Origin: Dehalococcoidales bacterium
Lineage (GTDB): Bacteria; Chloroflexota; Dehalococcoidia; Dehalococcoidales; CSSed11-197
Direction of reading: 5' to 3'
Assembly: GCA_028717385.1 (NCBI GenBank)
Contig: JAQUNW010000002.1
Span: forward strand, 3,465 to 67,464
Length of the DNA: 64,000 nt
Within the stretch, counting starts at the first letter, position 1, and every line of letters starts with the position of its first letter. The notes beneath the pieces were generated by a model. It was given only the letters and a program-made list of their open reading frames with translations. It did no database searches and was not told where the DNA came from. The translations under genes were made by a program, and so were the position numbers. This document shows, piece after piece, positions 1 through 64,000 of the stretch.

Positions 1-298
1 AAGTGGCACACCTCGAGCTTAATTCAACAAGGTTTGCCCAAGGATCCAGTTTTCCTCTCTGTGCAGAATAATCACAATCCCCAATTGGAGACTGGTGACG
101 ATACCCCCGACTTTCCATTTCTTGCACAAGCTGTTCATGGCGCTCCCGTATCAGGGGAGGATCAACCAGACCCTGCTCCAAAAATCCGCTAATATTTTTG
201 CCCCGTCGCAGGCAACCCATCAGCATATGTAGTTCAACATGCTCGCCAAGTAGATGATTACGGCACATAAATCGGGGATTTACCATCCACATTCGCAT
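1..298 (-). CDS. pyrimidine-dimer DNA glycosylase (endonuclease V/DenV-like) family protein, C-terminus off-window
   Basis: Not in the ORF track because no stop falls inside the window. Manual minus-strand translation from ATG at 298-296 gives MRMWMVNPRFMCRNHLLGEHVELHMLMGCLRRGKNISGFLEQGLVDPPLIRERHEQLVQEMESRGYRHQSP..., open to position 1. The N-terminal pattern is recalled from DenV-like small glycosylases. Confidence 0.5.
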   Translation of the reverse strand, partial: MRMWMVNPRFMCRNHLLGEHVELHMLMGCLRRGKNISGFLEQGLVDPPLIRERHEQLVQEMESRGYRHQSPIGDCDYSAQRGKLDPWANLVELSSRCAT

Positions 299-373
299 AA
301 TATCACGGCTCCAGCTATTCCAGAGATACAGTATAATAATCAGTTTTTTTGATGCTGGTAACGATTTAGTCTT

Positions 374-889
374 CTACAGAATTTCAACCAACTCAATCTC
401 AAATGTCAGGTCTTTTCCAGCAAGCGGAGAATTTGCATCTACGGTGATATCTGTCTCAGAAACTGCCACGACAACCATTGTCCAGGTATATCCGCTCTCA
501 TCCTGGCTATAAACAGTATCTCCTACCTTCGGATCAAAGCCTCCTTCCAGCTGTTCTCTGCTTACGTCAAACACCAGGTCTTCCCTGTATTCGCCATATG
601 CATCTTTCGCCACAATATCAACCGTTCTGGACTGCCCGGGTGTGAGCCCTATCACAGCTTGTTCGAACTTCTCCAACAAACGCCCTTCTCCGATAACAAA
701 CTCTAATGGCTGGCTACCCACCGATGTTTCATATTCAGTACCATCCGAAAGAAACAGGGTGTAATGCACCCGTACGCTGTCTCCTGCATTGGCCGATTTT
801 TCAGAACCGCAGCCCGAAAGAAGTGCCGGCAACAATAACAAAAGCGCCATCACTGCAAGGGTAATCTGTAAATACCGTTTTTTAAACAT
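374..889 (-). CDS. FKBP-type peptidyl-prolyl cis-trans isomerase, lipoprotein
   Basis: Signal peptide plus lipobox LLSGC. FKBP core 'VRVHYTLFLSDGTEYETS...PLEFVIGEGRLLEKFEQAVIGLTPGQ'. Confidence 0.85.
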   Translation of the reverse strand: MFKKRYLQITLAVMALLLLLPALLSGCGSEKSANAGDSVRVHYTLFLSDGTEYETSVGSQPLEFVIGEGRLLEKFEQAVIGLTPGQSRTVDIVAKDAYGEYREDLVFDVSREQLEGGFDPKVGDTVYSQDESGYTWTMVVVAVSETDITVDANSPLAGKDLTFEIELVEIL

Positions 890-990
890 TGACTGCTCCG
901 GATTAAAATAGGCGGGCTTTTTCTGCCCGCGCTAGCATGCTTTTTTAATTATACACGATTACCCTGACCCAACGCTTTGTTAAATTGGAT

Positions 991-1236
991 TTATCTACTT
1001 TTTATCCAGTCATAGACAGCGATAAGAATTATTGCAACAACCAGCGCAGCAACAAAACCTATCCACGAAGGGAAATCATACCAGCCGACCCAATGTCCAA
1101 GACTACCAGCTAGAAATGCCCCCAGAGCACCGAGAAGTATGGTCATAATCCAACCCATATTCTCTTTTCCGGGTAGAATAAGCCTTGCCAATACACCGAT
1201 AACCAAACCCACCAGAAGATACCAAAGTATTTCCAT
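991..1236 (-). CDS. GlsB/YeaQ/YmgE family stress-response membrane protein
   Basis: 81 aa with three TM helices. 'GWIMTILLGALGAFLAG' is typical of transglycosylase-associated/YeaQ proteins. Confidence 0.8.
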   Translation of the reverse strand: MEILWYLLVGLVIGVLARLILPGKENMGWIMTILLGALGAFLAGSLGHWVGWYDFPSWIGFVAALVVAIILIAVYDWIKSR

Positions 1237-1411
1237 GTTGACCCTCCTTTAATAATAATGATTATAAAGAAAAACATCATTAAATATCAATACTTTTTCC
1301 AATAAACGGCTCGGCTCCGATAATTTTTAAGGCTCGCGTAATGGACAGCTCCAGGTGTTTTTAACTAAATTATGCTTAGGCAGCCCCACTTGCTATAATT
1401 TCGTTTAAACT

Positions 1412-1999
1412 ATGCAGCAAACCAGGCTTATCCATATCGATGAGGTTGGCCTAGTATCCTTCGAACGAAGCATGCGGGCTAAACGCATAAGCATTTCTAT
1501 AAAACCTTTCCGAAAACCGAGAGTCGCCGTACCTCCTCACTCTTCTTTCCAAAAAGCAACAGAATTTGCTATCAGTAGAAAAAACTGGCTAATAGAAAAT
1601 ATTGATAAGATCAGACGTTACGAAAAAACATTATCTGTTCAGGCGATCGCCTCGACACCGGTAGACAGGCAACGTGCAACCAAGCTCCTCACCCGGCGGC
1701 TTGAAGAACTGGCCTTTAAATACGGCTTCTCCTATAACCGTGTAACTATTCGCAACCAGAAAACTCGCTGGGGCAGCTGTTCTGCTAATAACAACATCAG
1801 CCTTAACGTACAGCTTGCGAGGCTCCCTCAGGAGCTGGCTGATTATGTCATTCTGCATGAACTGGTACACACCAGGATAAAAAACCACAGCCATGCATTC
1901 TGGCAAGAGCTGGATAGACTGGTCGGTTCAAGCAAGAAATTCAGAGCTAAAATGAAAAACTACCTGCCTTTAATATATCCGGAATCTCTTGATCTTTAG
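1412..1999 (+). CDS. M48/YgjP-like (DUF45) zinc metallopeptidase
   Basis: C-terminal 'ILHELVHTRIKNHSHAFW' HExxH motif and 'RWGSCS' motif typical of the YgjP/DUF45 family. Confidence 0.8.
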   Translation: MQQTRLIHIDEVGLVSFERSMRAKRISISIKPFRKPRVAVPPHSSFQKATEFAISRKNWLIENIDKIRRYEKTLSVQAIASTPVDRQRATKLLTRRLEELAFKYGFSYNRVTIRNQKTRWGSCSANNNISLNVQLARLPQELADYVILHELVHTRIKNHSHAFWQELDRLVGSSKKFRAKMKNYLPLIYPESLDL

Positions 2000-2063
2000 C
2001 CACCGGGGTTGTTTGATAATGCCGTAATACCGTTAATGACGAGCAAATCCACTTAGTGTGCTC

Positions 2064-3368
2064 TTAAAGCCAGATGAGTTGAAGTAATACATGCGAAACA
2101 GCCACTGCGGCAATAGTAAAAGGCCAGGCAATTTTTATATAACTTCCCATTTTGATGCGGTAGCCACGTTTTTCCAGCATGCCGCAAGCCAGCACATTGG
2201 CGGTTGCGCCCACCGGCGTCAGGTTGCCACCCATACCGGTACCGATCAGCATACCGAAATAGAAGGGAAATGGATTAACTCCCAATGAAGATGCCAGCAT
2301 AGAGCATACCGGCAGCATGATGACTGTATAGGGGACATTATCTATAAAAGATGAAAGCAGAACCGAAACCCAGATAATCACCCCAAGATATAGAGCCGGG
2401 CTGGAAATCCCGGTATTGATGAGCAAATTAGCAAAATCTTCCAGCAGTCCGACTTTATTTACACTGAAAATCAGGATAAAAATTCCTATTAAAAAGAATA
2501 TAGAATTCCAATCGTATTCCTTGAGCCAGTTTTTGACATTACGCCCGGCAAAAGCCAGACACACCAAACCTAAAATCAAACCAACCAGACCCCGGTGATT
2601 CCATACTCCCAGGCTTTCCCACGGAATAAAAGCCAGGGCTGCAACGCTTACTACCAATAGTATTACCGGCTTGAAGGTTATTTCTACTTCCTCCGGCTGC
2701 AACGCTACCTTATTGTTCAGCTTCCTGAAAGTCAGGAGTAGCACGAAGATGGCAGCCAGGATCCCGATAACAGATATGGTTCCAAGCCCAACCTTGCCTT
2801 GAAACCAGTAGAATTCAAAAAAGCTCATGCCGGTTTGGCTTGCCATGATAAGAGCCGGCGGATCAGCTACCATGGTAACCGTGGTGACAATATTGGAAGC
2901 GGCAGCCAGTGCAATCAGATACACAAACAAATTGCCGTTCATGCGGGTGGCAAGTTCTATTGCTAATGGCGCCAAAATAATAACAACACTTGGATTAGCC
3001 ATGAATGAGGAGAGAATCATAGCGATAACGCATAATACCAGCAGGGCGTATTTTTCTTGGGTTATACGGCTGACAACCCGATTGGCAAGCCACTTGGGGA
3101 TATTGCTCGCGGTCAGAAAGCTGGCCAGCATCCCGTATCCCCAGTATATTGCCAGAACATCCCAATCTACCCCGGTAAAAAACGCCTCACCTGGCCCCAC
3201 TACACCGAGCACTACCATAATAACAGCAGCTGCCAGTGAAACATAGGCGATGTTGAAGCGGCGGTACAGAATGAATACAAAGGTAATAACAAAAACTGCC
3301 AGTGTCATCCACTTGGCAGTGTCAGGACTTAAAAAACTGGGTACTAGCGCAAGAAAAGTTTCAGTCAT
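2064..3368 (-). CDS. ArsB/NhaD-superfamily (citrate-transporter-like) permease
   Basis: 434-aa polytopic membrane protein. Overall pattern resembles ion-transporter-superfamily permeases. Plus-strand ORFs inside it are shadows. Confidence 0.65.
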   Translation of the reverse strand: MTETFLALVPSFLSPDTAKWMTLAVFVITFVFILYRRFNIAYVSLAAAVIMVVLGVVGPGEAFFTGVDWDVLAIYWGYGMLASFLTASNIPKWLANRVVSRITQEKYALLVLCVIAMILSSFMANPSVVIILAPLAIELATRMNGNLFVYLIALAAASNIVTTVTMVADPPALIMASQTGMSFFEFYWFQGKVGLGTISVIGILAAIFVLLLTFRKLNNKVALQPEEVEITFKPVILLVVSVAALAFIPWESLGVWNHRGLVGLILGLVCLAFAGRNVKNWLKEYDWNSIFFLIGIFILIFSVNKVGLLEDFANLLINTGISSPALYLGVIIWVSVLLSSFIDNVPYTVIMLPVCSMLASSLGVNPFPFYFGMLIGTGMGGNLTPVGATANVLACGMLEKRGYRIKMGSYIKIAWPFTIAAVAVSHVLLQLIWL

Positions 3369-3414
3369 TTGGATTCAATATTCCAATGAGTTTATCTTAA
3401 CCTGAACGAAGCTG

Positions 3415-4137
3415 TCAAATGGGCAAAGCAGAAATTAAAGATATTCCGGCCAGCAAGCTTAATATGTTGGCAACGATTACATAAGCAGCAGTTCGCAAAC
3501 GGCGATGTTCGTTTACCAAAATCAGAAAACCGGCCATTTCAATTATAAATATCAGCGCTTCTGCAAAAAACAGAAGGAGGACTAGATAGCCCACATGAAA
3601 AGGAGGGGTTCCATTCAAACATATCCAGAGCGTAAGCTGTGTGGCCAGGTTAAGACCGAGGAAAACCAGCCAGCTTCTCTTGCGACGGTAACCGAACAGG
3701 AAAAACACAAGCCCTTCGACCAAAAGCGTCAAAACAACCCGGGAGAATATTAAAAATGCTGACCGGTAAAAGGATTTACCCGGCGTAAGCGATTGGCTTT
3801 TCAGATCAAGTGTATAGATGTTTTGATATGACTCAACCGGCTTGTCTAGCTCTATTATGAAGGTTTTTCCTCCAGTGGCAACTTCAAAACTATAATCCGT
3901 AAACTGCATCTGATAGGAATAAAAAGAGTAGTAGGTTTCATAAGAGTGGGTGGTTTTGGAAGCCTTAGGACCCTCCGGTAGCAGGCTGATTTCCAAATCT
4001 TCGGGAGCATGGGCAACAATTATAAATATCGAGGGCGGCTCGGCAGAATTAGCATGGCATTCAGTTGTTTGAATAAAAGGAAAAAATAGCAGAAGCCCGG
4101 CTACTGCCAAGAGAAAATATTTCGCCCATTTCTTCAT
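3415..4137 (-). CDS. hypothetical membrane protein (signal peptide, C-terminal multi-TM region)
   Basis: Long ORF with N-terminal signal-like helix and 4-5 C-terminal TM helices. No family recognised. Confidence 0.5.
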   Translation of the reverse strand: MKKWAKYFLLAVAGLLLFFPFIQTTECHANSAEPPSIFIIVAHAPEDLEISLLPEGPKASKTTHSYETYYSFYSYQMQFTDYSFEVATGGKTFIIELDKPVESYQNIYTLDLKSQSLTPGKSFYRSAFLIFSRVVLTLLVEGLVFFLFGYRRKRSWLVFLGLNLATQLTLWICLNGTPPFHVGYLVLLLFFAEALIFIIEMAGFLILVNEHRRLRTAAYVIVANILSLLAGISLISALPI

Positions 4138-4230
4138 GCTGTTAATACTTTACCACTCAATGTCAAAAAGCTTAAGTTATTTTCCCCAACTTTGTTAAAA
4201 ACCATTGTACAGACTACGAAATGAAAGCAA

Positions 4231-4278
4231 AAACACGTGTCATGTCCGAATGAAGCGAAGGGTCTCGCAAGAATTGTG
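4231..4278. repeat. 48-nt direct repeat, copy A (contains near-palindrome TCTCGCAAGA)
   Basis: aaacacgtgtcatgtccgaatgaagcgaagggtctcgcaagaattgtg aligns with 4341-4388 at about 75 percent identity. Confidence 0.6.
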
Positions 4279-4340
4279 CCCGTATATAAGAAAAAACATC
4301 TTGACGTTGGCGCTCTATACGTATAAGATCCTTGGGCAGT

Positions 4341-4388
4341 AAACGCATGTCATTCCGGGCAAAGTGAAGAGTCTTGCAAGAATTGTTG
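4341..4388. repeat. 48-nt direct repeat, copy B (contains perfect palindrome TCTTGCAAGA)
   Basis: aaacgcatgtcattccgggcaaagtgaagagtcttgcaagaattgttg lies 110 nt downstream of copy A. It overlaps the annotated start of ORF 4374. Confidence 0.6.
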
Positions 4389-4949
4389 TCTACCATAATA
4401 AAAATTAATCAAAACATAATAGATACACTCAAGGCTACTATTGTAGTCATAAGCCTGGTGCTTCTGGCAGTCACCGGTGTGCAGCTATACATAGTCCTGA
4501 CTACCGATACTGAGAGTGATATTTCCTATTTTCTAAAGTTGGCAGAAGACCTTCATGGTGATATCGATGCAGAATTTCTTAAGGAGAACGTTACTGAACT
4601 TGCTGGAATAATTTCTTCTCCAAATCTGGGAGAGTCCAAACCGATAGCTCTGGCAATATCCCACGGCATTTTCATGACCAACGCATACAGGGAAAGGTTT
4701 TACGACCTCATGTCAGTAACCGATGCAACCCTGGTGCTTAAAAATGCTTTGATACAGGAAGGCGGACTATTCTTGAACAGCTATCACAACCTGAGGGAAG
4801 CGCTTAACGACAGCCTGAATGAAGACTACGACTCCCGCGATTCAAATATTCACAAAGTGTTGTCAAAACTTGATGAAGCCCTGGCGTTGAGATATCCAAA
4901 TACTGCCGCTATTGAACGTTGGCTGGGTGAACCAGGAAAACCTGACTAG
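4374..4949 (+). CDS. hypothetical N-terminally membrane-anchored protein
   Basis: Track ORF with one TM helix (VVISLVLLAVTGVQLYIVL). Start codon is uncertain (TTG at 4374, 4383 or 4386). Confidence 0.45.
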   Translation: MQELLSTIIKINQNIIDTLKATIVVISLVLLAVTGVQLYIVLTTDTESDISYFLKLAEDLHGDIDAEFLKENVTELAGIISSPNLGESKPIALAISHGIFMTNAYRERFYDLMSVTDATLVLKNALIQEGGLFLNSYHNLREALNDSLNEDYDSRDSNIHKVLSKLDEALALRYPNTAAIERWLGEPGKPD

Positions 4950-4962
4950 CGAATACCTGTTA

Positions 4963-5160
4963 CTAGCCGCACCCGCTGCAGCCTCCGCAACTGCCAGATG
5001 AGCAGCTGTTGCTCTTTCCGGAGTTAAAGGCAGCATATACCCGTTCCAGTCCAGCTTTCCCACATGACGTGCATTTTACTTCATTGTGGTTTGTACCCAT
5101 TGGCAACAACAGCTCAAAAACACAGTCACATCTAAGGCATTTATAAGAATATAAAGGCAT
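4963..5160 (-). CDS. FmdB-family zinc-ribbon putative regulatory protein
   Basis: 'MPLYSYKCLRCDCVFE...KCTSCGK' CxxC..CxxC ribbon plus Cys/Gly/Ser-rich tail, typical of the FmdB/CxxC_CxxC_SSSS family. Confidence 0.8.
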   Translation of the reverse strand: MPLYSYKCLRCDCVFELLLPMGTNHNEVKCTSCGKAGLERVYAAFNSGKSNSCSSGSCGGCSGCG

Positions 5161-5213
5161 TTTTCCTCTCTATATAGATCCAAATAATTATTGCTGACAG
5201 CAACATCAGCGCT

Positions 5214-5531
5214 CTAGCCTTTTTTAGCAAGTATTTCTTCCGCCCAGGCCATTGCGGCAATCATCCGCGGGAAACCGGCAGTAGTAAGCGTTTGAATAAT
5301 TGCGTGTCTAATTTCTTCAGGGGAGATACCTTCAGAAAGAGCCTGTAACACATGAGACTGGACATCCCCTTCGCTTTCAATCCCAATAGCAATACCAAGC
5401 TTTACCAACCTGCGGCACTTAGCATCCAGCGGACCATCCTGATGGCAGCTCTGGGCTAGTTTGGAAAAATCCCGGGCAATTTCAGGATACTTCTTCTCAA
5501 AATCGGCATAATATTTGGGAGAATATTTCAT
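5214..5531 (-). CDS. carboxymuconolactone decarboxylase (AhpD-like) family protein
   Basis: 105-aa all-helical protein. 'LDAKCRRLVKLGIAIG...ISPEEIRHAI' matches the CMD-domain pattern. Confidence 0.75.
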   Translation of the reverse strand: MKYSPKYYADFEKKYPEIARDFSKLAQSCHQDGPLDAKCRRLVKLGIAIGIESEGDVQSHVLQALSEGISPEEIRHAIIQTLTTAGFPRMIAAMAWAEEILAKKG

Positions 5532-5674
5532 CGCGCTTCCTCCTTAGCATTAGATAAACTCATTATCATGCAAGAAGATTTTGTTGTCAATTGAAATAAT
5601 TTATCGATTAGCGGGATATATTAATCGTGCCTGATTAGAGTATAATATTATTATTAACATGGAGGAAGTTCTTT

Positions 5675-5797
5675 ATGGAATTGCACCTGGTACTCGGCTG
5701 GGGTTCGCCAATCGGTATCGGCATCTTTCTTCTCTGCCTTGCTGGCATGGTTTACATTTTATCCAAAGTAGGTAAAGACAAGGGCGACAGAGATTAA
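5675..5797 (+). CDS. possible 40-aa small membrane protein
   Basis: Not in the track. RBS GGAGGA lies 8 nt upstream of ATG 5675. Translation is MELHLVLGWGSPIGIGIFLLCLAGMVYILSKVGKDKGDRD. Confidence 0.3.
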   Translation: MELHLVLGWGSPIGIGIFLLCLAGMVYILSKVGKDKGDRD

Positions 5798-5897
5798 TAA
5801 ACCAGGAGTGTCCAAGAGTTCTTTCTGGAATATGCAGCGGCAAAACCAGTCTTGCCCTGCCAGGGCTGAAATTATTTTTACAGGGGGATAATAATAA

Positions 5898-6821
5898 ATG
5901 ACAGGATTAATCATAGGGCCGACGATCGGCTTCATATTGCTCATGGTATTTTTTATGTCAGTCTATACTGTAAAGCAGCAAACCTATGTGGTTATCGAAA
6001 GATTGGGCAAATTTACCAAGATTTCGGACCCGGGATTTCATTTCAAATGGCCAATAATCGATCGTATTGCTGGCAGGGTTTCCATTAGGGTGCGGGAACT
6101 AAATGTTGCAGTTAAAACTAAAACCGTCGATAACGTTTTCGTCGATTTATTAATTGCAGTTCAGTATTATGTCACTAAAGAGAAAGTATGGGATGCTTTC
6201 TATAAACTTACCAACCCACAATCACAGATGGAGTCCTTCGTATTCGATACTGTAAGAGCAAAAGTTCCCCACATGAAGCTGGACGAGGTTTTTGAAAGGA
6301 AAGAGGATATTGCACAGGATATTGAAGAGAAACTCGGCAATATCATGCCTGAGTTTGGCTACTTTATTAAAACTGCGCTGGTGAACGATATTGTACCCGA
6401 TACCAAGGTAGCCAATGCCATGAACGAAATCAATGCCCAGGAGAGGCTGAGAGTAGCTGCCGAACACAAGGGCGAAGCCGAAAAGATTTTAATAGTAAAA
6501 GCAGCCGAAGCTGATGCAAAGAGCAAGGAACTTTCCGGCATAGGTATAGCTAACCAGAGAATAGCCATTGTTAAGGGCTTGAGAGAATCCGTAGAGGACT
6601 TCCAAAAATCCATTGAGGGTGTAGATGCCAAAGACGTAATGTCGCTAGTACTGCTTACCCAGTACTACGATATGCTCACCGACGTCGGCCGCCATTCCAA
6701 CAATAATACTATCCTTATTCCGCATTCACCAGGAGCGGTGGGTGAGTTCCAGGAGCAAATACTGACTTCTTTGCTGGCAGCTGATAAGGCAACAAAAGAT
6801 ACCGGCAAGAAAACAGATTAA
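5898..6821 (+). CDS. SPFH/band-7 (stomatin/prohibitin-like) domain protein
   Basis: N-terminal TM followed by 'YTVKQQTYVVIERLGKFTKISDPGFHFKWPIIDR', a typical SPFH core. Confidence 0.85.
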   Translation: MTGLIIGPTIGFILLMVFFMSVYTVKQQTYVVIERLGKFTKISDPGFHFKWPIIDRIAGRVSIRVRELNVAVKTKTVDNVFVDLLIAVQYYVTKEKVWDAFYKLTNPQSQMESFVFDTVRAKVPHMKLDEVFERKEDIAQDIEEKLGNIMPEFGYFIKTALVNDIVPDTKVANAMNEINAQERLRVAAEHKGEAEKILIVKAAEADAKSKELSGIGIANQRIAIVKGLRESVEDFQKSIEGVDAKDVMSLVLLTQYYDMLTDVGRHSNNNTILIPHSPGAVGEFQEQILTSLLAADKATKDTGKKTD

Positions 6822-6831
6822 GGAGGCAACC

Positions 6832-7830
6832 ATGGAGCTTAGCCCGGAAGAAAGGCAGCGGATATACCAGGAAGAAAAAGAGCGGATAGAACAAGAAAAA
6901 GCACAAGCGTCCAGCGCCAAAACCAGCACCCAGTTGCCTCAGAATGTGAGCGGGCTTTTATGTTACCTGGCTGGTTGGATTACCGGCATTATATTCTTGG
7001 TGCTTGAACCCAAAAACAGATTTATTCGCTTTCACGCCACTCAATCTATAGTAACTTTCGCCCCGCTGATGATATTAAGCGGCTTGCTGTCCCTCATCCC
7101 GGTAATTGGTGATGCCTTCAGCGCAATTATCGGCACACTGACTTTTGCCCTTTGGATAATACTCATGATAAAAGCCTACCAGGGTGAAATGTTCAGGCTG
7201 CCACTGGCAGGTGATATTGCAGCTTCTGCTATCAATGATATGCCCCAGACAAGCCAAGAAACTAAAACCGTTGCCCTTGCGAGGGAGACAACGGAAGATA
7301 CCGAACCAATAGCTGTTACTGCCGAAGCCGGGCAACGAGTACACACGGAAAGGGAAGGAAAGGATGACTCCTCCGGGCGTACTGGCCGATTAATTGGATA
7401 CTCATTCGGGATTATCTGGAACATAGCCCTTCTCATTTTCTTTACATGTTTTCACAGCTACATTGCCTGGTACCGGCATGTGCCCGGAGGAGGCTTTTCA
7501 CGTGCCCCGTTGCTCACCAGCGAATTTATGGTATGGCTTCCCATCTTCATTGTAGTAACAGTGCTTACCATTGCCGCCTACATTACGATGATAGTATATG
7601 ACCGCTACTGGTTCCGGGAAGCCACAGAAATGGTGTTGAATATTCTGGGTGTAATAGTAGTTGCCTCTCTTGCCAGCATATTCCCATTCGATTTCAGCAT
7701 AATTCCTGGAGGAGCAGAAACCGCGGTGGCAATTGCCGTAAAATCCAGCTTGATAATAATCGCTGTGATATTGGGAATTGCCGCCTTCGCGAGGTTCGTA
7801 AAGCTGATAGTGTACGCAGTAAGGCAATAA
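6832..7830 (+). CDS. DUF4870-like multi-pass membrane protein
   Basis: 'LLCYLAGWITGIIFLVLEPKNRFIRFHATQSI' motif. Immediately follows the SPFH gene with a 10-nt gap, so probably the same operon. Confidence 0.6.
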   Translation: MELSPEERQRIYQEEKERIEQEKAQASSAKTSTQLPQNVSGLLCYLAGWITGIIFLVLEPKNRFIRFHATQSIVTFAPLMILSGLLSLIPVIGDAFSAIIGTLTFALWIILMIKAYQGEMFRLPLAGDIAASAINDMPQTSQETKTVALARETTEDTEPIAVTAEAGQRVHTEREGKDDSSGRTGRLIGYSFGIIWNIALLIFFTCFHSYIAWYRHVPGGGFSRAPLLTSEFMVWLPIFIVVTVLTIAAYITMIVYDRYWFREATEMVLNILGVIVVASLASIFPFDFSIIPGGAETAVAIAVKSSLIIIAVILGIAAFARFVKLIVYAVRQ

Positions 7831-7929
7831 TGCCAAATTCATCATTATTCACCAAGCGAAAAAAAAGAGGGATTTTGGGCCAGCTTCTTAGATTAAACAA
7901 ACCTGAACCTGATCCGGTTTAAATACTTC

Positions 7930-7957
7930 GGCTGGGAATATAGCTATATTCCCAGCC
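7930..7957. repeat. perfect 28-nt palindrome (14-bp arms, no loop)
   Basis: ggctgggaatatag/ctatattcccagcc, read directly. Lies about 100 nt downstream of the 6832-7830 gene. No adjacent T-run. Confidence 0.7.
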
Positions 7958-8252
7958 ACTTGATAATCCCGCTATTTAATTCAAAATCCCCCGGTTTTAC
8001 TATCTTAGCAAGCCTCTAAACCCTCTGACAGCTTAATAGCTTTTTGCGCGGTTGTGATATAAATAAGGTGCCTATGGGTACGTTTCTTTTCTGTGCGCAA
8101 TGTTTTTTATTATTCGTTCTGTCAACACCGATACCCGAGCTGGAAAAAGAAATAAAGAATCGAAAAAAGTATTATTAGACCACTCATTCGGCAATACCTT
8201 GGTAGTATTTCTGGCGTTATAATAAGAGGCTGGGGAAAGGTAGAAGCTACAT

Positions 8253-8774
8253 ATGAAAAGCAGGAGCTTAATAACTGTCTTTGTTTTTTCTATTTTACTT
8301 ACACAGTTTACATGTGGCTGTAATACTCCTAAAGGCGAAGATCCCAGAAACAACCCTGATGTCCTGGCATCACTGGAAGAAGCCGGAAAGTTGATCGAAA
8401 AACTTTCAATCGCTGAAATAGATATACTGCCGCGTGGTTTTAAGGGATACGAGCTGTACTCTTGGCCAAAAGAAGAGAAGTGGATGTTTACCCTTATTAC
8501 CGGGACCAACCGCACCAAAACCGTGAAGGAGCTTACTACTGTTGAGGATTATATTTCTGAAACCGGCTGGGTAAACATCCATTGTTCAAGTGTAGATGAT
8601 ATACAAACAGCTTTGAGTAAATTGCCGGCAGGAGAACTGGTGGTCTGGTGCGGAGAATTACACATTGGAGAAACAGAGGGCGTAGATTTTAAACTGCCGC
8701 CTGAACAAATTGTTGGCGACATAAAAACACATTGTGAGGCGCTTGGTCTGGATTTAGTAGTTGGAGTAGGTTAA
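8253..8774 (+). CDS. hypothetical lipoprotein
   Basis: Signal peptide with lipobox-like FTCGC. No family recognised. The antisense ORF 8072-8518 is a shadow. Confidence 0.5.
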   Translation: MKSRSLITVFVFSILLTQFTCGCNTPKGEDPRNNPDVLASLEEAGKLIEKLSIAEIDILPRGFKGYELYSWPKEEKWMFTLITGTNRTKTVKELTTVEDYISETGWVNIHCSSVDDIQTALSKLPAGELVVWCGELHIGETEGVDFKLPPEQIVGDIKTHCEALGLDLVVGVG

Positions 8775-8886
8775 TTACTGACAGCTGAAACGCTAAATTA
8801 ATCACTGAAATACCGCCATTTTCCCTGATGCTGTTAAATATGCGACTTATTATTATATGTGGTAGTAAAAATTGTGAGGTGAAACG

Positions 8887-9279
8887 ATGAAAAAGCTATT
8901 GTTTACCGCCGTGGTACTCGTTCTATCCGCCTCGATGGCCTGGGGATGTACCAGCCAATCTGTAAAAGCCTACTACGACCCGGAAGAAGACATTGATTCT
9001 GGCGTCAGCAAGGAGTTTATTGTGCTGATTGCGCTTGAATCTAACCCTTCCACCGGCTACAGATGGGAAGCAGTTTACAACACAGAAATGCTTGAGCTTG
9101 TAGAGGAGACATTTGAACCAGGTGAATTTGCTAAAGAAAACATAGTTGGCGCCGGAGGTACTGAACTTTTCCGGTTCAAGGCATTAAACAAAGGCCAAAC
9201 TGACATCACTTTCAAGTATAAAAGATCCTGGGAAACTGAAGTCCTGGAAACCAAGATATTTACAGTTGAGATAAAGTAA
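8887..9279 (+). CDS. chagasin-family (I42) cysteine-peptidase inhibitor, secreted
   Basis: Signal peptide plus 'ESNPSTGYRWE' (NPTTGYxW motif) and 'FRFKALNKGQTDITFKYKRSWE'. Confidence 0.75.
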   Translation: MKKLLFTAVVLVLSASMAWGCTSQSVKAYYDPEEDIDSGVSKEFIVLIALESNPSTGYRWEAVYNTEMLELVEETFEPGEFAKENIVGAGGTELFRFKALNKGQTDITFKYKRSWETEVLETKIFTVEIK

Positions 9280-9893
9280 TCCGGCTTGAAAACTCCAGGT
9301 TAAAGAATTCTCAATTAGCTTGGTAAACCGAATAATCAGAGCGGAAATCGGGCTTCCTTTCATTCCGCTCTGAGAAGTGATGTGCAGGTAAAAAGATTAA
9401 GCGTCCAAAACCTTCAACCAGAAAACCGTGGGCGGGAGCAGTGCAGGCAGGATATAATAAAGACCAACGTTTCAAACCAGGAAAACCTGCTATGAGGATC
9501 GATAAAAACAACCCGAATAAAAGATATACAGATTTTTGGGATTGGCTATTTGCTGATGTGAACTACTTCTGGATAATAGCCATGGGCTTGGGTTACGCAT
9601 ACTATCTCGTAACCACTTACGAGGTGTAAACTTACCGGCTTCACCCATTTTCCACCGGATATCCTGGCATTGCAGCCACTGGCCTGCAATGGTTGCACAA
9701 ATACGGTTTCTTATAATCCGGTCGCCATTTACTGTCTATTTATGCAAACAATGGCAAGCTTGAACCGAAAAGTAGTTGCTTTGATTCTACGGTAAAAAAA
9801 ATTGTTGCAATCCAATTTTGCCAGCTTTAAACCGATGAATTCGACAATTACTGGTGGTAAAATAAATTGTCAGTACGAATAAAGGGGGGGGTT

Positions 9894-10385
9894 ATGACAA
9901 ATCATGAAGGCGAAACCGGCTGTTGTCCAAGATTTGATCCCGAACCATGGGAAGAAAAAGAAACAATCTGGGAAAATAAACTCTTCTTGAAAGACACTGT
10001 ACCCCAGTTTATGCACATTCCCTTGCCGGGAACTTTCGGCAAAGCAGTCACCAGAGCATGGGACAAAATTGAAAATGCAGGAGCAAAGCCTGAAGATAAG
10101 GATTTCTTGATGCTTTCCGCCGAATCTTCCCCATGGAAGGGCGAATTATACATCAGCATCACCAAAGAAGTTCCCGATGCCGAAAATGTTAAATTATCGG
10201 GAACATATCTTACCAAGGTTTTTGATGGACCCTACAACTCCGTACCGAGTTGGGTAAAAGAAATGGTTAAGTATGCAGAGCAAAAGGGCAAAGATATCAA
10301 GAACTTCTATTTTTATTATACAACATGCCCAAAATGCGCCAAGGTGTACGGGCATAACTATGTTGTAGCTTTCGCAGAAGTGTAG
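9894..10385 (+). CDS. conserved hypothetical protein (Cys-rich ends)
   Basis: Track ORF 9867-10385. ATG at 9894 is preceded by a G-rich RBS (aaagggggggtt). No confident family. Confidence 0.5.
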   Translation: MTNHEGETGCCPRFDPEPWEEKETIWENKLFLKDTVPQFMHIPLPGTFGKAVTRAWDKIENAGAKPEDKDFLMLSAESSPWKGELYISITKEVPDAENVKLSGTYLTKVFDGPYNSVPSWVKEMVKYAEQKGKDIKNFYFYYTTCPKCAKVYGHNYVVAFAEV

Positions 10386-10426
10386 GGAATTATTAACAGG
10401 GAGCTAGCTGGATTCACAGAGCTTTT

Positions 10427-10906
10427 TTAATCTGGCTCAGGATTCCAGGGAATCAAGCTTGAATCAGAAATCTGCAAACGGTAATTATAGCTGTCCAAAT
10501 GCCCATAACGTCCCCCGTATTCCAGCTTGCCTGTGAGCTGGACTTTACCATAATGGGCAGGGTAACCGGTAACGTTTTCAGCTTGGAGATAGAGCTGCTC
10601 TCTCACATCTTCAGCCAAGCCGCTCTGGATCCAGATTAACACACCACCTGGTTTCAAGTTTCCCGGCGCAAAACCAGATGGCTCCAGCCTTTCTGCAAGA
10701 ACAGCGATTTCAAAACCATCGAACCAGAAGCCGTCGATGGTTATATATTTATCCGAGTATAATTCCGGATTAGCAGCTAAATCCTCAAAGGTGATTTTGG
10801 GAGCATTTGAAGGGTTGGTCGTAGTAAATCCATCATCACCTATACAACCGACTAGCGGTAAGGCAGATAGAATAACCGCTATAAACAACAGAAATTGTTT
10901 TTTCAT
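10427..10906 (-). CDS. hypothetical lipoprotein
   Basis: Signal peptide with lipobox LVGC. No family recognised. Confidence 0.5.
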   Translation of the reverse strand: MKKQFLLFIAVILSALPLVGCIGDDGFTTTNPSNAPKITFEDLAANPELYSDKYITIDGFWFDGFEIAVLAERLEPSGFAPGNLKPGGVLIWIQSGLAEDVREQLYLQAENVTGYPAHYGKVQLTGKLEYGGRYGHLDSYNYRLQISDSSLIPWNPEPD

Positions 10907-11090
10907 TATGTCATCATGCTCAATTCTTAGCCATTTTAATTGTATTGCTTTTACGATTAAATATCCACACTGAGCTGGTTAAACGCTGTTTGAAAACAAA
11001 TAATAACGATATTCTTTCAGAAATGATCAAAACAGGTATGAATTTAGCCTTTGGAGTATAATAAAACTCAAAACCTTTTTAAGGAGCGTC

Positions 11091-11990
11091 ATGGACTCAG
11101 TGCAAAATATCCTACAAACTATCGGCAATACACCGCTTGTGCGCATCAATAAGCTTAATCCCAATAAAAATGCCTCAATTTATGCAAAGGTTGAAGGCTT
11201 TAATCCAACCGGAAGTATAAAAGACAGGATTGCATTGAGCATGGTCGAACAGGCTGAGCTGGAGGGAAAACTAACGCCAGGAAAAACAATTATTGAGCCT
11301 ACCTCGGGCAATACCGGAGTAGCTCTTGCAATGATCGGCAGCATAAGAGGGTACTCGGTAGAAATCGTTATGAGCGAAGCGGTTTCCAGCGAGAGGATTC
11401 AGATGGTTAAGGCATTTGGTGGAAAGGTTACCCTGACAGATGGAAAAATGGGAACAGACGGAGCCATCCGAAAAGCTAGAGAGCTGGTAAGCAACTACCC
11501 TGATAAATATTTTATGCCGGATCAGTTTTCCAATGAGTTCAACAAGGTTGCTCATTACAGAACAACCGGAGAAGAAATCTGGAAGCAAACCGAAGGGAAT
11601 ATAGACTACTTTGTTTCGTCTGTGGGCACTTCTGGCACTCTTATGGGAGTAGCTAAAGTATTAAAGGAACATAACGCCAACATTACAATAGTATGCGCTC
11701 ATCCTGTTAAAGGTCACTACATCCAGGGGCTGAAAAACATGGAGGAGGCAATCGTACCGGCAATATATGATCCTTCCATGATCGATATCCAAATTATGGT
11801 CGAAACCGAAGCTGCATATGAAATGACCAGGCAAATTGTAAAACAGGAAGGAATTTTTGTAGGCATGAGCAGCGGCGCCGCCATGTATGCCGCCGTTCAG
11901 ACTGCCATGAAAATAGAATCAGGAACCATCGTAGTAATCTTCCCAGACAGAGGGGAGAAATATTTGAGCACAGAATTGTTCAAGGCATAG
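11091..11990 (+). CDS. cysK: cysteine synthase (O-acetylserine sulfhydrylase), PLP-dependent
   Basis: 'GNTPLVRINKL...AKVEGFNPTGSIKDRIAL' (PLP lysine motif) and 'EPTSGNTGVALA'. Confidence 0.9.
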   Translation: MDSVQNILQTIGNTPLVRINKLNPNKNASIYAKVEGFNPTGSIKDRIALSMVEQAELEGKLTPGKTIIEPTSGNTGVALAMIGSIRGYSVEIVMSEAVSSERIQMVKAFGGKVTLTDGKMGTDGAIRKARELVSNYPDKYFMPDQFSNEFNKVAHYRTTGEEIWKQTEGNIDYFVSSVGTSGTLMGVAKVLKEHNANITIVCAHPVKGHYIQGLKNMEEAIVPAIYDPSMIDIQIMVETEAAYEMTRQIVKQEGIFVGMSSGAAMYAAVQTAMKIESGTIVVIFPDRGEKYLSTELFKA

Positions 11991-12006
11991 GGAGACGAGG
12001 TGAATT

Positions 12007-12354
12007 ATGTACATCGCTTCTCTGGAAAATACACCGAAAACCAAAATAGATATGGAGGGGGCTTATAAAGTATTCAAGCAGATTCCCCTTTCTAGCAAAC
12101 ATGGGGCACCAACCTGTTCTTTCCGTGTGTTTACTCTAGAACCCGGCGGCCATACTCCGCTTCACCGCCATGAAAATGAACACATGAACTATATAATCGA
12201 AGGTGCAGGCAACCTGGTGATTCAGGGCAAACATTACAACGTCAAGAAAGGCGATTTTGCTCTGGTATTACCAGGAGAGGAACATCAATACCGCAACACC
12301 TCAACCGATGAACCAATGGTAATGATCTGTGCTGTTCCCAAGGAATACGAATAA
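12007..12354 (+). CDS. cupin-domain protein
   Basis: 'GGHTPLHRHENEHMNYIIEG...GEEHQYRN' cupin motifs 1 and 2. Confidence 0.8.
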   Translation: MYIASLENTPKTKIDMEGAYKVFKQIPLSSKHGAPTCSFRVFTLEPGGHTPLHRHENEHMNYIIEGAGNLVIQGKHYNVKKGDFALVLPGEEHQYRNTSTDEPMVMICAVPKEYE

Positions 12355-12472
12355 GGATTAATATTTAATTATGCTAATTCGCTATTGATATCAACATACG
12401 CTTTACACAACTTATATGCCTGTTCTAGGGAGAGTGCAACATTAGCTTCCATTTACGTTCCTTTTAGGACAT

Positions 12473-12504
12473 AAAAAAGTGGCAGCGGCTGGATTTGGAC
12501 CAGC
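12473..12504. repeat. distal copy of the tRNA-Met 3' end (putative att remnant); also forms a hairpin downstream of the HesB-like gene
   Basis: aaaaaagtggcagcgGctggatttgGaccagC versus 14696-14727 aaaaaagtggcagcgActggatttgAaccagT. 29 of 32 positions are identical, and two of the three differences are compensatory in the T-stem. On the minus strand it reads AGCGGCTGG-TCCAAAT-CCAGCCGCT, then GCCAC, then TTTTTT. Confidence 0.75.
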
Positions 12505-12522
12505 CGCTTTAACCAGCGGCTA

Positions 12523-12822
12523 TCAACAACTGCAACCTTCACAGCCCGATTGCCCGGGTTTGCTGATTACAAATCCCTCTCCGTCCATTGATTGGATATA
12601 ATCAATCGTATTTCCGCCTGTAAAGGGTTTAACATTATCAGAAACCAAAAGGTTAATACTGTTTACCTGAATTGCGGTTTCATTCTCTCTTAACTCATCC
12701 AGAGCTAATCCTAAACGAGGCCCACCTCAACCAGCTTCAATCGTTATGCGTAAATATTTCCCAACATTTTCATCTAGTATTTCTTTTATTTTATCTCGGG
12801 CAGCATCAGTAATTTGTAACAA
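12523..12822 (-). CDS. HesB/IscA-like selenoprotein (in-frame UGA = Sec at codon 32)
   Basis: Absent from the track. Manual translation is MLQITDAARDKIKEILDENVGKYLRITIEAG-U-GGPRLGLALDELRENETAIQVNSINLLVSDNVKPFTGGNTIDYIQSMDGEGFVISKPGQSGCEGCSC. TGA lies at 12729-12727, where IscA-type proteins have the GGC(S)G cysteine. TTG start at 12822 has RBS AAGGA 7 nt upstream. Confidence 0.75.
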
Positions 12823-12866
12823 TATGTTTTCCTTTTCACCAATCAATGGTAATTATTATCGGTACT

Positions 12867-12916
12867 ACAGGTTTTATTCTATCATAAAAGAAGGTTGTTA
12901 AAATAATAAAACCTGT
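12867..12916. repeat. 12-bp perfect inverted repeat (ACAGGTTTTATT ... AATAAAACCTGT) with 26-nt spacer
   Basis: Read directly. Lies 45-95 nt upstream of the HesB-like start and about 150 nt downstream of ORF 13066-13407. Confidence 0.6.
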
Positions 12917-13065
12917 AAAGCAAGGCCAAACATGTTTAAGACATATGATTTCCTGGGAAACGTGATCATTAAAACTCTGTCAATGGTTTTAATGTAACTG
13001 CGAAAAAAGCTGTAATAAAGCGATGACGCCAGCGGGTAACAGGGCGACCTGTTTCTGTATTAAAT

Positions 13066-13407
13066 TTAGCGTACCTGGTTTATTTTTTCCGCCAGTTCAT
13101 CAGGGTTGCCGGGAGAAAGCACCATTCGCTGATAATTCCAGCCATTTAGAAAAATCACCAGGTGCTTCTTTCTAATTGTAGCGCACCAGAATTCTGCCCC
13201 TAAAGCAGTGTGGTATGTGCCGGCTTTAATAATAAACGGGATATTCGTTCCCGGGGAGCGCACTGCCAGCATGTTCCAGTCTGGCTTTTCAGCCAAGGCA
13301 CCGGTGATATTGACCAGCGGAACAGAAAACGATCCGTTGAAAGATATATATTTCTCTAAAAGATTAAGCTTAATGTCCAAATGATCTTGGTTAAGATAAA
13401 TCTTCAT
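13066..13407 (-). CDS. hypothetical protein (possibly bacterial PH-like domain)
   Basis: 113-aa track ORF. 'AVRSPGTNIPFIIKAGTY' weakly recalls bPH-type domains. Assignment is tentative. Confidence 0.4.
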   Translation of the reverse strand: MKIYLNQDHLDIKLNLLEKYISFNGSFSVPLVNITGALAEKPDWNMLAVRSPGTNIPFIIKAGTYHTALGAEFWCATIRKKHLVIFLNGWNYQRMVLSPGNPDELAEKINQVR

Positions 13408-13504
13408 TCTTTTTAGAAGCTGCTACCCGAAAGGCTTTACTCCCCGGGCTGCTCACTTTCGGCCTTGTAAGTTTATCACAACAAGGCTCCTCGGGAAAAA
13501 AGCA

Positions 13505-13753
13505 TTATTTGCCATTATTGTTCCTCACTGACAACAAGGTGGAAGCATAATGCGCTTTCCTTAATACTATTTTCCTCTCCACCTGGAGATCATTGTCCTG
13601 TTTCTCTGACTGCCAACAGTTGAAGTTGTTACAATACCAGAGGAAGCCTTTCAGTTTATCCGAGTAACACTCTATTGTTCCGTAGGATTTGCCTTCTACC
13701 TTGCAGGATAGTAAAAACTCATCGATTGCCTGTTTTACGCTTATATTAGACAT
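13505..13753 (-). pseudogene. tyrosine recombinase/phage integrase, N-terminal SAM-like domain remnant
   Basis: 'KQAIDEFLLSCKVEGKSYGTIECYSDKLKGFLWYC' is a typical integrase N-terminal core-binding region. The ORF stops after 82 aa and there is no catalytic domain (R..HxxR..Y) downstream. Confidence 0.6.
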
Positions 13754-13930
13754 TGGACCTGATCTCCTTCTCGTTTAGTTGCGTGCGAGTATAGTCTTCT
13801 TTCGGAGAAGGTCAATAGAGATGTGAGGCTTGTTATTTATGAAGAACCCCGTCTTTGCGTTTTAGGCTTGTCAGCATGTGTTATATTGTAATAACAATAT
13901 AAAGACTTAACGAAACAGGAGAAGCATATC

Positions 13931-14692
13931 GTGTCAAAATTCCTAAACACTTGGAGTGCTTTTGCTCAAATCGAAAGTATAATTAGCAGCTCCACGAAAA
14001 AGCTTTGTTTGATTACTCCATATATCAAAATGCCTGAATCATTATTAGAGCGCTTGATATATAAATCTAACAGTGGCGTTGATATAACAATCGTATGCAG
14101 GGAGCAAGACTTAAAATCTCAAGAAAGAGACGCCTTAAGCAAGATACGCAATCTAGAACTTCGCTTTCTTGAAAAGCTTCATGCTAAGTGTTTTTACAAT
14201 GAAGAAAACATGGTTATTACTTCTTTGAATTTATATGAGACTTCTCAAGGAAACCGCGAAATGGGGATACTCCTCACCTCATCGGATGATTCTTCAACGT
14301 TCGATGAGGCGGTAAGAGAAGCTGAATTCATCGTCCAATCTGCAAAACAATCGAATAGTATAGAGCATAAGTTTACAAAGCCTAAATATATAAAACAGTC
14401 TTTATCAGAAAAACCATCTGCCACAAATCAAACAGTTCAAAAAAGCAAATCGGTGCTTGCCGAAATAGCGGATTTCATGTTCGGAGAGCCAACTAATTCC
14501 AGAGGTTATTGCATACGTTGCCACGGTTTAATTGATAAGAATCCTGATAAACCTCTTTGTGGCAGTTGCTTTGAGATCTGGCGCAGGGTTAGTAATCGTA
14601 ATTTCACCGAAAATTACTGCCACATTTGCGGTAAACCAGCAAAAACCTCATTTGCAAAACCTCAGTGCAAGACTTGTTATAAGAGGCAATAA
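13931..14692 (+). CDS. PLD-like (single HKD-type) domain protein with two C-terminal CxxC zinc ribbons
   Basis: 'KLHAKCFYNEENMVITSLNL' resembles the HxK(x4)D(x6)GSxN motif, with E and T substitutions. C-terminus is 'CIRCHG..CGSCFE' and 'CHICGK..CKTCYK'. GTG start. Confidence 0.65.
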   Translation: MSKFLNTWSAFAQIESIISSSTKKLCLITPYIKMPESLLERLIYKSNSGVDITIVCREQDLKSQERDALSKIRNLELRFLEKLHAKCFYNEENMVITSLNLYETSQGNREMGILLTSSDDSSTFDEAVREAEFIVQSAKQSNSIEHKFTKPKYIKQSLSEKPSATNQTVQKSKSVLAEIADFMFGEPTNSRGYCIRCHGLIDKNPDKPLCGSCFEIWRRVSNRNFTENYCHICGKPAKTSFAKPQCKTCYKRQ

Positions 14693-14702
14693 ATGAAAAA
14701 AG

Positions 14703-14774
14703 TGGCAGCGACTGGATTTGAACCAGTGACCAAGGGCTTATGAGTCCCCTGCTCTACCACTGAGCTACGCTGCC
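14703..14774 (-). tRNA. tRNA-Met (anticodon CAT; could alternatively be a lysidine-modified tRNA-Ile2)
   Basis: The minus strand folds by eye as GGCAGCG TA GCTC AGTGGTA GAGC A GGGGA CTCATAA GCCCT TGGTC ACTGG TTCAAAT CCAGT CGCTGCC A. G1-C72 is paired, so this is not an initiator. No encoded CCA. Confidence 0.88.
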
Positions 14775-14927
14775 ACGAAGCACAGCAATTTTATAATGGC
14801 GCCCGTTTGTTGTCAACTTTGAAGATGTGAGATCTGGCAATAAAAAGCCCGCTGGTGTATATTATTTAGAATGCCGTAATAAACGGCTGGTGTGAAAGAA
14901 GCAATGTAAAACTAACTGCGAGGGCTA

Positions 14928-15893
14928 ATGGCCAACAAACCCGTTACAAAGAAAATTGAGGGGAAGTCAAGGATAGAAACCATTGACTGGAACGGGTTTA
15001 GCTGGATTGATATAAACCCCCCTTCCGAAGATTCATCAAGCTATCTTAAAGAGCGCTTCCCTTTTCATGCACTTGACCTGGATGATACCTGCAGCCGCAT
15101 ACAGCGCCCTAAAATTGATGAATACAAGGAATACCTGTTTATGGTATTCCGCTTCCCCCGCTATCGGAAACAGGAACAGGTATTGACTGCCAGCCAGGTT
15201 TCGGTATTTATAGGGGAAGATTACCTGATAACCCTCCACCAGGGTGATTTGAAGCCGCTTACCAAGCTCTTCCGTGAATGCCAACTGGAAGAGGAAGCCC
15301 GCCAGGAATACATGACACGCGGCTCCGGTTACCTGTTGTACCGCATCCTGGACCGCCTGGTGGACTACTGCCTTCCCATCCTGGACAAGGTCGGCAACAG
15401 CATAGAAGATCTTGAAGATGAAATCTTTACTGCCAATAATCCCAATCTGGTGCAGGAAATATCCCGCCTGCGCCGGGATGTTATTGCTTTTCACCGCATA
15501 ATCTGGCCCATGAAGCCGGTTATCGGAGGCCTTGAAAACAAAGTTCGCCGCTTCGTGAAATCTGACCTTGCAGTGTACTTTGGAGACATGCTGGACCATG
15601 TAGAAAAAATATGGGACGGGCTGTGCGAATACAAGGAAATAGTAGAAGGCCTTTCCGACACCTTTAACTCGTTAAGCTCAAACCGCATTAATGAAATCCT
15701 GCGCGTGCTGACTATACTAACTGTAATAAGTGCCGTTCTTACGGTAATAGTTGGCTTCTTCGGGATGAATGTGCCACTTCCCGGCGGTTCTGACCCGGGT
15801 GGCAGCCCGATAGCCTGGCTTGGAATCATATTTTCCGGCATCCTGTTAACAATACTCATGATACTCTTCTTCCGCTACAAGCGCTGGCTATAA
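14928..15893 (+). CDS. corA: CorA-family magnesium/cobalt transporter
   Basis: C-terminal 'VIVGFFGMNVPLPG' GMN motif and two TM helices. Confidence 0.9.
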   Translation: MANKPVTKKIEGKSRIETIDWNGFSWIDINPPSEDSSSYLKERFPFHALDLDDTCSRIQRPKIDEYKEYLFMVFRFPRYRKQEQVLTASQVSVFIGEDYLITLHQGDLKPLTKLFRECQLEEEARQEYMTRGSGYLLYRILDRLVDYCLPILDKVGNSIEDLEDEIFTANNPNLVQEISRLRRDVIAFHRIIWPMKPVIGGLENKVRRFVKSDLAVYFGDMLDHVEKIWDGLCEYKEIVEGLSDTFNSLSSNRINEILRVLTILTVISAVLTVIVGFFGMNVPLPGGSDPGGSPIAWLGIIFSGILLTILMILFFRYKRWL

Positions 15894-15919
15894 AAAATTA
15901 TTATTTCCGCGAACTGAAA

Positions 15920-16591
15920 ATGAAATTTACGCATCGTTTCCTTATCATTACTGCAGTCTTTATTACCTGCGTGATCACCGCCAACGTGATTGCGGTAAAG
16001 GTAATCTCAATAGGCCCATTGGTTCTGCCAGCAGCGATTATTATTTTCCCCTTTAGCTATATATTTGGTGATGTCATCACCGAAGTATATGGTTATCACC
16101 GAGCACGCCAGGTGATATGGCTGGCTTATGCCTGCAACCTACTCTTTGTTGCTTTCGTATGGTTTGCCCAAATAATCCCCGGTGCAGATTTCTGGGAAGG
16201 CCAGCAAGCTTACGAAACCATCCTCGGGGTTGTGCCGCGCATGCTGCTTGCCTCGTTTGCCGGCGGCATTGTGGGGGAATTCGCCAACTCCTTTGTTCTG
16301 TCACGCATGAAGGTTCTTACTAGCGGGCGCTGGCTCTGGATGCGTACTATTGCCTCTACTATCGTAGGGCAGGGGCTGGATACAGCTTTGTTCATTATCA
16401 TTGCATACTACGGATCTGCCAACTTTGCGCCTATTATGATTCTCTACCACTGGCTGGCCAAGACTGCGATAGAAGCACTGGCTACGCCGCTTACCTATTT
16501 TACTGTTAGCCGCCTTAAACGGAAGGAAAAGATTGATGCTTATGATGAAGAGGTTAATTACAATCCGTTTTCTTTAACACAGGAAAAGTGA
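15920..16591 (+). CDS. yhhQ: queuosine-precursor transporter (YhhQ/DUF165 family)
   Basis: 'ANVIAVKVISIG...FPFSYIFGDVITEVYGY' is typical of YhhQ. Confidence 0.8.
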   Translation: MKFTHRFLIITAVFITCVITANVIAVKVISIGPLVLPAAIIIFPFSYIFGDVITEVYGYHRARQVIWLAYACNLLFVAFVWFAQIIPGADFWEGQQAYETILGVVPRMLLASFAGGIVGEFANSFVLSRMKVLTSGRWLWMRTIASTIVGQGLDTALFIIIAYYGSANFAPIMILYHWLAKTAIEALATPLTYFTVSRLKRKEKIDAYDEEVNYNPFSLTQEK

Positions 16592-17364
16592 TGGAAGTAA
16601 GAATACTGGGTGCCCATAACACTGAGTCTGGAACTTCGCGGTTGGCTGGTGTGCTGATTGATAGAGTTGTGGCTCTCGATGCAGGCTCGATTACCTCAAG
16701 TCTCAGCATAAATGAGCAGATCAAGCTTGAAGCGGTGCTATTGACCCATCAACACTATGACCATATTCGGGATATCCCGGGGCTCGGCATGAACCTGTAT
16801 CTGAACCGGAAAACGATACCAGTTTGCGCGCTCCCCGAAACTCTTGACATGCTGTCTGCTTACGTTCTAAACGGACAAGTCTATCCACAATTTACCCATC
16901 GTCCGGCTGACAATCCAAATCTTGTATTCAAGCCGGTTCGCCCTGGTGAAGGCTTTAATATTGGTACTTACCAGATTCTGCCGGTTACGATGCCGCATTC
17001 AGTTCCTTCAGTTGGTTATTTAATAACCGGCATAGAAAAGCTCTCTATGTTTTATACCGGAGATACTGGTTGCGGATTTGCCAGTAGAATTGAATCTCTG
17101 GAGCCGGACATTTTGATAGTGGAAGTAACTGCACCAAGTCGCTTCGGTGATTCAGATTGGTCCAATAAACACCTCACACCGGCTTTTTTAGAACAAGAAC
17201 TTATCCTCTTCAGGACCGCTGCCGACTATATACCGCGAATAATCTGCGTTCACATGTACGAAGCGCTTGAAGAAGAAATCAGAACTGAGTTATCTGAAGT
17301 CGCTGCAAGGCTTGAGGCGGATATTACCCCTGCTTACGAGGGCATGATTCTCACTGTACAATAG
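16588..17364 (+). CDS. MBL-fold metallo-hydrolase
   Basis: 'LLTHQHYDHIRD' HxHxDH motif. Start overlaps the yhhQ stop by 4 nt. Confidence 0.75.
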   Translation: MMEVRILGAHNTESGTSRLAGVLIDRVVALDAGSITSSLSINEQIKLEAVLLTHQHYDHIRDIPGLGMNLYLNRKTIPVCALPETLDMLSAYVLNGQVYPQFTHRPADNPNLVFKPVRPGEGFNIGTYQILPVTMPHSVPSVGYLITGIEKLSMFYTGDTGCGFASRIESLEPDILIVEVTAPSRFGDSDWSNKHLTPAFLEQELILFRTAADYIPRIICVHMYEALEEEIRTELSEVAARLEADITPAYEGMILTVQ

Positions 17365-17365
17365 T

Positions 17366-17881
17366 GTGATGGCTCAAACCGAAGAACTGCGTTTTATTGT
17401 AGATGCTAACGCTGGCAAGCTTGCGGGCTGGCTTCGCATGATGGGGTACAACACCCTGTTTTTTAACTTTGGGCAAGATGGCGAGATGATAAAAATCGCC
17501 ACAGAAGAAAACCGTATCATTGTCACCCGCGATACCCGCATTATGGAACGCCGAGTGGTAAAAACAGGCGCTGTAAGAGCGGTTCTGCTAACTACCGATA
17601 ATCCATCAAAACAAATGAGGCAGCTTTTTGCCTCGATTGATATACAGGTAGATTTCAGACCGTTTTCGCTTTGCATCAGCTGCAACCAGCTGCTGATAAA
17701 AGTTGCCAAAGAACATGTCAGGGAAAAAGTACCTGCATATGTTTATAAAACACAGGACGTCTTTTATTGCTGCCAGAATTGCGAGCGTATTTTTTGGCGC
17801 GGAACTCATTGGCAAGCCATGAAACAACTTCTCAATGAATGGCGCGGTTTAGATGTTAGTAATCGGCAACTTCCAAACTGA
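17366..17881 (+). CDS. Mut7-C (DUF82) PIN-like RNase domain protein with C-terminal zinc ribbon
   Basis: 'FIVDANAGKLAGWLRMMGYNT' and 'CISCN...CCQNCERIFWRGTHW'. Confidence 0.75.
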   Translation: MMAQTEELRFIVDANAGKLAGWLRMMGYNTLFFNFGQDGEMIKIATEENRIIVTRDTRIMERRVVKTGAVRAVLLTTDNPSKQMRQLFASIDIQVDFRPFSLCISCNQLLIKVAKEHVREKVPAYVYKTQDVFYCCQNCERIFWRGTHWQAMKQLLNEWRGLDVSNRQLPN

Positions 17882-18719
17882 AATCCATGTTTTTAGATGA
17901 ATGCGTTAACGCTCCGATAGAGATAATATCTACACCGGTAGCTGCTACCTCAGCGACGTTTTCCAGTGTTATTCCGCCTGAAGCCTCCAGTTTAACTCTT
18001 CCTGAAAGAGCTTTGGCTACTTTCTTCATATCAGCCGAAGGCATATTGTCCAGCAGGATGATATCTGACCCTGAATCAGCAGCCTGCAGAGCCTCATCAT
18101 AACTGGTAACCTCAACTTCTACTTTGATTTCTTCCGGGGCATTTCTCCTGGCAAGAGCTACGATTTCCCCCAGGTTTTTTCCAGATGTTCTAAGTGCGTT
18201 GAGATGATTATCCTTTATCAACACTCCATCGGCCAAGTTCATTCGATGGTTATATCCCCCACCAGCCTTGACTGCGTATTTTTCAAATATCCGGAGAGTT
18301 GGTTTTGTTTTTCGGGTATCACAAATAACAGCACTGGTGCCCTTCACCCGTTCTGCAAACCGGGCAGCCAGGGATGCGATGCCGCTCATCCAGCCCAGCA
18401 CATTCAGCGCAGTTCGCTCTGCACGTAAAATCCCCTGCGCTTTACCCCTGATGCGAATTACAGCTTCTCCGGGATTAACGACATCCCCATCTTGGAAATA
18501 CAGGGTGATATCAAGCGTCTTATCAACCATTTTAAATGCTTGTGAACAGATATCTAATCCGGCTAATACACCTTTCTCCTGAGCCAGAATGATAGCATCC
18601 ATGTTCAACTCATCAGGTATAACCAGCAAGGTGGTGACATCATCGTTGACCCGATCTTCTTCCAATGCCCGGTGAAGAAATTGGTTTATTATTGATTCAT
18701 TTAACTCAGCTTCCACCAC
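17856..18719 (-). CDS. nadC: nicotinate-nucleotide pyrophosphorylase (quinolinate phosphoribosyltransferase)
   Basis: Typical NadC sequence. I place the start at GTG 18719, with GGAG RBS, 1 nt after the nadB stop, rather than at the track start 18782. Confidence 0.85.
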   Translation of the reverse strand: MVEAELNESIINQFLHRALEEDRVNDDVTTLLVIPDELNMDAIILAQEKGVLAGLDICSQAFKMVDKTLDITLYFQDGDVVNPGEAVIRIRGKAQGILRAERTALNVLGWMSGIASLAARFAERVKGTSAVICDTRKTKPTLRIFEKYAVKAGGGYNHRMNLADGVLIKDNHLNALRTSGKNLGEIVALARRNAPEEIKVEVEVTSYDEALQAADSGSDIILLDNMPSADMKKVAKALSGRVKLEASGGITLENVAEVAATGVDIISIGALTHSSKNMDFSLEVADY

Positions 18720-18720
18720 T

Positions 18721-20259
18721 TTACTCCTTCTTGAAAACAATATGTCTTTGCCATTCTTCGCTCTTTTGGGGATACTCTTCAAGATAATGAGCGCCGCGGC
18801 TTTCTTTCCTGGTAAAGGCTGCTTCTACCAGCAAGCGTGCTATTAAAACCAGGTTGCTGAGCTCAAATTCCTTTTGCCCTTCCGGATTATTCATTTGTGC
18901 CTGCCAGCTTGACAAAATCTGTCTGGCTTCGGCCAGGCCTTTTTCATTTCTTAAAATACCAGCTTTATACCATAGAAGGTTTTGCAGGCATTCAAGCGTA
19001 GGTGCGTCAACACCGCCAGCCAGTTCCGAAACCGGCAACCGCAATGCTACTGTTTCTATTACAGGGGGTGTTTTATTAATTGTTTCCCTGTTCACAGTGC
19101 AATCTATTATGCGATGACTATACACCAGAACCTCCATTAAAGAATTGGAGGCCAGGCGGTTAGCGCCATGTACTCCGGTGCAAGAGGCTTCTCCGGCAAC
19201 AAACAGATTCTTTATATTTGTCTCTCCGTAATAGTCAACCTGCACACCCCCGATCATATAATGGGCAGCTGGGGCTACTGGTATCGGCTCTCTGGTAATA
19301 TCGAGCCCGTTTTCCAGACAAAAACGATATATCTGCGGAAAGCGTGCAGCAATCCGCCGTGGAGACATATGGCGTATATCAAGAAAAACGCTATCCGTAC
19401 TGGTTTTTGTCATTTCAGCCACGATGGAGCGCGCCACCACATCTCGAGGAGCAAGCTCTGCCTCTCGTGCATATTGCGGCATAAATCTTTCTCCACTGGA
19501 GTTTAAAAGCACACCCCCCTCACCCCTGACGGCTTCAGAAATCAGAAAGGGCGAGAGGCCGGGAATACAGAGAGCTGTAGGATGAAACTGGAAAAATTCA
19601 ATATCTGTTACCTGCGCTCCAGCCCTATAGGCAAGAGCTACACCGTCTCCAGTAGCTACCGCCGGGTTTGTAGTAAGACGATAAAGTTGACCTGCACCAC
19701 CAGTAGCCAGGATAACAAACCGGGACCGCAGCTGTTTGAATTCCCCGGGACGGTCTCCAAATAATTTTATCCCATCAGCAATTCCATTATTAGTTATTAT
19801 CTCGCAAACCAGGGAATTCTCTTCCAGATGAATACGTGAATTTAGAACCAGGCGGCTTAAAGCTTCTTCTATACGGGCTCCAGTAGCATCCCCTCCTGCA
19901 TGCAGAATACGCGCCATGCTGTGCGCTGCTTCCAGCGTAAGTGCTATCTGTCCATCAACGGTATCGAAATCTACCCCCATCTGTACCAGATCGGCAATCC
20001 GGGCAGGAGCTTCCTCTGTTAATATTCTCACCGCGTTTTCATCACAAAGGCCAGCTCCTGCTTTCAGGGTATCTTTCGTATGGATTTCAGATGAATCCCC
20101 CAGGCCAATGGCAGCAGCAACACCACCCTGGGCAAGGCGTGAGTTGCAATCGCTTAGCTTACCTTTGGTAACCAGCAGGACAGTTCCATACCGCACAGCC
20201 AGAAGAGCTGAATATAGCCCGGCTATACCGCTGCCAACGATGATATAATCGTAATTCGT
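18721..20259 (-). CDS. nadB: L-aspartate oxidase (start codon unresolved)
   Basis: Track ORF starts at GTG 20196, but the FAD-binding 'DYIIVGSGIAGLYSALLA' is encoded upstream at 20250-20197 in the same frame. There is no ATG, GTG or TTG between that motif and the yajC stop. Confidence 0.8.
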   Translation of the reverse strand, partial: TNYDYIIVGSGIAGLYSALLAVRYGTVLLVTKGKLSDCNSRLAQGGVAAAIGLGDSSEIHTKDTLKAGAGLCDENAVRILTEEAPARIADLVQMGVDFDTVDGQIALTLEAAHSMARILHAGGDATGARIEEALSRLVLNSRIHLEENSLVCEIITNNGIADGIKLFGDRPGEFKQLRSRFVILATGGAGQLYRLTTNPAVATGDGVALAYRAGAQVTDIEFFQFHPTALCIPGLSPFLISEAVRGEGGVLLNSSGERFMPQYAREAELAPRDVVARSIVAEMTKTSTDSVFLDIRHMSPRRIAARFPQIYRFCLENGLDITREPIPVAPAAHYMIGGVQVDYYGETNIKNLFVAGEASCTGVHGANRLASNSLMEVLVYSHRIIDCTVNRETINKTPPVIETVALRLPVSELAGGVDAPTLECLQNLLWYKAGILRNEKGLAEARQILSSWQAQMNNPEGQKEFELSNLVLIARLLVEAAFTRKESRGAHYLEEYPQKSEEWQRHIVFKKE

Positions 20260-20280
20260 CTTACCCCCTCCCGATTCAAA

Positions 20281-20556
20281 CTAGGATGTTTTTGGTTCTC
20301 CATCACGAAACGCAATACTTGCACGAGACATACGAACAGTTGCTCCGGATTCCAATTTTAATAGAACAGTTTCTTCGTTCATGCTGTCTATTACTCCATG
20401 GATGCCACCGATTGTAATTACCTTATCACCAACACTCAGGCTGGCAAGCAGCGCCTGGTGTTCCTGTTGGCGCTTGCGCTGGGGGCGGATGATAAGAAAG
20501 TAAAACATGCCGAACATAAGCACCATGAACACAACCAGTATCAAAGTCTGATCCAT
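20281..20556 (-). CDS. yajC: preprotein translocase subunit YajC
   Basis: 'FMVLMFGMFYFLIIRPQRKRQQEHQALLASLSVGDKVITIGGIHG'. Confidence 0.85.
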   Translation of the reverse strand: MDQTLILVVFMVLMFGMFYFLIIRPQRKRQQEHQALLASLSVGDKVITIGGIHGVIDSMNEETVLLKLESGATVRMSRASIAFRDGEPKTS

Positions 20557-20584
20557 TTGAAACCTCCTTAAGGTTAAAGAATAC

Positions 20585-21829
20585 TTATAAAGAACCTCTG
20601 AGAAACCAGGGGCTGGAATGTTCTATTTTAACCGGGGCAAGTTTACCCAACCAATTGTCGGAATGTTCAAAAAATACCAACTTGTCACTTTGACTGCGTC
20701 CGTACCATCTACCTTTCTTCCTTCCCTCTACCAACACCTCAACGGTCAGCCCAACCAGGTTACTGTTTACTTCCGCGGCTATCTTCCCCTGAACTTCTTC
20801 TACCAGCTGTCGGCGCTGCACCTTTTCTGCCAAGGGAACATCATCAACATACTGCCGGGAAGCAAGCGTCTGGGGTCTTGGTGAATACATTGCTGCATGC
20901 ACGAAATCAAAGCGGGCTTCCTCCAGAAATTTCAATGTGTTATTAAACTGCTCAGCGCTTTCTCCGGGAAAGCCTACAATAATATCAGTGGTTATAGCAA
21001 CATCGCTCACCCCTCTGCGGAGCTCGTTCAGCAGCTTGCGATAGTGTTCAAGGGTATAACCCCTTTCCATCTTCTGTAAAATATCATCGTCTCCGGACTG
21101 CACAGGCAGATTCAATTGCTTGCATACCTTTTCCAGTTTGGCCATTGCCTGAATAAGACGCATGCTCATATCTTTGGGGTGGTTGGTTAAAAAGCGGATA
21201 CGCTCCAGATTTTCTATGTTATTTATTCGCTCAAGCAAGTCAGCAAGGTCGGATTTTTCTTCCAGGTCATGCCCATAGGAATCAACATTTTGGCCCAATA
21301 ACACCAGCTCGCGCGCGCCTCCATCTACCAGGTATCTTGCCTCTTTTTCGATTTCGTCTATCGGGCGGCTTTTTTCCCGCCCGCGCCGATAGGGAACTAT
21401 ACAATAACTGCAAAAATTATTACATCCCTGGATAATAGTTATTCCGCTACTGATAGCAGCCGGCCGTGGCAGAAAATAACTGTTAACATCTATTAGATCA
21501 ACAAACGTCGGCGTGGATCCCGCCATAAAGAAATAATCTACAAAAGGATACCGTCGGCGCATATCTGCCAAATCGCTGGTAACAAAACAGCCAGTCAGCG
21601 TGATTTTTTTACCCGGATGGGTGGTTTTCAGGTGCTTGAGACGCATTAGTTTATTAACCACACGGTTTTCAGCACTTTCGCGGATGACGCAGCTGTTGAT
21701 AATAATCAGATCAGCATCTTGTTCATGGTCTGTGCTGTTATAACCATGGTTTTCCAGTAGGGCAGCCAGTCTTTCGGATTCAGCCCTATTCATCTGACAA
21801 CCTATGGTCCAGATATAGTATGAAGGCAT
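20585..21829 (-). CDS. miaB: radical-SAM tRNA methylthiotransferase (MiaB family)
   Basis: N-terminal 'YIWTIGCQMN' UPF0004 cysteines, 'GCNNFCSYCIVP' radical-SAM CxxxCxxC motif, and a TRAM-like C-terminus. Confidence 0.85.
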   Translation of the reverse strand: MPSYYIWTIGCQMNRAESERLAALLENHGYNSTDHEQDADLIIINSCVIRESAENRVVNKLMRLKHLKTTHPGKKITLTGCFVTSDLADMRRRYPFVDYFFMAGSTPTFVDLIDVNSYFLPRPAAISSGITIIQGCNNFCSYCIVPYRRGREKSRPIDEIEKEARYLVDGGARELVLLGQNVDSYGHDLEEKSDLADLLERINNIENLERIRFLTNHPKDMSMRLIQAMAKLEKVCKQLNLPVQSGDDDILQKMERGYTLEHYRKLLNELRRGVSDVAITTDIIVGFPGESAEQFNNTLKFLEEARFDFVHAAMYSPRPQTLASRQYVDDVPLAEKVQRRQLVEEVQGKIAAEVNSNLVGLTVEVLVEGRKKGRWYGRSQSDKLVFFEHSDNWLGKLAPVKIEHSSPWFLRGSL

Positions 21830-21922
21830 ATAGTATTTCCAATTCGGGGACAGATTAGCAGGAAAACATCCTGCCGCCTGCTTAAAACAGTATCAACCGG
21901 GGAACGGTTTAAGCGAAAACAC

Positions 21923-22014
21923 TGGCGGAGGGAGAGGGATTCGAACCCTCGACACCGGTTTCCCGATGTAAGCGCTTAGCAGGCGCCCGCACTAGACCTC
22001 TATGCGATCCCTCC
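21923..22014 (-). tRNA. tRNA-Ser (anticodon GCT), CCA encoded
   Basis: Minus strand reads GGAGGGA...CCTGCTAAGCG, with anticodon loop CT-GCT-AA. It has a long variable arm, T-arm GAGGGTTCGAATCCCTC and 3' end TCCCTCC-G-CCA. Confidence 0.9.
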
Positions 22015-22446
22015 CCGCCAAGGGCCGTTTGGCCCAGTTACCGGTTTAATATATCACATTCAGTATAAAACCTTAAAGTCTAACCCTTCTTCTGTGCCTA
22101 AAAATTTATACATAGTGTTTAAATGTGGTTTTGTGTTACCTTTTATACAAGTATGGATTATTGGTAAACATAAAGAAAGTTTATTTTTCCCCCATTTTTT
22201 TCCCAGATACAGATGTGCCATTAAGCGCAAATTCGGGCGTTTAAGGGAGCTTTTCTGAGATTTTGGCGAGGGGTGCGTTTGCTCAATCCGCCACAAAAGC
22301 CTTGCCCTCGATATCGGGGTATTGTTAACATTACCCCCGGTTTTATAATATCTTTCTTTATAAATACCCTGGATTATTCATATCAGTCTGTATTTCCCGA
22401 TCGTACGGGTGAGAATCACTTATTTAAAAGGAGTTCTGGTTTAATA

Positions 22447-23772
22447 ATGCCTTTAGCACCACAAATATGGCAGGCGGCTCTCGGAGAATTAGAGCTTCAA
22501 ATGACCCGCCCTAATTTTAATACCTGGCTTAAAGGCACTACCGGGCTTAGTTTTAATGATGGTGTTTTTACAATTGGCGTCCCCAGTTCTTTTGTTGCTG
22601 AATACCTCGAAACAAGCCAATATTCACTTATAGAACGCACTATAATGCGACTCGCCTCCCGTAATGTTAAAATTTGCTTTCAAGTCACCGGTCCCGGTGC
22701 AGATAAAAACGGGCTCAACAACGACAGAAAAACCCCTGATACCACCGTCCACCATCGTTTTAATCCTAGATACACATTCGAAAGCTTTGTTACCGGCAAT
22801 GGCAATCAACTGGCTCACGCGGCGGCAGTAAGCACCGCAAAAGGACCTGGGCAACTCTATAATCCCCTGTTTTTATACGGAGGTGTGGGACTCGGTAAAA
22901 CCCACCTTCTTCATGCTATCGGTCACGTTGCAACAAAAAATAACTTGCAGGCGCTTTACGTCAGCGGCGAGCAGTTCACTAACGACTTTGTCGGCTCTAT
23001 TCGCTCAGGGAACGGAGAAGAATTCCGCAACCGTTATCGTAGTGTAGATATCCTCCTGGTAGACGATATCCAATTTATCAGTGGTAAAAACCAAACAGAA
23101 GAGTGTTTTTTCCATACCTTCAACGAATTGCATAACGGCTCTCGCCAGATAGTTCTTTCAAGTGATCGAACTCCAAAAGAAATGCCTTTGATTGAAGATC
23201 GCCTTCGTTCCAGATTTGAATGGGGGTTAACCGTTGATATACAACCACCAGAATTTGAAACTCGAATGGCAATACTTAAAGCTAAAGTAGAGCGTGATGG
23301 TATCAAGGTTATGCCCGAAGTACTTGAGTTTATTGCCAAAGAAATTAATACAAACGTACGCGAATTGGAAGGTTCACTTAACCGCATTACTGCTTATTCC
23401 AGGCTTCTCCAAGCAGAAATTACTCCCGAGCTTGCACGTAGAGCTATCACTGATATCGGTTCAGGTTCTAAAAACGGTCATTCACCGGATGCTATCATCC
23501 GTGAAGTTGCGGCCTCTTTTTCACTAGAACCTGATGATCTAACTGGTCCGCGTAGAGATAAAACCACCGCACTTGCCCGCCAATTGGCTATGTACTTATT
23601 GAAAAGTTATCATAACTACCCGCTTGTGCAGATTGGAGAGCTGTTGGGAGGGCGCAACGCCTCTACAGTTAGCCATGCGTGCGATAAGATATCACGAGAT
23701 ATCAATAACAACCCTCCTCTTAAACGACAAGTTGAAACCATTCGTAACAAGTTTTCTTCTTCATTAAGCTAA
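22447..23772 (+). CDS. dnaA: chromosomal replication initiator protein DnaA
   Basis: 'NPLFLYGGVGLGKTHLLHAIG' Walker A, 'LLVDDIQF' Walker B, and the C-terminal DNA-binding domain. Start chosen at ATG 22447 (MPLAPQIWQAALGELELQM), not track start 22273. Confidence 0.95.
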   Translation: MPLAPQIWQAALGELELQMTRPNFNTWLKGTTGLSFNDGVFTIGVPSSFVAEYLETSQYSLIERTIMRLASRNVKICFQVTGPGADKNGLNNDRKTPDTTVHHRFNPRYTFESFVTGNGNQLAHAAAVSTAKGPGQLYNPLFLYGGVGLGKTHLLHAIGHVATKNNLQALYVSGEQFTNDFVGSIRSGNGEEFRNRYRSVDILLVDDIQFISGKNQTEECFFHTFNELHNGSRQIVLSSDRTPKEMPLIEDRLRSRFEWGLTVDIQPPEFETRMAILKAKVERDGIKVMPEVLEFIAKEINTNVRELEGSLNRITAYSRLLQAEITPELARRAITDIGSGSKNGHSPDAIIREVAASFSLEPDDLTGPRRDKTTALARQLAMYLLKSYHNYPLVQIGELLGGRNASTVSHACDKISRDINNNPPLKRQVETIRNKFSSSLS

Positions 23773-23780
23773 ATCCTCCA

Positions 23781-24038
23781 TTATCAGCCTTTTAATACAT
23801 TTCGTATAACTGTACCCGCTTATTTCATGATACCCTTGGAAAATTCAATGTTATTTTGATAACTCTAGTTAAAATTTTCGATAACTCCAATTGGTTTTCG
23901 ATAAGTCGAATTATTACTACGTTTAAATTATCGTCATTTTAAAATTCTACCAGCTACAAAATAATATGCTATTATTACTAAGGCTAAAAAACATATAAGT
24001 CTTCCAAGAATGCATGTATTGATTGGAATAATAATAGC
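23781..24038. promoter_or_regulatory. candidate oriC: phased TTTTCGATAA(C/G)TC repeats plus AT-rich region
   Basis: Direct copies at 23854-23865, 23875-23887 and 23895-23907, spaced 20-21 bp apart. A looser copy lies at about 23800 (tttcgtataactg) and an inverted TTATCG at 23928. TTATCAG is at 23781. These are followed by about 130 nt of very AT-rich sequence. Confidence 0.5.
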
Positions 24039-25304
24039 GTGTTCGATAGAGCGAAAATAATAATAAAATCTGGAAAAGGTGGAGCTGGCCTGGCAAGTTT
24101 CCGCCATGAGAAATTTGTTCCCTTTGGCGGTCCTGATGGGGGTGATGGGGGTGATGGAGGTGATATTATCCTGTTAGTTGATCGAAATGAGGATACCCTT
24201 AAAAAATATTATTTTAAAAAAGAATATAGTGCCGAGAATGGGATGCCTGGTCAGCACCGTAAAAAAACAGGCAAATCAGGAAAGAAGCTGATTTTAAAAA
24301 TCCCACCTGGGACAATAATAACCGATATTACTGATCCAGAAAATCCGCATATTATAGCTGATATGGATACCGAGGGGGATGTTTTAGTTGCCGCTAAAGG
24401 GGGGAAAGGCGGCATTGGCAATGTGCACTTTACTTCTTCTACTAACCAGGCACCAAAGTTGGCGTCGGTTGGAGAAGGATCAGAAGAAAAAGTTTTACAA
24501 CTGGAGTTAAAACTAATAGCGGATGTGGGTATAATTGGGCTTCCCAACGCCGGGAAATCTTCCTTGCTTGCTGTAAGTTCAGGCGCCAAGCCCAGGATAG
24601 CCAGCTATCCGTTTACTACACTTGAACCTGAACTCGGTACGGTAGTTTATGCAAAATCCTCGTTTGTGATGGCAGATATTCCGGGATTGATCGAAGGGGC
24701 AGCAGACGGTAAGGGTTTAGGGCATGAATTTCTTCGCCATATTATTCGTACTAAATTGTTAATCCATCTGATAGACGGAAGCTCTCTAGAGCCAATTAAT
24801 GATTTTAAAATAGTTAACCGGGAACTCAATCGATATGATCCTAATCTTTTACACAAACAGCAAATCGTTGTAGTTAATAAGATAGACAAACCAGAAACCC
24901 AGTCCAGAATAGGGGAGATAATAAGGGAATTTGCATCCGAAGGAATTAATCCGTTGTTTATTTCTGCTCTTGCTGGAGAAGGCGTAGAAGGGCTCATTGA
25001 TAAAGTGGATAGACAACTTACCAAAATTGCGGCAATCCAACCGGTAGAAATCGGCGAGCAAGGGAAAATCTTCAGGCCAAAACCATTAAAACAAGGCCCT
25101 TTGATTAAACGTGAGGATGATAGCCTGGTAGTGGTTGATCCTGACCTTGAGCGTTTAGTAGCTGGTAGTGATATTGGTGATACTGAAGTGCGCAGACAAT
25201 TATGGCGAATGATAGAGAAAAGAGTAGGAGTTAAAAATATAGAAAAAGCCGGCGTTAAACCCGGTGATGTGATTCGTGTTGGAGACTTTGAATGGCGGTG
25301 GTAA
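24039..25304 (+). CDS. obg: GTPase Obg/CgtA
   Basis: 'FDRAKIIIKSGKGGAGLASFRHEKFVPFGGPDGGDGGDGG' Obg fold and 'GLPNAGKSSLL' G1 motif. Confidence 0.95.
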   Translation: MFDRAKIIIKSGKGGAGLASFRHEKFVPFGGPDGGDGGDGGDIILLVDRNEDTLKKYYFKKEYSAENGMPGQHRKKTGKSGKKLILKIPPGTIITDITDPENPHIIADMDTEGDVLVAAKGGKGGIGNVHFTSSTNQAPKLASVGEGSEEKVLQLELKLIADVGIIGLPNAGKSSLLAVSSGAKPRIASYPFTTLEPELGTVVYAKSSFVMADIPGLIEGAADGKGLGHEFLRHIIRTKLLIHLIDGSSLEPINDFKIVNRELNRYDPNLLHKQQIVVVNKIDKPETQSRIGEIIREFASEGINPLFISALAGEGVEGLIDKVDRQLTKIAAIQPVEIGEQGKIFRPKPLKQGPLIKREDDSLVVVDPDLERLVAGSDIGDTEVRRQLWRMIEKRVGVKNIEKAGVKPGDVIRVGDFEWRW

Positions 25305-25311
25305 TAATCCG

Positions 25312-25911
25312 GTGAAACTTGGGATACTTGGAGGGACGTTCGATCCACCCCATAATGGGCATCTGCAGATTGGACGTGAAGCATTACGGGCTCTGGGGCT
25401 TGATCGTGTTGTTTTTATGGTTGCCGGGTCTCCTCAATTAAAGCGTAACCCTGTCATTACTCCGGCCGAGCAGAGACTGGCAATGACAGAACTTGCTGTA
25501 AATGAAGAAAAATACTTTGAAGTTTCCCCCCTTGAAGTGCGCAGAAAAGGAGCTACATATACAGCTCAAACACTGGCGGAGATAGATCAACTTGGGGGCG
25601 GAAAGGATAAGCTGTTTTTTATAATCGGGATGGATAATCTCTCCAATTTGAGATCTTGGTATAAACCCGAAGAAATCATTAGAAAGAGTACTCTTGTAGT
25701 AGTTCCCCGTCCGGATTCAGCTGAAGTCGATATCGCACAGCTGGAGAAGGATATCCCAGGAATTACTCGACGATTAAAAATATTGGAAGGCCCGTTGATA
25801 AATATCAGCGCCTCGGATATCCGCAGGAAAGCCAGCAAGGGTGAAGATATTACCTGCCTGGTGCCGCATAAAGTGGCAGAGTACATAAAACAAAATCAAC
25901 TCTATGTTTAA
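25312..25911 (+). CDS. nadD: nicotinate-nucleotide adenylyltransferase
   Basis: 'GILGGTFDPPHNGH' (T/H)xGH motif. Start is ambiguous: GTG 25312, or TTG 25276/25285. Confidence 0.85.
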   Translation: MKLGILGGTFDPPHNGHLQIGREALRALGLDRVVFMVAGSPQLKRNPVITPAEQRLAMTELAVNEEKYFEVSPLEVRRKGATYTAQTLAEIDQLGGGKDKLFFIIGMDNLSNLRSWYKPEEIIRKSTLVVVPRPDSAEVDIAQLEKDIPGITRRLKILEGPLINISASDIRRKASKGEDITCLVPHKVAEYIKQNQLYV

Positions 25912-25957
25912 CATCCAGTCAAGCCACTGATAAGTCTATATTTAAGAGGCAGCAAAG

Positions 25958-26419
25958 ATGGAATTGGAATCAGATTTAGGTAATGAATCCTCAAATTTTT
26001 CGTGTTTTTTATGTGGTGAATGTTGCAGCCGATATCAGGTTAGGGTGAGTTTGTCTGAAGCCAGGTGCATCAGCGAGAAGTTGGGGATAGAATGTGAAGA
26101 TTTCCTTGAGCGTTATACTGACTCAAGGTGGCCAGGTGAAAAAAGCTTCCTTTTAATTCATCGAAATGGAGCCTGCGTGTTTCTTAAGCGGGTTGTTGGT
26201 GAGCACATCGCGATGTGCTCGATCCATAGTTTTAAACCGGATTCGTGTATACAATGGACGGCTGGACCATATCGGAAGGAATGCCGGTATGGTCTTGAGC
26301 GCTGTTGGAACCTGAGTATTGGGGAAAATGGGCAACTTATCGGCAGCCAGAATAATATCGACCGGTTTGAAAGCTTTGTTTCATCACTTGATTCGGAAAT
26401 GCCTGAACCTCAGGAATAA
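25958..26419 (+). CDS. YkgJ-family cysteine-cluster (UPF0153) protein
   Basis: 'CFLCGECCSRYQVRV' CxxCxxCC signature and later Cys residues. Confidence 0.7.
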   Translation: MELESDLGNESSNFSCFLCGECCSRYQVRVSLSEARCISEKLGIECEDFLERYTDSRWPGEKSFLLIHRNGACVFLKRVVGEHIAMCSIHSFKPDSCIQWTAGPYRKECRYGLERCWNLSIGENGQLIGSQNNIDRFESFVSSLDSEMPEPQE

Positions 26420-26551
26420 TAATATCGGCCAGCGGTTGTTATTCAGGCGATAAGATTTCTCGTATATAAACAGGCGCTTTACTGATATTCCAAAATTATA
26501 AAGAGCCTGATGGGACTTAAAACCTTTAATTCAGTATGATATAATGGCCTT

Positions 26552-26645
26552 GGAGGCGGATAGGCCCTGGTGGGTCTCGCGGACTTCAAATCCGTTGGCG
26601 GGGACCTGGTCGCCGCGGGGGGTTCGATTCCCTCCCCCTCCGCCA
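26552..26645 (+). tRNA. selC: tRNA-Sec (anticodon TCA)
   Basis: GGAGGCGG acceptor. Anticodon loop is C-T-TCA-AA, with the anticodon at 26586-26588. It has a long variable arm (gttggcggggacctggtcgccgc), T-loop GGTTCGATTCC and 3' ..CTCCG-CCA. It lies directly upstream of selD. Confidence 0.88.
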
Positions 26646-26684
26646 TCATTTGATTAGTAATCTGTTCGGAAAGGAGGCGCTCAA

Positions 26685-27734
26685 ATGCCTGATAAACCAG
26701 TAAATCTTATGAGCTTGTCGGAATACTCCGGCTGAGCAGCCAAAATAAGTCCGGGAGACTTAGAAAAAGCACTTAGCGGCCTGGAGTTTAAGTACAACCC
26801 CAACGTACTTGTAGGGATTGAAACTAACGACGATGCCGGCGTTTACCGCATTTCAGACGATACAGCATTGGTTCAAACGCTTGATTTTATTACCGCCATA
26901 GGAGACGGTGAAGGTTACACCTTTGGCCAAATAGCGGCGGCGAATTCCCTTTCGGACGTTTGGGCAATGGGAGGCAAGCCTATTACCGCTATGAGTATTG
27001 TTTGTTTTCCCTCAGATAAACTCGAGACATCAGTACTGCGTTCAATAATTTTGGGCGCATTGGATAAAGTTAATGAGGCCGGAGTGGCTCTGGTTGGTGG
27101 CCACAGTGTAAGGGATAATGAGCTTAAATTTGGCCTCTCGGTTACCGGTATTGTTCATCCGGACCGGATTATTACTAATAAAGGGGCTAGGCAGGGCGAT
27201 AAACTGATATTAACAAAACCGCTCGGTACCGGAATATTAAACACAGCCATGAAAGCCGGCATGCTGGAAGAAAGCCTTAAAAAGAAGACAGTAGGTTATA
27301 TGACTCGCTTGAACAAAGCCGCAGGAGAAGTTATGGCCGAGATGGGAGCCAGCGCTGCTACTGATATTACCGGTTTTGGCTTGATCGGGCATACCTGGGA
27401 AATGGCCAGCGGGAGCAATGTTGCAGTTCAGTTGGAGGTAACAAAGGTACCTGTATTGGAGAAGGTAATTGAATTCTCCCGTATGGGTATTGTGCCGGGT
27501 AAACTACACGATAATATTAATTATTATGCATGCCGAGTTGAGGGCGATCTGAAAAACGATGAGGACTGGATGAGTATCCTCAACGATCCTCAAACATCTG
27601 GTGGATTGCTTATTTCTGTTTCTGAAGATAAAGCCGGGGATATGCTCCGTTTCATACACGATTCCGGAAGTCCTGAGGCGGCCATTATTGGCCAGGTAAC
27701 CGAAGGGCACAAAGGGCATATATATCTAAAATGA
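26685..27734 (+). CDS. selD: selenide, water dikinase (selenophosphate synthetase), Sec-containing (UGA at 26733-26735)
   Basis: Track shows only 26868-27734. Manual upstream translation is MPDKPVNLMSLSEYSG-U-AAKISPGDLEKALSGLEF...DDAGVYRISDDTALVQTLDF, in frame. U aligns with the catalytic Cys/Sec of SelD (E. coli ..GAGCGCKISP..). RBS is AAGGAGG. Confidence 0.9.
26746..26762 (+). promoter_or_regulatory. candidate SECIS hairpin for selD
   Basis: TAAGTC-CGGGA-GACTTA, a 6-bp stem with a 5-nt G-rich loop. It starts 11 nt after the UGA. Confidence 0.5.
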
Positions 27735-29134
27735 GCAAGGCTGAATTAAACCCGGATAAAGACAAGCTTAATCAGGAAATGCGCAAGCTGCCCCAGGTAG
27801 AGGTGCTTCTTTCCAGCCATGAACTGGAAACTCCTGTAAAACGTTACAGCCGGCCGTTGGTTATGCAGGCGATATCCAGGGTACTCTCTTTTGCCCGTGC
27901 TGGTATTGCCAACGGTAAGCCTTCTCCTTCCCAAGAAGAATTGGTTAAGCTTATAATTGCCGATCTTGATGAAAACTGGCCAGGCTTCGGCAGCCCGGTA
28001 ATTAATGCCACCGGAGTTGTTTTGCACACCAATTTGGGAAGAGCCCCACTACCGAAGGCGGCTTTGAAAGCTGTCAACCATCTCTGCGGGGATTTTTCTG
28101 TATTGGAATATGATTTGAAAACTGGCAAGCGCGGGCGGCGCGCCCAGGACCTTGAAAAATTGCTTGCGATTCTTACCGGCACCGAAACTGCCATGGTGGT
28201 TAATAATAATGCGGCTGCGGTGCTGCTCATTCTAGTTGCCTTGGCCAACGGTCGTGAGGCCATAGTATCTCGAGGTGAATTGGTACAAATTGGCGGTGGT
28301 TTTCGGGTACCCGAGATTATGGAGCAGAGTGGGGTTAAGCTGACAGAAGTAGGTACAACAAACCAGACCTATTTGATCGACTACGAAAAGGCGATCAACG
28401 AAAACACCGGCTTGCTGCTGAAGGTTCATCGTTCCAACTTTGCTTTGCGTGGTTTCATCAACGAAGTGAGCGTTGCCGAACTCATGAAACTGGGCAAGAG
28501 GCACCACCTGCCAGTAGTGTATGACGTTGGGAGCGGATCATTTTTTGATACACAGGAATATGGAATGGAATATGAACCTACCGTTCCCGATGCGGTTAAA
28601 GAGGGAGCGGATATAATCTGCTTTTCCGGCGATAAGCTCTTTGGGGCATCACAAGCTGGGATTATCGTAGGAAAAAAAGAATACATAGATAAAATGCGTT
28701 CTCATCAGCTGCTGCGGGCAATACGGATAGATAAAATGGCAACTGCTGTACTTGAAGCCGTTACCCTGCTTTACCTTAATAAGGAAGCAAAACAGGCGGT
28801 TCCGGTATGGCACATGATGGGAATCACCGCAGAAGAAATCAGCGAGCGGGCAAAGGCGCTTGCTGCCAAAATAAACTTGTCAGGAATTACGGCAGAAGTA
28901 AAACCTGGTTTGAGCATGGTTGGGGGCGGTTCTCTTCCTGACCAGACACTGAGCACCTTTGTGGTGACTATCAAGCCTGAAATCTCATTAGAGGCCTTCT
29001 CATCACGCTTGCGGGTGAGTACGCCACCTGTTATTGGGCGTATAGAAGATGAGCGCTTTGTTCTTGACCTGCGCACCGTTTTTCCCGAGCAAGAAGAAGT
29101 TCTTCTGCAACAGATAACGGAAAATGCCAGATAG
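27731..29134 (+). CDS. selA: L-seryl-tRNA(Sec) selenium transferase
   Basis: 467 aa. 'INATGVVLHTNLGRA' and the PLP region 'FSGDKLFGASQAGIIVG'. ATG overlaps the selD stop (ATGA). Confidence 0.9.
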   Translation: MSKAELNPDKDKLNQEMRKLPQVEVLLSSHELETPVKRYSRPLVMQAISRVLSFARAGIANGKPSPSQEELVKLIIADLDENWPGFGSPVINATGVVLHTNLGRAPLPKAALKAVNHLCGDFSVLEYDLKTGKRGRRAQDLEKLLAILTGTETAMVVNNNAAAVLLILVALANGREAIVSRGELVQIGGGFRVPEIMEQSGVKLTEVGTTNQTYLIDYEKAINENTGLLLKVHRSNFALRGFINEVSVAELMKLGKRHHLPVVYDVGSGSFFDTQEYGMEYEPTVPDAVKEGADIICFSGDKLFGASQAGIIVGKKEYIDKMRSHQLLRAIRIDKMATAVLEAVTLLYLNKEAKQAVPVWHMMGITAEEISERAKALAAKINLSGITAEVKPGLSMVGGGSLPDQTLSTFVVTIKPEISLEAFSSRLRVSTPPVIGRIEDERFVLDLRTVFPEQEEVLLQQITENAR

Positions 29135-29139
29135 CTTTC

Positions 29140-31014
29140 ATGTTGACTATTGGTACAGCCGGCCATATAGACCACGGTAAATCCAGCCTTGTAAAAGCCC
29201 TTACTGAGATTGACCCAGACCGCTTGCCGGAGGAAAAAATCCGTGGTATGACACTGGATCTGGGGTTCGCCTGGCTCAGTCTTCCATCAGGGGAAAAAGT
29301 CGGTATAGTCGATGTTCCTGGCCATGAACATTTTGTTCGTAATGTTATACCCGGTATAAGCGGGATTGACGGTGTTATTCTACTTGTGGCTGCCGATGAT
29401 GGCTGGATGCCCCAGACCGAAGAACACATGCGAATTATTAATTTGCTGGGTATACAAAACTGCATCATCGCACTAAATAAAATAGACATTGTAACAGATG
29501 AAGAGTGGCTTGAATTGGTTGAGGCGGACATCACCGAAAGACTGAAAGGCACCTCATTGGAAGGATCCCCGATTATTCGGATTAGTGCACGTGAAGGCAC
29601 CGGAATAAATGAGCTGAAGGATGCCATTTCCAGTTTGGTTCAGCGGGTAAAAACTGGTCGCGATATCGGAAAGCCCCGCCTTCCGGTTGATCGTGTTTTC
29701 ATTATTAAGGGGAGTGGGGTGGTTGTCACCGGCACCCTCCATTTTGGAGCTCTTTCAGCAGGGGACGACATAGTAGTTCTTCCTGCAAATACCCCTGCTC
29801 ATATCAGAAGCATAGAATGCTATAAGGAGACCTCAAAGAAAGTCGAACCAGGGTGCAGAGTGGCTTTAAACCTGAGTGGAGTTAAAAAAGATGACCTGGG
29901 CCGTGGAGATGTCATAGTCCCTGCATGGGGAGATAAAAGTACTAGTAAAATCGTAAATACACGAATAAGTCTTTTGCTTAACCCCGAGTTTAGCCTGAAA
30001 AATGGGGAAGAGGTGCTTATATACATTGAAACCGGAGAGTACATAAGCCGGGTTGCCCTGATGGGTACCAGGGAACTTATTGGGGGAGACACAGGCTTTG
30101 TACAGCTAAAGCTTGACCGGGAAGCACCAGTATACATTGGCCAGCGATTAATCGTCCGCAGACAATCTCCCGCTGATACAATCGGGGGAGGCGTCGTGCT
30201 AGATCCGTTTGCCAGCCCGTTTAAAGCGCGGTATACAGACACAACAATATCCTGGCTGCACCGGCGTGAGGACTTGCAGGTCGAAAACCTAATTTTGACT
30301 GAACTGGAAAAAAAACACTTCGTTGAACGTAATGGTGTTCTTTCGTACTCCTTTTATTCGCAGGATGATATCAATGCCGTGGTGGATGAACTTGTTAAAC
30401 AAAAGACCGTTGGAATCAAAGCCGGCTATCTGTTCCAATTGGAAGACTGGCAGGAGAAGAAGAATGAGACGCGGAGAATTATTGATCTTGAGCACCAGAA
30501 AAATCCTCTTAAGCGCGGAATAACCGGAACCGCTTTGCAGGTTAAGATTGGCTTACCCCGGGAAATACTCACAACCATGGTTGAAGAGATGCTTACTGAT
30601 GGTATTATTTACCGTGACGGGGAGTGGCTTGCGATATCAGGATACAAACCTGGATTGTCATCACAACAGCAAGCAGCTGAAGGGCAGATAATGTCCCTTT
30701 TTAAAGCGGCTCCTTTTGCACCCCCGACCCTCAAGGAGTTACTCAGGCAGTTTCCAGGCAATGAAGATGTTATATATTTCCTGATGGATAAAGGGGAGTT
30801 AGTGCAATTTGCCGACGGAATATTGCTTGAAAAAATTACCTACAATAAAATCAAGAGCGAGGTGACCGCTTTTCTCAAGGCTAATGGGCAACTAGCAATA
30901 CAAGATATGAACAAGTTGTTTGGCCTTACCAGGAAGTACACGATCCCTGTTCTTGGACAGCTTGATAAGGAAAAGGTAACCAAGAGAGAGGGAGACGTCA
31001 GGGTTCTTGGCTGA
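29140..31014 (+). CDS. selB: selenocysteine-specific translation elongation factor
   Basis: 'IGTAGHIDHGKSSLVKALT' G1, 'DVPGHEHF' G3, 'NKIDIV' G4, plus a long C-terminal winged-helix extension (624 aa). Confidence 0.9.
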   Translation: MLTIGTAGHIDHGKSSLVKALTEIDPDRLPEEKIRGMTLDLGFAWLSLPSGEKVGIVDVPGHEHFVRNVIPGISGIDGVILLVAADDGWMPQTEEHMRIINLLGIQNCIIALNKIDIVTDEEWLELVEADITERLKGTSLEGSPIIRISAREGTGINELKDAISSLVQRVKTGRDIGKPRLPVDRVFIIKGSGVVVTGTLHFGALSAGDDIVVLPANTPAHIRSIECYKETSKKVEPGCRVALNLSGVKKDDLGRGDVIVPAWGDKSTSKIVNTRISLLLNPEFSLKNGEEVLIYIETGEYISRVALMGTRELIGGDTGFVQLKLDREAPVYIGQRLIVRRQSPADTIGGGVVLDPFASPFKARYTDTTISWLHRREDLQVENLILTELEKKHFVERNGVLSYSFYSQDDINAVVDELVKQKTVGIKAGYLFQLEDWQEKKNETRRIIDLEHQKNPLKRGITGTALQVKIGLPREILTTMVEEMLTDGIIYRDGEWLAISGYKPGLSSQQQAAEGQIMSLFKAAPFAPPTLKELLRQFPGNEDVIYFLMDKGELVQFADGILLEKITYNKIKSEVTAFLKANGQLAIQDMNKLFGLTRKYTIPVLGQLDKEKVTKREGDVRVLG

Positions 31015-31100
31015 CCTGCAAAAAGGGTTTTTCTTTACAAGTAGAACGAGCTCTCATATAATTTAGAGCAGCCCAGGCTCCATGGGACACTTTTTAACAC

Positions 31101-31184
31101 GCCGGGGTGGCGGAATCGGCAGACGCAGCGGACTTAAAATCCGCCGGAATAAAATCCGTGTGGGTTCGACCCCCACCCCCGGCA
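31101..31184 (+). tRNA. tRNA-Leu (anticodon TAA)
   Basis: GCCGGGG acceptor, anticodon loop CT-TAA-AA, long variable arm, T-arm GTGGGTTCGACCCCCAC and 3' CCCCGGC-A. Track ORF 31094-31297 is an artefact over it. Confidence 0.9.
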
Positions 31185-31194
31185 CGCCAAATGT

Positions 31195-31229
31195 AAAAAA
31201 GAAACTGCTCGTCGAGCAGTTTCTTTTTT
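31195..31229. terminator. bidirectional rho-independent terminator
   Basis: AAAAAA-GAAACTGCTC-gtc-GAGCAGTTTC-TTTTTT, between convergent tRNA-Leu (+) and the small zinc-ribbon gene (-). Confidence 0.8.
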
Positions 31230-31251
31230 AATTTATGAACCAGAATCAGCT

Positions 31252-31392
31252 TTAGCTTTTGCCAATTTTGAACATTTTGGTGCCGCAATCGGGACAAACG
31301 CCTTGAGTAGCCGGCCGTCCATTCTTCATGGTGATGGCGGTAGCTCCCTTCATCTCCTTTTTAGCACGACACTTCATACAATAAGCCTGCAT
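31252..31392 (-). CDS. small zinc-ribbon protein (DUF5679-like), 46 aa
   Basis: Not in the track. Translation is MQAYCMKCRAKKEMKGATAITMKNGRPATQGVCPDCGTKMFKIGKS. Strong RBS GAAGGAGG lies 8 nt upstream. Confidence 0.65.
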   Translation of the reverse strand: MQAYCMKCRAKKEMKGATAITMKNGRPATQGVCPDCGTKMFKIGKS

Positions 31393-31515
31393 CCGGGTTA
31401 ACCTCCTTCTTGTTTAGCTTTGAGAGCAAGAATAAACTATTGCATGCCTGTGTGTCAAGAGTGATTTGGTAAATTGGGACACGAAGAGAGTTAATAGTAA
31501 CTAAAGTACCAGATC

Positions 31516-32499
31516 CTAAGGTCTGAATACTGGAGCCATTGGCAGCAGTAGAGTACATCCGGGTTCCCGATTTATATAACTGCGAGTATAATTCGAAGGG
31601 AATGAATAGACTACTTGCGCTTTAGGATGCTCAAGGCAAAACAGGAATACCCCAACAGTCTGTGATTTAGTTCCAAATGGCCCGATTACCATATTGTAGC
31701 CCTCTTTAACTTCCAGAAATATGGTTTCAAGCGCATTTCTGGCTGCATATGGATCGTCGGGTGGGGCGGTTCGCACTTCCACCGAAGGAAGAGACAGGAG
31801 CCGGGCATTATTACGTTTAGCGTAATCGAGATACTCTTCCTTGCCATCTCGTGGAGGATTGGTGATTATTCCAATCACCTTTGCCGGATTGAAATGCTTC
31901 CAGACGCTTAGTGCCCTTTCTGGTTCGAATCCTAAAAACATTATGAGGAGTGTCTCTTTATCCATCGACATATTACCAAAAAAGTTGGGCACTGTGGTGA
32001 TTTGTTCCACTCCTCGGGTAAGGCGGGTTGGCGCGTATGTTTGCGTAGTATGTAGTAGACGAGGAATTCCCATATTTTGATCGGCAACCAAAAAATGTAA
32101 TAATTCCAGCAAGTAAATCTTGGTAAAACTGGAAATATCGATGGTTATGCAGGGTTCATCCGGATCCTTTGGCTTGCAACGGCTCCAAACACTCCTGAGC
32201 TGGTTGATTGCTTCGGTTGGTGCATCCCGCTGGCAGCGAACAACGAAAACGCCTTCGCTGGTTCGCTTCCCCAATTCTGCCTGTAGTTTGAATAGGTTGG
32301 TTTCGACGTGTTGTTTGTAAAAAGGATCTTCTACAACAAAAATAACACTAAAACGGGTACGAAACCCCATTCCCATTTTAGAAACAGACTGGATACAGCG
32401 GTCTTCAAATCCAGCGCAGCAGATAAATAAATCATCTGGGCCGTACTCGTTGATCCGGTTAAGTTGCTCAATTTCTATTGGCTGGTCGTGTATCTTCAT
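31516..32499 (-). CDS. internally duplicated Rossmann-like protein with CARF/Csa3-like motifs (function unknown)
   Basis: The two halves are parallel: 'LFICCAGFEDRC...SVIFVV...ITIDISSFTK' and 'LLIMFLGFEPERAL...KVIGIIT...NMVIGPFGTK'. Start is set at ATG 32499 (MKIHDQP), with ATG 32535 as the alternative. The track start 32730 overlaps the divergent gene and is unlikely. Confidence 0.55.
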   Translation of the reverse strand: MKIHDQPIEIEQLNRINEYGPDDLFICCAGFEDRCIQSVSKMGMGFRTRFSVIFVVEDPFYKQHVETNLFKLQAELGKRTSEGVFVVRCQRDAPTEAINQLRSVWSRCKPKDPDEPCITIDISSFTKIYLLELLHFLVADQNMGIPRLLHTTQTYAPTRLTRGVEQITTVPNFFGNMSMDKETLLIMFLGFEPERALSVWKHFNPAKVIGIITNPPRDGKEEYLDYAKRNNARLLSLPSVEVRTAPPDDPYAARNALETIFLEVKEGYNMVIGPFGTKSQTVGVFLFCLEHPKAQVVYSFPSNYTRSYINREPGCTLLLPMAPVFRP

Positions 32500-32670
32500 C
32501 TTCCTTGTATGAAAACCGGTGCTGTCTGTTGCCATCAATATAATCAGCAACGACAAGAATGTCAACACTAGCCGGCTTCCAAACGATTGCTTGGCTACAC
32601 ATGGCCTGAAACATACTTGGTTAATAAAGAAACCCATCAGGTTGACCCAGACCGAATACCCGGTTATGAT

Positions 32671-35600
32671 ATGGTCATGTCCCGCATTATCCTGGCAGTG
32701 GCAATGCTGGCACTCCAAATACCAATACAATTAAACGTCCCGGTGGCAACTTCCCCCTACTACCACCAGCCGGCTTTAAAATGGAACAGGATTAATACTC
32801 CTTCCGAAGATTCGATAGTTGCCCCTGGAAGTGACGTTTTACAGCTCATGGCTGCCCAAGATTCAACACTTTATAGTGTTGTTAGGGACGGAGACTGCCG
32901 CCTCTATCATTCTGAGGATGGCGGGCGCCGTTGGGAGAAGCTCGCATCGCTTGAACAAGGTTTCGTAGAACTTGTGGAATACCGCCATGAAGCAGGTGTT
33001 TTATATTATGCCACCCCTTCCATGGTTTTTAGATCAGAAGATGGCGGTCGTTCATTTTCCATCCTCCCATGGTTACCCGGGGTAGATGGGGAAACAAGTT
33101 TTATTACCGCTATCGCGGTTGCATCGGTTGAAGGAGAAGAAATAATTGCGGCAACGGTGGCGTCTTCCGGAGAAGGTGGAACCCGCGGTATTTTTCTGCT
33201 GAAATCCAACGAATTTCTTTCCCGCTGGTGTGATAGCGGTCTCACATCTTTTAATGCCTATTCAGTCAGGTTTATTCCTGGCTATAGTGATGAAATTGCT
33301 CTGGCTGCGGTTGGTATTCAGGAAGGCGATTTTGTTTTCAAAACGATGATAGGCAATGCAGGCTGGAGTAATACGTGGAACGATGGGATTATCACGAGCA
33401 ATTTGAAAACTGGCCTAACACTGGAGGAAGCCGTTTTAGTGTTCCCGGCTGGATTTAATCCCTTTCACCCGGTGGTACTGGTCGGTTTGAATACAGAGGG
33501 AGGAGGGGTGTACCGGGTAGAATTGGCCAGTGGTTTGACAGCTACTGGTGTTTATAAGTTAACGGCAGATGGCACCAGCGCGGTAACTTCACTGAACGTA
33601 GCTGACAATGGAACTATCCTGGCAGGAACAGCTACAGGTGACCTGTATCTTTCCCATGATCATGGGATAACCTGGAAACAGCCGTTCAAACCACCGACAG
33701 GGGAAAGAATCACCTCTGTTGTGGCGCTTCCGCAAGGTTTTTATGTGACCGCCACGGGTTCTGAGAGCGCAGTTTCTTTTTCTGAAGATGGTTACCATTG
33801 GGAGCAATTATCATGGGTTGATACACGCATAGATTCCCTGCTGGATTTTGCAGTTGCGCCTCAGCGCTGTCAGGATAAAGCCATTTATTTATTAACCTGG
33901 GGAGGAAGTTCCAGCCTCTGGTATTCTGCAGATGGAGGAAACAGCTGGCTCCGCTATTTGAACAGCAGCGTGACTGAAGGTATTTTTGAAAAAGTGTGCA
34001 TTTCGCCGGAATATGGACGATCGCAGGAAGTTATATATATGGCTGGTGAAGGCAGTGATGGCTCCAGGGTATGGAGATCAGCAGATGGCGGGAAAAGTTA
34101 TGTCACGAGGAATTGCCCGCTTCAGATTGACTGCCTGGAAATCATTGGTGATGACGAACTGTTGGCCGGGGCTTTCGATGGAAGGTGCGGAGTTATTCTG
34201 CGTTCTCAAAACGCTGGCCGTTCATATACGTATTCTATAGCTGGAGAAGCACCCATATATTCTTTGGCAGTTGCTCCCGGTTCGGCTGGTTGGAATATAT
34301 TAACTGGAGATTTTGCCGGGGGCGTATATTATTCCGAGAACGCAGGCGTAAATTTTTGCCGGTTGTCCGGTACAGACAAACTCAGTGGTGCGATCAGCGT
34401 GTCGTTTGATAACGCTTTTAGCGAAAACAATCGTATCTTTGCGGCTTCGGACTTTCCCGGTGAAGGTATATACTCCGCCAAAGTTTCTTCGGAAATAGAT
34501 TGGAAGAGACTGGAGCTCGAAGACGAGCAGGTGCAGAGCAGGATGGGCTGTCTGGTTGTTGCTGAAAATGGCCTGGTATATGCTGCTGATCTGCAGCCAT
34601 TGAAGTTGGAGGCAGATCGGGGCAAGGTGATGCGAATCCTTAGAACTACGCAAGGTCCGGCAGCTGTTGAAATAATTACAAAGGGGCTTGATGAGGGGTG
34701 TTCTCTCGGGAAAATGATATCAGCAGGAAACACATTATGGGCAATAGATATCAACAATAACAGGCTTCTCCATTATACGGATACGCTTGCCAGCCCTCCG
34801 GAATTAGTATTCCCGCTGGATGGGGCAAAAGATGTTGGCATTGCTGGTAATGGTTATGTAAGCAACATCCGGCTTGAATGGGAGGTCTTGCCCGGGGCGG
34901 CGGAATACCACTGGCAGGTTTCTGACAACTCTTCTTTTAGTAAAATCCAGGAAGATTTAGAAGGATTTTCCGACCATACTGAGCTTTTGTTGCCCAAGCT
35001 GGATGCGGAAACCAGCTATTATTGGCGTATAAGGGCGGTAAAGCCAGTTTCCAGTGTATGGTCAGAGACAGGACGGTTTAAAACCGCACTCCCGACCAGT
35101 GTGGTTACTCCCAGGTTGGAAAAACCCTTGCCTGGAGAAAGAGACGTGGTTACCAGGCCGTTATTCCAGTGGGAGAAAATCGAAGGCGCAGACTATTACG
35201 AACTGGTAGTAGGTACTAACCCAGATTTCAAGGAACCGGTTTTAACCTGTATCGGGCTGGAAGCCTTAAGAGCTAATGCCTGCCAGGCGACCGATGAGCT
35301 TGAATATGCAACTGTGTATTTTTGGAAAGTCAGGGCGGTAGATGCTGGCGGAGCAAGTGACTGGAGCGGAGTTGGCAGTTTTAGAACAGCAGATCCACCA
35401 GGCCAGCCAGGAGTACCTGCCACGGAATCTCCCGTGACTACTATTACCTTGCCGATAACCACTGTTATCAATATTGGGGATATCACCGTAGTTGTTCCGC
35501 CTCTGGAGATTCCTGGGCAGACTATAGTCGTGACGCAATCTCCTGGTCCCAGCTACCCTCAGATAACTACGCGGATGCCACAATATGTCTATGTGATAAT

Positions 35601-35676
35601 TGTATTGTTGGGAATGGCTTTGTTCGTATTGCTAATACTGCTTACTGTAATTACAGTTAGAAGCCGGCAGGGCTAA
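32671..35676 (+). CDS. large secreted/membrane-anchored BNR (Asp-box) repeat protein with two FN3-like domains and a C-terminal TM anchor
   Basis: Eight SxDxGxxW/F-type boxes: SEDGGRRW, SEDGGRSF, SHDHGITW, SEDGYHW, SADGGNSW, SADGGKSY, SQNAGRSY, SENAGVNF. Two FN3-like units (..YYWRIRAV, ..YFWKVRAV), a P/T-rich linker and TM 'YVYVIIVLLGMALFVLLILLTVITV'. Signal-peptide-like start at ATG 32671 or 32677. Confidence 0.8.
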   Translation: MVMSRIILAVAMLALQIPIQLNVPVATSPYYHQPALKWNRINTPSEDSIVAPGSDVLQLMAAQDSTLYSVVRDGDCRLYHSEDGGRRWEKLASLEQGFVELVEYRHEAGVLYYATPSMVFRSEDGGRSFSILPWLPGVDGETSFITAIAVASVEGEEIIAATVASSGEGGTRGIFLLKSNEFLSRWCDSGLTSFNAYSVRFIPGYSDEIALAAVGIQEGDFVFKTMIGNAGWSNTWNDGIITSNLKTGLTLEEAVLVFPAGFNPFHPVVLVGLNTEGGGVYRVELASGLTATGVYKLTADGTSAVTSLNVADNGTILAGTATGDLYLSHDHGITWKQPFKPPTGERITSVVALPQGFYVTATGSESAVSFSEDGYHWEQLSWVDTRIDSLLDFAVAPQRCQDKAIYLLTWGGSSSLWYSADGGNSWLRYLNSSVTEGIFEKVCISPEYGRSQEVIYMAGEGSDGSRVWRSADGGKSYVTRNCPLQIDCLEIIGDDELLAGAFDGRCGVILRSQNAGRSYTYSIAGEAPIYSLAVAPGSAGWNILTGDFAGGVYYSENAGVNFCRLSGTDKLSGAISVSFDNAFSENNRIFAASDFPGEGIYSAKVSSEIDWKRLELEDEQVQSRMGCLVVAENGLVYAADLQPLKLEADRGKVMRILRTTQGPAAVEIITKGLDEGCSLGKMISAGNTLWAIDINNNRLLHYTDTLASPPELVFPLDGAKDVGIAGNGYVSNIRLEWEVLPGAAEYHWQVSDNSSFSKIQEDLEGFSDHTELLLPKLDAETSYYWRIRAVKPVSSVWSETGRFKTALPTSVVTPRLEKPLPGERDVVTRPLFQWEKIEGADYYELVVGTNPDFKEPVLTCIGLEALRANACQATDELEYATVYFWKVRAVDAGGASDWSGVGSFRTADPPGQPGVPATESPVTTITLPITTVINIGDITVVVPPLEIPGQTIVVTQSPGPSYPQITTRMPQYVYVIIVLLGMALFVLLILLTVITVRSRQG

Positions 35677-35715
35677 TGATGTGGTAAAAGCTGCGAAATA
35701 CTACTAGTGTGTTTT

Positions 35716-36357
35716 TTAGGAGGGTTGTTCCAAAAGTATTACCTGGGTAGTTTGAGGGAGGTTATTTTTAGTGATATTAAACTTGGGCTGTGCCATAAGA
35801 CCTTGGGCGCCTATTTCATTAAGAAATTTATCTACCGGATCAATCTCAAGCGAGATTCCACTGGTTTTATAATGCATGGGTATCACGATTTTAGGTTCAA
35901 TATTGCGTACAAGCTTGGCTGCAAGAGAAGCGTTAATCGTGATATTGCCGCCTACGGGAAGTAAAAGTACATCGACATTGCCAATGGTTTCTATTTCTTC
36001 GTCGTCTAAAAGATGCCCCAGTCTCCCCAGGTGGCACACAGATAGTTCCTCAATCTCAAGCGCGTAGATGGTATTCTTACCGCGAACTGAGCCTTTGTTG
36101 TCATCTTGATAACAAGGTATACCGATGATGAGGGCATTGCTTACTTCGTACTCTCCCGGGCCCCGGATTATATAGGGATTTCCGCCAATTTTCTCTATAG
36201 CAACATCTGCTGTGGGGCTTTGATAGCTAAGACAGACAATATTGGCAGCGCTGCGATTTGAGTTATCACCGGTTTCTGAAAGAAAAGGATCGGTAATAAG
36301 GGTAACCTGCTTACCTTTGATGCGGAAGGATGATAGACCAAGCCAGCTAATTTCCAT
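35716..36357 (-). CDS. UPF0173-type MBL-fold metal-dependent hydrolase
   Basis: 'MEISWLGLSSFRIKGKQVTLITDPF' is a typical N-terminus of the UPF0173 family. Confidence 0.75.
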   Translation of the reverse strand: MEISWLGLSSFRIKGKQVTLITDPFLSETGDNSNRSAANIVCLSYQSPTADVAIEKIGGNPYIIRGPGEYEVSNALIIGIPCYQDDNKGSVRGKNTIYALEIEELSVCHLGRLGHLLDDEEIETIGNVDVLLLPVGGNITINASLAAKLVRNIEPKIVIPMHYKTSGISLEIDPVDKFLNEIGAQGLMAQPKFNITKNNLPQTTQVILLEQPS

Positions 36358-36464
36358 AATTTCAAGTTAATATTAACATACGTAAGCCAAACCGGGCAAA
36401 CAGGAAATAAAATTTCGAGGTTTGCCGGGGTCCATTTTATTGATCTCCGTGGTATATTATTGGT

Positions 36465-37199
36465 ATGCGTATCGCAATTCTGGCTGATATACATGCTAAC
36501 TTGGCCGCTTTTACCGCCGTTCTTCGAGATTGTGAACAGCGAGGCGGTGTTGACGAATATTGGTTATTAGGAGACCTGGTTAATTACGGGCCTGATCCAG
36601 AAAAATGTGTGGAGATTGTGCGCCGCCTGAAACACTGCGCTATTGCGGGTAATCATGATCTGGCTGCTATCGGGAAATTATCAACTCGGTTTTTCAACCC
36701 GGATGCTGTCGCTGCCATGGAATGGACGATGCAGCAGTTAAGTCCGCGCAATATCGATTTTTTGGCAGGCTTAGAGCAAATATCTTGGCGTGGAGACTTT
36801 ATGCTGGTGCATGGAAGCCCCAGAGACCCGGTGGGAGAATACTTGATTTCCAGAGGCCAGGCTGAAGAAAACTTCCGTGTCTTTAAAAACAAGTATTGTT
36901 TCGTCGCCCATTCACATGAACCGCTGATGTTTCGTTTGGATGAAGAAGGGCATGCCTCGTTTGTAAATTTTACCGAGAGCATTGGGCAGGTACTTGGGGA
37001 TTGGCGGTTGATAATCAATCCCGGAAGTGTAGGACAGCCGCGTGACGGAGATCCAAGAGCAAGCTATGTTATGCTCGATAGTGAAACTTCAATGATCAAG
37101 CTATACCGGGTGGCTTATGACATTGGGGCAACACAATTAAAAATGGTGAGAGCTAATCTGCCCATGAGACTGGTAGCGAGGCTTGAGAAAGGGCTTTAA
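36465..37199 (+). CDS. metallophosphoesterase (YfcE/MJ0936-like)
   Basis: 'MRIAILADIHANL', 'GDLVNYGPDP', 'GNHD' and 'VHGSPRDP' motifs. Confidence 0.85.
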   Translation: MRIAILADIHANLAAFTAVLRDCEQRGGVDEYWLLGDLVNYGPDPEKCVEIVRRLKHCAIAGNHDLAAIGKLSTRFFNPDAVAAMEWTMQQLSPRNIDFLAGLEQISWRGDFMLVHGSPRDPVGEYLISRGQAEENFRVFKNKYCFVAHSHEPLMFRLDEEGHASFVNFTESIGQVLGDWRLIINPGSVGQPRDGDPRASYVMLDSETSMIKLYRVAYDIGATQLKMVRANLPMRLVARLEKGL

Positions 37200-38078
37200 T
37201 TGGAAGAAACTGAGGATAAAATAAATCAACCGTCACTTGGCAGAGAAACCAGAACGTTGCTCAAAAACGCAGGCCTTAAGGCAAAAAAGAGTCTGGGGCA
37301 GCACTTCCTGGTAGATAAGCGAGTGCTGGGCAAGATTATGGTAGCAGGGGGTGTTTCCGAAGATGATGTCGTAATAGAAGTCGGTCCGGGACTTGGCGTT
37401 TTAACTCAAGAGCTTGCCTGCCATGCCAGACAGGTGATCTGTATAGAAATCGATGCTAATTTGGCGAGTAATCTTGGTGCCAGGTTATCAGAATTTAACA
37501 ATGTCACTATCATTAACAGGGATGTGCTGGATACTTCCCCGTCTGATGTTCTCCCTCCAGGGCAAGCCCATTACAAAGTCATAGCCAATCTCCCTTACTA
37601 CATCACTTCTCCAGTACTGCGTCATTTTTTAGAAGCCAACATACCTCCTGATCTGATGGTTGTGATGGTTCAAAAAGAAGTCGCGAGATCCATTGCAGCC
37701 AAACCAGGAAAAATGAGCTTGCTGAGCGTTGGCGTTCAGCTATATGGAAGGGCAGAGATTATTGCTACAGTTCCGGCGCGGAGTTTTCATCCGGTACCCA
37801 AAGTAGAATCGGCAATCGTTCGGGTTGCCAGCTACCCCAAAGCTGTCGTGCCACAACAATATAGAAATAGCTTTTTCGATATTGTTCGCGCTGGCTTTGG
37901 ATCACCGCGAAAGCAGTTGATAAATACTCTTTCTCACGGTCTTGGGATGGATAAAGCGAGCGTGCTGGGAATAATGCTTGAGGCGGGCATCGATCCGATA
38001 AGAAGGGCAGAGAGTCTTTCAATAGATGATTGGCACCGCCTATGGTGTTTTTTTCGAGCAGGAAAAGGAGAAGGCTAG
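37200..38078 (+). CDS. rsmA: 16S rRNA (adenine1518/1519-N6)-dimethyltransferase
   Basis: 'KKSLGQHFLVD' and 'VIEVGPGLGVLT' SAM motif, plus 'NLPYYITSPVL'. Confidence 0.9.
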   Translation: MEETEDKINQPSLGRETRTLLKNAGLKAKKSLGQHFLVDKRVLGKIMVAGGVSEDDVVIEVGPGLGVLTQELACHARQVICIEIDANLASNLGARLSEFNNVTIINRDVLDTSPSDVLPPGQAHYKVIANLPYYITSPVLRHFLEANIPPDLMVVMVQKEVARSIAAKPGKMSLLSVGVQLYGRAEIIATVPARSFHPVPKVESAIVRVASYPKAVVPQQYRNSFFDIVRAGFGSPRKQLINTLSHGLGMDKASVLGIMLEAGIDPIRRAESLSIDDWHRLWCFFRAGKGEG

Positions 38079-38947
38079 TGTTTACGTTAAAAGCACCGGC
38101 AAAAATCAACCTGACTCTGGAAGTGCTCGAGAAACGCAAAGATGGATACCACGAGATCACAAGTATTATCCAGACTATTTCTTTGGCAGATATCCTGGAG
38201 TTCCAACCGGCAGAAAAATTTGTTTTCCATTGTGATAATTCAGAATGGAAAGCTGAAAAAAGCCTTGTATCCAGGGCGGCAATTTTATTCGCTTCGAATA
38301 CTGACGCTCGCTGTGGAGCCCGTATCAACATTCAAAAAAAAATTCCCCTGTCTGCCGGGCTAGGAGGCGAAAGCAGTGCGGCGGCTATTACTCTGGTAGG
38401 GCTAAACCATTTATTACATACTGAACTGCTGCCTGGCGACCTGTACCACTTGGCTGAGCAGCTGGGTAGCGATGTTCCTTTCTTCTTGACAGGGGGCACC
38501 GCGTTGGTTTCGGGACGGGGTGAAAAAGTAAGCCCACTGCCTTCCTTGCCTCATCACTGGGTTATTTTGCTTGTTCCACCGGAAATGGAGACGCCAGGTA
38601 AAACCGAGAAGATGTATTCATTACTGAAACCGATATATTTTACCTCCGGCTTGATAACAGACAGTTTCATCTCCTCTCTAACGTTGGGAAAAATGAAAAC
38701 ACTGCCCGAGCTTTACAATGTATTTGACGAGGTAGCAGGGGAGATGTTTGAAAGGATTGAATGGCACAAAGAGCAATTTTATCTGGCAGGAGCAAAATCC
38801 GTAAACATGGCAGGTTCAGGGCCGGTCCTCTTTTCTCTGGAAGAAGATGAAAGCCGGGCAGAGCAAATCACACAGCGTTTGAGCGAACGCGGCTTAAAGG
38901 CTATATTGACGCATACGCTTGATTCCAACGGGCACGATTTTATCTAG
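38078..38947 (+). CDS. ispE: 4-diphosphocytidyl-2-C-methyl-D-erythritol kinase
   Basis: 'APAKINLTLEVL.KR.DGYHEI' and 'IPLSAGLGGESSAAAITL' GHMP motif. GTG 38078 overlaps the rsmA stop (TAGTG). Confidence 0.9.
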   Translation: MFTLKAPAKINLTLEVLEKRKDGYHEITSIIQTISLADILEFQPAEKFVFHCDNSEWKAEKSLVSRAAILFASNTDARCGARINIQKKIPLSAGLGGESSAAAITLVGLNHLLHTELLPGDLYHLAEQLGSDVPFFLTGGTALVSGRGEKVSPLPSLPHHWVILLVPPEMETPGKTEKMYSLLKPIYFTSGLITDSFISSLTLGKMKTLPELYNVFDEVAGEMFERIEWHKEQFYLAGAKSVNMAGSGPVLFSLEEDESRAEQITQRLSERGLKAILTHTLDSNGHDFI

Positions 38948-38949
38948 AT

Positions 38950-40233
38950 TCAAGTTTGTTTATCGGTACATTCGTTGTTTTTCAGCAAATTTTTAGCAAG
39001 GAGGATCTCTTCTTCGCGGGTAGATATAATTCCATTCAGGCGACCTTCCTTAATATTCAGCAATGCTCGCCCTATAGCTGCATCGGGAGAGTAACCTAGT
39101 TTAATTAAATCTTCTCCACTGAGGATTGGCTTGATGTAGCGAAGCTTGGTTAGATACAGCTTAAGGCGCTCTTTAACAATCGGGTTCGATGATGTAATAG
39201 CGCCAGCTTCAATAGCCAGGGGATGCAGATTGGTGAGCAAGTGGCAGATTTCAGATTGTTTCAACTCTGTTTTATTCAAACCTTCCTGTATTTTCATCAA
39301 CTTGCATGTATCGAAAACAATTTTTGCCATGTCATTGGGAAGGTTGAGTCGGTTGATCGCGGTTTGTGTATCTGATGAATTTAATCGACAGAATAGTAAT
39401 GATAAGTAAAGGCTTGCAGGGACGGTTTGCCCGGGGTGGTTTCCCTTTGCGGTTTTAAACCATTGTATTGTTATTTCATCTACAAGCAAACCCGTGAATA
39501 TTTCTGCCAATACTGATAGACGAAAAGCCCTGATAAGAATTTCTTCTGGATTTTGCTCATTAAAAATACATTCAAACTCATACCTCAGGCGGTCTGGGGA
39601 AAGGGAACGGATGAATTTTTTATACTCTTCTATTAGTACCAAGGTACCCGGCTCAATTTTAAAACCAAACCTTTGCTCGTAGCGGATCGCTCGAAATATA
39701 CGGGTGGGGTCATCTCTAAAGCTCACGGGGTGAAGTATGCGAATAACGCCTGCCTTTAGATCGGTGAGGCCTCCCAGCGGATCAATCAGCTGGCCGTATT
39801 CTTCTCCTGATATGACTACAGCCATTGCGTTGATTGTAAAATCCCGCCGCTTGAGATCATCTTTGAGTGTTCCGGCTTGCACCAGCGGGAGCGCTCCCGG
39901 GTGTGTATAAAGTTCTTTACGGGCAGCAGCGATGTCTACAGTGAAGCCTTTTATACTGAGTTTTGCAGTCCTGAAACGCTCATGCAGGGTTATTTTACTT
40001 GGGAAATGATCAGCAATTTCCAGTGTCAGTGAGTGTGAATCTCCCTCCACAACCAGATCTATATCCTTACCTGGCAGGCCGAGAAGTAAATCCCGGACCA
40101 TGCCCCCGGCAATGTAGAGCCGTTCGCCGCGCCTGGTACAATAAGTGCCAGCTTGATTGAGTAAATGCAGGATTTCTCCCGGGAGGCTCGAACTGAGTCG
40201 TGATATGATATTTGCTCTGTCTGATGATTCCAT
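38950..40233 (-). CDS. cca: CCA-adding enzyme / poly(A) polymerase-family tRNA nucleotidyltransferase
   Basis: 'YIAGGMVRDLLLGLPGKDIDLVVEGD' and 'RRDFTINAMA' motifs. Confidence 0.8.
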   Translation of the reverse strand: MESSDRANIISRLSSSLPGEILHLLNQAGTYCTRRGERLYIAGGMVRDLLLGLPGKDIDLVVEGDSHSLTLEIADHFPSKITLHERFRTAKLSIKGFTVDIAAARKELYTHPGALPLVQAGTLKDDLKRRDFTINAMAVVISGEEYGQLIDPLGGLTDLKAGVIRILHPVSFRDDPTRIFRAIRYEQRFGFKIEPGTLVLIEEYKKFIRSLSPDRLRYEFECIFNEQNPEEILIRAFRLSVLAEIFTGLLVDEITIQWFKTAKGNHPGQTVPASLYLSLLFCRLNSSDTQTAINRLNLPNDMAKIVFDTCKLMKIQEGLNKTELKQSEICHLLTNLHPLAIEAGAITSSNPIVKERLKLYLTKLRYIKPILSGEDLIKLGYSPDAAIGRALLNIKEGRLNGIISTREEEILLAKNLLKNNECTDKQT

Positions 40234-40290
40234 AATATTCCCTGCAGATAGTTGGAAATTATATCATATAAAGATACATTAACCAGTGGA

Positions 40291-40857
40291 TTACAGAGAA
40301 CTTATCATCATATGCACGCCGATGCCGACTAATAATATTCCGCCCAAAATTTCAGCCCATCGCCCCAGTAGTTGGCTGGAGCGATTACCCAATACATAAC
40401 CGGTTACCGAAGCAATAAAAGCGGTGGCGCCAATAACAAGGCAGGCGCTGAGTAGGGGCACCTCGATCAGGGCAAAACTCAACCCTGCTGCCATGGCATC
40501 AATACTAGTAGCAACAGCCAAACCAACCAGTAGTAAACCTCTGGTATAATCTCCCGGTTTTTTTGCCTGACCTGTATTTGATATGCCTTCCCAGAGCATG
40601 CGTCCCCCGATGATGGCCAGAAGTACGAAAGCGATCCAGCCGGTGATCGAGGAGAGTACTGATAATACACTCTTGCCCAAGAGCCAGCCAATAACCGGCA
40701 TTAAACCCTGGAACAGCGAGAAGCTTGTGCCAACTCTTAGTAACGCAGGGATAGAAACCCGGTTACTGGAGGCACCTATACCCAAAGAAACCGCAAAGCA
40801 ATCGGCGCTGAGACCAAGCGCGATCAATAACAGGTAGCCAAAATCAATTTGGGGCAT
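40291..40857 (-). CDS. mntP: manganese efflux pump MntP (DUF204)
   Basis: 188 aa, six TM helices, and duplicated 'SxDxF/A' half-domains (LSADCFAVSLG / TSIDAMAAGLS). Confidence 0.85.
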   Translation of the reverse strand: MPQIDFGYLLLIALGLSADCFAVSLGIGASSNRVSIPALLRVGTSFSLFQGLMPVIGWLLGKSVLSVLSSITGWIAFVLLAIIGGRMLWEGISNTGQAKKPGDYTRGLLLVGLAVATSIDAMAAGLSFALIEVPLLSACLVIGATAFIASVTGYVLGNRSSQLLGRWAEILGGILLVGIGVHMMISSL

Positions 40858-41001
40858 TGTTTGTATAGTATGCCATAATTCCCTGGTGCACCAGAAATGA
40901 CCAGCTTTTAATCTTGTCAGGGGGTATTCTTTCGGTTATTTTAAGCTTATAATAGACAAGCTGAAAGCTGATAAAAGAGTAAAAGGGAGGAAGCTAAGCC
41001 A

Positions 41002-41988
41002 ATGGAGCGCCCAACAAGCGAATTGGATCATTTCCCCAGGCTGTTAAGAGTCTACCAGATACTCGCCGATAGTAAAGAAGGAGTTACCGCGAAGACATTG
41101 TCCAAAAATTTAGAGGTTAATGTACGCACAGTCTATCGAGATATCAAAGAACTGGAACAGGCAGGAGTCCCTATTTGGGAGGAGCAATCCAGGTATCGTA
41201 TCAGCAACAAGCATTTTCTGCCGCCGCTAAACCTGACAGTGCCGGAAGCAATCCAGGTTTTCCTTTCATTGCGGTTGCTGTTGCAGTATGCACGGCGAAA
41301 CAGTGTTGACGTGGCCAGCCTGTTTCTTAAATTAAAGAAGATTGTACCTGTGCCGTTGCAGGATGAAATCGCCAAAACTTCGCGGTGGATGCAGGATTTG
41401 CCATCAAATCCGCGGCTGAACCGTAATATTTCATTGTTGGCACAATCCTGGGTTTCCCGCTTAAGGGCAAAAATATTATATAAGTCTCTTGACGCTGAGA
41501 CTGCTACGAGCCGTATGATAGAGCCTTATTTCATAGAGCCTGCAGCCAGCGGGCGCTCATGTTATGTAATTGCATATTGCCTGTTGAAGAAAGAGATCCG
41601 TACCTTTAAAGTAGAAAGAATTCAGAGTGTTCATATAACTGAAGAAAAGTACGAGATTCCCAAAGAATTCGATGCTAATCGTTATCTTAGTCCGTCACTC
41701 GGCATCATGGTAACCAGTGATGAATTGACAAAAATCAAACTCAGGTTCAAACAGAAGATTGCACGCATTATCGAGGAATCTGTTTGGCATCCATCTCAGA
41801 AACTGGTTAATAACGAAGACGGATCTCTTACAATGACGATGGAAATAAACGAATCTCCTGAATTGGTAAAATGGGTACTTGGATGGGGGGACAGCGTTGA
41901 AGTGGTTTCGCCGGACTGGCTTCGGGATGATATAAAAAACCAGACAGCCAGGATGGCTGCTGTCTATTCTAAAACAAAACATTTTTGA
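41002..41988 (+). CDS. HTH-WYL domain transcriptional regulator (PafBC/BrxR-like architecture)
   Basis: N-terminal wHTH 'VTAKTLSKNLEVNVRTVYRDIKELEQAGVPI', central WYL region 'SCYVIAYCLLKKEIRTFKVERIQSV', and a C-terminal extension. Confidence 0.8.
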   Translation: MERPTSELDHFPRLLRVYQILADSKEGVTAKTLSKNLEVNVRTVYRDIKELEQAGVPIWEEQSRYRISNKHFLPPLNLTVPEAIQVFLSLRLLLQYARRNSVDVASLFLKLKKIVPVPLQDEIAKTSRWMQDLPSNPRLNRNISLLAQSWVSRLRAKILYKSLDAETATSRMIEPYFIEPAASGRSCYVIAYCLLKKEIRTFKVERIQSVHITEEKYEIPKEFDANRYLSPSLGIMVTSDELTKIKLRFKQKIARIIEESVWHPSQKLVNNEDGSLTMTMEINESPELVKWVLGWGDSVEVVSPDWLRDDIKNQTARMAAVYSKTKHF

Positions 41989-42024
41989 CGGGGAAAGACT
42001 CAACTAAAGGATATACTAATCGAT

Positions 42025-42525
42025 ATGCAGGATGCGTATATAGATATTGAAACCACTGGACTTTCTTCTATGTCTTGCTCGATAACAGTGGTGGGTATTT
42101 ATCGTGTGGACCAGGCCGAGAGTCAGCTGGTTCAGCTGGTTGGAAATAATATTACCCGCGCCAGTATTGAGCAAGCGGTCTGTGGAGTAGATACGATTTA
42201 TACTTATAATGGGCAAAGGTTTGATCTGCCCTTTATCTACGATGCTTTGGGACTGGATTTAAACCAGCATTGCCGGTCTCATCGGGATTTGATGTTTGAC
42301 TGTTGGCGTCATAACCTTTATGGAGGGCTAAAAAAGGTAGAAGTTAAGCTGGGCATCTCCCGCCAAATAGAGGGAATCGGTGGATGGGAAGCAGTATTGC
42401 TCTGGCGGCGCTACCAACAGTACGGTGATACCCAGGCACTAGATACCTTGCTCAAGTATAACGCCGAAGACGTAATGAACCTGAAAATACTGAAAGAAAA
42501 ACTCGATTCTATAAACCGAGTTTAG
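42025..42525 (+). CDS. RNase-H-like (YprB/PF13482-type) predicted 3'-5' exonuclease
   Basis: 'AYIDIETTGL' Exo I motif and 'TYNGQRFDLPFI' motif. Confidence 0.7.
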   Translation: MQDAYIDIETTGLSSMSCSITVVGIYRVDQAESQLVQLVGNNITRASIEQAVCGVDTIYTYNGQRFDLPFIYDALGLDLNQHCRSHRDLMFDCWRHNLYGGLKKVEVKLGISRQIEGIGGWEAVLLWRRYQQYGDTQALDTLLKYNAEDVMNLKILKEKLDSINRV

Positions 42526-42651
42526 TTATCAGTCAGTCTGGACTAGAGCTAGAAAGAGAACGTCTCCGAAGTAAACGGGCGCAATTCTGATACAGGTTTC
42601 TGAGGGGAGAGTAAGCTAATCAAGACAATCGAATAAAGGTTAGTTTTGTCC

Positions 42652-43278
42652 TTATGCTTTATTCTTTTGCCTGGCACGCTCCGGGCTAAAACGCTCTTCA
42701 ATCCAGGGATCACCGTGGTTATGATATCCGGCTTTTTCCCAGAATCCAGGTTGGTCTTTTTCGACAAACTCGATTCCGGTGACCCACTTGGCGCTCTTCC
42801 AGAAATAGAGATGGGGGACTATCAGGCGCACCGGGCCACCATGTTCAGCTTCAAGGACGTCGCCGTCCTTTACCATTGCAAGTATTACATCTTCCCTGAG
42901 GAAATCTTTTAGGGGTAAATTGGTTGTAAAACCACCTGCAGCATGGATTATTACAAAACGAGCTTTTGGATCAATCATAGTCTTATCTGCAAGAGTCCCC
43001 GCCCAAACACCAACCCAGCTAGTGTCAAGCTTTGACCAGCCTTCTACACAATGAACGTCGCAAAAAAGCTCGATCTGCGGCAGTAACACTAGATCGTTCA
43101 GGCTTAATCGAAGAGGATTTTTTACCAGACCGGAAGTTTCAATAGTCCATTCTGCAAGTTTGATGTTGGGTATAATACCTTCATGAAGTATTGGCAGATC
43201 ATCATAGACAGATTGCCCGGGTGGAATTCTGTCCTTTCTGAGTACTTCAGGGCTGATGATGCGTTTTGGTTTTTCCAT
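42652..43278 (-). CDS. sulfite-oxidase-family molybdopterin oxidoreductase (MsrP/YedY-like catalytic domain)
   Basis: 'DVHCVEGWSKLDTSWVG' Mo-ligand Cys motif and 'HGGPVRLIVPHLYFWKSAKWV'. Start at ATG 43278 with RBS GGAGGTG. Confidence 0.8.
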   Translation of the reverse strand: MEKPKRIISPEVLRKDRIPPGQSVYDDLPILHEGIIPNIKLAEWTIETSGLVKNPLRLSLNDLVLLPQIELFCDVHCVEGWSKLDTSWVGVWAGTLADKTMIDPKARFVIIHAAGGFTTNLPLKDFLREDVILAMVKDGDVLEAEHGGPVRLIVPHLYFWKSAKWVTGIEFVEKDQPGFWEKAGYHNHGDPWIEERFSPERARQKNKA

Positions 43279-43387
43279 TTGACACCTCCGGGAATTCGCC
43301 GCATTAACAACCATATTACAATAGTTTTGAGGTGCGAACCAGTATTTTGGTAAAAATGTTTGACAAATAATGTATTGTCAATTAAAT

Positions 43388-43417
43388 TAGTTTACAGAAC
43401 AATTGTTCTGTAAACTA
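43388..43417. promoter_or_regulatory. LexA operator: perfect 30-nt palindrome containing GAAC-N4-GTTC
   Basis: TAGTTTACAGAACAATTGTTCTGTAAACTA equals its own reverse complement. It overlaps the putative -10 (TAAATT 43383-43388; -35 TTGACA 43360-43365) and ends 2 nt before the lexA ATG. Confidence 0.75.
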
Positions 43418-43419
43418 AT

Positions 43420-44067
43420 ATGATGGAAATACGTAAAAAGGATCTATCTCCCCGGCAGCGTGATGTTTTGAATTTTATCCAGTCTTATTTGGATGAATAT
43501 GGTTACCCTCCAGCTATTCGTGACATTACTACAGGATGCGGAATAAGTTCCACTTCAGTTGCTTCATTCCATCTTAGAAAACTGGAACAGAAAGGTTATC
43601 TGCGCCGTCGCCCAGATATATCGCGGGGGATTGAACTTGCCAGTACTATCGATAAAGAAGAAGCCAGTATACCGTTGATAGGCGTCATTGCAGCCGGCAT
43701 GCCTATTCCGGTACCATCTGCCGATACCTGGAATGAGATTGATTCCGGAGATTTTATCAGGATTCCCCGTGCGCTGTTAGCAGGGGCAGAAAATGTATAT
43801 GCCCTCAAGGTAAAGGGGGATTCCATGCAGGACGCCCTGATTAGCGACGGGGATATTGTTATTATGGAATCAGCCAGTGTAGTAGAGAATGGACAAACCG
43901 CTGCGGTTTGGTTAAAAGATGAAAAAGAAATTACTCTTAAAAAGGTGTTTCAGGAAAATAACCATGTCCGGCTACAACCTGCCAATAAACATTATAAAGC
44001 GATAGTCACCAGTATCAACAATGTTGAAATCCAGGGAAAGGTGATAGCAGTACTGAGAAACCTCTAG
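43420..44067 (+). CDS. lexA: LexA repressor
   Basis: N-terminal wHTH 'LSPRQRDVLNFIQSYLDEYGYPPAIRDI', cleavage region 'VIAAGMP', and S24 peptidase 'VKGDSMQDA...'. Confidence 0.9.
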   Translation: MMEIRKKDLSPRQRDVLNFIQSYLDEYGYPPAIRDITTGCGISSTSVASFHLRKLEQKGYLRRRPDISRGIELASTIDKEEASIPLIGVIAAGMPIPVPSADTWNEIDSGDFIRIPRALLAGAENVYALKVKGDSMQDALISDGDIVIMESASVVENGQTAAVWLKDEKEITLKKVFQENNHVRLQPANKHYKAIVTSINNVEIQGKVIAVLRNL

Positions 44068-44141
44068 TATGGAACCGCGATTTGCGGGCTGTTTTTTAAC
44101 CGTTTTATGATAAAATATTATCCAATAATTACCGCAAGGAG

Positions 44142-45425
44142 TTGTCGTTGCCAGTATTCAAGGCTCCCCGTGGAACGCGGGACATCTTACCCGAAGAAGC
44201 GCATTATTGGGATTATATAACCAGTACTGCCAGCCATTTGTGCCGAAGTTTGGGGTATGGCTGTATAGAAACCCCCCTCTTTGAAGCTACCGGCCTTTTT
44301 TTACGAGGCGTTGGTGAAGGAACCGACATCGTGGAAAAAGAAATGTACACTTTCCAGGATCGCGGCGGCAGCTCCCTTACATTACGTCCTGAAGGCACTG
44401 CTCCGGTATGCCGGGCTTATATTGAACACGGGATGGCCAGCCTTCCCCAGCCTGTCAGAATGTATTACCTGGCACCGGCATTTCGTTATGAACGTCCCCA
44501 GGCTGGTAGAATGCGTGAACATCATCAGTTCGGTTGCGAGGTAATCGGAGACGCTTCATCGCTGGTAGATGCAGAAGTGATCAACATGGCATGGCAATTA
44601 TTCGAGCAGTTGGGTTTAAAGAAGCTTGCACTTAAATTAAATTCCATTGGTTGTGATAAATGCCGCCCCGGATATATTGATGCCTTGAAAACCTATTATG
44701 AATCCCGCGCAGATAAGCTGTGCCCGGATTGCAAGGTAAGAATGGAAAGAAATCCCCTGCGTCTGCTCGACTGCAAGGAGGATAGCTGCCAGCACATCGC
44801 CGATAACGCTCCGCGAAGTGTGGATTGTTTATGTGAAGATTGTTCCAGTCACCTTAGTTCTTTAAGAAAATATCTAGACCTGGCTGGGCTGGACTACGAT
44901 GTTAGTCATCGGCTGGTTCGTGGGCTGGATTATTATACTCGCACAGTATTTGAAATTCAGCCTGAAAGCATTGGTTCACAGAGTACTATTGGTGGTGGTG
45001 GTCGTTATGACAGGCTGATTGAACAAATCGGGGGAAAGCCGACACCAGCGATTGGGTTCGCTACGGGAATTGAACGGATTATTTTGAATTTGAAAGAACA
45101 AAACGTTGTTGTGCCGGGGCTTCCTTCTCCGAAAGTGTTTATTGCCCATATGGGAGAAGAAGCCAAAAACGCAGCCTTCCTGACTTCGAATGACCTGCAG
45201 CGGTGTGGAATAGGGGCAATTATCGCCGGAGAGGATAAAAGTTTAAAAGCCCAGCTCAGACAGGCAAATAATCTGGGCATGAAAATTGTGGTTATCATTG
45301 GATCCGAGGAGCTTCAGGAAGGTATGGTGGTAGTGCGTGATTTGGAAACGGGAACGCAGGAAAAGATCGATAAGCGTTCTCTTCCAGACAATCTGAGTGC
45401 CTTCAGAATAGCTAAATCCAGCTAG
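44142..45425 (+). CDS. hisS: histidine--tRNA ligase
   Basis: 'PRGTRDILPEE', 'RYERPQAGRMREHHQFGCE' and 'GGGGRYDRL' class-II motifs. TTG start at 44142 or 44148. Confidence 0.95.
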   Translation: MSLPVFKAPRGTRDILPEEAHYWDYITSTASHLCRSLGYGCIETPLFEATGLFLRGVGEGTDIVEKEMYTFQDRGGSSLTLRPEGTAPVCRAYIEHGMASLPQPVRMYYLAPAFRYERPQAGRMREHHQFGCEVIGDASSLVDAEVINMAWQLFEQLGLKKLALKLNSIGCDKCRPGYIDALKTYYESRADKLCPDCKVRMERNPLRLLDCKEDSCQHIADNAPRSVDCLCEDCSSHLSSLRKYLDLAGLDYDVSHRLVRGLDYYTRTVFEIQPESIGSQSTIGGGGRYDRLIEQIGGKPTPAIGFATGIERIILNLKEQNVVVPGLPSPKVFIAHMGEEAKNAAFLTSNDLQRCGIGAIIAGEDKSLKAQLRQANNLGMKIVVIIGSEELQEGMVVVRDLETGTQEKIDKRSLPDNLSAFRIAKSS

Positions 45426-45582
45426 TATAATAATCAGGCATAGATATGGTATAATAAAGCTAAATGGACGGTATTTTTGTATCCTGCGTCGCGTTTTGTT
45501 GTTCCCAAGGTTTGTTTTCATGATGGAATGCGCTTATAGGGTTTACTAAAGCCGCTCAAAGTCCCTGATAGGAGTACGCTAG

Positions 45583-47514
<1,932 letters not shown>

Positions 47515-47535
47515 TCCGAATACTATATAGCTGGT

Positions 47536-48660
47536 TTATGCTGAATTATTGCTGACTTCAATCGCATTCGTTTCGCTTGCAGATCCTGTTGCCTGCTGAA
47601 CTGCTTTCCTGCTTCGAATGTATCGAACGATTCTGGCTAACGTCGCAGCGATAGGCACTGATATTATAATCCCCCAAATCCCGGCAATGTGTGCGCCCAG
47701 AACCAATAAAAGCAAAACTGCGGCCGGATGGACTCTCATGTAACTGCCCTGCACCCTGGGTACCAGCAAGTTGTTTTCTACAAGCTGAACGCCAATAAAC
47801 AGAAGAACCACAAGTATAGCTTTTTCTGGTGCGGCGCTCAGGGTAACAAGTACAGCAAGGCCCCCTCCTATCCAGGGGCCTATGGTCGGCACCATTTCGG
47901 TTATTCCGGCAAAGAAGGCAAGGGCTGGTGCATACGGTACTCTAAGAATAGACAGCCCAATAAATGACACTATAGCAACAATGCCGCCGAGTACCAGCGT
48001 GGCTTTAATATAACCACCCAGGACCTTATCGATTATTAAAGCGATGTTGCGGATATGCTCGGCTGCCCAATCCGGCAGGAAAGAATAAATATTGTTTTTA
48101 ATTTGACCGTAGTCTTTTATGATGTAAAAAAGAAACAGCGGCAAGGCAGCGAAGCCAAGTAATGCCCCCACTGTGCCTGAAATGAACGAAAAGCCGCCTT
48201 TGGCCAGATTTTCTAATATGCTTTCCATTTGTAAGCCAAGGTTAGCAATAAGTTGTTCTACCTGCGTCTGTAAACCAGGTGGAAGTTGTTGTTGGAAACT
48301 GTCTGCCCATTGTTGGAGTTGGTCCATTATGGTTGAGATATATTCTGGAGCCCTTGAGAAAAGGTCTATGAAAGTCTGGATGACGGTGATGATGATATAT
48401 GAAAGTATCCCCCCAACAATTCCGATAGTGATGATGAATACTATCAGTATAGCTAATATTCGCCTGGCTTTTAACCATTTGTTTTTAGGGGGAAGCTTTC
48501 TTTCCAGCCAGTTAACCCCAGGCAACATCAGATAAGCCAGTATTAAACCGATGACAAAAGGCAATAACACCCCACGCCAAGCCCAGGCAAGGGCTAAGAG
48601 GATTAAGACGGCTGCCATAAACACAATCAGCCGCCAGTTGTTCTTGAGTGCTTCAATCAT
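47536..48660 (-). CDS. AI-2E family transporter (PerM/UPF0118)
   Basis: 374-aa polytopic protein. 'FAGITEMVPTIGPWIGGGLAVLV' is typical of the family. Confidence 0.85.
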   Translation of the reverse strand: MIEALKNNWRLIVFMAAVLILLALAWAWRGVLLPFVIGLILAYLMLPGVNWLERKLPPKNKWLKARRILAILIVFIITIGIVGGILSYIIITVIQTFIDLFSRAPEYISTIMDQLQQWADSFQQQLPPGLQTQVEQLIANLGLQMESILENLAKGGFSFISGTVGALLGFAALPLFLFYIIKDYGQIKNNIYSFLPDWAAEHIRNIALIIDKVLGGYIKATLVLGGIVAIVSFIGLSILRVPYAPALAFFAGITEMVPTIGPWIGGGLAVLVTLSAAPEKAILVVLLFIGVQLVENNLLVPRVQGSYMRVHPAAVLLLLVLGAHIAGIWGIIISVPIAATLARIVRYIRSRKAVQQATGSASETNAIEVSNNSA

Positions 48661-48770
48661 TAGCAGGTCAACTTAATGTTCAAGTCGTAATCCCCCACTG
48701 ATTATTGGCAGGTAAATCCTTTACCTGGGCGTAGCAATAAGGGAGCAGGGGTGTGCGAACCAGCGCAGCT

Positions 48771-49016
48771 TTAGGCTGCCGGTTCGTGTTTTTTCAAAAG
48801 CTTTTCTTCGCCTTTTTGTATTACTTCCTTAGCTTTTTCTTTGCCATGTTCAATGGCTTCAGCTGCTTTGTGTTTAAATTCCCCGGTTTTTTCTTTCAAA
48901 ATATCCCGAGTTTCTTCTCCAGGGCGCGGGGCATAAAGCATGCCAGCCGCCAATCCAATGGCGGCGCCAAGAACGATACCCAGGCCAATTCCAGCGAATG
49001 CATCTTTACTGCTCAT
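48771..49016 (-). CDS. YtxH-domain protein
   Basis: 'GIGLGIVLGAAIGLAAGMLYAPRPGEETRDILKEK' YtxH signature. Confidence 0.75.
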   Translation of the reverse strand: MSSKDAFAGIGLGIVLGAAIGLAAGMLYAPRPGEETRDILKEKTGEFKHKAAEAIEHGKEKAKEVIQKGEEKLLKKHEPAA

Positions 49017-49037
49017 TTGTGTCCTCCTGTTTACTTC

Positions 49038-49325
49038 CTATTTTTTTAATCTGTTGGTAAAAGATTGAATGCCATGACTAAAACCCTGAATTACGCCCGC
49101 CATCTGGGCAAGTGGCCTGGCGATTTCCTGCCTTGAATAGCTGGTAATCACCTGGAGGTCTTCAGCAGCCGTTTCCGCCTTGTTGAGTATACCCTTTGCG
49201 GAAGAAGTGATTTCCTTGACCTTGTTGCTGATAGAGAGCACGACGAAGGCGATGATGATCAGCACAATGATAAAAACAGCACCCCATGCAATTATGACGA
49301 TGTCCCTTATCAGCTCTATATCCAT
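49038..49325 (-). CDS. DUF948-like membrane-anchored protein
   Basis: N-terminal TM plus coiled-coil. ATG 49325 has RBS GGGGGT 9 nt upstream, and the track TTG 49355 is less likely. Confidence 0.6.
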   Translation of the reverse strand: MDIELIRDIVIIAWGAVFIIVLIIIAFVVLSISNKVKEITSSAKGILNKAETAAEDLQVITSYSRQEIARPLAQMAGVIQGFSHGIQSFTNRLKK

Positions 49326-49408
49326 TGAGTATTTACCCCCTTCGGCCAGTTGCAATAATTAATTTAACATACTTCGAGGTTAATATTAAGTCTTTTTGCC
49401 AGTTTTAA

Positions 49409-49714
49409 CTAAAACTTAAGCTTACCTTCCAGTTCCTTGACCTCCTCCTCGCCCTCCTTGTAATACTGTGCCTCATCTGGGGCAAGGTTTTTCAGAAGCC
49501 GGAGAAATTCGCCGGCATGCACTCTTTCTTCGTCCGCTATCTCACGCAGGACTTCGATGGCCAGCTTATTATCGGTTGCCTCTGACAGTTGCATATAAAG
49601 TTGTATTGCCTCATATTCAGCGGCGATCATAAATCGTATTGCTCTGATCAGCTCTGCATCAGTAAGCTTGCGACCGGAAGTCATACCTGAAAAAGCGCTT
49701 CCAAATTCAGGCAT
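49409..49714 (-). CDS. small ferritin-like (rubrerythrin/EncFtn-type ExxH) protein
   Basis: 'IAAEYEAIQLY' and 'IADEERVHAGEF' form paired E..ExxH di-iron-type motifs. I recognise no encapsulin-targeting tail. Confidence 0.55.
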   Translation of the reverse strand: MPEFGSAFSGMTSGRKLTDAELIRAIRFMIAAEYEAIQLYMQLSEATDNKLAIEVLREIADEERVHAGEFLRLLKNLAPDEAQYYKEGEEEVKELEGKLKF

Positions 49715-49827
49715 AATATTCCTCCTTCAATAATTAATAAATACCTGGATTATTCTACCATAGTTTTGCCATGCTTTATCTGTTACAATGGATTTTGGGT
49801 GAATAAATTATAAATTGAGGAGAAAAA

Positions 49828-50388
49828 ATGGCACGCCACCCCATGCTGGAAACTGAAAGACTGTTTCTCAGGCATTTTTTATTGGACGATTGCCGTGATG
49901 TCGTAAGGATGGTAGGGGATCCGGTAATTGCGGCAAATACGCTGCATATTCCCCATCCTTACGAATATGATATGGCAGTAGAATGGATTAAAAGTCACCA
50001 AAATAACTCTGCTATGGGAAATGGGGTTGTTTTTGCGATTACCGATCGGCAAAACGGCGATTTAATTGGCGCAATTGGTTTGGTGATCAATGTTGAAGAT
50101 GAAAAAGCCGAGCTGGGGTACTGGATTGGGAGGGAATACTGGCGTAATGGATACGCCACTGAGGCAGGAAAGGCGGTCTTGGAATATGGTTTTGGGGAGC
50201 TTGGCCTCAACCGTATTTTTGCCAGACACCTCGGTCGCAATCCGGCTTCTGGCAAGGTAATGCAGAAATTGGGAATGAAATACGAGGGATGCTTGCGGCG
50301 CGATGTAAAAAAAGATGCCAAATTCGAAGACCTCGAATTATACGGTCTTTTAAAAGCTGAATATGAAGACCGCCGTTCTGCAGTTTAA
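49828..50388 (+). CDS. GNAT-family N-acetyltransferase (RimJ/RimL-like)
   Basis: 'LETERLFLRHF' and 'ELGYWIGREYWRNGYATEAGKAVLEYGF'. Confidence 0.85.
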   Translation: MARHPMLETERLFLRHFLLDDCRDVVRMVGDPVIAANTLHIPHPYEYDMAVEWIKSHQNNSAMGNGVVFAITDRQNGDLIGAIGLVINVEDEKAELGYWIGREYWRNGYATEAGKAVLEYGFGELGLNRIFARHLGRNPASGKVMQKLGMKYEGCLRRDVKKDAKFEDLELYGLLKAEYEDRRSAV

Positions 50389-50390
50389 TC

Positions 50391-51146
50391 TTATAGATCT
50401 TTATTGCGCAGTATCTTTTGGGCAAAGTAAAGGGATAATACGGTAAGCACTGCGGTTACTGCCAACGCTCCCCAATATTCATCAGGATTGCCAGAAATCA
50501 GGTTGACTCCCCACCCCATTAATTTACCAGGCATATAGTCACCAATAATCGGTATAGCTGAGAGAGCTGCTTGTGAAATCAAAAGGGCGATGGCTGTACC
50601 GCCTGCTGCAAGAGATCTCCTGAAAAGGCTGGAACAAAAAAGCGTAATCGCCAAACAAAACATCAGGAACAATGCCAATAGCAGGTTTAACCCGACATAC
50701 CCCGCCACGGATGCTCCTTCAATAAGTAAAACGGTATAGATGAAACTGACGATTGATGCTGCTGCCAGAGATAGCAGGAAAGTCAGGCTGAGGGCGATCA
50801 TTTTGGCGCCCACAAAAGAAGAACGGCTTACCGGTTTGGAAAGGGTCATTATAGCTGTGCCGCTTTTCATTTCACCAGATATGCTTCCCATACCCAATAA
50901 TACTGCGAGTAATAATCCAACCTGGCCAATTGTACTGGCATATTCAGCCAGGGATTGCACCGCGGTAGGTGGAGGCAGTTCAATTATCATCCCTTCCCCG
51001 GCAAGCTTGAGAATTTCGGGTAAATACTTAAGTAAAAATGGGGTAGAAATCCCGAAGAACAGGAAAATACCAGCTACGATAACCAGTTTATAGGTCCTGA
51101 GCTGGCCGGTCACTTCTTTTTTTAAGAGCGGAATAAATCCCTTCAT
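50391..51146 (-). CDS. ABC-2-type transporter permease
   Basis: Six-TM protein whose start overlaps the upstream ATPase stop by 4 nt. Confidence 0.7.
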   Translation of the reverse strand: MKGFIPLLKKEVTGQLRTYKLVIVAGIFLFFGISTPFLLKYLPEILKLAGEGMIIELPPPTAVQSLAEYASTIGQVGLLLAVLLGMGSISGEMKSGTAIMTLSKPVSRSSFVGAKMIALSLTFLLSLAAASIVSFIYTVLLIEGASVAGYVGLNLLLALFLMFCLAITLFCSSLFRRSLAAGGTAIALLISQAALSAIPIIGDYMPGKLMGWGVNLISGNPDEYWGALAVTAVLTVLSLYFAQKILRNKDL

Positions 51147-52105
51147 TTGGTTTTCTCTTCATTAAGGATTTCCACAAAGATATCTTCCAGGCTGGGCATA
51201 ACAAGTTCATAGCGCGTGAGAGTTAAGCTGGAATCTGAAATCAGCCGCGGCAGTTCGCGCCGGGCATGTTCAACATCGATTGCTTTTACTAATACAACCT
51301 GCGTGCCATTCCGGTTGATTATTTCAGGCTCAGCGAGCCACGGTGCCTCCTGTAAAGTCTTAAGCAAGGGGCTGGGATCTTCGATAAATTCAATTTCGAA
51401 TAAAGAACGGGCGTATTTTTTTTGTAATGATTCGACTGAAGAAATTGTAACCAGTTTCCCCCGGTTTACTATACCTACCATGTCACACACCTTTTCGACT
51501 TCATTTAAATTGTGGGTGGACATGAACACAGTTGCCGTTTGTTTTAAACTTTTAATCAGATCAAGAACCTCGCGCTTCCCAACCGGGTCCAGAGCTGAAG
51601 TTGGCTCATCCATAAAAAGTACTTTTGGCTGGTTTATCAAAGCTTGAGCGATTCCAAGCCGCTGGCGCATGCCGCGGGAATATCCCCCAATACGCCGATT
51701 GCCTTCCCTTGTTAGTTCTACCATGTCAAGCAAATATTCTATGTGTCCTTTGATTTTTTTCTTGTCCAGTTGGTGCAGCTCCCCGGTGAATTGCAGATAT
51801 TCTCTGGCGTTCATCCAATCATAAAAAGCCGGTACGTCAGGTAACAAGCCGATTACCGATTGAAGCGCCAGGTTGTCTGAAGTAATATCCTCTCCTGCAA
51901 CTCGGGCGCTACCCTTTGTCGGATGAGCAAATCCAGTTAAAAGTTTAACCGTGGTGGTTTTTCCGGCGCCGTTTGGACCAAGAAAACCGAATATTACGTT
52001 TTCCGGGACTTCCATGCTTAGCCCATCAAGAGCTTTGACTTCGTTGTAATATTTTGAAAGCCTTTCGGTGCTAATTGCTGTCATCAATTCTGTCCTTTCG
52101 GCCAA
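51143..52105 (-). CDS. ABC transporter ATP-binding protein
   Basis: 'GFLGPNGAGKTT' Walker A, 'YSRGMRQRLGIA' signature and 'LFMDEPTSALD' Walker B. Confidence 0.9.
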   Translation of the reverse strand: MAERTELMTAISTERLSKYYNEVKALDGLSMEVPENVIFGFLGPNGAGKTTTVKLLTGFAHPTKGSARVAGEDITSDNLALQSVIGLLPDVPAFYDWMNAREYLQFTGELHQLDKKKIKGHIEYLLDMVELTREGNRRIGGYSRGMRQRLGIAQALINQPKVLFMDEPTSALDPVGKREVLDLIKSLKQTATVFMSTHNLNEVEKVCDMVGIVNRGKLVTISSVESLQKKYARSLFEIEFIEDPSPLLKTLQEAPWLAEPEIINRNGTQVVLVKAIDVEHARRELPRLISDSSLTLTRYELVMPSLEDIFVEILNEEKTK

Positions 52106-52298
52106 ACAGCAAGTAAATAATCGGGCCGATCAGATTGATAAAAATTATAATAAATACCCATATAATTTTGTTATTGCTGGTGACATGCTCTCTCCTGACA
52201 AGATCGATTATCGCAATCACCATAAGGGTCAGTTGCACCAGTGCCAGTGGGATAAGAAAGGGCAGCATTTCCTTGATAATAGCAAATTCATTCGGCAT
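52071..52298 (-). CDS. PLDc_N-domain small membrane protein
   Basis: 'IIDLVRREHVTSNNKIIWVFIIIFINLIGPIIYLLFGRK'. Confidence 0.7.
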   Translation of the reverse strand: MPNEFAIIKEMLPFLIPLALVQLTLMVIAIIDLVRREHVTSNNKIIWVFIIIFINLIGPIIYLLFGRKDRIDDSN

Positions 52299-52316
52299 GA
52301 AGATTGATTCCTCCGT

Positions 52317-52799
52317 TTAAAAATAGGGTTTTAGTTCGAGATATGTTTCCTTTAACGATGAATTGACCACACCGGTTGAAGCAATAACCGGCATAAAGTT
52401 GGTGTCACCAGCCCAGCGAGGAACGATATGGGTGTGGATATGCTGATCAACCCCGGCTCCTGCAACACGACCCATGTTCATCCCCATATTGAATCCTCCG
52501 GGATTCCAGACGCTGCGGAGGGCGCGGATACATTTTTGTACCAACTGAAAATGTTCCAGCAATTCTTCCGGGCTGAGGTCTTCAAGTAGAGCTGTATGAC
52601 GGAGAGGAGCTACCATCAGATGCCCGGCAATATAGGGATATCGGTTCATAATAACAAAGTTATAATCACCGCGTGCGAGTATCAGGTTCTCTGTATCATC
52701 TTGTTCGTTTGGTTTATCACAAAGAATGCAGCCTTGTTCTTCACCGCTTTTAGCCAGACGTATATATTCTATGCGCCATGGTGACCATAAATGTTCCAT
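52317..52799 (-). CDS. HIT-family nucleotide hydrolase/transferase
   Basis: 'GVDQHIHTHIVPRW' HxHxHxx histidine triad. Confidence 0.85.
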   Translation of the reverse strand: MEHLWSPWRIEYIRLAKSGEEQGCILCDKPNEQDDTENLILARGDYNFVIMNRYPYIAGHLMVAPLRHTALLEDLSPEELLEHFQLVQKCIRALRSVWNPGGFNMGMNMGRVAGAGVDQHIHTHIVPRWAGDTNFMPVIASTGVVNSSLKETYLELKPYF

Positions 52800-52959
52800 T
52801 TTTCACCTCGCTCACATTTTAACGACCGGATTCTGGTGCGTCAACAAGGAGATTCGAAGAGGGGGAATATCAAATATTGTACTGGCGAGTCAGTTTAAAA
52901 CCTCTCGCTTTTAAAAATAAATACTCTTAATATATACTTAACCCTACGGGAGGCGCATC

Positions 52960-55155
52960 GTGGTTGTTCGACAGGCTGGCAGCCTTGAAAGCCTTATTGA
53001 GAAGACATCCAGATATATTCCAGCAGAGAAACTGGAAATGGTAAAACGCGCTTATGAATTTGCCCGGGAAGCCCATCAAGGCCAGGTGCGTGTTTCCGGT
53101 GAGCCGTACCTCATCCATCCTTTACAAGTTGCTTTGATTTTAGCAGATCTGCAGTTTGACTCCAGCGCACTAACCGCTGCCCTTCTTCATGATACTATTG
53201 AAGACTGTGGTGTATCTCTTGAGGGAATAAGAAAAGATTTCGGATTAGAGGTGGCTAATCTTGTAGATGGGACTACCAAGCTGGAAGAATTATCACGCAA
53301 ATCCCCATCTTCGGGTTTAAAAAGCGGCATACAGGCAGAACACCAGGCAGAAAACCTTCGTAAGCTTCTGGTGGCCATGGCAGAAGACCTGCGGGTGGTG
53401 TTTATTAAACTCGCCGATCGATTGCACAACATGCGAACTCTATCTGCTCTTACGGCAGAACAGAAAGAGCGGATAGCCCGCGAGACGTTGGAGATATATG
53501 CTCCACTGGCTCATCGTTTGGGCGTGTGGGAACTGAAGTGGGAACTGGAAGACCTTTCTTTTCGTTACCTGGAACCAGAAAAGTATGCCCACATTTCCAA
53601 GATGGTTAACCTGCGTCGCGCTCAACGGGAAATGCTGATTAACCAGATGGTTGAAGTGCTCAAACGGGAATTTGAAAAAGCAGGAATACAGTGTGAAGTT
53701 ACCGGGCGGCCGAAACACCTGTATTCTATTTACCAGAAAATGAAGAAATATGAGACCCAAGGCAAGCGTTTTGATGATATCCAGGATTTGCTAGCCTTGA
53801 GAGTATTAGTGAATACGGTGCCGGATTGTTATAACGCCATTGGAGTAGTGCATAGCCTCTGGCACCCGATGCCGGGCAATTTTGATGACTATATTGCGAA
53901 TCCTAAAGCCAACGGATACCAATCTTTGCATACTGCTGTTATGGCGATGCGTTCAATTCCCCTTGAGGTACAAATTCGTACTTATGACATGCACCATTTT
54001 GCTGAATATGGAGTTGCTTCACACTGGCGCTATAAAGAAGGTGACAAAGCTGATGAGAAATTTGAAGCAAAACTCGGATGGTTGCGGCAACTTGTTGATT
54101 GGCATCGGGAGCTAACCGGGGCAGAAGAGTTCCTGGAATCAGTCAAGACCGATATTTTTAATGATCAGGTTTTTGTGTTTACTCCCAAGGGTGAAATCAA
54201 AGACCTGCCACAGGGTGCGACTCCGGTTGATTTTGCTTATCGTATTCATACCGATTTGGGGCATCGCTGCATTGGCGCCAAGGTGAACGGCAGGCTGGTA
54301 CCGCTTAATTATCAACTTAAAAATGGGGAAGTGGTTGAAATTGTAGTAGCCAGAAAAGACAAGACCCCTTCTCGTGACTGGCTTAATCCAAACCTTGGTT
54401 ATGTGCGTACCTCGCATGCGCGTGAGAAATTACGTCAGTTTTTCAAACGGCAGGAAAGAGCGGAAAATATTGACCTCGGGCGCAACCTGCTGGAAAAAGA
54501 GTTGCGTCGTTTGGGTTTGAAAGCCGGCAATCGTGAGGAAATTGCCCGTGTTTTCCGTTTTGAAAGCGTTGACGATTTTCTGGCAGCGGTTGGATATGGA
54601 GGTGTTAGCCTTAATCAGATTTCGATGAAGCTTGCCAGTCAGCAGGAGGCCCCAAAACCAATAGTCGAACAGGCTCCGGTTAAACACCCTACCTCAGCTA
54701 TACGTGTTCTGGGTGCGGGGAACATGCTTACCAGCCTTGCCCGTTGTTGCAACCCTGTCCCTGGTGATGCAATTACCGGTTATATAACCCGGAACAAGGG
54801 GGTGACTGTCCATCGCTCCGACTGTCACAATATTGTGCGCCCGGATCTCGAACGGGAAAGACTGGTTGAGGTGGACTGGGGGCAATCTGATAGTCTTTAC
54901 CCTGTACGCTTGAGTTTGGCTGCCTGGGATCGGGTTGGTTTGGTGCGGGATTTTTCCACAGTAGTTGCTGAAGAAAAAATTAACATCACTTCTATGACGG
55001 TAACAGAGACGGAAGAAGATGTTTCTACTATTGATTTTACCCTTTCGACCAGCAGTGTATATCAGCTCAGCCGGTTGATTAACAAGCTGGAAGGAATAAA
55101 AGGAGTAATAAGTATAACCCGTATGGGGGAAGACTCAACTTCACAGGTTTCTTAA
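52960..55155 (+). CDS. relA: bifunctional (p)ppGpp synthetase/hydrolase (RelA/SpoT homologue)
   Basis: HD domain 'HPLQVALILADL...LLHDTIEDC', synthetase 'RPKHLYSIYQKM...GYQSLHT', plus TGS and ACT regions. GTG start. Confidence 0.95.
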   Translation: MVVRQAGSLESLIEKTSRYIPAEKLEMVKRAYEFAREAHQGQVRVSGEPYLIHPLQVALILADLQFDSSALTAALLHDTIEDCGVSLEGIRKDFGLEVANLVDGTTKLEELSRKSPSSGLKSGIQAEHQAENLRKLLVAMAEDLRVVFIKLADRLHNMRTLSALTAEQKERIARETLEIYAPLAHRLGVWELKWELEDLSFRYLEPEKYAHISKMVNLRRAQREMLINQMVEVLKREFEKAGIQCEVTGRPKHLYSIYQKMKKYETQGKRFDDIQDLLALRVLVNTVPDCYNAIGVVHSLWHPMPGNFDDYIANPKANGYQSLHTAVMAMRSIPLEVQIRTYDMHHFAEYGVASHWRYKEGDKADEKFEAKLGWLRQLVDWHRELTGAEEFLESVKTDIFNDQVFVFTPKGEIKDLPQGATPVDFAYRIHTDLGHRCIGAKVNGRLVPLNYQLKNGEVVEIVVARKDKTPSRDWLNPNLGYVRTSHAREKLRQFFKRQERAENIDLGRNLLEKELRRLGLKAGNREEIARVFRFESVDDFLAAVGYGGVSLNQISMKLASQQEAPKPIVEQAPVKHPTSAIRVLGAGNMLTSLARCCNPVPGDAITGYITRNKGVTVHRSDCHNIVRPDLERERLVEVDWGQSDSLYPVRLSLAAWDRVGLVRDFSTVVAEEKINITSMTVTETEEDVSTIDFTLSTSSVYQLSRLINKLEGIKGVISITRMGEDSTSQVS

Positions 55156-55202
55156 ACTGTAGTATAATAACCAGTTGTTGTTTCAATTTAGGAGGAAGTC
55201 AC

Positions 55203-55466
55203 TTGGCAAATACCAGTTCTGCAAAGAAAAAGATTCGCGCTGATGAAGCTAAACGGGAAAGGAATAAAGCAGTTCGCTCAAAAACCCGAACTCTGGTAAC
55301 CCACGCCCGAAAAGCTATAGAAGCTGGACCAGACAAAGCGAATGAGCAGGTAGCCACAGCTGTAAGTGCGCTGGATAAAGCAGCCGCAAAAGGTATAATT
55401 CATCCCAACAATGCGGCAAGGCACAAGTCAAGGCTGGAACAAAAACTAAACAAATCCCAGGCATAA
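55203..55466 (+). CDS. rpsT: 30S ribosomal protein S20
   Basis: 'MANTSSAKKKIRADEAKRERNKAVRSKTRT' is a typical S20 sequence. TTG start with RBS AGGAGG. Confidence 0.9.
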   Translation: MANTSSAKKKIRADEAKRERNKAVRSKTRTLVTHARKAIEAGPDKANEQVATAVSALDKAAAKGIIHPNNAARHKSRLEQKLNKSQA

Positions 55467-55553
55467 CAGGCCGGACATTAAGAAAGATAAAACGGCATCC
55501 CGCTGGTGCCTTTGTTTTTGTGGGAGCCGTTGTCCTTTTTTAAGTAAAAGCTG

Positions 55554-55811
55554 TTATGCGAGATTCACCTGGATAGCGCCCTCTCCTCCATGGAATTTAT
55601 CAGCGCTGTAAAAAGATCTTACCAGGCAGTGCCTGGAAAGCAGTCTGGAAACTTCAAGTTTTAATACCCCTGTACCCTTCCCGTGGATTATCCATACCCT
55701 TTCATGGCCTGCCTGGTAAGCTGCGTACAAAAAATCGTCAACTTTTGGGAGGGCTTCTTCTACTATGTTCCCGTGCAGATCCAGCTGGTTACCAATTTCA
55801 GGCTTTTTCAT
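55554..55811 (-). CDS. Smr-domain protein
   Basis: 'LDLHGNIVEEA...VWIIHGKGTGVLK'. Confidence 0.8.
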   Translation of the reverse strand: MKKPEIGNQLDLHGNIVEEALPKVDDFLYAAYQAGHERVWIIHGKGTGVLKLEVSRLLSRHCLVRSFYSADKFHGGEGAIQVNLA

Positions 55812-55860
55812 TATTTTTTTTAAACCATTAAATATCTTATGAAAAACAGCTTTACTCTAA

Positions 55861-58560
55861 TTAAACTTTCCGCAAATTTACAGGGCAAACCTTTAGCCCT
55901 GGAATTTTTGCTACCGGATCCAAAGCGTCTGATGTAAGTTGGTTCACTGGTGATTCCTTGAAGTGGAAAGGCATGAAAACCACTCCGGGTGGTGATTTTT
56001 CACTCACTTCAACCTCGGCATAAATCTTGCCTCTCGGGGAATACAACTCAACAACATCTCCATTCACGCACCCCAGTTTAGTTGCTTGTTCGGGATTGAT
56101 TTCAATTCTGCCTTCCGGGCAAATTTCAGTAAGTCCAGGTGACTGGCGGCTGATTGATCCCCCGTGCCAATGGTAAAGGTTTCTGCCGGTGGATAAGGTT
56201 AGCGGGTAGTCTTTATTTGGTACAGCAGTGGCAGGCTGATATTCAACCGGAACAAATTTACCCTTTCCTCGAGTAAATGAACCCAGGTGTAAAAACCTGG
56301 TTCCCGAGTCGTGTAAATCTCGACATGGCCATTGCAAGCCGCCGTATTCAAGCCGTTCGTATGTGATTCCACCGTAGGTTGGTGTGAGGCTTGCAGCTTC
56401 TATCATCACTTGGGAAGGGTGAGAATACTGCATTGGATACCCCATTCTTTGGGAAATATTCATAATAATCTCCCAGTCCGGCCGGCTGAAGGCAACTGGA
56501 TGGATGGCTTTGCGAATCCGCTGGACACGCCTTTCGGTATTGGTAAAAGTACCGTCTTTCTCGGCAAAGCTGGTGCCAGGTAGTACAATATCAGCATATC
56601 GACCGGTTTCGCCCAAGAAAATATTTTGTACAATTAAAAAATCTAATTTTTTAAGCGCGTTTGCCACATGCTTTGAATTGGGATCAGTGAGTGCTGGTTC
56701 CTCTCCCATAATATACATGCCCCTGATTTTTCCTGATTCTGCCGCGTGCATCATTTCAACGAGGGTAAGACCAGCCTTGCATTGCAGTTTTACCTTCCAG
56801 GCGGTTTCAAATTTTTTCCTGGTTGCGTCATCATTTACCGGTTGATATCCCGGAAGCACGTTGGGTAGGGCTCCCATATCACAGGCTCCCTGGACGTTGT
56901 TTTGACCGCGGAGAGGGCATAACCCTGATCCTTCCCGGCCGATATGGCCGGTTGCCATTGCCAAATTCGCCAGGGCGATGACATTGCCGGTTCCACCTAA
57001 ATGCTGGGTTATTCCCATTGCGTAAAGGATCATCGCTGTTTTACTGGTTGCATACAGGCGGGCTGCGGCGGATAGTTCATTGGCTGGAATACTGGTAATA
57101 CGGCTGACAGCATCCACTGTATATGGTGCGACTGTTTTACGAACTTCTTCAAAGCCTTCGGTCCGGTTGCGAATGAAATCGAGATCGGCTAGATTTTCAG
57201 ATATTATTATGTTCAACAGTCCGTTTATCAGAGCAGTGTCAGTGCCTGGCTTGAGGCGTAACCATAGACTGGCATGTTCGGTCATATTTATACGCCTGGG
57301 ATCGGCGACAATCAATTTTGCTCCCTGGTTCTTGACCGCCTCTATTACCTCAAGTGAGATGACAGGATGGTTTTCGCCAGTATTGGAGCCGATAATAAAA
57401 ATACAGTTACTATGGCTGATTTCTGAAATAGAATTAGTCATGGCCCCGCTGCCGAAAGTTGTGGCCAGACCGGCCACAGTGGGAGAATGTCAGAGGCGAG
57501 CGCAGTGATCGATGTTGTTAGTACCGATTACCGCACGAGCAAACTTCTGAAGAAGGTAGTTTTCCTCGTTGGTGCACTTGGCTGAAGAAAGAAACGCCAG
57601 GGAGTCTGGTCCGCTTTCGGCTCTGATGCCAGCAAGCCTTTCGGCTATTGTATCTATGGCTTCTTCCCAGCTGGCACTCCTAAATTTGCCTTCTCCTTTT
57701 TCTCCGATTCGTATTAAAGGGCTTTCAAGTCTTTCTGGGCTATATATATAATCCCAACCGAATTTTCCTTTCACACAAAGGCGGCCATTGTTTACATTTT
57801 CGCCCGTAGCGGGTGATACACTTACGATGCGTCCGTTTTTAGTATTAAGCTCAATATTGCAGCCTACTCCGCAATATGAACAGACCGTTGGGGTCTTCTC
57901 GATTTCCCAGTTTCTCCCGGCTCCTACCCGGCTTTTCTCCACCAGGGCACCAGTAGGGCAGGCTGCAACGCATTGGCCGCAAAAAACACAGGGACTCTCT
58001 TTTAGCGAACGGTCGTAAGCAGTGGCAATTTTACAATTGAATCCCCGGTTCGCAAAGGAGATGGCCTCAACGAATTGTATTTGCTTACAGGCAGCCACGC
58101 AGCGCCCGCAAAGTATGCACTTGTTATAATCCCGGATGAAGAACGGATTGGTCGTATCTGAGGGGTAATTATGCCTTTCCCCATTATATCTGGAGCCGGA
58201 TACCCCCAGTTCGTAGGCATATTTTTCAAGATTGCAATTACCGCTTTTCTCGCACGTCATGCAATCAAAAGGATGGTTTGAAAGAAGCAGCTCAATTACA
58301 CTTCTGCGAGCGCTGAGAGCTCTTTCTGAGGCAGTTTTAATTACCATGCCGCCAGCAACCGGTGTGGCGCATGAGGCAGCCAGGTTCCTTGCTCCTTCTA
58401 CTTCTACCACACACAAACGGCAGCCTCCGCTGGCTGGCAGGTTATCCATATAACAAAGGTGAGGAATTTCTATTCCTGCTTCGCGAGCGGCTTCCAAAAT
58501 GGAAACACCTTCTTCGGTTTCTATAACCTTTTCGTCTATTGTCAGTCTAATTTTTGCCAA
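55861..58560 (-). CDS. fdhA: formate dehydrogenase alpha subunit (NuoG-type N-terminus), selenocysteine-containing; UGA at 57492-57490
   Basis: Track ORFs 57490-58560 and 55861-57477 are in the same frame, joined by TGA. The junction reads ..[30 protein letters not shown].., the canonical FDH active-site Sec context. The N-terminus has 2Fe-2S and 4Fe-4S cysteine motifs. Confidence 0.9.
57461..57477 (-). promoter_or_regulatory. candidate SECIS hairpin for fdhA
   Basis: On the minus strand, 12 nt after UGA: GUGGCC-GGUCU-GGCCAC. This is a 6-bp stem (7 bp with the flanking U-A pair) and a GGUCU apical loop, as in the E. coli fdhF SECIS. Confidence 0.65.
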
Positions 58561-58563
58561 GGT

Positions 58564-61500
58564 TTAATTTTCCTTTAAATCACAGCGCAAACAGCGCCGA
58601 GCTTCTCGTATAGCATTATCCCACGAGAAACCCAAGCTGGTCTCATTGAAATTGCCATCGCGTTCCGCTGGTGTCAGCTCTGGAATCAGGCTACGTGAAC
58701 CAAGCTCGATTTCCTCTTCGCTCCATGGAATGTCCACAGGAGTATTATTAACCCTAAAACGGTCTTTATCAAAGGGTATTCCCCGTATATAGCAGTCTAT
58801 CGATATGGCAGCTCTTTCGCCTCCAGCCATGGCTTCTATGACCGTCAATGGCCCGGTTACGTTATCGCCGGCGGCAAAAACTCCTTCATGCCCTGTTTGC
58901 ATGGTTATATTGTTTATTCCGATAGTTTTATTGGTATTTATTTTAATTGCGCCAGACTGGTTTAGAAAACTGGTATCCGGTATTTGTCCCACCGCGGCAA
59001 TAACCGTATCAGCCTCCAGGCAAAAGTCCGAACCGGGAATGATTTCCGGGCGTCTCCTACCGCTGGTATCGTAAACGCCTGGGCTTGTTCTCAAGCACTC
59101 GACTCCATATACCTTTGCCTTGCTGCCCATTATCTGTAGCGGAGAAGTTGAATCAAGAATTTGGATGCCTTCTTGCTCTGCTTCGCTTATTTCATCGTCA
59201 TTGGCTGGCATATCCCGGCGCGGTCTTCGATACACTATGGTTACCAATTCAGCGCCAAGACGGCGGGCGGCTCGTGCAGTATCAATTGCAACGTTGCCCC
59301 CGCCAATCACCACCACCTTTTTGCCGGGATTAATCTCGTTACCAAGGTTGATTTGTTTTAGGTAACTTATACCGTCATACACACCGTTAAGATCTTCCCC
59401 GCTTATCCCCAGCTTTTCGCCCGTATGCGCGCCGGTAGCCAGCAAAATGGCGCTGTATCCCTGCCTTTTTAGTTCTTCGATAGATGCCACCGGGCTGTTT
59501 AGTTTGATCTCTACTCCCAGCGAGGTGATAAAATTAATATCAGCCTGGAGTACCCGGCGAGGCAGACGGAACTCCGGAATTCCAGCGGCGAGCATGCCGC
59601 CAGCAACTGGAAGAGCTTCAAAAATGGTAACCGAGTAGCCTTTTTTTGCCAGATGATAACCTGCATTCAATCCGGCAGGGCCTGATCCCACAATGGCAAT
59701 TTTTTCCTTCCGCGCCGGTTTAAGCTTTTTTATTACCCCAGTTCTATTTTCAGCACCAAAATCAGCAGCTGCACGCTTTAGGGCGGCAATCGAAACCGGT
59801 TGGTCAATATCACCGCGGCGGCAGCGAGTTTCGCAGGGATGGTGACAAACCCGTCCGCATATACCTGCCAGCGGGTTTCTGCGCCGTTCCAACTCCAGGG
59901 CTTCCTCGAATTTGCCCTGACTGATAAGGGCGATATAGCCTGGAGCATCCACGTTGAGCGGACAGATATGCTCACATGGAGCGTAAACCATTGACTCGCA
60001 CGAAGCTGCCGGGCAGCGCTTTTCCCGGATATGGACTTCATATTCTTCCCGGAAATATTTAATGGTACTTATAACCGGGTTAGGAGCATTTTGCCCGAGT
60101 CCACAGAGAGAAGTGTCCTTAATGTTTTCTGCCAGTTCAAGCAGCAGCTCAATATCCCCTTCTCTGCCTTCACCGCTGGTGATACGGGTAAGAATCTCCA
60201 GCATTCGTTTGGTTCCCAGGCGGCAAGGAGTGCATTTTCCACACGATTCAGATTGAGTAAAGCTGATGAAGAAGCGGGCAATATCTACCATACAGGAAGA
60301 TTCATCCATTACCACCAAACCGCCGGAACCCATTATTGAGCCAATTCCCGAAAGGGATTCATAATCGATAGGCAGCCCAAGATATTTTGAGGGCAGGCAA
60401 CCACCCGAAGGGCCGCCAATCTGAACCGCCTTGAATCTGCGTCCTTCAGGAATGCCTCCACCAATATCGTAGATAAGCTCTCCCAAGGTTGTCCCCATGG
60501 GCACTTCTACCAGCCCGGTGTTATTAACAGCACCGGTGAGTGAAAAAATCTTGGTTCCCTTGCTGGTTTCTGTTCCTATGGCAGCATATTTAGCGCTTCC
60601 CTGGTTGATGATATAAGCAACATTGGCTAGTGTTTCAACATTATTAATATTGGTAGGCTTTCCCCACAAACCACTTTGAGCAGGGAATGGTGGCCGTGGG
60701 TGCGGCCGTCCGATTTTCCCTTCGATGGAAGCCATCAAGGCAGTTTCTTCTCCGCACACAAAAGCTCCAGCTCCTTCAATAACCCTGATTTCGAGGCTGT
60801 AACCAGAATTTAAAATATTATCTCCCAGCAAACCAAGACGTTTGGCGTCTTCTATGGCTAGTTTAAGATTGGAAACTGCCAGTGGGTACTCAGCTCTGAC
60901 ATATATATATCCAGTTGAAGCGCCTGTTGCGAAGGCACCAATGATCATGCCTTCCAGCACCAGGTGCGGATCGCCTTCCATAATGCTGCGGTCCATGAAG
61001 GCTCCCGGATCGCCTTCATCGCCGTTACAAACCATATATTTCCTGTCTCCAGCCGCCTTTCTGGCAAGGTCCCATTTCCTACCGGTGGGGAAACCGGCTC
61101 CTCCTCGCCCCCTCAGCCCTGAGGCAAGAATTTCTTCAATTACCAACTCGGGCGTCATGGAACTTAGTACTTTTCTAACTGCCTGGTAGCCGCCATTGCT
61201 GATGTAATCATGTATGCTCTGCGGGTCCAAATTGCCGTTTCCGGCGAGTACGATACGTTGCTGCTTGGCATAAAAAGGAACTTCGCGGTCAAAAGCCTGC
61301 TTTTTTCCACTGGCAGGATCAACGTAGAGCAGGTGATCAACGACCTGTTTGCCAATAATTGTTGTGGAAATGATTTCCTTGACGTCATTCGGAGTAACCT
61401 GGGGGTAAAATATACCGCTTGGCTGAATAGATACAATCGGTCCCCGTTCGCAAAAGCCATGACAGCCGGTAGCTGAAAGTATTACCCGGTCGTTTAGACC

Positions 61501-61653
61501 CATTTCAGAAAGCTCCCGGGAAAAAGCCTCATAAACCATGCGTCCGCCCTGGGCGTTACACCCGGTACCGCCGCATATCTTTATGTATATTGCATTGCCG
61601 TTTTTTGCGGCTTGCAGAGAACTCTGAAAATTATCAAACTCTGCCAAATTCAT
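58564..61653 (-). CDS. fused NuoF-like (NADH/FMN/4Fe-4S) and GltD-like (FAD/NAD(P)H, Fe-S) oxidoreductase subunit
   Basis: N-terminal thioredoxin-like 2Fe-2S domain, then 'GRGGAGFPTGRKW' and 'ESCGKCTPCRLG' (NuoF). This is followed by a 'CPLNV..GICGRVCHHPCETRCRRG' Fe-S region and 'IAIVGSGPAGLNAGYHLAKKGYSVTIFE' (GltD-like). Confidence 0.85.
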   Translation of the reverse strand: MNLAEFDNFQSSLQAAKNGNAIYIKICGGTGCNAQGGRMVYEAFSRELSEMGLNDRVILSATGCHGFCERGPIVSIQPSGIFYPQVTPNDVKEIISTTIIGKQVVDHLLYVDPASGKKQAFDREVPFYAKQQRIVLAGNGNLDPQSIHDYISNGGYQAVRKVLSSMTPELVIEEILASGLRGRGGAGFPTGRKWDLARKAAGDRKYMVCNGDEGDPGAFMDRSIMEGDPHLVLEGMIIGAFATGASTGYIYVRAEYPLAVSNLKLAIEDAKRLGLLGDNILNSGYSLEIRVIEGAGAFVCGEETALMASIEGKIGRPHPRPPFPAQSGLWGKPTNINNVETLANVAYIINQGSAKYAAIGTETSKGTKIFSLTGAVNNTGLVEVPMGTTLGELIYDIGGGIPEGRRFKAVQIGGPSGGCLPSKYLGLPIDYESLSGIGSIMGSGGLVVMDESSCMVDIARFFISFTQSESCGKCTPCRLGTKRMLEILTRITSGEGREGDIELLLELAENIKDTSLCGLGQNAPNPVISTIKYFREEYEVHIREKRCPAASCESMVYAPCEHICPLNVDAPGYIALISQGKFEEALELERRRNPLAGICGRVCHHPCETRCRRGDIDQPVSIAALKRAAADFGAENRTGVIKKLKPARKEKIAIVGSGPAGLNAGYHLAKKGYSVTIFEALPVAGGMLAAGIPEFRLPRRVLQADINFITSLGVEIKLNSPVASIEELKRQGYSAILLATGAHTGEKLGISGEDLNGVYDGISYLKQINLGNEINPGKKVVVIGGGNVAIDTARAARRLGAELVTIVYRRPRRDMPANDDEISEAEQEGIQILDSTSPLQIMGSKAKVYGVECLRTSPGVYDTSGRRRPEIIPGSDFCLEADTVIAAVGQIPDTSFLNQSGAIKINTNKTIGINNITMQTGHEGVFAAGDNVTGPLTVIEAMAGGERAAISIDCYIRGIPFDKDRFRVNNTPVDIPWSEEEIELGSRSLIPELTPAERDGNFNETSLGFSWDNAIREARRCLRCDLKEN

Positions 61654-61677
61654 TTCAGTAAAAATACCCCAGATGGC

Positions 61678-62139
61678 TTAAGGAAGATTTTCAATCAGCG
61701 CTTCGACCTTTCCCGGTGTCATTTTCCCATAATATTTGCTATCAACAAGCACTACCGGTCCCATAGCGCAGGCACCAAGACAGGCGACTGTTTCCAGGGT
61801 GAACCTATAATCCGGCGTGGTTTGGCCATCTGATATTCCGAGTCGTTTTTCTATAGCTTCCAAAACAGCCTTTCCTCCTCTGACATGGCAGGCTGTTCCG
61901 CGGCAGGCGCGAATAATATTTCTACCCCTGCGTTCCAGGTAAAATTGTGAGTAGAAAGTAGCTATGGAATATATGCGGCTCATGGGAATGTTTAGCGCTC
62001 TGCTGACAATGTTAAGACCTTCTTCTGGCAAATAGCCAAATATTTGCTGAATTTCTTGTAAAAGCGTAATCAGCCCGTCTTCACGGCCGATGTATTTTTC
62101 TACCAGTGGTTTTATTACCGAAATATCGGGTTCCTCCAC
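61678..62139 (-). CDS. NuoE/HydC-like [2Fe-2S] thioredoxin-fold subunit
   Basis: 'IRACRGTACHVRG...LETVACLGACAMGPV' Cx4C..Cx3C motif. GTG start with RBS AGAGAGG. Confidence 0.85.
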   Translation of the reverse strand: MEEPDISVIKPLVEKYIGREDGLITLLQEIQQIFGYLPEEGLNIVSRALNIPMSRIYSIATFYSQFYLERRGRNIIRACRGTACHVRGGKAVLEAIEKRLGISDGQTTPDYRFTLETVACLGACAMGPVVLVDSKYYGKMTPGKVEALIENLP

Positions 62140-62159
62140 CTTAACCTCTCTTTAAAAAT

Positions 62160-62188
62160 GTAAATGAAGCTCGTTTGGCTTCATTTAC
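62160..62188 (-). terminator. terminator-like hairpin in the formate dehydrogenase operon leader (possible attenuator)
   Basis: On the minus strand: GTAAATGAAGC-caaacga-GCTTCATTTAC, followed by AUUUUUAAA. It ends 20 nt upstream of the nuoE-like start codon. Confidence 0.4.
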
Positions 62189-62446
62189 TATCAGATAATT
62201 ATCAATCCGAACGCACCGATTTTTGTTAATCCGACCTTGTCGTTACAGGTCAAAGTATTAATTTGGCTTGTCGAGGATTTTTAGTGATAAAAGCCTTCCT
62301 CCAGCTTGGGGGAATTGAGGGGATAAAACAGGCGCGCTTCGCGACCAGATAATTAGCTTACAATAAAAAGTAGCAACGGTTCAAACTATCAGGCAAGCCG
62401 TATTTTCCAGGTATAATTAGATTTTTCCTTACCGTGTTTTGAATGA

Positions 62447-63226
62447 TTATACCAGCTGCTCCTCCCGGTTAAAGAAGGTTTTGTAACCCATCTGGAGGGT
62501 GAGTATTACCGTCATGGCTACAGATCCCAGAATGGCAAGCATAATTGCAATTTGGTAGGCAATCGCAGTTGTTGGTGAAATCCCGGCAAGTATCTGGCCA
62601 GTCATCATACCGGGAAGAAAAATAATGCCCATTCCCAGCATTGAGTTGATGGTCGGCATAATTGCCGAATCAAATGTTCTGTTGATGATATCTGAGGTTG
62701 CCTCTCTGGGTGCAGCTCCCAATATTAATGCTTCTTCAATCCATTGTTTACGGGTGGTCATTCCATCCAGCAGGTTCTTAACCGCAAGGGAAACTCCCGT
62801 CATAGAGTTACCGATTACCATTCCGGCGATTGGAATAAAGTACTGAGGATCGTACCAGGGATTGACTCCGATTACGGCTAATATGAGGTAGAGCAGACAT
62901 GACCCGGCTCCCAGTCCCATGGAAAGAGCGATAACTATTTTAAGCTCACCAGTCAAAATGCCTTTAAATTTACCTATGATGGTATATATGGCAAAAACTT
63001 CCATCAGGGCAACTATCCCGATGGTGGCAAAGGGGTTGGGGTGGTCCAATATATATACAAGAATATAGCCGGCTAAAACCAGCTGTAAAGTCATTCTGAC
63101 CGAGGAAAGCACAATTTCCTTTGTCCGGCTTATCCCCCTGCTTCTTGTGATTATCAGGACGATTATTACAAAAAGATAAGCAGTTATAATCTGCCACAAG
63201 GTTAGTTCAGCTACCCCGTTCATCAT
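62447..63226 (-). CDS. fetB: FetB/YbbM-family (UPF0014) ABC iron-export permease
   Basis: 259-aa multi-TM protein overlapping the upstream ATPase gene. Sequence pattern is typical of the YbbM family. Confidence 0.75.
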   Translation of the reverse strand: MMNGVAELTLWQIITAYLFVIIVLIITRSRGISRTKEIVLSSVRMTLQLVLAGYILVYILDHPNPFATIGIVALMEVFAIYTIIGKFKGILTGELKIVIALSMGLGAGSCLLYLILAVIGVNPWYDPQYFIPIAGMVIGNSMTGVSLAVKNLLDGMTTRKQWIEEALILGAAPREATSDIINRTFDSAIMPTINSMLGMGIIFLPGMMTGQILAGISPTTAIAYQIAIMLAILGSVAMTVILTLQMGYKTFFNREEQLV

Positions 63227-63875
63227 TAAGCTCCTGGCCGGTTATTTTGCCTTGGGCGACTCTGATAATAATATCTGAATATTTTCGAGCAATCGTTTTT
63301 GAATGAGTAACCATTATAATTGATTTTTTTTCTATGCGAGCCTTGTGGCAAATGGTTTCGATGACAATATCTGCACTGTCAGCGTCAAGTGCGGAAGAGG
63401 GCTCGTCCAGCAGAAAGACTTCAGGTTGCAGAAGAATAATGCGAGCAAGGGCTAGCCGTTGCTTTTCTCCTCCGGATAGCACGTTGACCGTAGTCTTCAA
63501 GTTTTTATCCAGCCCAACGCTTTCGAGAACCTGGTAAATCGCACTGTCGTGCGGAAAAGGACGTTTTTGAAATTTAAAAGGTGCGTTTAGGTTATCATGG
63601 ATGCTTCCTTCAAACATCACCGGGTTTTGAGATAGCATAACTACCCGGCGACGATGCTCAACCGGATTAGTCTCTACTAAAGGAGTGCTGTTATAAAAAA
63701 TCTTCCCTTCAGTTGGGGAGACCATTCTGTTTAGCATTTTAAGAATGGTAGTTTTTCCTCCTCCGCTTGGCCCGAAGAGGGTGGTGATCCCCCTGCCAAC
63801 AGACAGATTGGGGATATCAATAACATCCCGATAACGGACGGATATAAAATCGAACAGGTTATGCTCTTTTTCCAT
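63207..63875 (-). CDS. fetA: FetA/YbbL-like ABC transporter ATP-binding protein
   Basis: 'LFGPSGGGKTT' Walker A, 'LSGGEKQRLALA' signature and 'FLLDEPSSALD' Walker B. Confidence 0.85.
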   Translation of the reverse strand: MEKEHNLFDFISVRYRDVIDIPNLSVGRGITTLFGPSGGGKTTILKMLNRMVSPTEGKIFYNSTPLVETNPVEHRRRVVMLSQNPVMFEGSIHDNLNAPFKFQKRPFPHDSAIYQVLESVGLDKNLKTTVNVLSGGEKQRLALARIILLQPEVFLLDEPSSALDADSADIVIETICHKARIEKKSIIMVTHSKTIARKYSDIIIRVAQGKITGQELNDERGS

Positions 63876-64000
63876 CTAAATCCACCCTGCTGTTAATTAA
63901 TGATGGAACTAAAGCTAGCACCTGGATAAACCTTTGTCAAAGTAAAAAGATCAGCCTGGAATATTCGTTGAGATTTGCTCCTGAATAAGAAAACAATCGC

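Follow-up and report, generated by a model that had tools for sequence, protein, structure and literature searches.

A probable accretion array of small integrative elements at a tRNA-Met gene, with an acquired selenoprotein gene, in an uncultured Dehalococcoidales lineage

The window analyzed here is a 64-kb stretch of Dehalococcoidales DNA, and all coordinates are positions within it. Small integrative elements that target tRNA-Met have probably built up an accretion array here, of which the segment from 12473 to 14774 would be the end nearest the tRNA. The 2.2 kb beside the tRNA gene has become fixed as a remnant of such elements, and one of its layers carried in a selenoprotein gene. The genome plasticity is of a known sort, with a target (tRNA-Met) and an integrase family that are new here, and it shows a route by which accessory genes, a selenoprotein gene among them, enter a streamlined and uncultured Dehalococcoidales lineage. 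A preliminary description of this DNA had proposed a decayed island with tRNA-Met at one boundary and a 3′-end copy of that tRNA at the other; the core of that reading stands, and what does not stand is a single island, because sequence comparison indicates that the interval is composite, with a HesB-like module that is separable in two other loci (L003 and L105) and an array that goes on past the distal repeat in a sister strain (L083). The features are as follows.

12449–12462, no strand assigned: 14-nt indel junction (AGGAACGTAAATGG on the minus strand), from comparison with sister strain L083
12473–12504, minus strand: distal 32-nt copy (putative att scar, GCTGG/CCAGC allele), a 29/32 match
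12505–12943, minus strand: HesB module (gene and upstream region), read as a separately acquired layer
12523–12822, minus strand: HesB/IscA-like ORF, with an in-frame TGA (Sec codon) at 12727–12729
13066–13407, minus strand: orphan ORF of 113 aa, flanked by the integrase remnant and the HesB module
13505–13753, minus strand: integrase remnant ORF of 82 aa, with a weak Phage_int_SAM_4 match
13788–13815, minus strand: integrase promoter TTGACC-16-TATACT (promoter scan), inside a conserved CTATTGACCTTC upstream motif
13931–14692, plus strand: PLD-like and double zinc-ribbon gene (PLDc_2, E 1.3e-9; DZR_2)
14696–14727, minus strand: proximal 32-nt copy (att core at the tRNA), with T-arm, 3′ acceptor strand and T-run
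14702–14774, minus strand: tRNA-Met(CAU) gene (ARAGORN; Rfam tRNA, 70.7 bits)

The two 32-nt copies are identical at 29 positions and differ at three, and both the coordinates and the match given in the preliminary description are borne out. On the tRNA strand the T-stem reads ACTGG/CCAGT in the proximal copy and GCTGG/CCAGC in the distal one, a compensatory pair of changes, and the T-loop goes from TTCAAAT to TCCAAAT, all exactly as had been described. The pair is the longest direct repeat between 9 and 19 kb; a search of the whole window allowing up to three mismatches finds the sequence at these two sites only, and no such pair arose in 100 dinucleotide-preserving shuffles. The proximal copy includes the T-stem, T-loop and 3′ acceptor strand, and the T-run past the tRNA-Met gene. 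That gene is intact, with the island beginning 6 nt past its 3′ end, and has a sigma70-like promoter (TTGACA-17-TAAAAT, 14816–14788); the same gene is adjoined by CorA in relatives L001–L003 and L007–L010. It encodes an elongator Met or Ile2 tRNA, not an initiator, and is the attachment target (attB/attL).

Between the repeats, ORFs and domain matches confirm the gene list proposed earlier: an integrase remnant, a PLD-like/zinc-ribbon protein, a 113-aa orphan and a HesB-like gene. The PLD-like gene also matches phrog_9329 (E 8e-33) and, weakly, DrmC. The orphan has a bPH_5 match only, which is sub-threshold, and no NCBIfam, PADLOC or PHROG match. Measured for GC and k-mer deviation, as the preliminary description had suggested, the island has the most deviant composition in the window: its GC content is 0.395 (0.454 ± 0.021 for comparison), the minimum among all 2.19-kb windows, and its tetranucleotide distance (z = 2.9) is the highest. 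We note that the dnaA region, ∼7.5 kb from the island, is almost as deviant, and composition alone is therefore weak evidence.

The 82-aa ORF is a genuine integrase N-terminal remnant. Its reference is P0122, a full-length 314-aa tyrosine integrase with PF00589, whose family is conserved and Xer-like. By tblastn the remnant is 79% identical to P0122 over residues 2–44; homology is confined to 13619–13750 (residues ∼2–48), and the remainder of the 82-aa ORF is unrelated. At the tRNA-proximal end of the island, only the promoter and residues 2–44 of the tyrosine integrase remain; tblastn with P0122 gave no other integrase match in the window, and no intact integrase was found there. The CTATTGACCTTC motif around the promoter also precedes the full-length integrase of L093, and truncated homologues number 163. 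A metagenome search for integrases of the P0122 type yielded 80 loci; upstream, on the same strand, there is a complete tRNA-Met (∼22 loci) or there are 3′-end copies of it. In ∼40 other Dehalococcoidia loci the integrase is downstream of tRNA-Met or a 3′-end copy, on the same strand, and full-length homologues hold the same position relative to tRNA-Met as the remnant does here. One variable opposite-strand gene separates att from integrase in ∼30 of these 40 loci, and the PLD-like gene fills that slot in the window; the att-to-integrase gap has a median of 756 nt in the other loci versus 949 nt here. Full-length family members adjoin tRNA-Met or its 3′ copies in dozens of loci. The pairing of integrase and tRNA-Met 3′ end is specific and highly conserved, and offers a handle for finding this flexible gene pool in metagenomes.

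Intact elements with the same integrase and att, which the preliminary description had suggested looking for, were found: in addition to full-length P0122, three loci (L121, L122 and L125) contain ∼7-kb elements between att copies of ∼45 nt. In the canonical layout of the elements, att (either the tRNA itself or a 3′-end copy) is followed by one opposite-strand variable gene, a divergently transcribed 314-aa integrase, optional cargo and a second att. No transfer or replication genes were recognised by Pfam in the intact elements of L122 and L125. A phage origin was rejected: IMG/VR yielded no relatives, and phage and replication domains are absent from the ∼7-kb elements. A partitioned integrase of the SSV type was also rejected, since no tRNA-like segment lies inside the integrase genes, either at full length (L093) or in the longest truncated copy (143 aa, L081). 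The L082 junction falls at a 10-nt microhomology. She et al. (2001) reportedly described archaeal chromosomes that capture genes through loss of the integrase; there too integrase loss fixes captured genes, although by SSV-type partition, in contrast to the truncation or deletion seen here.

Arrays of tRNA-Met 3′ fragments are present in relatives of the window locus (L001, L003, L009 and L010), and L082 has at least 10 copies. The preliminary description had allowed that the repeat might be a widespread dispersed one unrelated to tRNA-Met; instead, the ∼100 copies found all share the strand of the tRNA and follow tRNA-Met, precede the integrase, or both. The intervals between copies have a median length of 688 bp, and 34 of 56 contain exactly one ORF. 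Content next to the tRNA differs at the same site among L001, L002, L003 and L083. In L083, 2079 bp of extra DNA lies between two copies of the 14-mer found at 12449–12462, comprising a methyltransferase gene, a decayed tRNA-end copy and a DUF2703 gene; the methyltransferase module also occurs with the same flank in the more distant relative L001 (89% protein identity). All same-species contigs but L083 match the window arrangement. The empty site that the preliminary description had envisaged, with tRNA-Met next to cupin/cysK, was absent from the contigs examined (14 with an identical cupin and 19 with an identical 82-aa ORF). The density of single-gene arrays and the restriction of variation to the T-stem suggest unusually frequent recombination at tRNA-Met.

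Nearest the tRNA is a layer consisting of the PLD-like gene, the integrase promoter and the first 44 integrase codons; distal to it is a separate layer, the HesB-like gene with its 32-nt att scar, and beyond this the sister strain L083 has the methyltransferase and DUF2703 modules. If insertion takes place at the tRNA, the most proximal layers would be the newest, which fits the distal modules being common to more distant relatives. Truncation of its integrase would leave the island unable to move by itself, and the single-gene intervals of related arrays would come mainly from minimal elements that lost their integrase. The contigs examined yielded no excised form.

An alternative that we consider unlikely is an integron-like platform, in which a resident integrase acting in trans inserts integrase-less single-gene cassettes with T-arm/acceptor mimics at tRNA-Met; among these cassettes would be HesB with its att copy. 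Like integrons (PMC4889954), the arrays consist mostly of single-gene units with short structured recombination sites and are associated with an Xer-related tyrosine recombinase. Most intervals are indeed short; a full-length integrase is often separated from the tRNA side by an array of 5–10 copies (L097, L150, L115 and L111), and the att allele that accompanies HesB is the same in both of its contexts. In such a scheme the tRNA-Met 3′ end would be the anchor of capture and the Xer-like integrase would insert, shuffle or fix single genes, a proposal we find doubtful. Under the same proposal the integrase might, in addition, remove itself by site-specific deletion starting just past its own −35 box, which would explain why promoter-to-fragment fusions recur and why single-gene units dominate. 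Against the platform, no cassette in this sample occupies more than one array position, and an all-versus-all comparison of 95 cassette ORFs showed no sharing between arrays except in duplicate contigs. Single ORFs in the intervals are of mixed orientation (19 minus and 15 plus relative to the tRNA), and the genes have their own promoters, unlike co-oriented, promoterless integron cassettes. The left flanks of short copies share no motif or conserved arm beyond the integrase-promoter fusions. The census of fragments was made with a fixed 21-nt pattern, and this biases where short fragments seem to begin on the left. P0122 scores far under the cut-offs of the integron-integrase models (TIGR02249, 61.8, cut-off 265; PRK15417, 32.5, cut-off 435), the integrase is not beside an attI, and the sites are tRNA 3′-end copies rather than attC; on these grounds we do not class the arrays as integrons. 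Finally, the high frequency of integrase remnants and of promoter-to-fragment fusions favors the decay of integrase-bearing elements.

Acquisition of the selenoprotein gene on mobile DNA, as first proposed, is supported by its recurrence with TGA and att copy in a second context. The HesB homologue in L105 (73% protein identity) keeps the TGA in frame, and a GCTGG/CCAGC copy lies downstream of it; both proteins read EAG-U-GGPR, with UGA at a conserved Cys position. The window ORF scores 62.4 bits against NF038090 (IscA_HesB_Se; U replaced by C), below the cut-off of 85, and 29.9 bits against TIGR01911, below the cut-off of 66. A tRNA-Sec gene is present in the window at 26551–26644, and the hairpin predicted 3′ of the HesB UGA is not significant (z −1.3). 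The gene would be readable only in hosts that already decode UGA as selenocysteine.

These contexts also bear on the possibility that all four ORFs arrived together in one event, with the 32-nt copy as the single attR of the element. A single distal repeat is all that can be detected in the window, as that reading expects: local alignment with four tRNA-end variants gave nothing above shuffled controls in 12505–14695, and no second att scar was found in the window between the two layers we infer. In L003, however, positions 1–191 match window 12753–12943, and there another tRNA-end copy, at the equivalent of 12943, stands between the region upstream of HesB and a proximal islet of different content; the closest relative has this other tRNA-end copy directly upstream of the HesB-like gene. 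L105 has HesB and its att copy without the PLD-like gene or the 113-aa orphan, and GC content is unequal among the sub-parts of the island, ranging from 0.37 to 0.435. We therefore regard a single event as quite improbable, and accretion in layers as the better account.

The distal copy together with 12505–12508 folds into a 9-bp hairpin that starts 15 nt past the HesB stop codon and is followed by GCCAC and U6; the region has a minimum free energy of −22.7 kcal/mol for 65 nt (z −3.7). It is plausible, from this predicted fold, that the hairpin and U-run terminate HesB transcription. That the repeat is not a scar at all, having arisen instead by local duplication, as a convergent terminator hairpin or as a dispersed REP/MITE-like repeat resembling a tRNA end, is highly improbable and already contradicted: the copy does formally work as a hairpin and U-run after a gene, and T-runs follow 51 of 80 fragments, but a 29/32 match has zero chance expectation, longer copies elsewhere run to the anticodon loop, orientation is strictly same-strand and linked to tRNA-Met and one integrase family, and an integrase remnant lies inside the interval.

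The T-stem is the sole variable part of the tRNA, and GCTGG/CCAGC is one of at least 11 alleles in circulation, found also in real tRNA-Met genes and many fragments elsewhere. By sequence comparison, the distal T-stem was probably inherited from a different att or tRNA allele and did not evolve in situ. The preliminary description had held that the distal copy was carried in on an element, as an attP derivative, rather than being a simple duplication; an attP and a displaced earlier tRNA end are both candidate sources of the inherited allele. Placement of the crossover using chimeric T-stems is compatible with more than one position, as is comparison of the window junctions with those of L105, L001 and L083.

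The closest parallels are the ssrA and tRNA-Ala islands of Dehalococcoides and the tycheposons. Dehalococcoides belongs to the same bacterial class, and its ssrA-specific islands and tRNA-Ala fragment repeats occupy high-plasticity regions near the origin (McMurdie et al. 2009, PMC2764846; 2011, PMC3146451), a location shared by the window island with its nearby dnaA. Like the tRNA-Met arrays, the ssrA islands are in tandem downstream of a small RNA gene and bounded by direct repeats of its 3′ end, and truncated recombinase homologues lie beside the tRNA-Ala repeats, much as the integrase remnant does here. Some Dehalococcoides islands without integration genes have been read as cis-mobilisable elements or accretion (PMC3146451, PMC2764846). 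The window element is nevertheless not an ssrA-GI: its target is tRNA-Met(CAU) rather than ssrA or tRNA-Ala, and its recombinase is a 314-aa Xer-like tyrosine type (PF00589) rather than the 540-aa serine recombinase DsiB with a six-gene module. Its units are also small (median ∼0.7 kb, mostly one gene), in contrast to the multi-gene Dehalococcoides islands.

Tycheposons, the tRNA-anchored islands of Prochlorococcus (Hackl et al., bioRxiv 10.1101/2020.12.28.424599), likewise use tRNA-specific tyrosine recombinases, with serial integration displacing older elements outward; they too are full of partial tRNAs and broken integrases, with cargo that is adaptive or of unknown function. They differ in host phylum and in having a replication module (primase, helicase or polymerase), none of which was recognised in the intact ∼7-kb elements of L122 and L125. 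Accretion of cis-mobilisable elements at tRNA and other att sites is a concept cited in PMC3146451, and shares with the archaeal capture mentioned above the presence of integrase-less, att-flanked units in tandem beside a functional target gene. A search of the accessible literature on Dehalococcoidia, tRNA-Met and integrase found no prior description of the present system. We also note that the att copies are points where assemblies break.

The preliminary description placed a 32-nt direct repeat at 12473-12504 and 14696-14727, and the two copies, which differ at three positions, sit exactly there; the gene content claimed for the interval between them also matches. At up to three mismatches these are the only two sites in the 64-kb window, the pair is the best direct repeat of the surrounding 10 kb, and it did not occur in any of 100 dinucleotide-preserving shuffles. 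The principal features are as follows.

12473-12504, distal copy; tRNA strand GCTGG-TCCAAAT-CCAGC-CGCTGCCAC-TTTTTT
12523-12822, minus, HesB-like selenoprotein gene
13066-13407, minus, 113-aa ORF
13505-13753, minus, 82-aa ORF; the surviving integrase part, residues 2-44 only, is at 13619-13750
13931-14692, plus, PLD-like gene
14696-14727, proximal copy; tRNA strand ACTGG-TTCAAAT-CCAGT-CGCTGCCAC-TTTTTT
14702-14774, minus, tRNA-Met(CAT), Rfam 70.7 bits, overlapped by the proximal copy
22273-25911, replication-origin region with dnaA (22273-23772), obg and a nadD-like gene

Both copies' sequences bear out the description of two compensatory changes in the T-stem and one change in the T-loop. The tRNA is named from its CAT anticodon alone and could be an elongator tRNA-Met or a lysidine-modified tRNA-Ile2; it is not an initiator because it has a G1-C72 pair, and its CCA end is not encoded.

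The 82-aa ORF has only a below-threshold Pfam match. A database search returned 163 homologues with 80-90% identity over the first ~40 residues, all of them 47-144 aa long and containing N-terminal SAM-like integrase domains only. An exhaustive profile-free search recovered a full-length member, P0122, a 314-aa protein that has the usual R...HxxR...Y residues as well as a PF00589 catalytic domain. This Xer-like protein scores under every curated NCBIfam cut-off, including those of integron integrases. The integrase N-terminal remnant reported earlier is confirmed by this full-length homologue and by retention of the conserved upstream motif CTATTGACCTTC, with its promoter TTGACC-16-TATACT, at 13815-13788. 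No further integrase copy was found elsewhere in the window.

The integrase family is consistently paired with tRNA-Met. Among 80 metagenome loci returned as encoding P0122-type integrases, about 22 contain a complete tRNA-Met, and every tRNA-Met gene and 3'-end copy shares the integrase's strand, lying upstream of it wherever enough sequence is available. The nearest such copy (att copy) precedes the integrase by a median of 756 nt (40 loci), and in about 30 of these 40 the gap is occupied by a single unrelated opposite-strand ORF. The window is arranged likewise: the tRNA comes first, then the opposite-strand PLD-like gene and, after a gap of 949 nt in all, the integrase. In three loci, L121, L122 and L125, ~7-kb elements lie between att copies of ~45 nt whose start is in the anticodon loop; most of the cargo could not be annotated, and no replication or phage genes were recognised in it. 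No relatives were found in IMG/VR.

The conserved neighbouring gene CorA places the window in a Dehalococcoidaceae/Dehalococcoidales MAG lineage. Multiple 3' fragments of tRNA-Met follow the tRNA in relatives of the window's own locus, and a Chloroflexota contig, L082, has an array as well.

L001, at least two strong and two weak fragments
L009, two fragments
L010, four or five fragments
L002 and L003, one fragment each
L082 (GCA_042579985.1, JBHOWL010000010.1, 1-9191), at least ten tRNA-Met 3' copies on one strand in 7.3 kb

Intervals between neighbouring sites at all loci (n=56) have a median length of 688 bp, and 34 of them contain exactly one ORF (≥60 aa) in either orientation. In L082 the genes between copies are small and unrelated, among them MscS, MscL, LUD, methyltransferase, DUF3795, acetyltransferase and DUF1847, and an integrase N-terminal ORF terminates within one copy, at a 10-nt microhomology. 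Two classes of fragment occur: long ones, whose homology starts in the anticodon loop, 17-18 nt ahead of the T-stem, and short ones beginning at or just before the T-loop, an apparent boundary that is biased by the 21-nt search pattern. The integrase promoter motif is joined directly to six to eight of the short fragments (L082 at 760 and 7255, L009 at 432, L150 at 3121, L134 at 218 and L111 at 789), which suggests that the integrase and the cargo distal to it have been lost repeatedly, possibly in a site-specific way, starting at a fixed point. The fused motif, CCCACAAAGCTATTGACCTTC, holds the -35 box, and the T-arm/acceptor fragment is always joined just after CCTTC.

A decayed integrative island bounded by tRNA-Met, as first proposed, is supported by the integrase family at tRNA-Met and by the relatives' arrays. 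That it is a single unit is not, and sequence comparison with L003 and L105 indicates that the interval is composite. In the closest relative, L003 (CorA 94%, tRNA-CorA region 90% nucleotide identity), the tRNA is followed by a different 640-bp islet, a tRNA-end copy, and then an 82% match to window 12753-12943, the HesB 5' end and upstream region. In L105, the HesB homologue (73% protein identity, same in-frame TGA) precedes a GCTGG/CCAGC att copy, after which comes an unrelated gene-plus-integrase unit. A strain 99.7-99.97% identical to the window, L083, has an extra 2079 bp (L083 positions 3690-5768) just outside the distal repeat, where a methyltransferase, a decayed att copy and DUF2703 are found. 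L001 also has this methyltransferase module, at 89% protein identity, together with the flank on its att side. The additional stretch in L083 lies between two copies of the 14-mer AGGAACGTAAATGG, which is single-copy in the window (12449-12462). Distal modules are thus common to more distant relatives and proximal ones lineage-specific, a pattern that serial insertion at the tRNA would predict. No scar separating the HesB module from the integrase remnant/orf113 part was found in the window, and that boundary has therefore been erased. The 2079-bp indel is the sole structural polymorphism found within the species, and the 14-mer contains a ribosome-binding site and ATG.

The T-stem is the main variable part of tRNA-Met at these loci, with 11 alleles among 23 distinct sequences that are otherwise almost invariant. 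Real tRNA-Met genes in L011, L123 and L165 have the T-stem GCTGG/CCAGC, as do many fragments, which argues that the distal copy carries a different, pre-existing allele and that the compensatory pair did not evolve in place. Depending on the crossover point, this allele may have arrived with the HesB element as attP-derived sequence, as originally suggested, or may derive from an earlier tRNA at the site whose end was displaced. Junction comparisons are compatible with a junction 3' of the T-arm; the same data could also reflect differing alleles or deletions that later took place between att copies. Across 31 tRNA-Met genes (L001-L171 and the window) appreciable variation is seen only at T-stem positions 48-51 and 61-64 and D-loop position 16, and the T-stem is the sole helix wholly within the segment duplicated in long att copies.

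The proposed check of base composition found the island to be the most deviant part of the window, with the lowest GC (0.395 versus 0.454 ± 0.021 in 2.19-kb windows) and the largest tetranucleotide distance (z = 2.9). This evidence is supportive only, because the dnaA-obg region (22-25 kb) is almost as deviant in both measures. The gene dnaA is ~7.5 kb from the tRNA-Met array, a proximity resembling the origin-flanking high-plasticity regions of Dehalococcoides.

Related arrangements have been described. Cultivated Dehalococcoides carry tandem islands bounded by ssrA 3'-end repeats, some without integration modules, and repeated tRNA-Ala 3' fragments with truncated recombinases, and a position near the origin is described for them; in tycheposons, elements integrate serially at tRNAs, and partial tRNAs and integrase fragments are present. 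Unlike the Dehalococcoides ssrA islands, which use the serine recombinase DsiB, the system here has a small Xer-like tyrosine recombinase. It is not an integron by definition, since the score of the integrase, the kind of recombination site and the mixed orientation of the genes all fail. No paper joining Dehalococcoidia, tRNA-Met and integrase was found in the literature searched. New here are the tRNA-Met CAU target, the family to which the integrase belongs, the layout of att / one gene / integrase and units of very small size. Cassette-like gene capture with integrase self-deletion is a more novel, less probable reading.

The HesB-like protein best matches NF038090 (IscA_HesB_Se), under cut-off. 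The ATG start of the L105 homologue is not kept in the window, where translation probably starts at TTG (12822-12820), preceded by an AAGGA ribosome-binding site. A 9-bp hairpin followed by GCCAC-U6 is formed on the HesB strand by the distal copy and four flanking bases, beginning 15 nt past the stop codon (MFE -22.7 kcal/mol over 65 nt, z = -3.7). It is plausible as a predicted HesB terminator, although the 5-nt spacer ahead of the U-run is atypical of intrinsic terminators; L105 does not preserve the extended stem. The PLD-like protein is similar to phrog_9329 (E 8e-33) and has a weak match to DrmC, and the 113-aa ORF is an orphan. No additional fragments of tRNA-Ser(GCT) or tRNA-SeC were seen in the window, which encodes both (21923-22014, minus, and 26551-26644, plus); these two genes are near-identical in the T-arm and 3' acceptor end, where they differ at 2-3 of 26 nt.

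Follow-up and report, generated by a model that had tools for sequence, protein, structure and literature searches.

A very probable HesB/IscA-like selenoprotein gene with an in-frame UGA and an overlapping SECIS hairpin in a Dehalococcoidales bacterium

A 64,000-nucleotide stretch of contig JAQUNW010000002.1 from a Dehalococcoidales bacterium (here called the window) carries, on its minus strand at positions 12822 to 12523, what is very probably a functional gene for a 99-residue selenoprotein of the IscA/HesB type, in which SelB and an RNA hairpin would direct selenocysteine (Sec) to codon 32 and whose product would act as a carrier of iron or of iron-sulfur (Fe-S) clusters. The gene is an unannotated new member of the HesB-like selenoproteins, an established prokaryotic family that accounted for 11 of 285 bacterial selenoproteins in 2006 (Zhang et al. 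2006, PMC1794560) and that a 2026 review places under TIGR01911 with the motif UxGP (PMC13188914). Selenium incorporation has been demonstrated only in a HesB-like selenoprotein of Methanococcus maripaludis, by 75Se labelling, and its role was described as not clear (PMC11097638). Selenoprotein counts of 46-49 have been recorded for Dehalococcoidia metagenome-assembled genomes (MAGs; PMC13326102). The window gene is distinguished only by its place in a Dehalococcoidia clade that scores below the cutoffs of TIGR01911 and NF038090, and by its CxxCxC tail.

The coding sequence consists of 99 codons and a stop. Translation starts at TTG 12822-12820, which aligns with the ATG of the orthologues at loci L001, L003 and L025, and a Shine-Dalgarno-like AAGGA (12830-12834, minus strand) lies 7 nt upstream of it; AAAGGA occurs at the same place upstream of orthologue genes. 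A promoter scan, of a kind that may not suit this phylum, found no sigma-70-like promoter upstream of the gene. Within the 99 sense codons there is a single in-frame TGA (12729-12727), which is codon 32 and opens the motif U-G-G-P, and the frame ends at TGA 12525-12523 with TAG directly after it. The conceptual protein reads LLQITDAARDKIKEILDENVGKYLRITIEAG up to the first TGA and GGPRLGLALDELRENETAIQVNSINLLVSDNVKPFTGGNTIDYIQSMDGEGFVISKPGQSGCEGCSC from there to the second, with U32, C94, C97 and C99 as its key residues. A preliminary description of this DNA had given the coordinates, the TTG start, the ribosome binding site, the 99-codon frame and the lone TGA correctly to the base, and the peptide strings quoted in it (ITDAARDKIKEIL, LRITIEAG-U-GGPRLGLALDE and SGCEGCSC) are all present. 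Because one Cys codon has been replaced by UGA, the gene is missed by ORF finders: the mechanical ORF list holds only pieces of 39 and 41 amino acids, and neither half passes the usual length cutoff, as had been claimed.

A search over 5.8 billion proteins returned 35 homologues with full-length coverage, the best of them 98% identical, and scans of genome and metagenome contigs contributed 97 further loci. The closest named genomes with a homologue are MAGs of Dehalococcoidia/Dehalococcoidales; the more distant ones are Desulfuromonadales. Codon 32 was read in 103 homologous copies on other contigs, spanning Dehalococcoidia, Desulfuromonadales and other clades. It is TGA in 97 copies, which is far above what chance would give, TGT in three and TGC in three, with no TAA or TAG, and none of the orthologues terminates at this position. 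The protein is conserved past the TGA in every clade (for example GGPRLGLALDE[LP]KENE), and dN/dS for codons 33-99 of the window gene against 16 ungapped orthologues is 0.09-0.41 (Nei-Gojobori). The part of the gene past the TGA is therefore translated and constrained, and purifying selection continues beyond the interruption. Mean pS is lower downstream of the TGA (0.34) than upstream (0.45), and this reduced synonymous divergence points to an additional constraint at the nucleotide level.

These comparisons bear directly on the possibility that the locus is a pseudogene, a Cys-type IscA/HesB gene that lost its function recently through a nonsense mutation from TGY to TGA and whose two halves are dead remnants. 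Such an origin would need only a single-base change from TGT or TGC, Cys-type orthologues do exist, and neither half is long enough for a gene call. TGA, however, is the majority state across deeply diverged clades, the codons past it are under purifying selection, the frame is intact through the conserved C-terminal Cys motif, a hairpin co-evolves at SECIS distance, and the Sec machinery is present. The comparative data effectively refute the pseudogene, and we regard it as exceedingly improbable.

Database translations of the homologues suggested another explanation, that UGA encodes Trp or Gly throughout the genome (genetic code 4 or 25). In most of the protein homologues W fills the U column, another W comes right behind the C-terminal 'SC', and the tails beyond it are not conserved; these W read-throughs (P0001-P0030) pass the true stop and acquire spurious C-terminal extensions of 1-60 residues. 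The W at the two TGA positions arises where metagenome gene callers read through them, an artefact of alternative-code calling on short contigs. The homologues with a sense codon at position 32 carry Cys, never Trp or Gly: Cys stands at the U column in six of the 35 proteins, each 99 amino acids long, and the DNA confirms true Cys codons, TGT in L001 and TGC in L002. Elsewhere in the window UGA is an ordinary stop, since 13 of its 63 long ORFs end at TGA, most of them with another stop a few codons on, and reassignment to code 4 or 25 is thereby ruled out. A dedicated tRNA-Sec(UCA) and selABD also speak against it, and we give this explanation virtually no credence.

A bacterial SECIS core hairpin lies at 12708-12690 on the minus strand, recognized by its fold, by frozen synonymous sites, by compensatory changes and by RNAalifold. 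In the window it reads UUAGCUC-UGGAU-GAGUUAA, with 12708-12702 paired to 12696-12690 in a 7-bp stem that includes one G.U pair. The hairpin proposed in the preliminary description is present and is conserved as the SECIS core. The hairpin spans 18-36 nt downstream of the UGA, and the apical loop UGGAU (12701-12697) starts 25 nt past it. A small apical loop containing G is the criterion for bacterial SECIS elements (PMC1088965), and the window has a stem-loop just past the UGA with a small loop of this kind. Taken in isolation the hairpin is of modest stability (-6.5 kcal/mol, z = -2.2), and folds of its 50-76-nt context are not significantly more stable than shuffled sequences (z about -1.5). 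The minimum free energy (MFE) fold of the 76-nt context contains a longer outer helix, which is unsupported by the alignment described next; RNAalifold keeps only the apical hairpin of 6-7 bp.

When 85 distinct copies with TGA were aligned over the region from the TGA to +60, which needed no gaps, entropy at the third positions of codons 40-43 (GCT CTG GAT GAG) was 0.09-0.32 bits, compared with about 1-2 bits in flanking codons. The hairpin corresponds to columns 22-28 and 34-40 of this alignment and is predicted independently by RNAalifold. When the two arms are set opposite each other, 95% of cells are paired, and the proportion falls to 14-56% when the 3' partner is slid by 1-3 columns. The pair 24-38 is G-C in 60 sequences, A-U in 17 and G-U in 6, giving compensation between G-C and A-U in 17-18 sequences, and the hairpin of L064 shows a double change from C-G to U-A. 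The UGGAU loop is invariant and sits within a near-invariant core, GGCUCUGGAUGAGCC, that is common to copies across phyla. All 96 of 96 TGA copies keep the hairpin, with a median of -9.8 and a weakest value of -2.7 kcal/mol. The 85-sequence alignment is a clean example of overlapping RNA and protein constraints, and the curated models could be broadened with it. When 12300-13000 was searched against Rfam with a permissive E-value, matches were at chance level only, and no Rfam model matched the HesB-like SECIS.

Among eight Cys copies the hairpin is lost in two, L101 (0.0 kcal/mol) and the Cys paralogue at L099, where the loss has occurred at synonymous sites (GCA CTC GAT GAA, -1.5 kcal/mol), and it is weakened in one more. 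Most Cys copies retain it, so part of the nucleotide conservation could be inertia or reflect another constraint. Cys copies with a hairpin match the 'fossil SECIS' shown for a Cys-type HesB-like gene (PMC1794560).

The Sec machinery is encoded about 14-18 kb from the HesB-like gene, in agreement with the earlier claim that the window holds tRNA-Sec, SelD, SelA and SelB. On the plus strand, tRNA-Sec (UCA) occupies 26551-26644 (ARAGORN; Rfam RF01852, 70.2 bits) and is followed by selD for selenophosphate synthetase (26685-27734), selA for L-seryl-tRNA(Sec) selenium transferase (27731-29134; PF03841, 474.9 bits) and selB for the Sec-specific elongation factor that binds SECIS hairpins (29140-31014), the last with GTP_EFTU, SelB beta-barrel and SelB winged-helix 2 and 3 domains. 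SelD, too, is a selenoprotein: from ATG 26685 the frame crosses an in-frame TGA at 26733-26735 within SEYSG-U-AAKISPGDL, and the ORF track shows the post-TGA part only (288 amino acids from 26868). A candidate selD hairpin, AAGUC-CGGGA-GACUU, was picked out by eye 11 nt past the UGA and is not the predicted MFE fold.

A third selenoprotein gene of the window is probably an FdhA-like frame of 357+542 codons (58563-55861, minus strand), whose TGA at 57492-57490 falls in the classic Sec motif of formate dehydrogenase alpha (FdhA), NNIDHCARL-U-HSPTVAGL. Its folded SECIS is a hairpin of the type GUGGCC-GGUCU-GGCCAC located 14 nt past the UGA, with a GGUCU pentaloop. Both this SECIS and the candidate selD hairpin have 5-nt, G-containing loops closed by C-G, as does the HesB-like hairpin. 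Among the other long TGA-interrupted frames of the window only the FdhA-like frame looks genuine; at 41986 the TGA is a true stop followed by the start of an in-frame DnaQ-like gene, and the remaining frames look spurious.

For profile and structure searches the conceptual protein was used with U replaced by C. The best-scoring NCBIfam model is NF038090 'IscA_HesB_Se', which aligns residues 1-99 with profile positions 1-101 (62.4 bits, E 3.9e-17), and PF01521 is passed with 30.6 against a gathering score of 26.3; the profile alignment runs across the TGA. PDB entries 2APN (E 3.6e-10) and 1NWB align over residues 2-98, likewise crossing the TGA. In both structures U32 is matched to the Cys of GGCSG and the C-terminal Cys cluster to CGC, which bears out the proposed IscA/HesB layout with UGA where the first cluster-ligand Cys would be. 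The TIGRFAMs family of HesB-like selenoproteins that the preliminary description mentioned does exist, as TIGR01911 'HesB_rel_seleno', and the reading of the gene as a HesB-like selenoprotein is supported, but every specific NCBIfam model has a curated cutoff above the score of the window protein: 29.9 versus 66.35 bits for TIGR01911, 62.4 versus 85 for NF038090, and 47.4 versus 58.8 for TIGR00049. Because these cutoffs are missed, the window gene is placed in a sister clade of the TIGR01911 and NF038090 models and is not a formal member of either.

The sequence features by which the literature defines HesB-like selenoproteins are found here, namely a PF01521 domain, UGA at the first conserved Cys (UxGP), a Sec/Cys pair, a SECIS and the Sec machinery. 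Like other members of that family the window protein is a small, single-domain IscA/HesB protein of about 100 amino acids, with Sec for the first conserved Cys within U-x-G-P and with a SECIS hairpin overlapping the LALDE codons after Sec; Sec/Cys orthologue pairs and fossil SECIS in Cys forms (Desulfitobacterium hafniense, PMC1794560) are further points in common. It differs in belonging to a Dehalococcoidia clade outside TIGR01911 and in its C-x-x-C-x-C tail. With the NF038090 clade it shares an end-to-end alignment and the SECIS core GGCUCUGGAUGAGCC, which is common to the window gene and to members among L073-L099. True members of that clade, however, have the form 'MQGGU[AS]GPSLGLALDEP...GSCSSGSCG', and representatives of the 'MQGGU[AS]GPSLGLALDEP' clade score 128-138 bits against NF038090, whereas those from the Dehalococcoidia, Desulfuromonadales and Chloroflexota clades reach 55-67, all below 85.

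The gene and the Dehalococcoidia clade to which it belongs are invisible to standard ORF callers, and pipelines keyed to NF038090 would miss both. Public protein sets contain the clade only in the form of W read-throughs, which are mistranslations. Counts of the selenoproteome in this selenoprotein-rich class therefore likely miss the clade.

We infer that Sec is inserted in the source organism in the following way. The UGA at codon 32 would not be read as a stop during translation; SelB with Sec-tRNA(Sec) would bind the UGGAU hairpin and deliver Sec to the ribosome at this codon. The product would then have Sec in place of the first of three canonical cluster or iron ligands, which we take to be Cys35 in the numbering of E. 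coli IscA, with C94-x-x-C97-x-C99 supplying the remaining thiolates. Judged by its sequence, such a protein, with its selenolate ligand, may take up iron or an Fe-S cluster and pass it on, or it may carry out thiol/selenol redox chemistry of a related kind.

The carrier role is the part of this reading for which a competing account has some weight. The UGA could be recoded as described and Sec and CxxCxC could form a redox or metal-handling centre (serving, for example, in detoxification or as a chaperone) that is unrelated to cluster biogenesis; we consider this unlikely, though far from negligible. A disruption mutant of the M. maripaludis HesB-like gene has no nitrogen-fixation defect (PMC11097638), and no Fe-S assembly genes adjoin the window gene, which has a cupin, CysK and island remnants as neighbours. 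A-type carriers (C-Xn-C-G-C, at least 58.8 bits) have Cys where the window protein has Sec as first ligand, and its tail, C-E-G-C-S-C, is not the canonical CGC; in sister clades the last residues are a single C or CC. With respect to IscA, SufA and ErpA (TIGR00049; 2APN is HI1723 and 1NWB is Aq_1857), the window gene thus differs in its first ligand, in its CxxCxC tail, in a score below the TIGR00049 cutoff and in lying outside an isc/suf operon context. On the other side, the fold family, the first-ligand position and the presence of a C-terminal Cys cluster are those of the A-type carriers and the PF01521 threshold is passed, and a carrier of iron or Fe-S clusters is the role that we would favour.

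The terminal UGA (12525-12523), which follows Cys99, might also encode Sec and so create a C-terminal Cys-Sec (C-S-C-U) selenylsulfide centre by analogy with C-terminal-Sec proteins, but this is very unlikely. Of 88 distinct homologues, 62 have TGA as their terminal stop, compared with 44% in neighbouring long ORFs, and this TGA nearly always stands directly after Cys. A second Sec is unsupported: entire sub-clades use TAA or TAG as the stop, the residues that an in-frame extension would add are variable and lack conservation outside Dehalococcoidia, and the window has TAG immediately after the TGA and then a terminator. RNAalifold of the region 3' of the terminal stop gave no conserved hairpin for clade A and, for clade B, no more than a weak hairpin of 5 bp. 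A conserved string, TATTCNCTGA, does occur after the terminal TGA in Dehalococcoidia. In both Dehalococcoidia clades (L003-L056, for example L003 at about 3298 and L036 at about 3283) the sequence after the stop is 'TAT TCN CTG A...', which in frame would read 'YSLTSAMNSL' or 'YSLIGLLSD'; the window, with TGA-TAG, is without this string.

Two tandem HesB-like paralogues are present at several NF038090-type and Desulfuromonadales loci, often one with Sec and one with Cys. The codons are TGC (3097) and TGA (3834) in L075, TGA (2209) and TGT (2836) in L098, and TGA (1596) and TGC (2150) in L099; in L015 both copies (2710 and 3097) have TGA. By analogy with the Sec/Cys isogenes of methanogens, the tandem Sec/Cys paralogues may be a selenium-dependent pair of isoforms.

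On one side of the HesB-like gene lies a tRNA-Met gene, and on the other the 3' end of this tRNA is repeated. The tRNA-Met (CAU) is upstream on the same strand (14702-14774, minus), and a 31-nt direct repeat of its 3' end, 94% identical, pairs 12473-12503 with 14696-14726 at a distance of 2223 bp. The downstream copy doubles as an intrinsic terminator, found by a terminator scan at 12474-12508 (minus strand), with the form AGCGGCUGG-UCCAAAU-CCAGCCGCU followed by a T-run. Across loci the repeat is 31-42 nt long and contains the T-arm, the acceptor, CCA and the T-run. L022 has the same arrangement (241-276 and 737-772, spacing 496 bp), and L020 has three copies, at 1591-1632, 2074-2115 and 2847-2888, with a spacing of 483 bp; its 3-kb locus contains no intact tRNA. 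The downstream tRNA fragment is restricted to the nearest relatives, namely the window, L002, L020, L022, L026 and L031. A tRNA gene directly 3' of the HesB-like gene was considered and rejected; ARAGORN found none in 34 loci, and the T-arm-like string there is the tRNA-Met 3'-end repeat.

Three ORFs lie between the tRNA-Met and the HesB-like gene, at 13505-13753 (minus), 13931-14692 (plus) and 13066-13407 (minus). The ORFs between the repeats include a weak fragment resembling the SAM-like N-terminal domain of phage integrases (PF13495, E 0.0026, below cutoff), a PLD-like (HKD) protein ending in a double zinc ribbon, and a 113-amino-acid ORF without a Pfam match. Together the repeats and ORF remnants look like the att-type repeats of a decayed, tRNA-targeted islet that carries the selenoprotein gene. 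In several Dehalococcoidia loci tRNA genes are located no more than about 130-150 nt upstream of the HesB-like gene, for Gln, Met or Pro or as a Phe-Gly-Leu-Gln array (L005 45-118, L022 199-272, L028 2808-2884 and L032 1438-1779). The HesB-like gene therefore recurrently adjoins tRNA genes and not tRNA-Met alone.

Follow-up and report, generated by a model that had tools for sequence, protein, structure and literature searches.

Selenocysteine (Sec) is inserted by an established pathway, which would be expected to operate here as elsewhere: SerRS charges tRNA-Sec with serine, SelD produces selenophosphate, SelA turns Ser-tRNA-Sec into Sec-tRNA-Sec, and SelB brings the latter to UGA codons behind which a SECIS hairpin lies. 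SelD constitutes the second-largest prokaryotic selenoprotein family. It is often misannotated (PMC13326102), and Guimaraes et al. (1996) raised its autoregulation as the question in their title. The selDABC cluster of Eubacterium acidaminophilum has been published (Gursinsky et al. 2000, Arch Microbiol 174:200, cited in PMC13449736), and tRNA-Sec variants with a 12-bp AT stem (7/5) are known, with Dehalogenimonas (Dehalococcoidia) among their carriers (Santesmasses et al. 2017, PMC5330540).

The locus described here lies in a 64-kb stretch of DNA (64,000 nucleotides, the whole of which was analysed and is called the window) from an uncultured Dehalococcoidales (Chloroflexota) bacterium (GCA_028717385.1, JAQUNW010000002.1:3465-67464). 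The genes follow one another on the plus strand in the order tRNA-Sec, selD, selA, selB, about 3 kb from dnaA. We read this locus, with a probability of roughly 0.9 and from its sequence, as a chromosomal selenocysteine-decoding operon whose SelD would itself be a selenoprotein. ARAGORN, Rfam, NCBIfam and Pfam agree on the gene identities and compact layout that a first-pass annotation had proposed. The features of the locus are as follows:

26517..26545, plus strand: putative promoter (promoter-like site), TTAAAA, 17-nt spacer, TG-extended TATAAT
26552..26645, plus strand: tRNA-Sec (selC), from ARAGORN, Rfam RF01852 and the MFE fold
26670..26677, plus strand: Shine-Dalgarno sequence AAAGGAGG, read from the sequence, 7 nt before the selD ATG
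26685..27734, plus strand: selD, selenophosphate synthetase, 349 codons, from translation, TIGR00476, Pfam and structure alignment
26739..26770, plus strand: candidate SECIS, core hairpin 26746-26762, with an optional 2-3-bp outer helix GCY/RGC
27731..29134, plus strand: selA, L-seryl-tRNA(Sec) selenium transferase, from TIGR00474 and Pfam
29140..31014, plus strand: selB, Sec-specific elongation factor, from TIGR00475 and Pfam
31101..31185, plus strand: tRNA-Leu(UAA), downstream boundary of the locus, conserved in relatives

The surrounding genes have core housekeeping functions (dnaA, obg, nadD, ksgA, gyrB, hisS, lexA, relA), and the order miaB-like, dnaA, obg, nadD, CxxCxxCC, [tRNA-Sec], selD, selA, selB is kept in GCA_030153525.1. 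We considered whether the locus might be a mobile island or one gained by horizontal transfer and rejected this, since relatives share the synteny and the composition does not stand out. In the relative L004, selA and selB do not follow tRNA-Sec and selD, and for this reason the four-gene unit is not obligatory in the clade.

Reading frame of selD

A first question is where selD begins. The mechanical ORF starts at TTG 26868, as the first-pass annotation had noted in calling the gene truncated, and it is this same shortened form that JGI lists publicly as gene call P0001 (288 aa, 100% identical). Translation of 26685-27734 yields a frame with a single internal TGA at 26733-26735, codon 17, in the context ..LSEYSG*AAKISPGDL.., with Lys at codon 20 and a terminal UGA that serves as stop. 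When U is replaced by C, the product scores 371 bits on TIGR00476 (cut-off 125; residues 8-316, from profile position 2) and 325.7 on NF002098 (versus 299), and both AIRS domains, N-terminal PF00586 and C-terminal PF02769, match. U17 and K20 align residue for residue with Cys17 and Lys20 of E. coli SelD (3u0o), and the U17 loop aligns with 'SSGCAAKVGPGDL' of A. aeolicus (2yye), where the structure has the loop SSG-C-AAK. Position 17 thus aligns to the catalytic loop that lies N-terminally in SelDs of solved structure, and the assignment of the UGA to the catalytic Cys/Sec position, made earlier from the sequence alone, proves correct. UGA17 and the motif SG-U-AAKISPGDL are kept in all five relatives (L001-L004 and L082; 76-86% amino-acid identity over residues 1-349), and the corresponding position in 56 selD loci from other lineages is UGA in 33/56 and Cys in 23/56.

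The starts at or near TTG 26868 in the mechanical ORF list and in public gene calls would fit a gene that really begins there, with the 61 upstream codons forming a non-coding leader and the product being an N-terminally short SelD or a pseudogene. We regard this as extremely improbable, because those 61 codons are kept at the protein level in the five relatives with mostly synonymous changes, and because they align both with the catalytic N-terminal loop of SelD structures and with the beginning of the TIGR00476 profile. Moreover, ATG 26685 is preceded by a strong Shine-Dalgarno sequence that is kept in L001-L003 and L082, and a SelD starting at residue 62 would be devoid of the Cys/Sec17-Lys20 loop. 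Alignment of the SelD N-terminus shows homologues that begin to align at residue 3-8, not at 62. The start at ATG 26685 with read-through of UGA 26733-26735, as first proposed, is therefore upheld by TIGR00476, the structure alignment and the relatives. Because selD has an in-frame UGA where E. coli has Cys17, and a hairpin with a G-rich loop after it, SelD is predicted to be a selenoprotein; as judged from its sequence it is of the Sec type and is cut short by standard gene callers.

Decoding of UGA17 and the candidate SECIS hairpin

How is UGA17 decoded? UGA is an ordinary stop in 8/47 genes of the window, including selD and selB, and genetic-code reassignment was rejected from this stop-codon usage. 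Two further genes bear on the question:

55861..58560, minus strand: formate dehydrogenase alpha subunit FdhA, about 900 aa, predicted client selenoprotein
12523..12846, minus strand: HesB/IscA-like protein, 107 codons, candidate client selenoprotein

A crude scan of the window for UGA codons followed by hairpins, which returned mostly false positives (for example a frame through a tRNA-Ser), recovered fdhA and led to the HesB-like gene. The predicted Sec codon of fdhA is the UGA at 57492..57490 (context IDHCARL-U-HSPTVAGL), with a SECIS 11 nt downstream of it at 57478..57460 (7 bp, loop GGUCU; z = -2.87), and that of the HesB-like gene is the UGA at 12729..12727 (context EAG-U-GGPRLG). Many database homologues of the HesB-like protein carry W at this UGA, and some pipelines assumed code 4 or 25, which would suit decoding of UGA17 as Trp or Gly under a reassigned code, or near-cognate read-through. 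However, the W-containing HesB calls translate their terminal UGA as W too, which marks an artefact, two HesB-family homologues have Cys at the UGA position, and termination by UGA in this window speaks against a changed code. Adding that the complete Sec machinery adjoins UGA17 and that Cys-type SelDs have Cys at position 17, the classic Sec/Cys pair, we consider any decoding other than Sec very improbable.

A 6-bp hairpin with a 5-nt loop at 26746-26762, claimed from the first reading, is present (UAAGUC-CGGGA-GACUUA), its first base separated from the UGA by 10 nt; it is not thermodynamically exceptional (z = -0.78). Its folding energy is -4.9 kcal/mol and 47/200 shuffles fold equally well; single-sequence folding found no significance for the 71-nt selD context, and RNAalifold across the five relatives found no double compensatory changes in the hairpin. 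Searching 26640-26900 by Rfam E-value for a curated SECIS family yielded nothing above chance level, and Rfam contains no SECIS family that matches. A comparison of downstream MFE between Sec-type and Cys-type SelDs (-17.4 vs -18.1 kcal/mol) is uninformative because Cys-type genomes are more GC-rich. The bacterial SECIS is defined by a stem-loop directly 3' of the UGA whose apical loop lies roughly 16-37 nt from it and contains G, and the loop CGGGA, which begins 17 nt after the UGA, accords with this definition. It is placed as in the published Acetomicrobium SelD SECIS, and the apical loops in this genome all comprise 5 nt with GG (CGGGA in selD, GGUCU in fdhA, UGGAU in hesB). The best support for the hairpin comes from synonymous divergence, which at selD codons 14-25 is 0.23 versus 0.56 gene-wide, the lowest of 338 windows of codons; such conservation could partly stem from other constraints near the 5' end of the gene. 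The selD hairpin is thus a plausible SECIS on the strength of its context and its conservation; neither its folding energy nor covariation supports it.

The same lack of energetic significance and covariation would be expected if SelB recognised a different or larger structure than 26746-26762. L001 breaks one pair of the hairpin in the proposed register, and both L001 and L082 prefer, and fold better in, a register shifted by 4 nt; in addition, the conserved block reaches upstream of UGA17, with UCCGGC invariant. Candidates for such a structure are the register-shifted stem UCCRGG/CYUGGA and a helix CUCCGG/CCGGGAG that encloses the UGA. We nonetheless think a different element unlikely, since some hairpin lies downstream of UGA17 in every relative (L001-L004, L082), each of which can form a 6-7-bp stem whose G-rich loop of 3-5 nt lies 17-20 nt beyond the UGA, and since the geometry of these hairpins matches that of fdhA in the same genome and of the Acetomicrobium element.

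tRNA-Sec, probable single transcript and probable translational coupling

ARAGORN calls a tRNA-SeC with anticodon tca at 26551-26644, and Rfam RF01852 matches 26552-26641 with 70.2 bits, where the gathering score is 47. The anticodon is UCA, the D stem has 6 bp and a loop of 4 nt, the variable arm is long, the discriminator is G73 and the CCA is encoded in the gene, so that the proposed tRNA-Sec with UCA and a long variable arm is accepted by both predictors. The 8/5 fold that had been expected was not found: the MFE fold gives a 7-bp acceptor stem with bulged C6 and a 5-bp T stem, hence a 12-bp AT stem, and by nucleotide count the distance from T-loop to G73 is 12 nt instead of the 13 of E. 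coli, L027, L048 and L056. The relatives' tRNA-Sec sequences are identical save where paired positions of the D arm and the variable arm have changed (L002, L082). Like the published 12-bp variants (PMC5330540), the tRNA has 7 nt from T stem to G73 and an acceptor stem containing a nucleotide that is bulged, and an anticodon-stem bulge is probably common to both; the likeness was judged at the level of stem counts and of the stems that carry a bulge. Since this documented class fits, the assignment of the 7/5 tRNA to selC is secure.

The promoter-like site stops 6 nt before the 5' end of tRNA-Sec and scores 10/12 with TG in the consensus scan. L002 and L004 share CTTAAA and TATGnTATAAT at this position, and L082 has gtgaTATAAT there. 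The scan found no promoter-like or terminator-like site in the 39-nt spacer between tRNA-Sec and selD, and because of this a single tRNA-Sec-selD-selA-selB transcript is probable; it would start from a sigma-70-type promoter, and the tRNA would be cut out of it. Downstream, tRNA-Leu(UAA) has a promoter-like site of its own (31034-31062).

SelA scores 561 bits on TIGR00474 (cut-off 268) and matches PF03841 (SelA) and PF12390 (Se-cys_synth_N, an N-terminal tRNA-binding domain). SelB scores 369 bits on TIGR00475 (cut-off 242), and its Pfam matches (PF00009 GTP_EFTU, PF25461 Beta-barrel_SelB, PF09106 SelB-wing_2, PF09107 SelB-wing_3) describe an EF-Tu-like GTPase with C-terminal winged-helix SECIS-binding domains. 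The first-pass annotation was also right about the junctions: the selA ATG overlaps the selD TGA stop as ATGA, an overlap kept in L001-L003, and selB starts 5 nt after the selA stop, a junction kept in relatives. No Shine-Dalgarno sequence comparable to that of selD was found before selA or selB. Because only selD has such a sequence and the ATGA overlap and 5-nt gap follow, translation of selA and selB would probably be coupled to ribosomes that have completed selD, i.e. that have decoded UGA17.

Would tRNA-Sec and selDAB instead be separate transcription units, with selA and selB translated independently and the UGA without an operon-level regulatory role? The sequence of the 39-nt spacer is not conserved, both selD and selA contain weak promoter-like matches, and L004 demonstrates that selD can exist without adjacent selAB. 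Yet the spacer is free of promoter-like and terminator-like sites, the sole conserved promoter lies upstream of tRNA-Sec, and selA and selB combine a missing Shine-Dalgarno sequence with junctions kept in relatives, all of which makes separate units somewhat unlikely and favors the single coupled transcript.

Comparison with known selenocysteine systems

The annotation is correct but the biology is ordinary: SelD proteins with Sec, their dependence on themselves, clusters of sel genes and the 7/5 variant of tRNA-Sec have each been described before. The first-pass annotation had seen a feed-forward dependence of the selenium donor on Sec insertion; this logic is real, but the idea dates from 1996 and is not a discovery. 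The Sec-type SelD/SPS2 selenoproteins of H. influenzae, M. jannaschii and mammals (Guimaraes et al. 1996) and A. aeolicus SelD (2yye/2zod) have the same Sec-for-catalytic-Cys replacement and the same self-dependence. The loop motif found here, SG-U-AAK-x-x-PGDL, is near-identical to the loop of A. aeolicus SelD. There is no mechanistic difference from these proteins, the SelD described here being an orthologue in another lineage. The practical value is one of annotation, as public calls of this SelD and its relatives are short by 25-60 residues and are without the catalytic loop, and two more selenoprotein genes within the 64-kb window are split or missed. The sequence supports selenocysteine use by this Dehalococcoidales lineage, with a very compact, origin-proximal sel operon.

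The selDABC cluster of E. acidaminophilum is alike in having the four Sec-decoding components contiguous, with selD as first of the sel protein genes; the tRNA gene lies before selD here and after selB there, and the hosts are Chloroflexota and Firmicutes, respectively. The selD of E. acidaminophilum reportedly also has an in-frame UGA.

The sole element that would add something new is a possible operon-level selenium gating via translational coupling. UGA17 and its candidate SECIS lie in the only ORF with a Shine-Dalgarno sequence; with translation of selA and selB probably coupled to this ORF and tRNA-Sec probably sharing the transcript, the locus could work as a positive-feedback switch gated by selenium, in which the entire Sec machinery is translated solely in proportion to successful Sec decoding, giving bistable on/off use of selenium. 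We put this forward as a doubtful possibility; if true, it would exceed the simple dependence of SelD on Sec in the literature. A precedent for a tRNA-mRNA co-transcript is the tufB operon of E. coli (thrU-tyrU-glyT-thrT-tufB), where an elongation-factor mRNA shares its transcript with tRNA genes upstream of it; the E. coli case is without recoding or Sec. In 2002, Thanbichler and Boeck reportedly described a SelB/SECIS-like control over translation of the selAB operon in E. coli. There, as would be the case here, a SECIS-type element heading a sel operon ties expression of the machinery to SelB/Sec-tRNA status; however, the E. coli element is repressive and lies in an untranslated leader, whereas here it would be a decoded UGA/SECIS in the first ORF, with a positive effect.

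Reading frame and predicted selenocysteine codon of selD

The locus comprises four genes on the forward strand:

26552-26645, +, tRNA-Sec
26685-27734, +, selD, with an in-frame UGA at 26733-26735 (codon 17)
27731-29134, +, selA
29140-31014, +, selB

In the ORF map, selD appears only as 26868..27734, followed by 27731..29134 and 29140..31014, and the first-pass annotation was right to call the first of these truncated. From ATG 26685 the frame runs for 349 codons and contains one internal TGA (LSEYSG*AAKISPGDL), and a Shine-Dalgarno sequence (AAAGGAGG) that is kept in relatives lies 7 nt before this ATG. With the selenocysteine written as cysteine, the product scores 371 bits on TIGR00476 over residues 8-316, far over the curated cut-off. 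Public gene calls for the SelD family are mostly 284-328 aa and thus truncated as well.

Are the upstream 61 codons truly part of the gene? Alignment to solved structures begins at residue 3 for E. coli SelD (3u0o) and residue 6 for Aquifex aeolicus SelD (2yye), and places residue 17 opposite E. coli Cys17 and residue 20 opposite Lys20. The corresponding A. aeolicus sequence is SSGCAAKVGPGDL, versus YSG-U-AAKISPGDL in the window SelD. Scanning one genome for each species yielded 80 selD loci, of which the four closest (L001-L004, from Dehalococcoidales or Dehalococcoidia MAGs) are 76-86% identical over residues 1-349. All four, and a fifth relative, L082, have TGA at codon 17 within an identical flanking motif. 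Across the 56 loci with a locatable motif, the position is TGA in 33 and Cys in 23. The proposed start and read-through UGA are upheld, since the upstream part aligns with solved SelDs and both the UGA and its motif are kept in relatives. Reassignment of UGA was considered as an alternative and rejected because 8 of the window's 47 genes end in UGA, selD and selB among them.

SelA (561 bits on TIGR00474) and SelB (369 bits on TIGR00475) are likewise far over their curated cut-offs, and Pfam matches include the SelA N-terminal domain and SelB winged-helix domains.

Fold of the tRNA-Sec

ARAGORN places a tRNA-SeC (anticodon UCA) at 26551-26644, and Rfam RF01852 matches 26552-26641 with 70.2 bits (gathering score 47), in agreement with the earlier identification. 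The 8/5 fold proposed with it does not hold: the T-loop is separated from G73 by 12 nt (CCCUC CCCCUCC) rather than 13, giving a 7/5 fold. The acceptor 5' strand is 8 nt, so C6 is bulged, and the minimum free energy fold forms the acceptor stem as 5 bp, a bulge and 2 bp. The spacing is 13 nt in E. coli selC and in the tRNA-Sec genes of three other selD-carrying genomes (L027, L048 and L056). Acceptor and T arms are identical in L002, L003, L004 and L082, with paired changes in the D and variable arms. The window tRNA-Sec belongs to the class that Santesmasses et al. 2017 (PMC5330540) call '12-bp AT-stem' (7/5); its carriers include Dehalogenimonas lykanthroporepellens, and in it selA, selB and selD usually lie near the tRNA gene.

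Candidate SECIS elements and client selenoproteins

Other selenoprotein genes and their neighbors in the window are as follows:

55861-62139, -, formate dehydrogenase gene cluster
61678-62139, -, NuoE-like 2Fe-2S protein
58564-61653, -, NuoF-like/GltD-like fusion, 1029 aa
UGA at 57492..57490, -, FdhA, ~900 aa (IDHCARL-U-HSPTVAGL), after the NuoE-like and NuoF-GltD fusion genes and split at the UGA by the ORF finder
12523-12846, -, uncalled HesB/IscA-like selenoprotein candidate, 107 codons, UGA at 12729..12727 (EAG-U-GGPRLG)

The hairpin UAAGUC-CGGGA-GACUUA, a candidate selD SECIS element, is present at 26746-26762; its folding energy is unremarkable (-4.9 kcal/mol, z = -0.78, with 47 of 200 shuffles folding equally well), and covariation does not support it. 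RNAalifold on five relatives retained the stem with no double compensatory change and with one pair broken in L001, and for both L001 and L082 a register displaced by 4 nt (UCCRGG/CCUGGA) gives the better fold. Rfam returned no family matching the region. The stronger evidence comes from codon-level divergence: among five selD orthologues, pairwise synonymous divergence is 0.56 gene-wide and 0.23 at codons 14-25, the minimum among 338 twelve-codon windows of selD, centred on the UGA and hairpin. Geometry is also shared with other elements. In fdhA the UGA is followed by a classic SECIS (11 nt, 7-bp stem, loop GGUCU; z = -2.87), the three candidate loops in this genome are each 5 nt with a GG, and the apical loop lies equally far from the UGA in the SelD SECIS that the BSepDB paper prints for Acetomicrobium mobile. 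Because of this divergence minimum and common geometry, we regard the region as a probable SECIS, with a pairing register not fixed to one.

At 29.9 bits the HesB/IscA-like candidate passes the PF01521 gathering score of 26.3, and it falls short of the NF038090 and TIGR01911 cut-offs. At the UGA position, Cys occurs in two NCBI homologues; most database homologues have W, and because these also run through the terminal UGA, the W points to a code-4 style gene-call artefact. The window's lowest-GC stretch (12000-13930, GC 0.41) holds only short ORFs, among them a cupin gene (12007-12354) and a fragment of 82 aa resembling a tyrosine recombinase N-terminus (13505-13753, -); a PLD-like gene and tRNA-Met (14702-14774) lie beyond it. 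An integrated element may have left this stretch behind as a remnant.

Operon organization, setting and known systems

A promoter-like site (-35 TTAAAA, TG-extended -10 TATAAT) ends 6 nt before the tRNA-Sec, and CTTAAA with TATGnTATAAT is kept in L002 and L004. The 39-nt tRNA-selD spacer holds no promoter-like or terminator-like site, and only selD, among the three protein genes, has a Shine-Dalgarno sequence. The ATGA selD/selA overlap and 5-nt selA-selB gap are as originally described, with the overlap and short junction retained in L001-L003. A downstream tRNA-Leu(UAA) with its own promoter-like site marks the boundary. From these features we infer a single tRNA-selDAB transcript in which selA and selB translation would be coupled to completed selD translation. 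We consider it rather unlikely that UGA17 thereby gates translation of all the operon's genes, acting as a positive-feedback switch that senses selenium.

The locus is chromosomal, among housekeeping genes beside the probable replication origin: dnaA (22273-23772) lies ~3 kb upstream, the cumulative GC skew has its minimum and turning point at ~22-24 kb, and the window probably spans the origin. A 153-aa CxxCxxCC protein (25958-26419; PF03692, YkgJ-like) directly precedes the tRNA-Sec, a position kept in L004 and L081-L083. Further along are an HTH-WYL-WCX regulator gene followed, in the same frame after a short gap, by an RNase H-superfamily (PF13482) gene (41002-42525), and gyrB (45589-47514).

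Among the 80 loci, selD is followed directly by selA-selB only in L001-L003; L081-L083 share the layout and synteny (miaB-like, dnaA, obg, nadD, CxxCxxCC protein, selD, selA, selB), and in L027, L056 and L070 selA and selB lie no more than 6 kb away, arranged otherwise. The L001 and L003 contigs break off (at their position 1) within the tRNA-Sec gene or right at its 5' end, pointing to a break in assembly or a variable junction at this tRNA in those populations. In L004 (Dehalococcoidia MAG B1Sed10_130R1), the tRNA-Sec and Sec-type selD are followed on the opposite strand by a rhodanese-like gene and a gene for a YeeE/YedE-like membrane protein (7252-8959, -; assigned by eye), whose products could be selenium or sulfur delivery or transport partners of SelD.

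The original observation is thus confirmed and its interpretation supported with minor corrections. Dehalococcoidia are listed among selenoprotein-rich bacteria in the BSepDB paper, and Romero et al. 2005 (PMC1273633) noted that selD seldom adjoins selAB, Photobacterium profundum being an exception. Because Guimaraes et al. 1996 already raised SelD self-dependence in their title and the selDABC cluster of Eubacterium acidaminophilum appeared in print in 2000, the finding is a correct re-annotation of an already known system. Only two features are distinctive: the gene order, in which the tRNA gene comes first, and the 7/5 tRNA fold, itself already described and shared with D. lykanthroporepellens.

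Follow-up and report, generated by a model that had tools for sequence, protein, structure and literature searches.

The window, by which we mean the whole 64-kb stretch of Dehalococcoidales DNA analyzed here, carries the gene for a tandem-CARF (CARF6) protein on its minus strand. The coding sequence occupies 31516..32499 with the stop codon included (327 codons plus stop), just where the first-pass annotation had placed it, and all the peptides quoted there are found in the translation. Comparison with orthologues shows that nearly all of them begin at the ATG corresponding to 32499, and most are exactly 327 aa in length. NCBI holds an entry for the identical protein, MDD5604464.1, annotated as 'hypothetical protein'. 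A consensus scan finds a promoter-like site, TTGACA-17-TATATT, at 32537..32565 on the minus strand, ~38 nt 5' of the ATG. Read along the gene (32565-32537) this is sigma-70-like and matches the consensus at 11 of 12 positions, as a pattern match only.

A gene for a 46-aa DUF5679 zinc-ribbon protein (Pfam E=2.9e-15) lies 124 nt downstream on the same strand (31252..31392, minus), and has a promoter-like site of its own at 31458-31429. We compared this arrangement across the window and 85 further Dehalococcoidia loci (L001-L085), a set with a few near-duplicates that covers 64 kb here and +/-10 kb elsewhere. The conserved order is L25 / GGACT, followed by CARF6 / DUF5679 / HTH_17 / tRNA-Leu. DUF5679 is found on the same strand within 3 kb in 42 of the 86 loci, and HTH_17 just downstream in about half. 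The statement of the first-pass annotation that there is no HTH gene nearby is thus correct for the window, but fails at around half of these loci. We asked whether the gene might form an operon with DUF5679 or HTH_17. Since the promoter-like sites are separate, HTH_17 is absent from the window, and two other, unrelated genes lie between the CARF6 gene and DUF5679 in D. mccartyi, we regard the arrangement as synteny only.

The CARF6 gene itself keeps this fixed housekeeping synteny across an order, at protein identities of 56-95%. Against orthologues that are 88-95% identical, dN/dS lies between 0.008 and 0.026, with dS near saturation. The gene is under strong purifying selection in Dehalococcoidia.

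No CRISPR array or cyclase had been seen nearby on first reading, and within the window this is confirmed. A search of the 64 kb found no CRISPR-like repeats, and a PADLOC scan of 40 other large ORFs in the window found no cas10-type or CBASS protein; ten further neighboring ORFs were scanned with Pfam only. One PADLOC match elsewhere in the window, to 'Cas3c', is an HTH-WYL regulator and not Cas3. Nor was any association with CRISPR-Cas seen in the sampled orthologous loci.

Two diverged CARF domains in a catalogued family

The protein is built from two related halves. Half 1 comprises residues 1-172 (31984..32499, minus), in which a short N-terminal stretch precedes the first of the six-stranded CARF domains, as placed by the strands of the AF2 model and the alignment of one half with the other. 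Half 2 comprises residues 173-327 (31519..31983, minus) and forms the second six-stranded domain, placed by the AF2 strands and matches to CARF profiles. Aligning the two halves by hhalign over 91 family members (21-66% identity, Neff 7.2) gave a probability of 96.8% and E=2.6e-10 over 135 columns, in a register that sets GFE on GFE, D-A-P on D-D-P and FTK on GTK. The reversed half 2, used as a control, gave E=0.28. With 25 close orthologues only (Neff 1.7) the alignment was not significant (E=0.3), so the diverse alignment is required to reveal the duplication. The first-pass annotation had proposed a duplication in this same register, and had said that lack of statistical support for the repeat would count against it; that support is present.

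An AF2 model calculated from the 91-sequence alignment has pLDDT 95.1 and pTM 0.93, and supersedes an earlier one from a shallow alignment (pLDDT 70). The strands of half 1 are residues 22-29, 48-56, 80-89, 118-121, 147-153 and 166-169, and those of half 2 are 182-189, 207-213, 240-245, 268-274, 295-300 and 313-318. In the predicted structure both halves have a six-stranded Rossmann-like core in which the last two strands are adjacent, in keeping with the strand 5/6 hairpin. Foldseek comparison with the PDB returned CARF domains with probability 1.00 and rmsd 2.6-4 Å. These were from Cam1 (8t64-8t66), Thermus thermophilus Csm6 (8jbc, 5fsh), Can2 (8bao, rmsd 2.6 Å over 118 columns), Card1 (6xl1) and E. 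italicus Csm6 (6tug). A search of the PDB with the family profile matched Card1 (E=1.5e-3) over residues 237-306, which span the GTK loop. Half 2 is also matched by PADLOC CARF profiles outside CARF6, namely Csx1/Csm6, CARF1 and CARF3. Both halves are therefore of CARF type, in agreement with the first reading.

Simpler searches gave little. Scans of the 327-aa protein with Pfam and NCBIfam gave no match, single-sequence phmmer against PDB sequences gave only noise, the BFVD viral structure library had no meaningful match, and tblastn against phage genomes had none. Among the top 50 Foldseek matches no PDB chain reproduces the arrangement of the two domains, the best query-normalized TM-score being 0.31. 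When all 91 members were scanned, the weak Pfam matches were to CARF-type families only: HFX_2341_N in 16 members, CARF_Card1 in 8 and Csa3_N in 1. The earlier description of the halves as Csa3-like is consequently too specific. A regulator of the Csa3 type, with a CARF domain followed by a C-terminal wHTH, can be rejected because there is no HTH profile match; the two CARF units fill residues 22-318 of 327. The same extent, together with the empty Pfam and NCBIfam scans, bears out the absence of a fused effector domain.

SAVED domains also place two CARF-like units in one chain around a single nucleotide pocket, and are found in CBASS and type III effectors. They are normally fused to an effector, unlike the protein studied here. 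SAVED models were absent from the PADLOC matches, as were SAVED chains from the 50 best PDB matches by Foldseek, and we have therefore rejected this identity.

The sequence belongs clearly to one PADLOC subfamily. Residues 1-322 match positions 1-321 of the 325 in PADLOC-DB profile PDLC01911, 'CARF6--CARF_CARF_CARF', with E=1.1e-160 and 532 bits, and eleven further CARF6 profiles match with E from 7e-34 to 4e-7. The label of PDLC01911 implies three CARF units; by both hhalign and AF2 there are two here. A database clustered at 90% contains 396 matches, and clustering at 50% identity leaves 1,420 or more family clusters (E<=1e-3). Within the Dehalococcoidia, 80 species or more have an orthologue, cultured Dehalococcoides and Dehalogenimonas among them; those of D. 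mccartyi include WP_012882481.1 and AAW39251.1, the latter probably from strain 195. A locus search with an 11-sequence alignment gave Dehalococcoidia only. The protein is plainly not the orphan that it had been called. The CARF clades were reportedly defined by Makarova et al. 2020; our literature search, which covered papers other than that one, found no description of CARF6, no experimental study, and no ligand or partner. Nor can the protein be termed undescribed, given that the subfamily has a profile in PADLOC-DB and that a fusion of two CARF domains was already listed among CARF architectures in 2014 (PMC4012209). It is a further member of a catalogued, uncharacterized family, and the sequence in itself is no new finding.

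Conserved loops and the predicted ligand site

CARF domains are defined by a six-stranded core with a strand 5/6 hairpin, a polar residue (usually S/T) ending strand 1, and a conserved basic residue that directly follows strand 4 and often forms part of the signature [DN]x[ST]xxx[RK] (PMC4012209). We have counted the conservation of the corresponding residues over the same 91 diverse members (21-66% identity). In half 1 the loop after strand 1 contains E32-D33-R34 (32398..32406, minus), with E32 conserved in 87/91 and R34 in 88/91, in the family motif S-F-E-x-R. Position 30, at the end of the strand, is S in 79/91 members and G in the window protein. The loop after strand 4, D121-I-S-S-F-T-K127 (32119..32139, minus), is an exact fit to the CARF signature; D121 is found in 90/91, S/T123 in 91/91 and K/R127 in 88/91.

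In half 2 the loop after strand 1 is E192-P-E-R195 (31915..31926, minus), within the motif G-F-E-x-x-R. E192 is present in 87/91, R195 in 88/91 and G190, which ends the strand, in 90/91. E192 and R195 pair with E32 and R34 when the halves are aligned, so that a near-invariant E-x-R element follows strand 1 in both. The strand-4 loop is G276-T277-K278 (31666..31674, minus), with K278 in 90/91, T/S277 in 82/91 and G276 in 78/91. Its counterpart in the profile search is the G-G-T-K loop of Card1 (6xl1/6wxw). Here T277 and K278 are kept, while the D/N and S/T positions of the signature are not.

These data bear on the idea that the protein is an ordinary metabolic Rossmann enzyme whose resemblance to CARF is a matter of chance motifs. 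The family has no Pfam or NCBIfam model, and Foldseek lists tandem Rossmann proteins, such as the C-terminal domains of cation-chloride cotransporters and KaiC, with E of ~1e-5 to 1e-4. Yet those two-domain matches have rmsd of 16-21 Å and TM-scores of 0.1-0.33, compared with probability 1.00 and 2.6-4 Å for CARF domains. Moreover every sequence-profile match is to a CARF family, and the canonical strand-4 signature is near-invariant. The first-pass annotation had said that assignment of both halves to a well-known metabolic enzyme family would count against it; no such family claims either half. We consider the metabolic reading very improbable, and reject it.

What might the predicted pocket do? 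The many highly conserved polar residues (E, R, D, S, K and Y) are as compatible with an enzyme as with a receptor. One alternative is that this stand-alone CARF protein acts as a ring nuclease or as a sponge, binding a cyclic oligonucleotide and cleaving or sequestering it so that the signal stays low, as Crn1, Csx16 and Csx20 do with cA4. The window protein has no effector domain, and known CARF-type proteins without effectors are ring nucleases, while Csx15 may be a sponge (PMC12409355). The predicted pocket is rich in conserved polar residues (E32, R34, D121, S123, K127, E192, R195, T277 and K278), and conservation is at the level of an enzyme. Crn1, Csx16, Csx20 and Csx15 resemble it in having a CARF fold that lacks an effector, and in them the ligand pocket itself carries the function (PMC12409355). 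However, those proteins are <250 aa, single-domain, homodimeric and encoded in type III CRISPR loci, unlike the window protein, which has no PADLOC or Pfam match to any of the four models. We detected no cyclic-oligonucleotide synthase within the window, and the gene has an orthologue in D. mccartyi VS, a strain reported to lack CRISPR-cas (PMC4635342). The sampled relatives are linked to ATPase and to restriction or methylase genes rather than to Cas10. A ring nuclease or sponge therefore seems to us unlikely.

CARF6 with and without an ATPase

Relatives outside the Dehalococcoidia share the same design. P0126, P0129, P0130, P0131, P0134 and P0206 have the two-domain architecture in 300-345 aa, and have the E-x-R and D-x-[ST]-x-x-T-K / G-T-K motifs in common with the window protein. 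Their genetic context differs. In all eight non-Dehalococcoidia relatives for which there is upstream DNA, an ORC/Cdc6-like P-loop ATPase (PF24389, 630-930 aa) is encoded directly upstream on the same strand. Seven of these come from metagenomes or genomes and one from a Moraxella plasmid, the contexts of distant members being sampled singly. Moraxella osloensis p4 carries one such pair (WP_099808770.1 and WP_076777084.1). Some of the pairs are adjoined by REase, methylase or TIR-like genes, and in one case (L096) the gene pair resembles a mobile element inserted into an FTHFS gene. The window gene and its orthologues at 85 Dehalococcoidia loci, in contrast, are solitary genes in housekeeping synteny. 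Searching by tblastn with the ATPases of the relatives found no PF24389-type ATPase in the window or in L001-L085, over 64 kb here and +/-10 kb elsewhere.

The adjacent ATPase, and the restriction-like genes beside some of the pairs, raise the question of whether the Dehalococcoidia protein is the regulatory subunit of an ATPase-based module of defense or restriction type, whose ATPase and effector lie elsewhere in the genome. PADLOC also has a fused model, 'CARF6--CARF_STK_AAA', and the coverage of +/-10 kb around the gene leaves room for a distant ATPase, as it does for a distant Cas10 or other cyclase. Against this, none of the 86 loci has an ATPase match, even over 64 kb in the window. Defense genes tend to be patchy in distribution and fast-evolving, unlike a gene with fixed housekeeping synteny, 56-95% identity and such low dN/dS, and there is no sign in Dehalococcoidia of the mobile insertion suggested by L096. 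Membership of such a module is in our opinion quite improbable.

The reading we prefer, and consider on balance probable, is that this is a stand-alone CARF6 ligand receptor for a non-CRISPR signal, with its partner encoded elsewhere or replaced. It is favored because no ATPase is detected nearby, inheritance is vertical, the neighborhood is one of housekeeping genes, and the constraint is extreme. A working principle is suggested by Can1 (TTHB155), where the two CARF domains of one chain enclose cA4 at their interface (PMC6981274). By analogy, we infer that the two diverged halves of the window protein pack as an intramolecular pseudo-dimer, corresponding to the homodimer of CARF proteins that have a single domain. 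In such a pseudo-dimer one asymmetric pocket would be lined by the strand-1 loops (S/G-F-E-x-R in both halves) together with D-x-S-x-x-T-K and G-T-K after strand 4, and the ligand would probably be a nucleotide-derived small molecule. On this analogy the protein is most likely an intramolecular pseudo-dimeric receptor, or a degrader, of such a ligand. Because the sensor is fused to nothing, its output should take one of two forms: a ligand-dependent contact with another protein, or turnover or sequestration of the ligand. For the first, the ORC/Cdc6-like ATPase encoded immediately upstream would be the candidate partner in the sampled non-Dehalococcoidia relatives.

The likeness to Can1 does not go beyond the CARF pair. 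Can1 has 636 aa, with a nuclease-like domain between the CARF domains and a C-terminal PD-D/ExK nuclease, and is encoded beside type III CRISPR loci. The window protein lacks both an effector and a CRISPR setting, and Can1 is missing from the 50 best Foldseek matches. Card1 is the closest solved relative by sequence (E=1.5e-3) and Can2 (8bao, rmsd 2.6 Å) is among the best by fold. Both differ in having a single, homodimerizing CARF domain fused to a cA4-activated PD-D/ExK nuclease, with ~15-23% identity over one domain.

CARF domains sense the cyclic-oligoadenylate signals of type III CRISPR immunity, and to our knowledge almost everything known of them comes from proteins that are linked to CRISPR and fused to effectors. 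The present analysis adds two points. The first is the two-gene module of a tandem-CARF protein and an ORC/Cdc6-like ATPase, found in 8/8 of the cases sampled outside the Dehalococcoidia, in restriction- or defense-like surroundings. The second is that within the Dehalococcoidia the tandem-CARF protein is encoded by a solo core gene, constrained like a housekeeping enzyme, and this includes cultured D. mccartyi strains reported to be without CRISPR. We tentatively suggest, as a possibility that is open to doubt, that in Dehalococcoidia a CARF6 sensor of the defense type has parted from its ATPase. It might now belong to the vertically inherited core and serve in housekeeping, as a receptor or enzyme for an endogenous nucleotide-derived signal, independently of CRISPR and phage defense. 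Identifying the ligand would show what a CARF pocket senses without Cas10, and might bring to light a nucleotide signal of organohalide-respiring bacteria, which are important for bioremediation. If the sensor has indeed been taken over for housekeeping in this way, it would provide a documented use of CARF in the normal physiology of a streamlined bacterium.

Fold and family of the tandem CARF protein

The target gene is a minus-strand open reading frame running from 32499 to 31516, which translates as 327 codons plus a stop. Its orthologues number in the hundreds, most of exactly 327 aa. A 404-aa TTG-initiated frame from the mechanical ORF list was rejected as the gene, as nearly all orthologues begin at MK..., corresponding to ATG 32499. 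A pattern scan finds a sigma-70-like site with an 11/12 match to the consensus 38 nt 5′ of this ATG.

The first-pass annotation divided the protein into two CARF/Csa3-like Rossmann halves. Profile–profile comparison of half 1 (residues 1–172) with half 2 (173–327) using 25 close orthologues recovered the same register, with an insignificant E = 0.3. We ran the family profile against 1.84 billion cluster representatives. It matched 1,420 clusters with E ≤ 1e-3, of which 594 had E ≤ 1e-10; nearly all the proteins are 300–345 aa long. Ninety-one members with 21–66% identity were picked from the matches as a diverse alignment. With these, hhalign aligns the halves over 135 columns with a probability of 96.8% and E = 2.6e-10, compared with E = 0.28 for the control with half 2 reversed. 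The internal repeat is therefore statistically supported, in the register originally proposed. It pairs C-A-G-F-E-D-R with L-G-F-E-P-E-R, D-A-P with D-D-P and S-F-T-K with F-G-T-K.

No Pfam or NCBIfam model matches the protein. The PADLOC-DB model PDLC01911 (CARF6--CARF_CARF_CARF) matches it end to end with E = 1.1e-160. Eleven further CARF6 models also match, and half 2 has weak matches to the Csx1/Csm6, CARF1 and CARF3 models. The label suggests three CARF units, whereas hhalign and the structural model both give two. In the PDB sequence set the family profile matches Card1 (E = 1.5e-3), placing G-T-K278 on the G-G-T-K loop of Card1. Among the 91 members just two Pfam families recur, both of Rossmann type: HFX_2341_N (16 matches) and CARF_Card1 (8). 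Csa3_N was matched once.

The AlphaFold2 model made from the diverse alignment (pLDDT 95.1, pTM 0.93) has two alpha/beta domains, each built on six strands. Foldseek against the PDB matches it with a probability of 1.00 to CARF domains from Cam1, Thermus thermophilus Csm6, Can2, Card1 and Enterococcus italicus Csm6, so both halves are of CARF type; for Can2 the rmsd is 2.6 Å over 118 columns. Matches covering both domains (cation-chloride cotransporter C-termini and KaiC) have rmsd values of 16–21 Å, and hence reflect generic tandem Rossmann content only. Neither profile nor structure searches assigned either half to a metabolic enzyme family. The structural proposal made from the sequence by eye was thus correct, and we regard the identification as a CARF6 tandem CARF protein as secure. 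It is a tandem CARF protein without an effector.

Chromosomal setting in Dehalococcoidia

The neighbourhood of the gene is core chromosome. On one side lie genes for a MiaB-like enzyme, dnaA, obg, nadD, tRNA-Sec, selD, selA, selB, tRNA-Leu and a DUF5679 protein; past the target are a divergent BNR/sortilin-repeat protein, an MBL-fold protein, a metallophosphoesterase and ksgA. The dnaA gene (22273–23772) is at the cumulative GC-skew minimum (22–24 kb), with short tandem repeats just downstream (23875–23912), and the region 22000–24200, which lies about 9 kb away from the target, is a probable origin of replication. selD (region 26551–27734, plus strand) starts at ATG 26685 and has an in-frame TGA at 26733–26735, at the SelD active-site position (SEYSG*AAK); it appears to encode a selenoprotein. 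Readthrough would join it to a frame otherwise called from 26868; tRNA-Sec (26551–26644) directly precedes it and selA and selB follow.

The DUF5679 gene (31252–31392, minus strand; Pfam E = 2.9e-15) encodes a 46-aa four-cysteine zinc ribbon and has its own promoter-like site. By eye, it shares a putative bidirectional hairpin terminator with tRNA-Leu that the scan tool did not report. The neighbour earlier called a giant surface protein is the 1,029-aa BNR/sortilin-repeat frame (32587–35676, plus strand), with Ig/FN3-like modules and, by eye, a C-terminal hydrophobic anchor. Kinship with the other 1,029-aa frame (58564–61653, minus strand) was ruled out (BLASTP E = 0.16).

The first-pass annotation saw no CRISPR array or cyclase nearby. 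This holds: the 64-kb window contains no CRISPR-like repeats, and no cas10-type, CBASS or similar protein came up when 40 of its other large ORFs were scanned with PADLOC; ten neighbouring ORFs were scanned against Pfam only. The frame 41002–41988 (plus strand) encodes an HTH-WYL-type regulator (PADLOC WYL, E = 7.8e-42). It also matches Cas3c with E = 3.8e-71, but the match is confined to positions 1–318 of the 1,009-position profile, the HTH-WYL part, and so is not Cas3.

A one-genome-per-species scan found 140 relatives, the best 80 of which are all from Dehalococcoidia with 56–95% identity. Cultured Dehalogenimonas and Dehalococcoides mccartyi encode the orthologue, always annotated as a hypothetical protein. 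We examined conservation of the neighbourhood over 86 Dehalococcoidia loci. A DUF5679 gene on the target's strand lies no more than 3 kb away in 42, L25 and GGACT genes are divergent upstream in 31–32, and an HTH_17 gene lies downstream in 32–33, followed by an apparent tRNA-Leu. As two unrelated genes separate the CARF6 gene from DUF5679 and HTH_17 in D. mccartyi, and the window lacks HTH_17, we read this arrangement as inherited synteny and not an operon.

ATPase-linked relatives

In every sampled representative outside Dehalococcoidia with upstream DNA, a PF24389 ORC-CDC6-like P-loop ATPase of 630–930 aa is encoded directly 5′ of the CARF6 gene on the same strand, with a gap of 3–20 nt or a short overlap. 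This was seen for family members P0130, P0126, P0131, P0134, P0129 and P0206 and on a Moraxella osloensis plasmid; on a Spirosoma plasmid an unclassified frame of at least 489 aa runs upstream. The two-gene module occupies 4268–8264, 408–4203, 483–4229, 1434–5871 and 3882–7799 in loci L086, L089, L093, L096 and L099 respectively. In several ATPases the C-terminus is weakly nucleoside-deoxyribosyltransferase/TIR-like. Often the module is accompanied by a restriction endonuclease, an N6 methylase or dUTPase/DCD genes; a DpnII/MboI-type endonuclease, N6/N4 methylases, a TIR-like protein and a NACHT protein are among the products encoded nearby. PADLOC-DB includes a fused model, CARF6--CARF_STK_AAA, and a marginal match to it was the sole PADLOC system match for the ATPase. 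The module appears to be a defence or restriction-like system, as yet uncharacterised. In L096 (1–6613, from a single MAG) it sits between two pieces of the formate–tetrahydrofolate ligase gene (1–1235 and 5882–6613), an arrangement suggesting that a mobile module inserted itself there.

A few family members are longer than the rest. P0202 (410 aa) has a weak DUF5678 match at its C-terminus, P0200 and P0258 (about 500 aa) have an N-terminal extension of ~185 aa, and P0206 (617 aa) has a C-terminal one of ~290 aa; neither extension has a Pfam match. These may be fused sensor outputs. Searching with the ATPases by tblastn gave no match in the window or the 85 other Dehalococcoidia loci.

Possible ligand binding and function

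The canonical ligand-loop residues are kept across the family, including the solo Dehalococcoidia branch. Half 1 has an exact, nearly invariant D121-x-S123-x-x-x-K127, matching the CARF strand-4 signature, of which half 2 retains T277-K278. At the strand-1 serine position 79 of the 91 members keep serine, and the target has glycine. An additional family-specific motif, E-x(1,2)-R, is nearly invariant in both halves. Stretches invariant only in Dehalococcoidia are L-N-E-Y-G-P-D-D (N-terminal), H-T-T-Q-T-Y...L-T-R-G-V-E-Q-I-T-T-V-P-N-F-F-G (linker) and Y-S-F-P..Y-T-R-S-Y (C-terminal); they point to lineage-specific contacts.

The two halves probably form an intramolecular pseudo-dimer binding one nucleotide-derived ligand asymmetrically, in the manner of Can1, a precedent for a one-chain CARF pair binding ligand (PMC6981274). 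For most family members, the adjacent ATPase would receive the sensor's report or load it. With the pocket retained, the Dehalococcoidia protein would still bind ligand, its partner being elsewhere, replaced or unnecessary. A receptor mechanism is plausible if unproven, at slightly better than an even chance. A Cas10-made ligand is unlikely in this lineage, since D. mccartyi strain VS, which has the orthologue, was reported to lack CRISPR-cas, and the systems of those strains that have any are type I (PMC4635342).

The gene is under strongly purifying selection, with dN = 0.025–0.061 and dN/dS = 0.008–0.026 in comparisons with orthologues whose protein identity is 95, 93 and 88%, for which dS is near saturation. 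Such enzyme-like conservation would be accounted for by the main rival to a receptor, a ring nuclease or sponge comparable to the effector-less Crn1, Csx16, Csx20 and Csx15 (PMC12409355), but that role lacks a known signal source.

The protein had been put forward as undescribed. That does not stand: CARF6 has its own profile in PADLOC-DB, and a two-CARF fusion was listed among CARF architectures in 2014 (PMC4012209). We found no experimental study of this subfamily in the literature searched. A possibly new element is the contrast between ATPase-linked modules in defence-like islands elsewhere and, in an order at least some of whose strains lack CRISPR-cas, a core gene that stands alone and is highly constrained.
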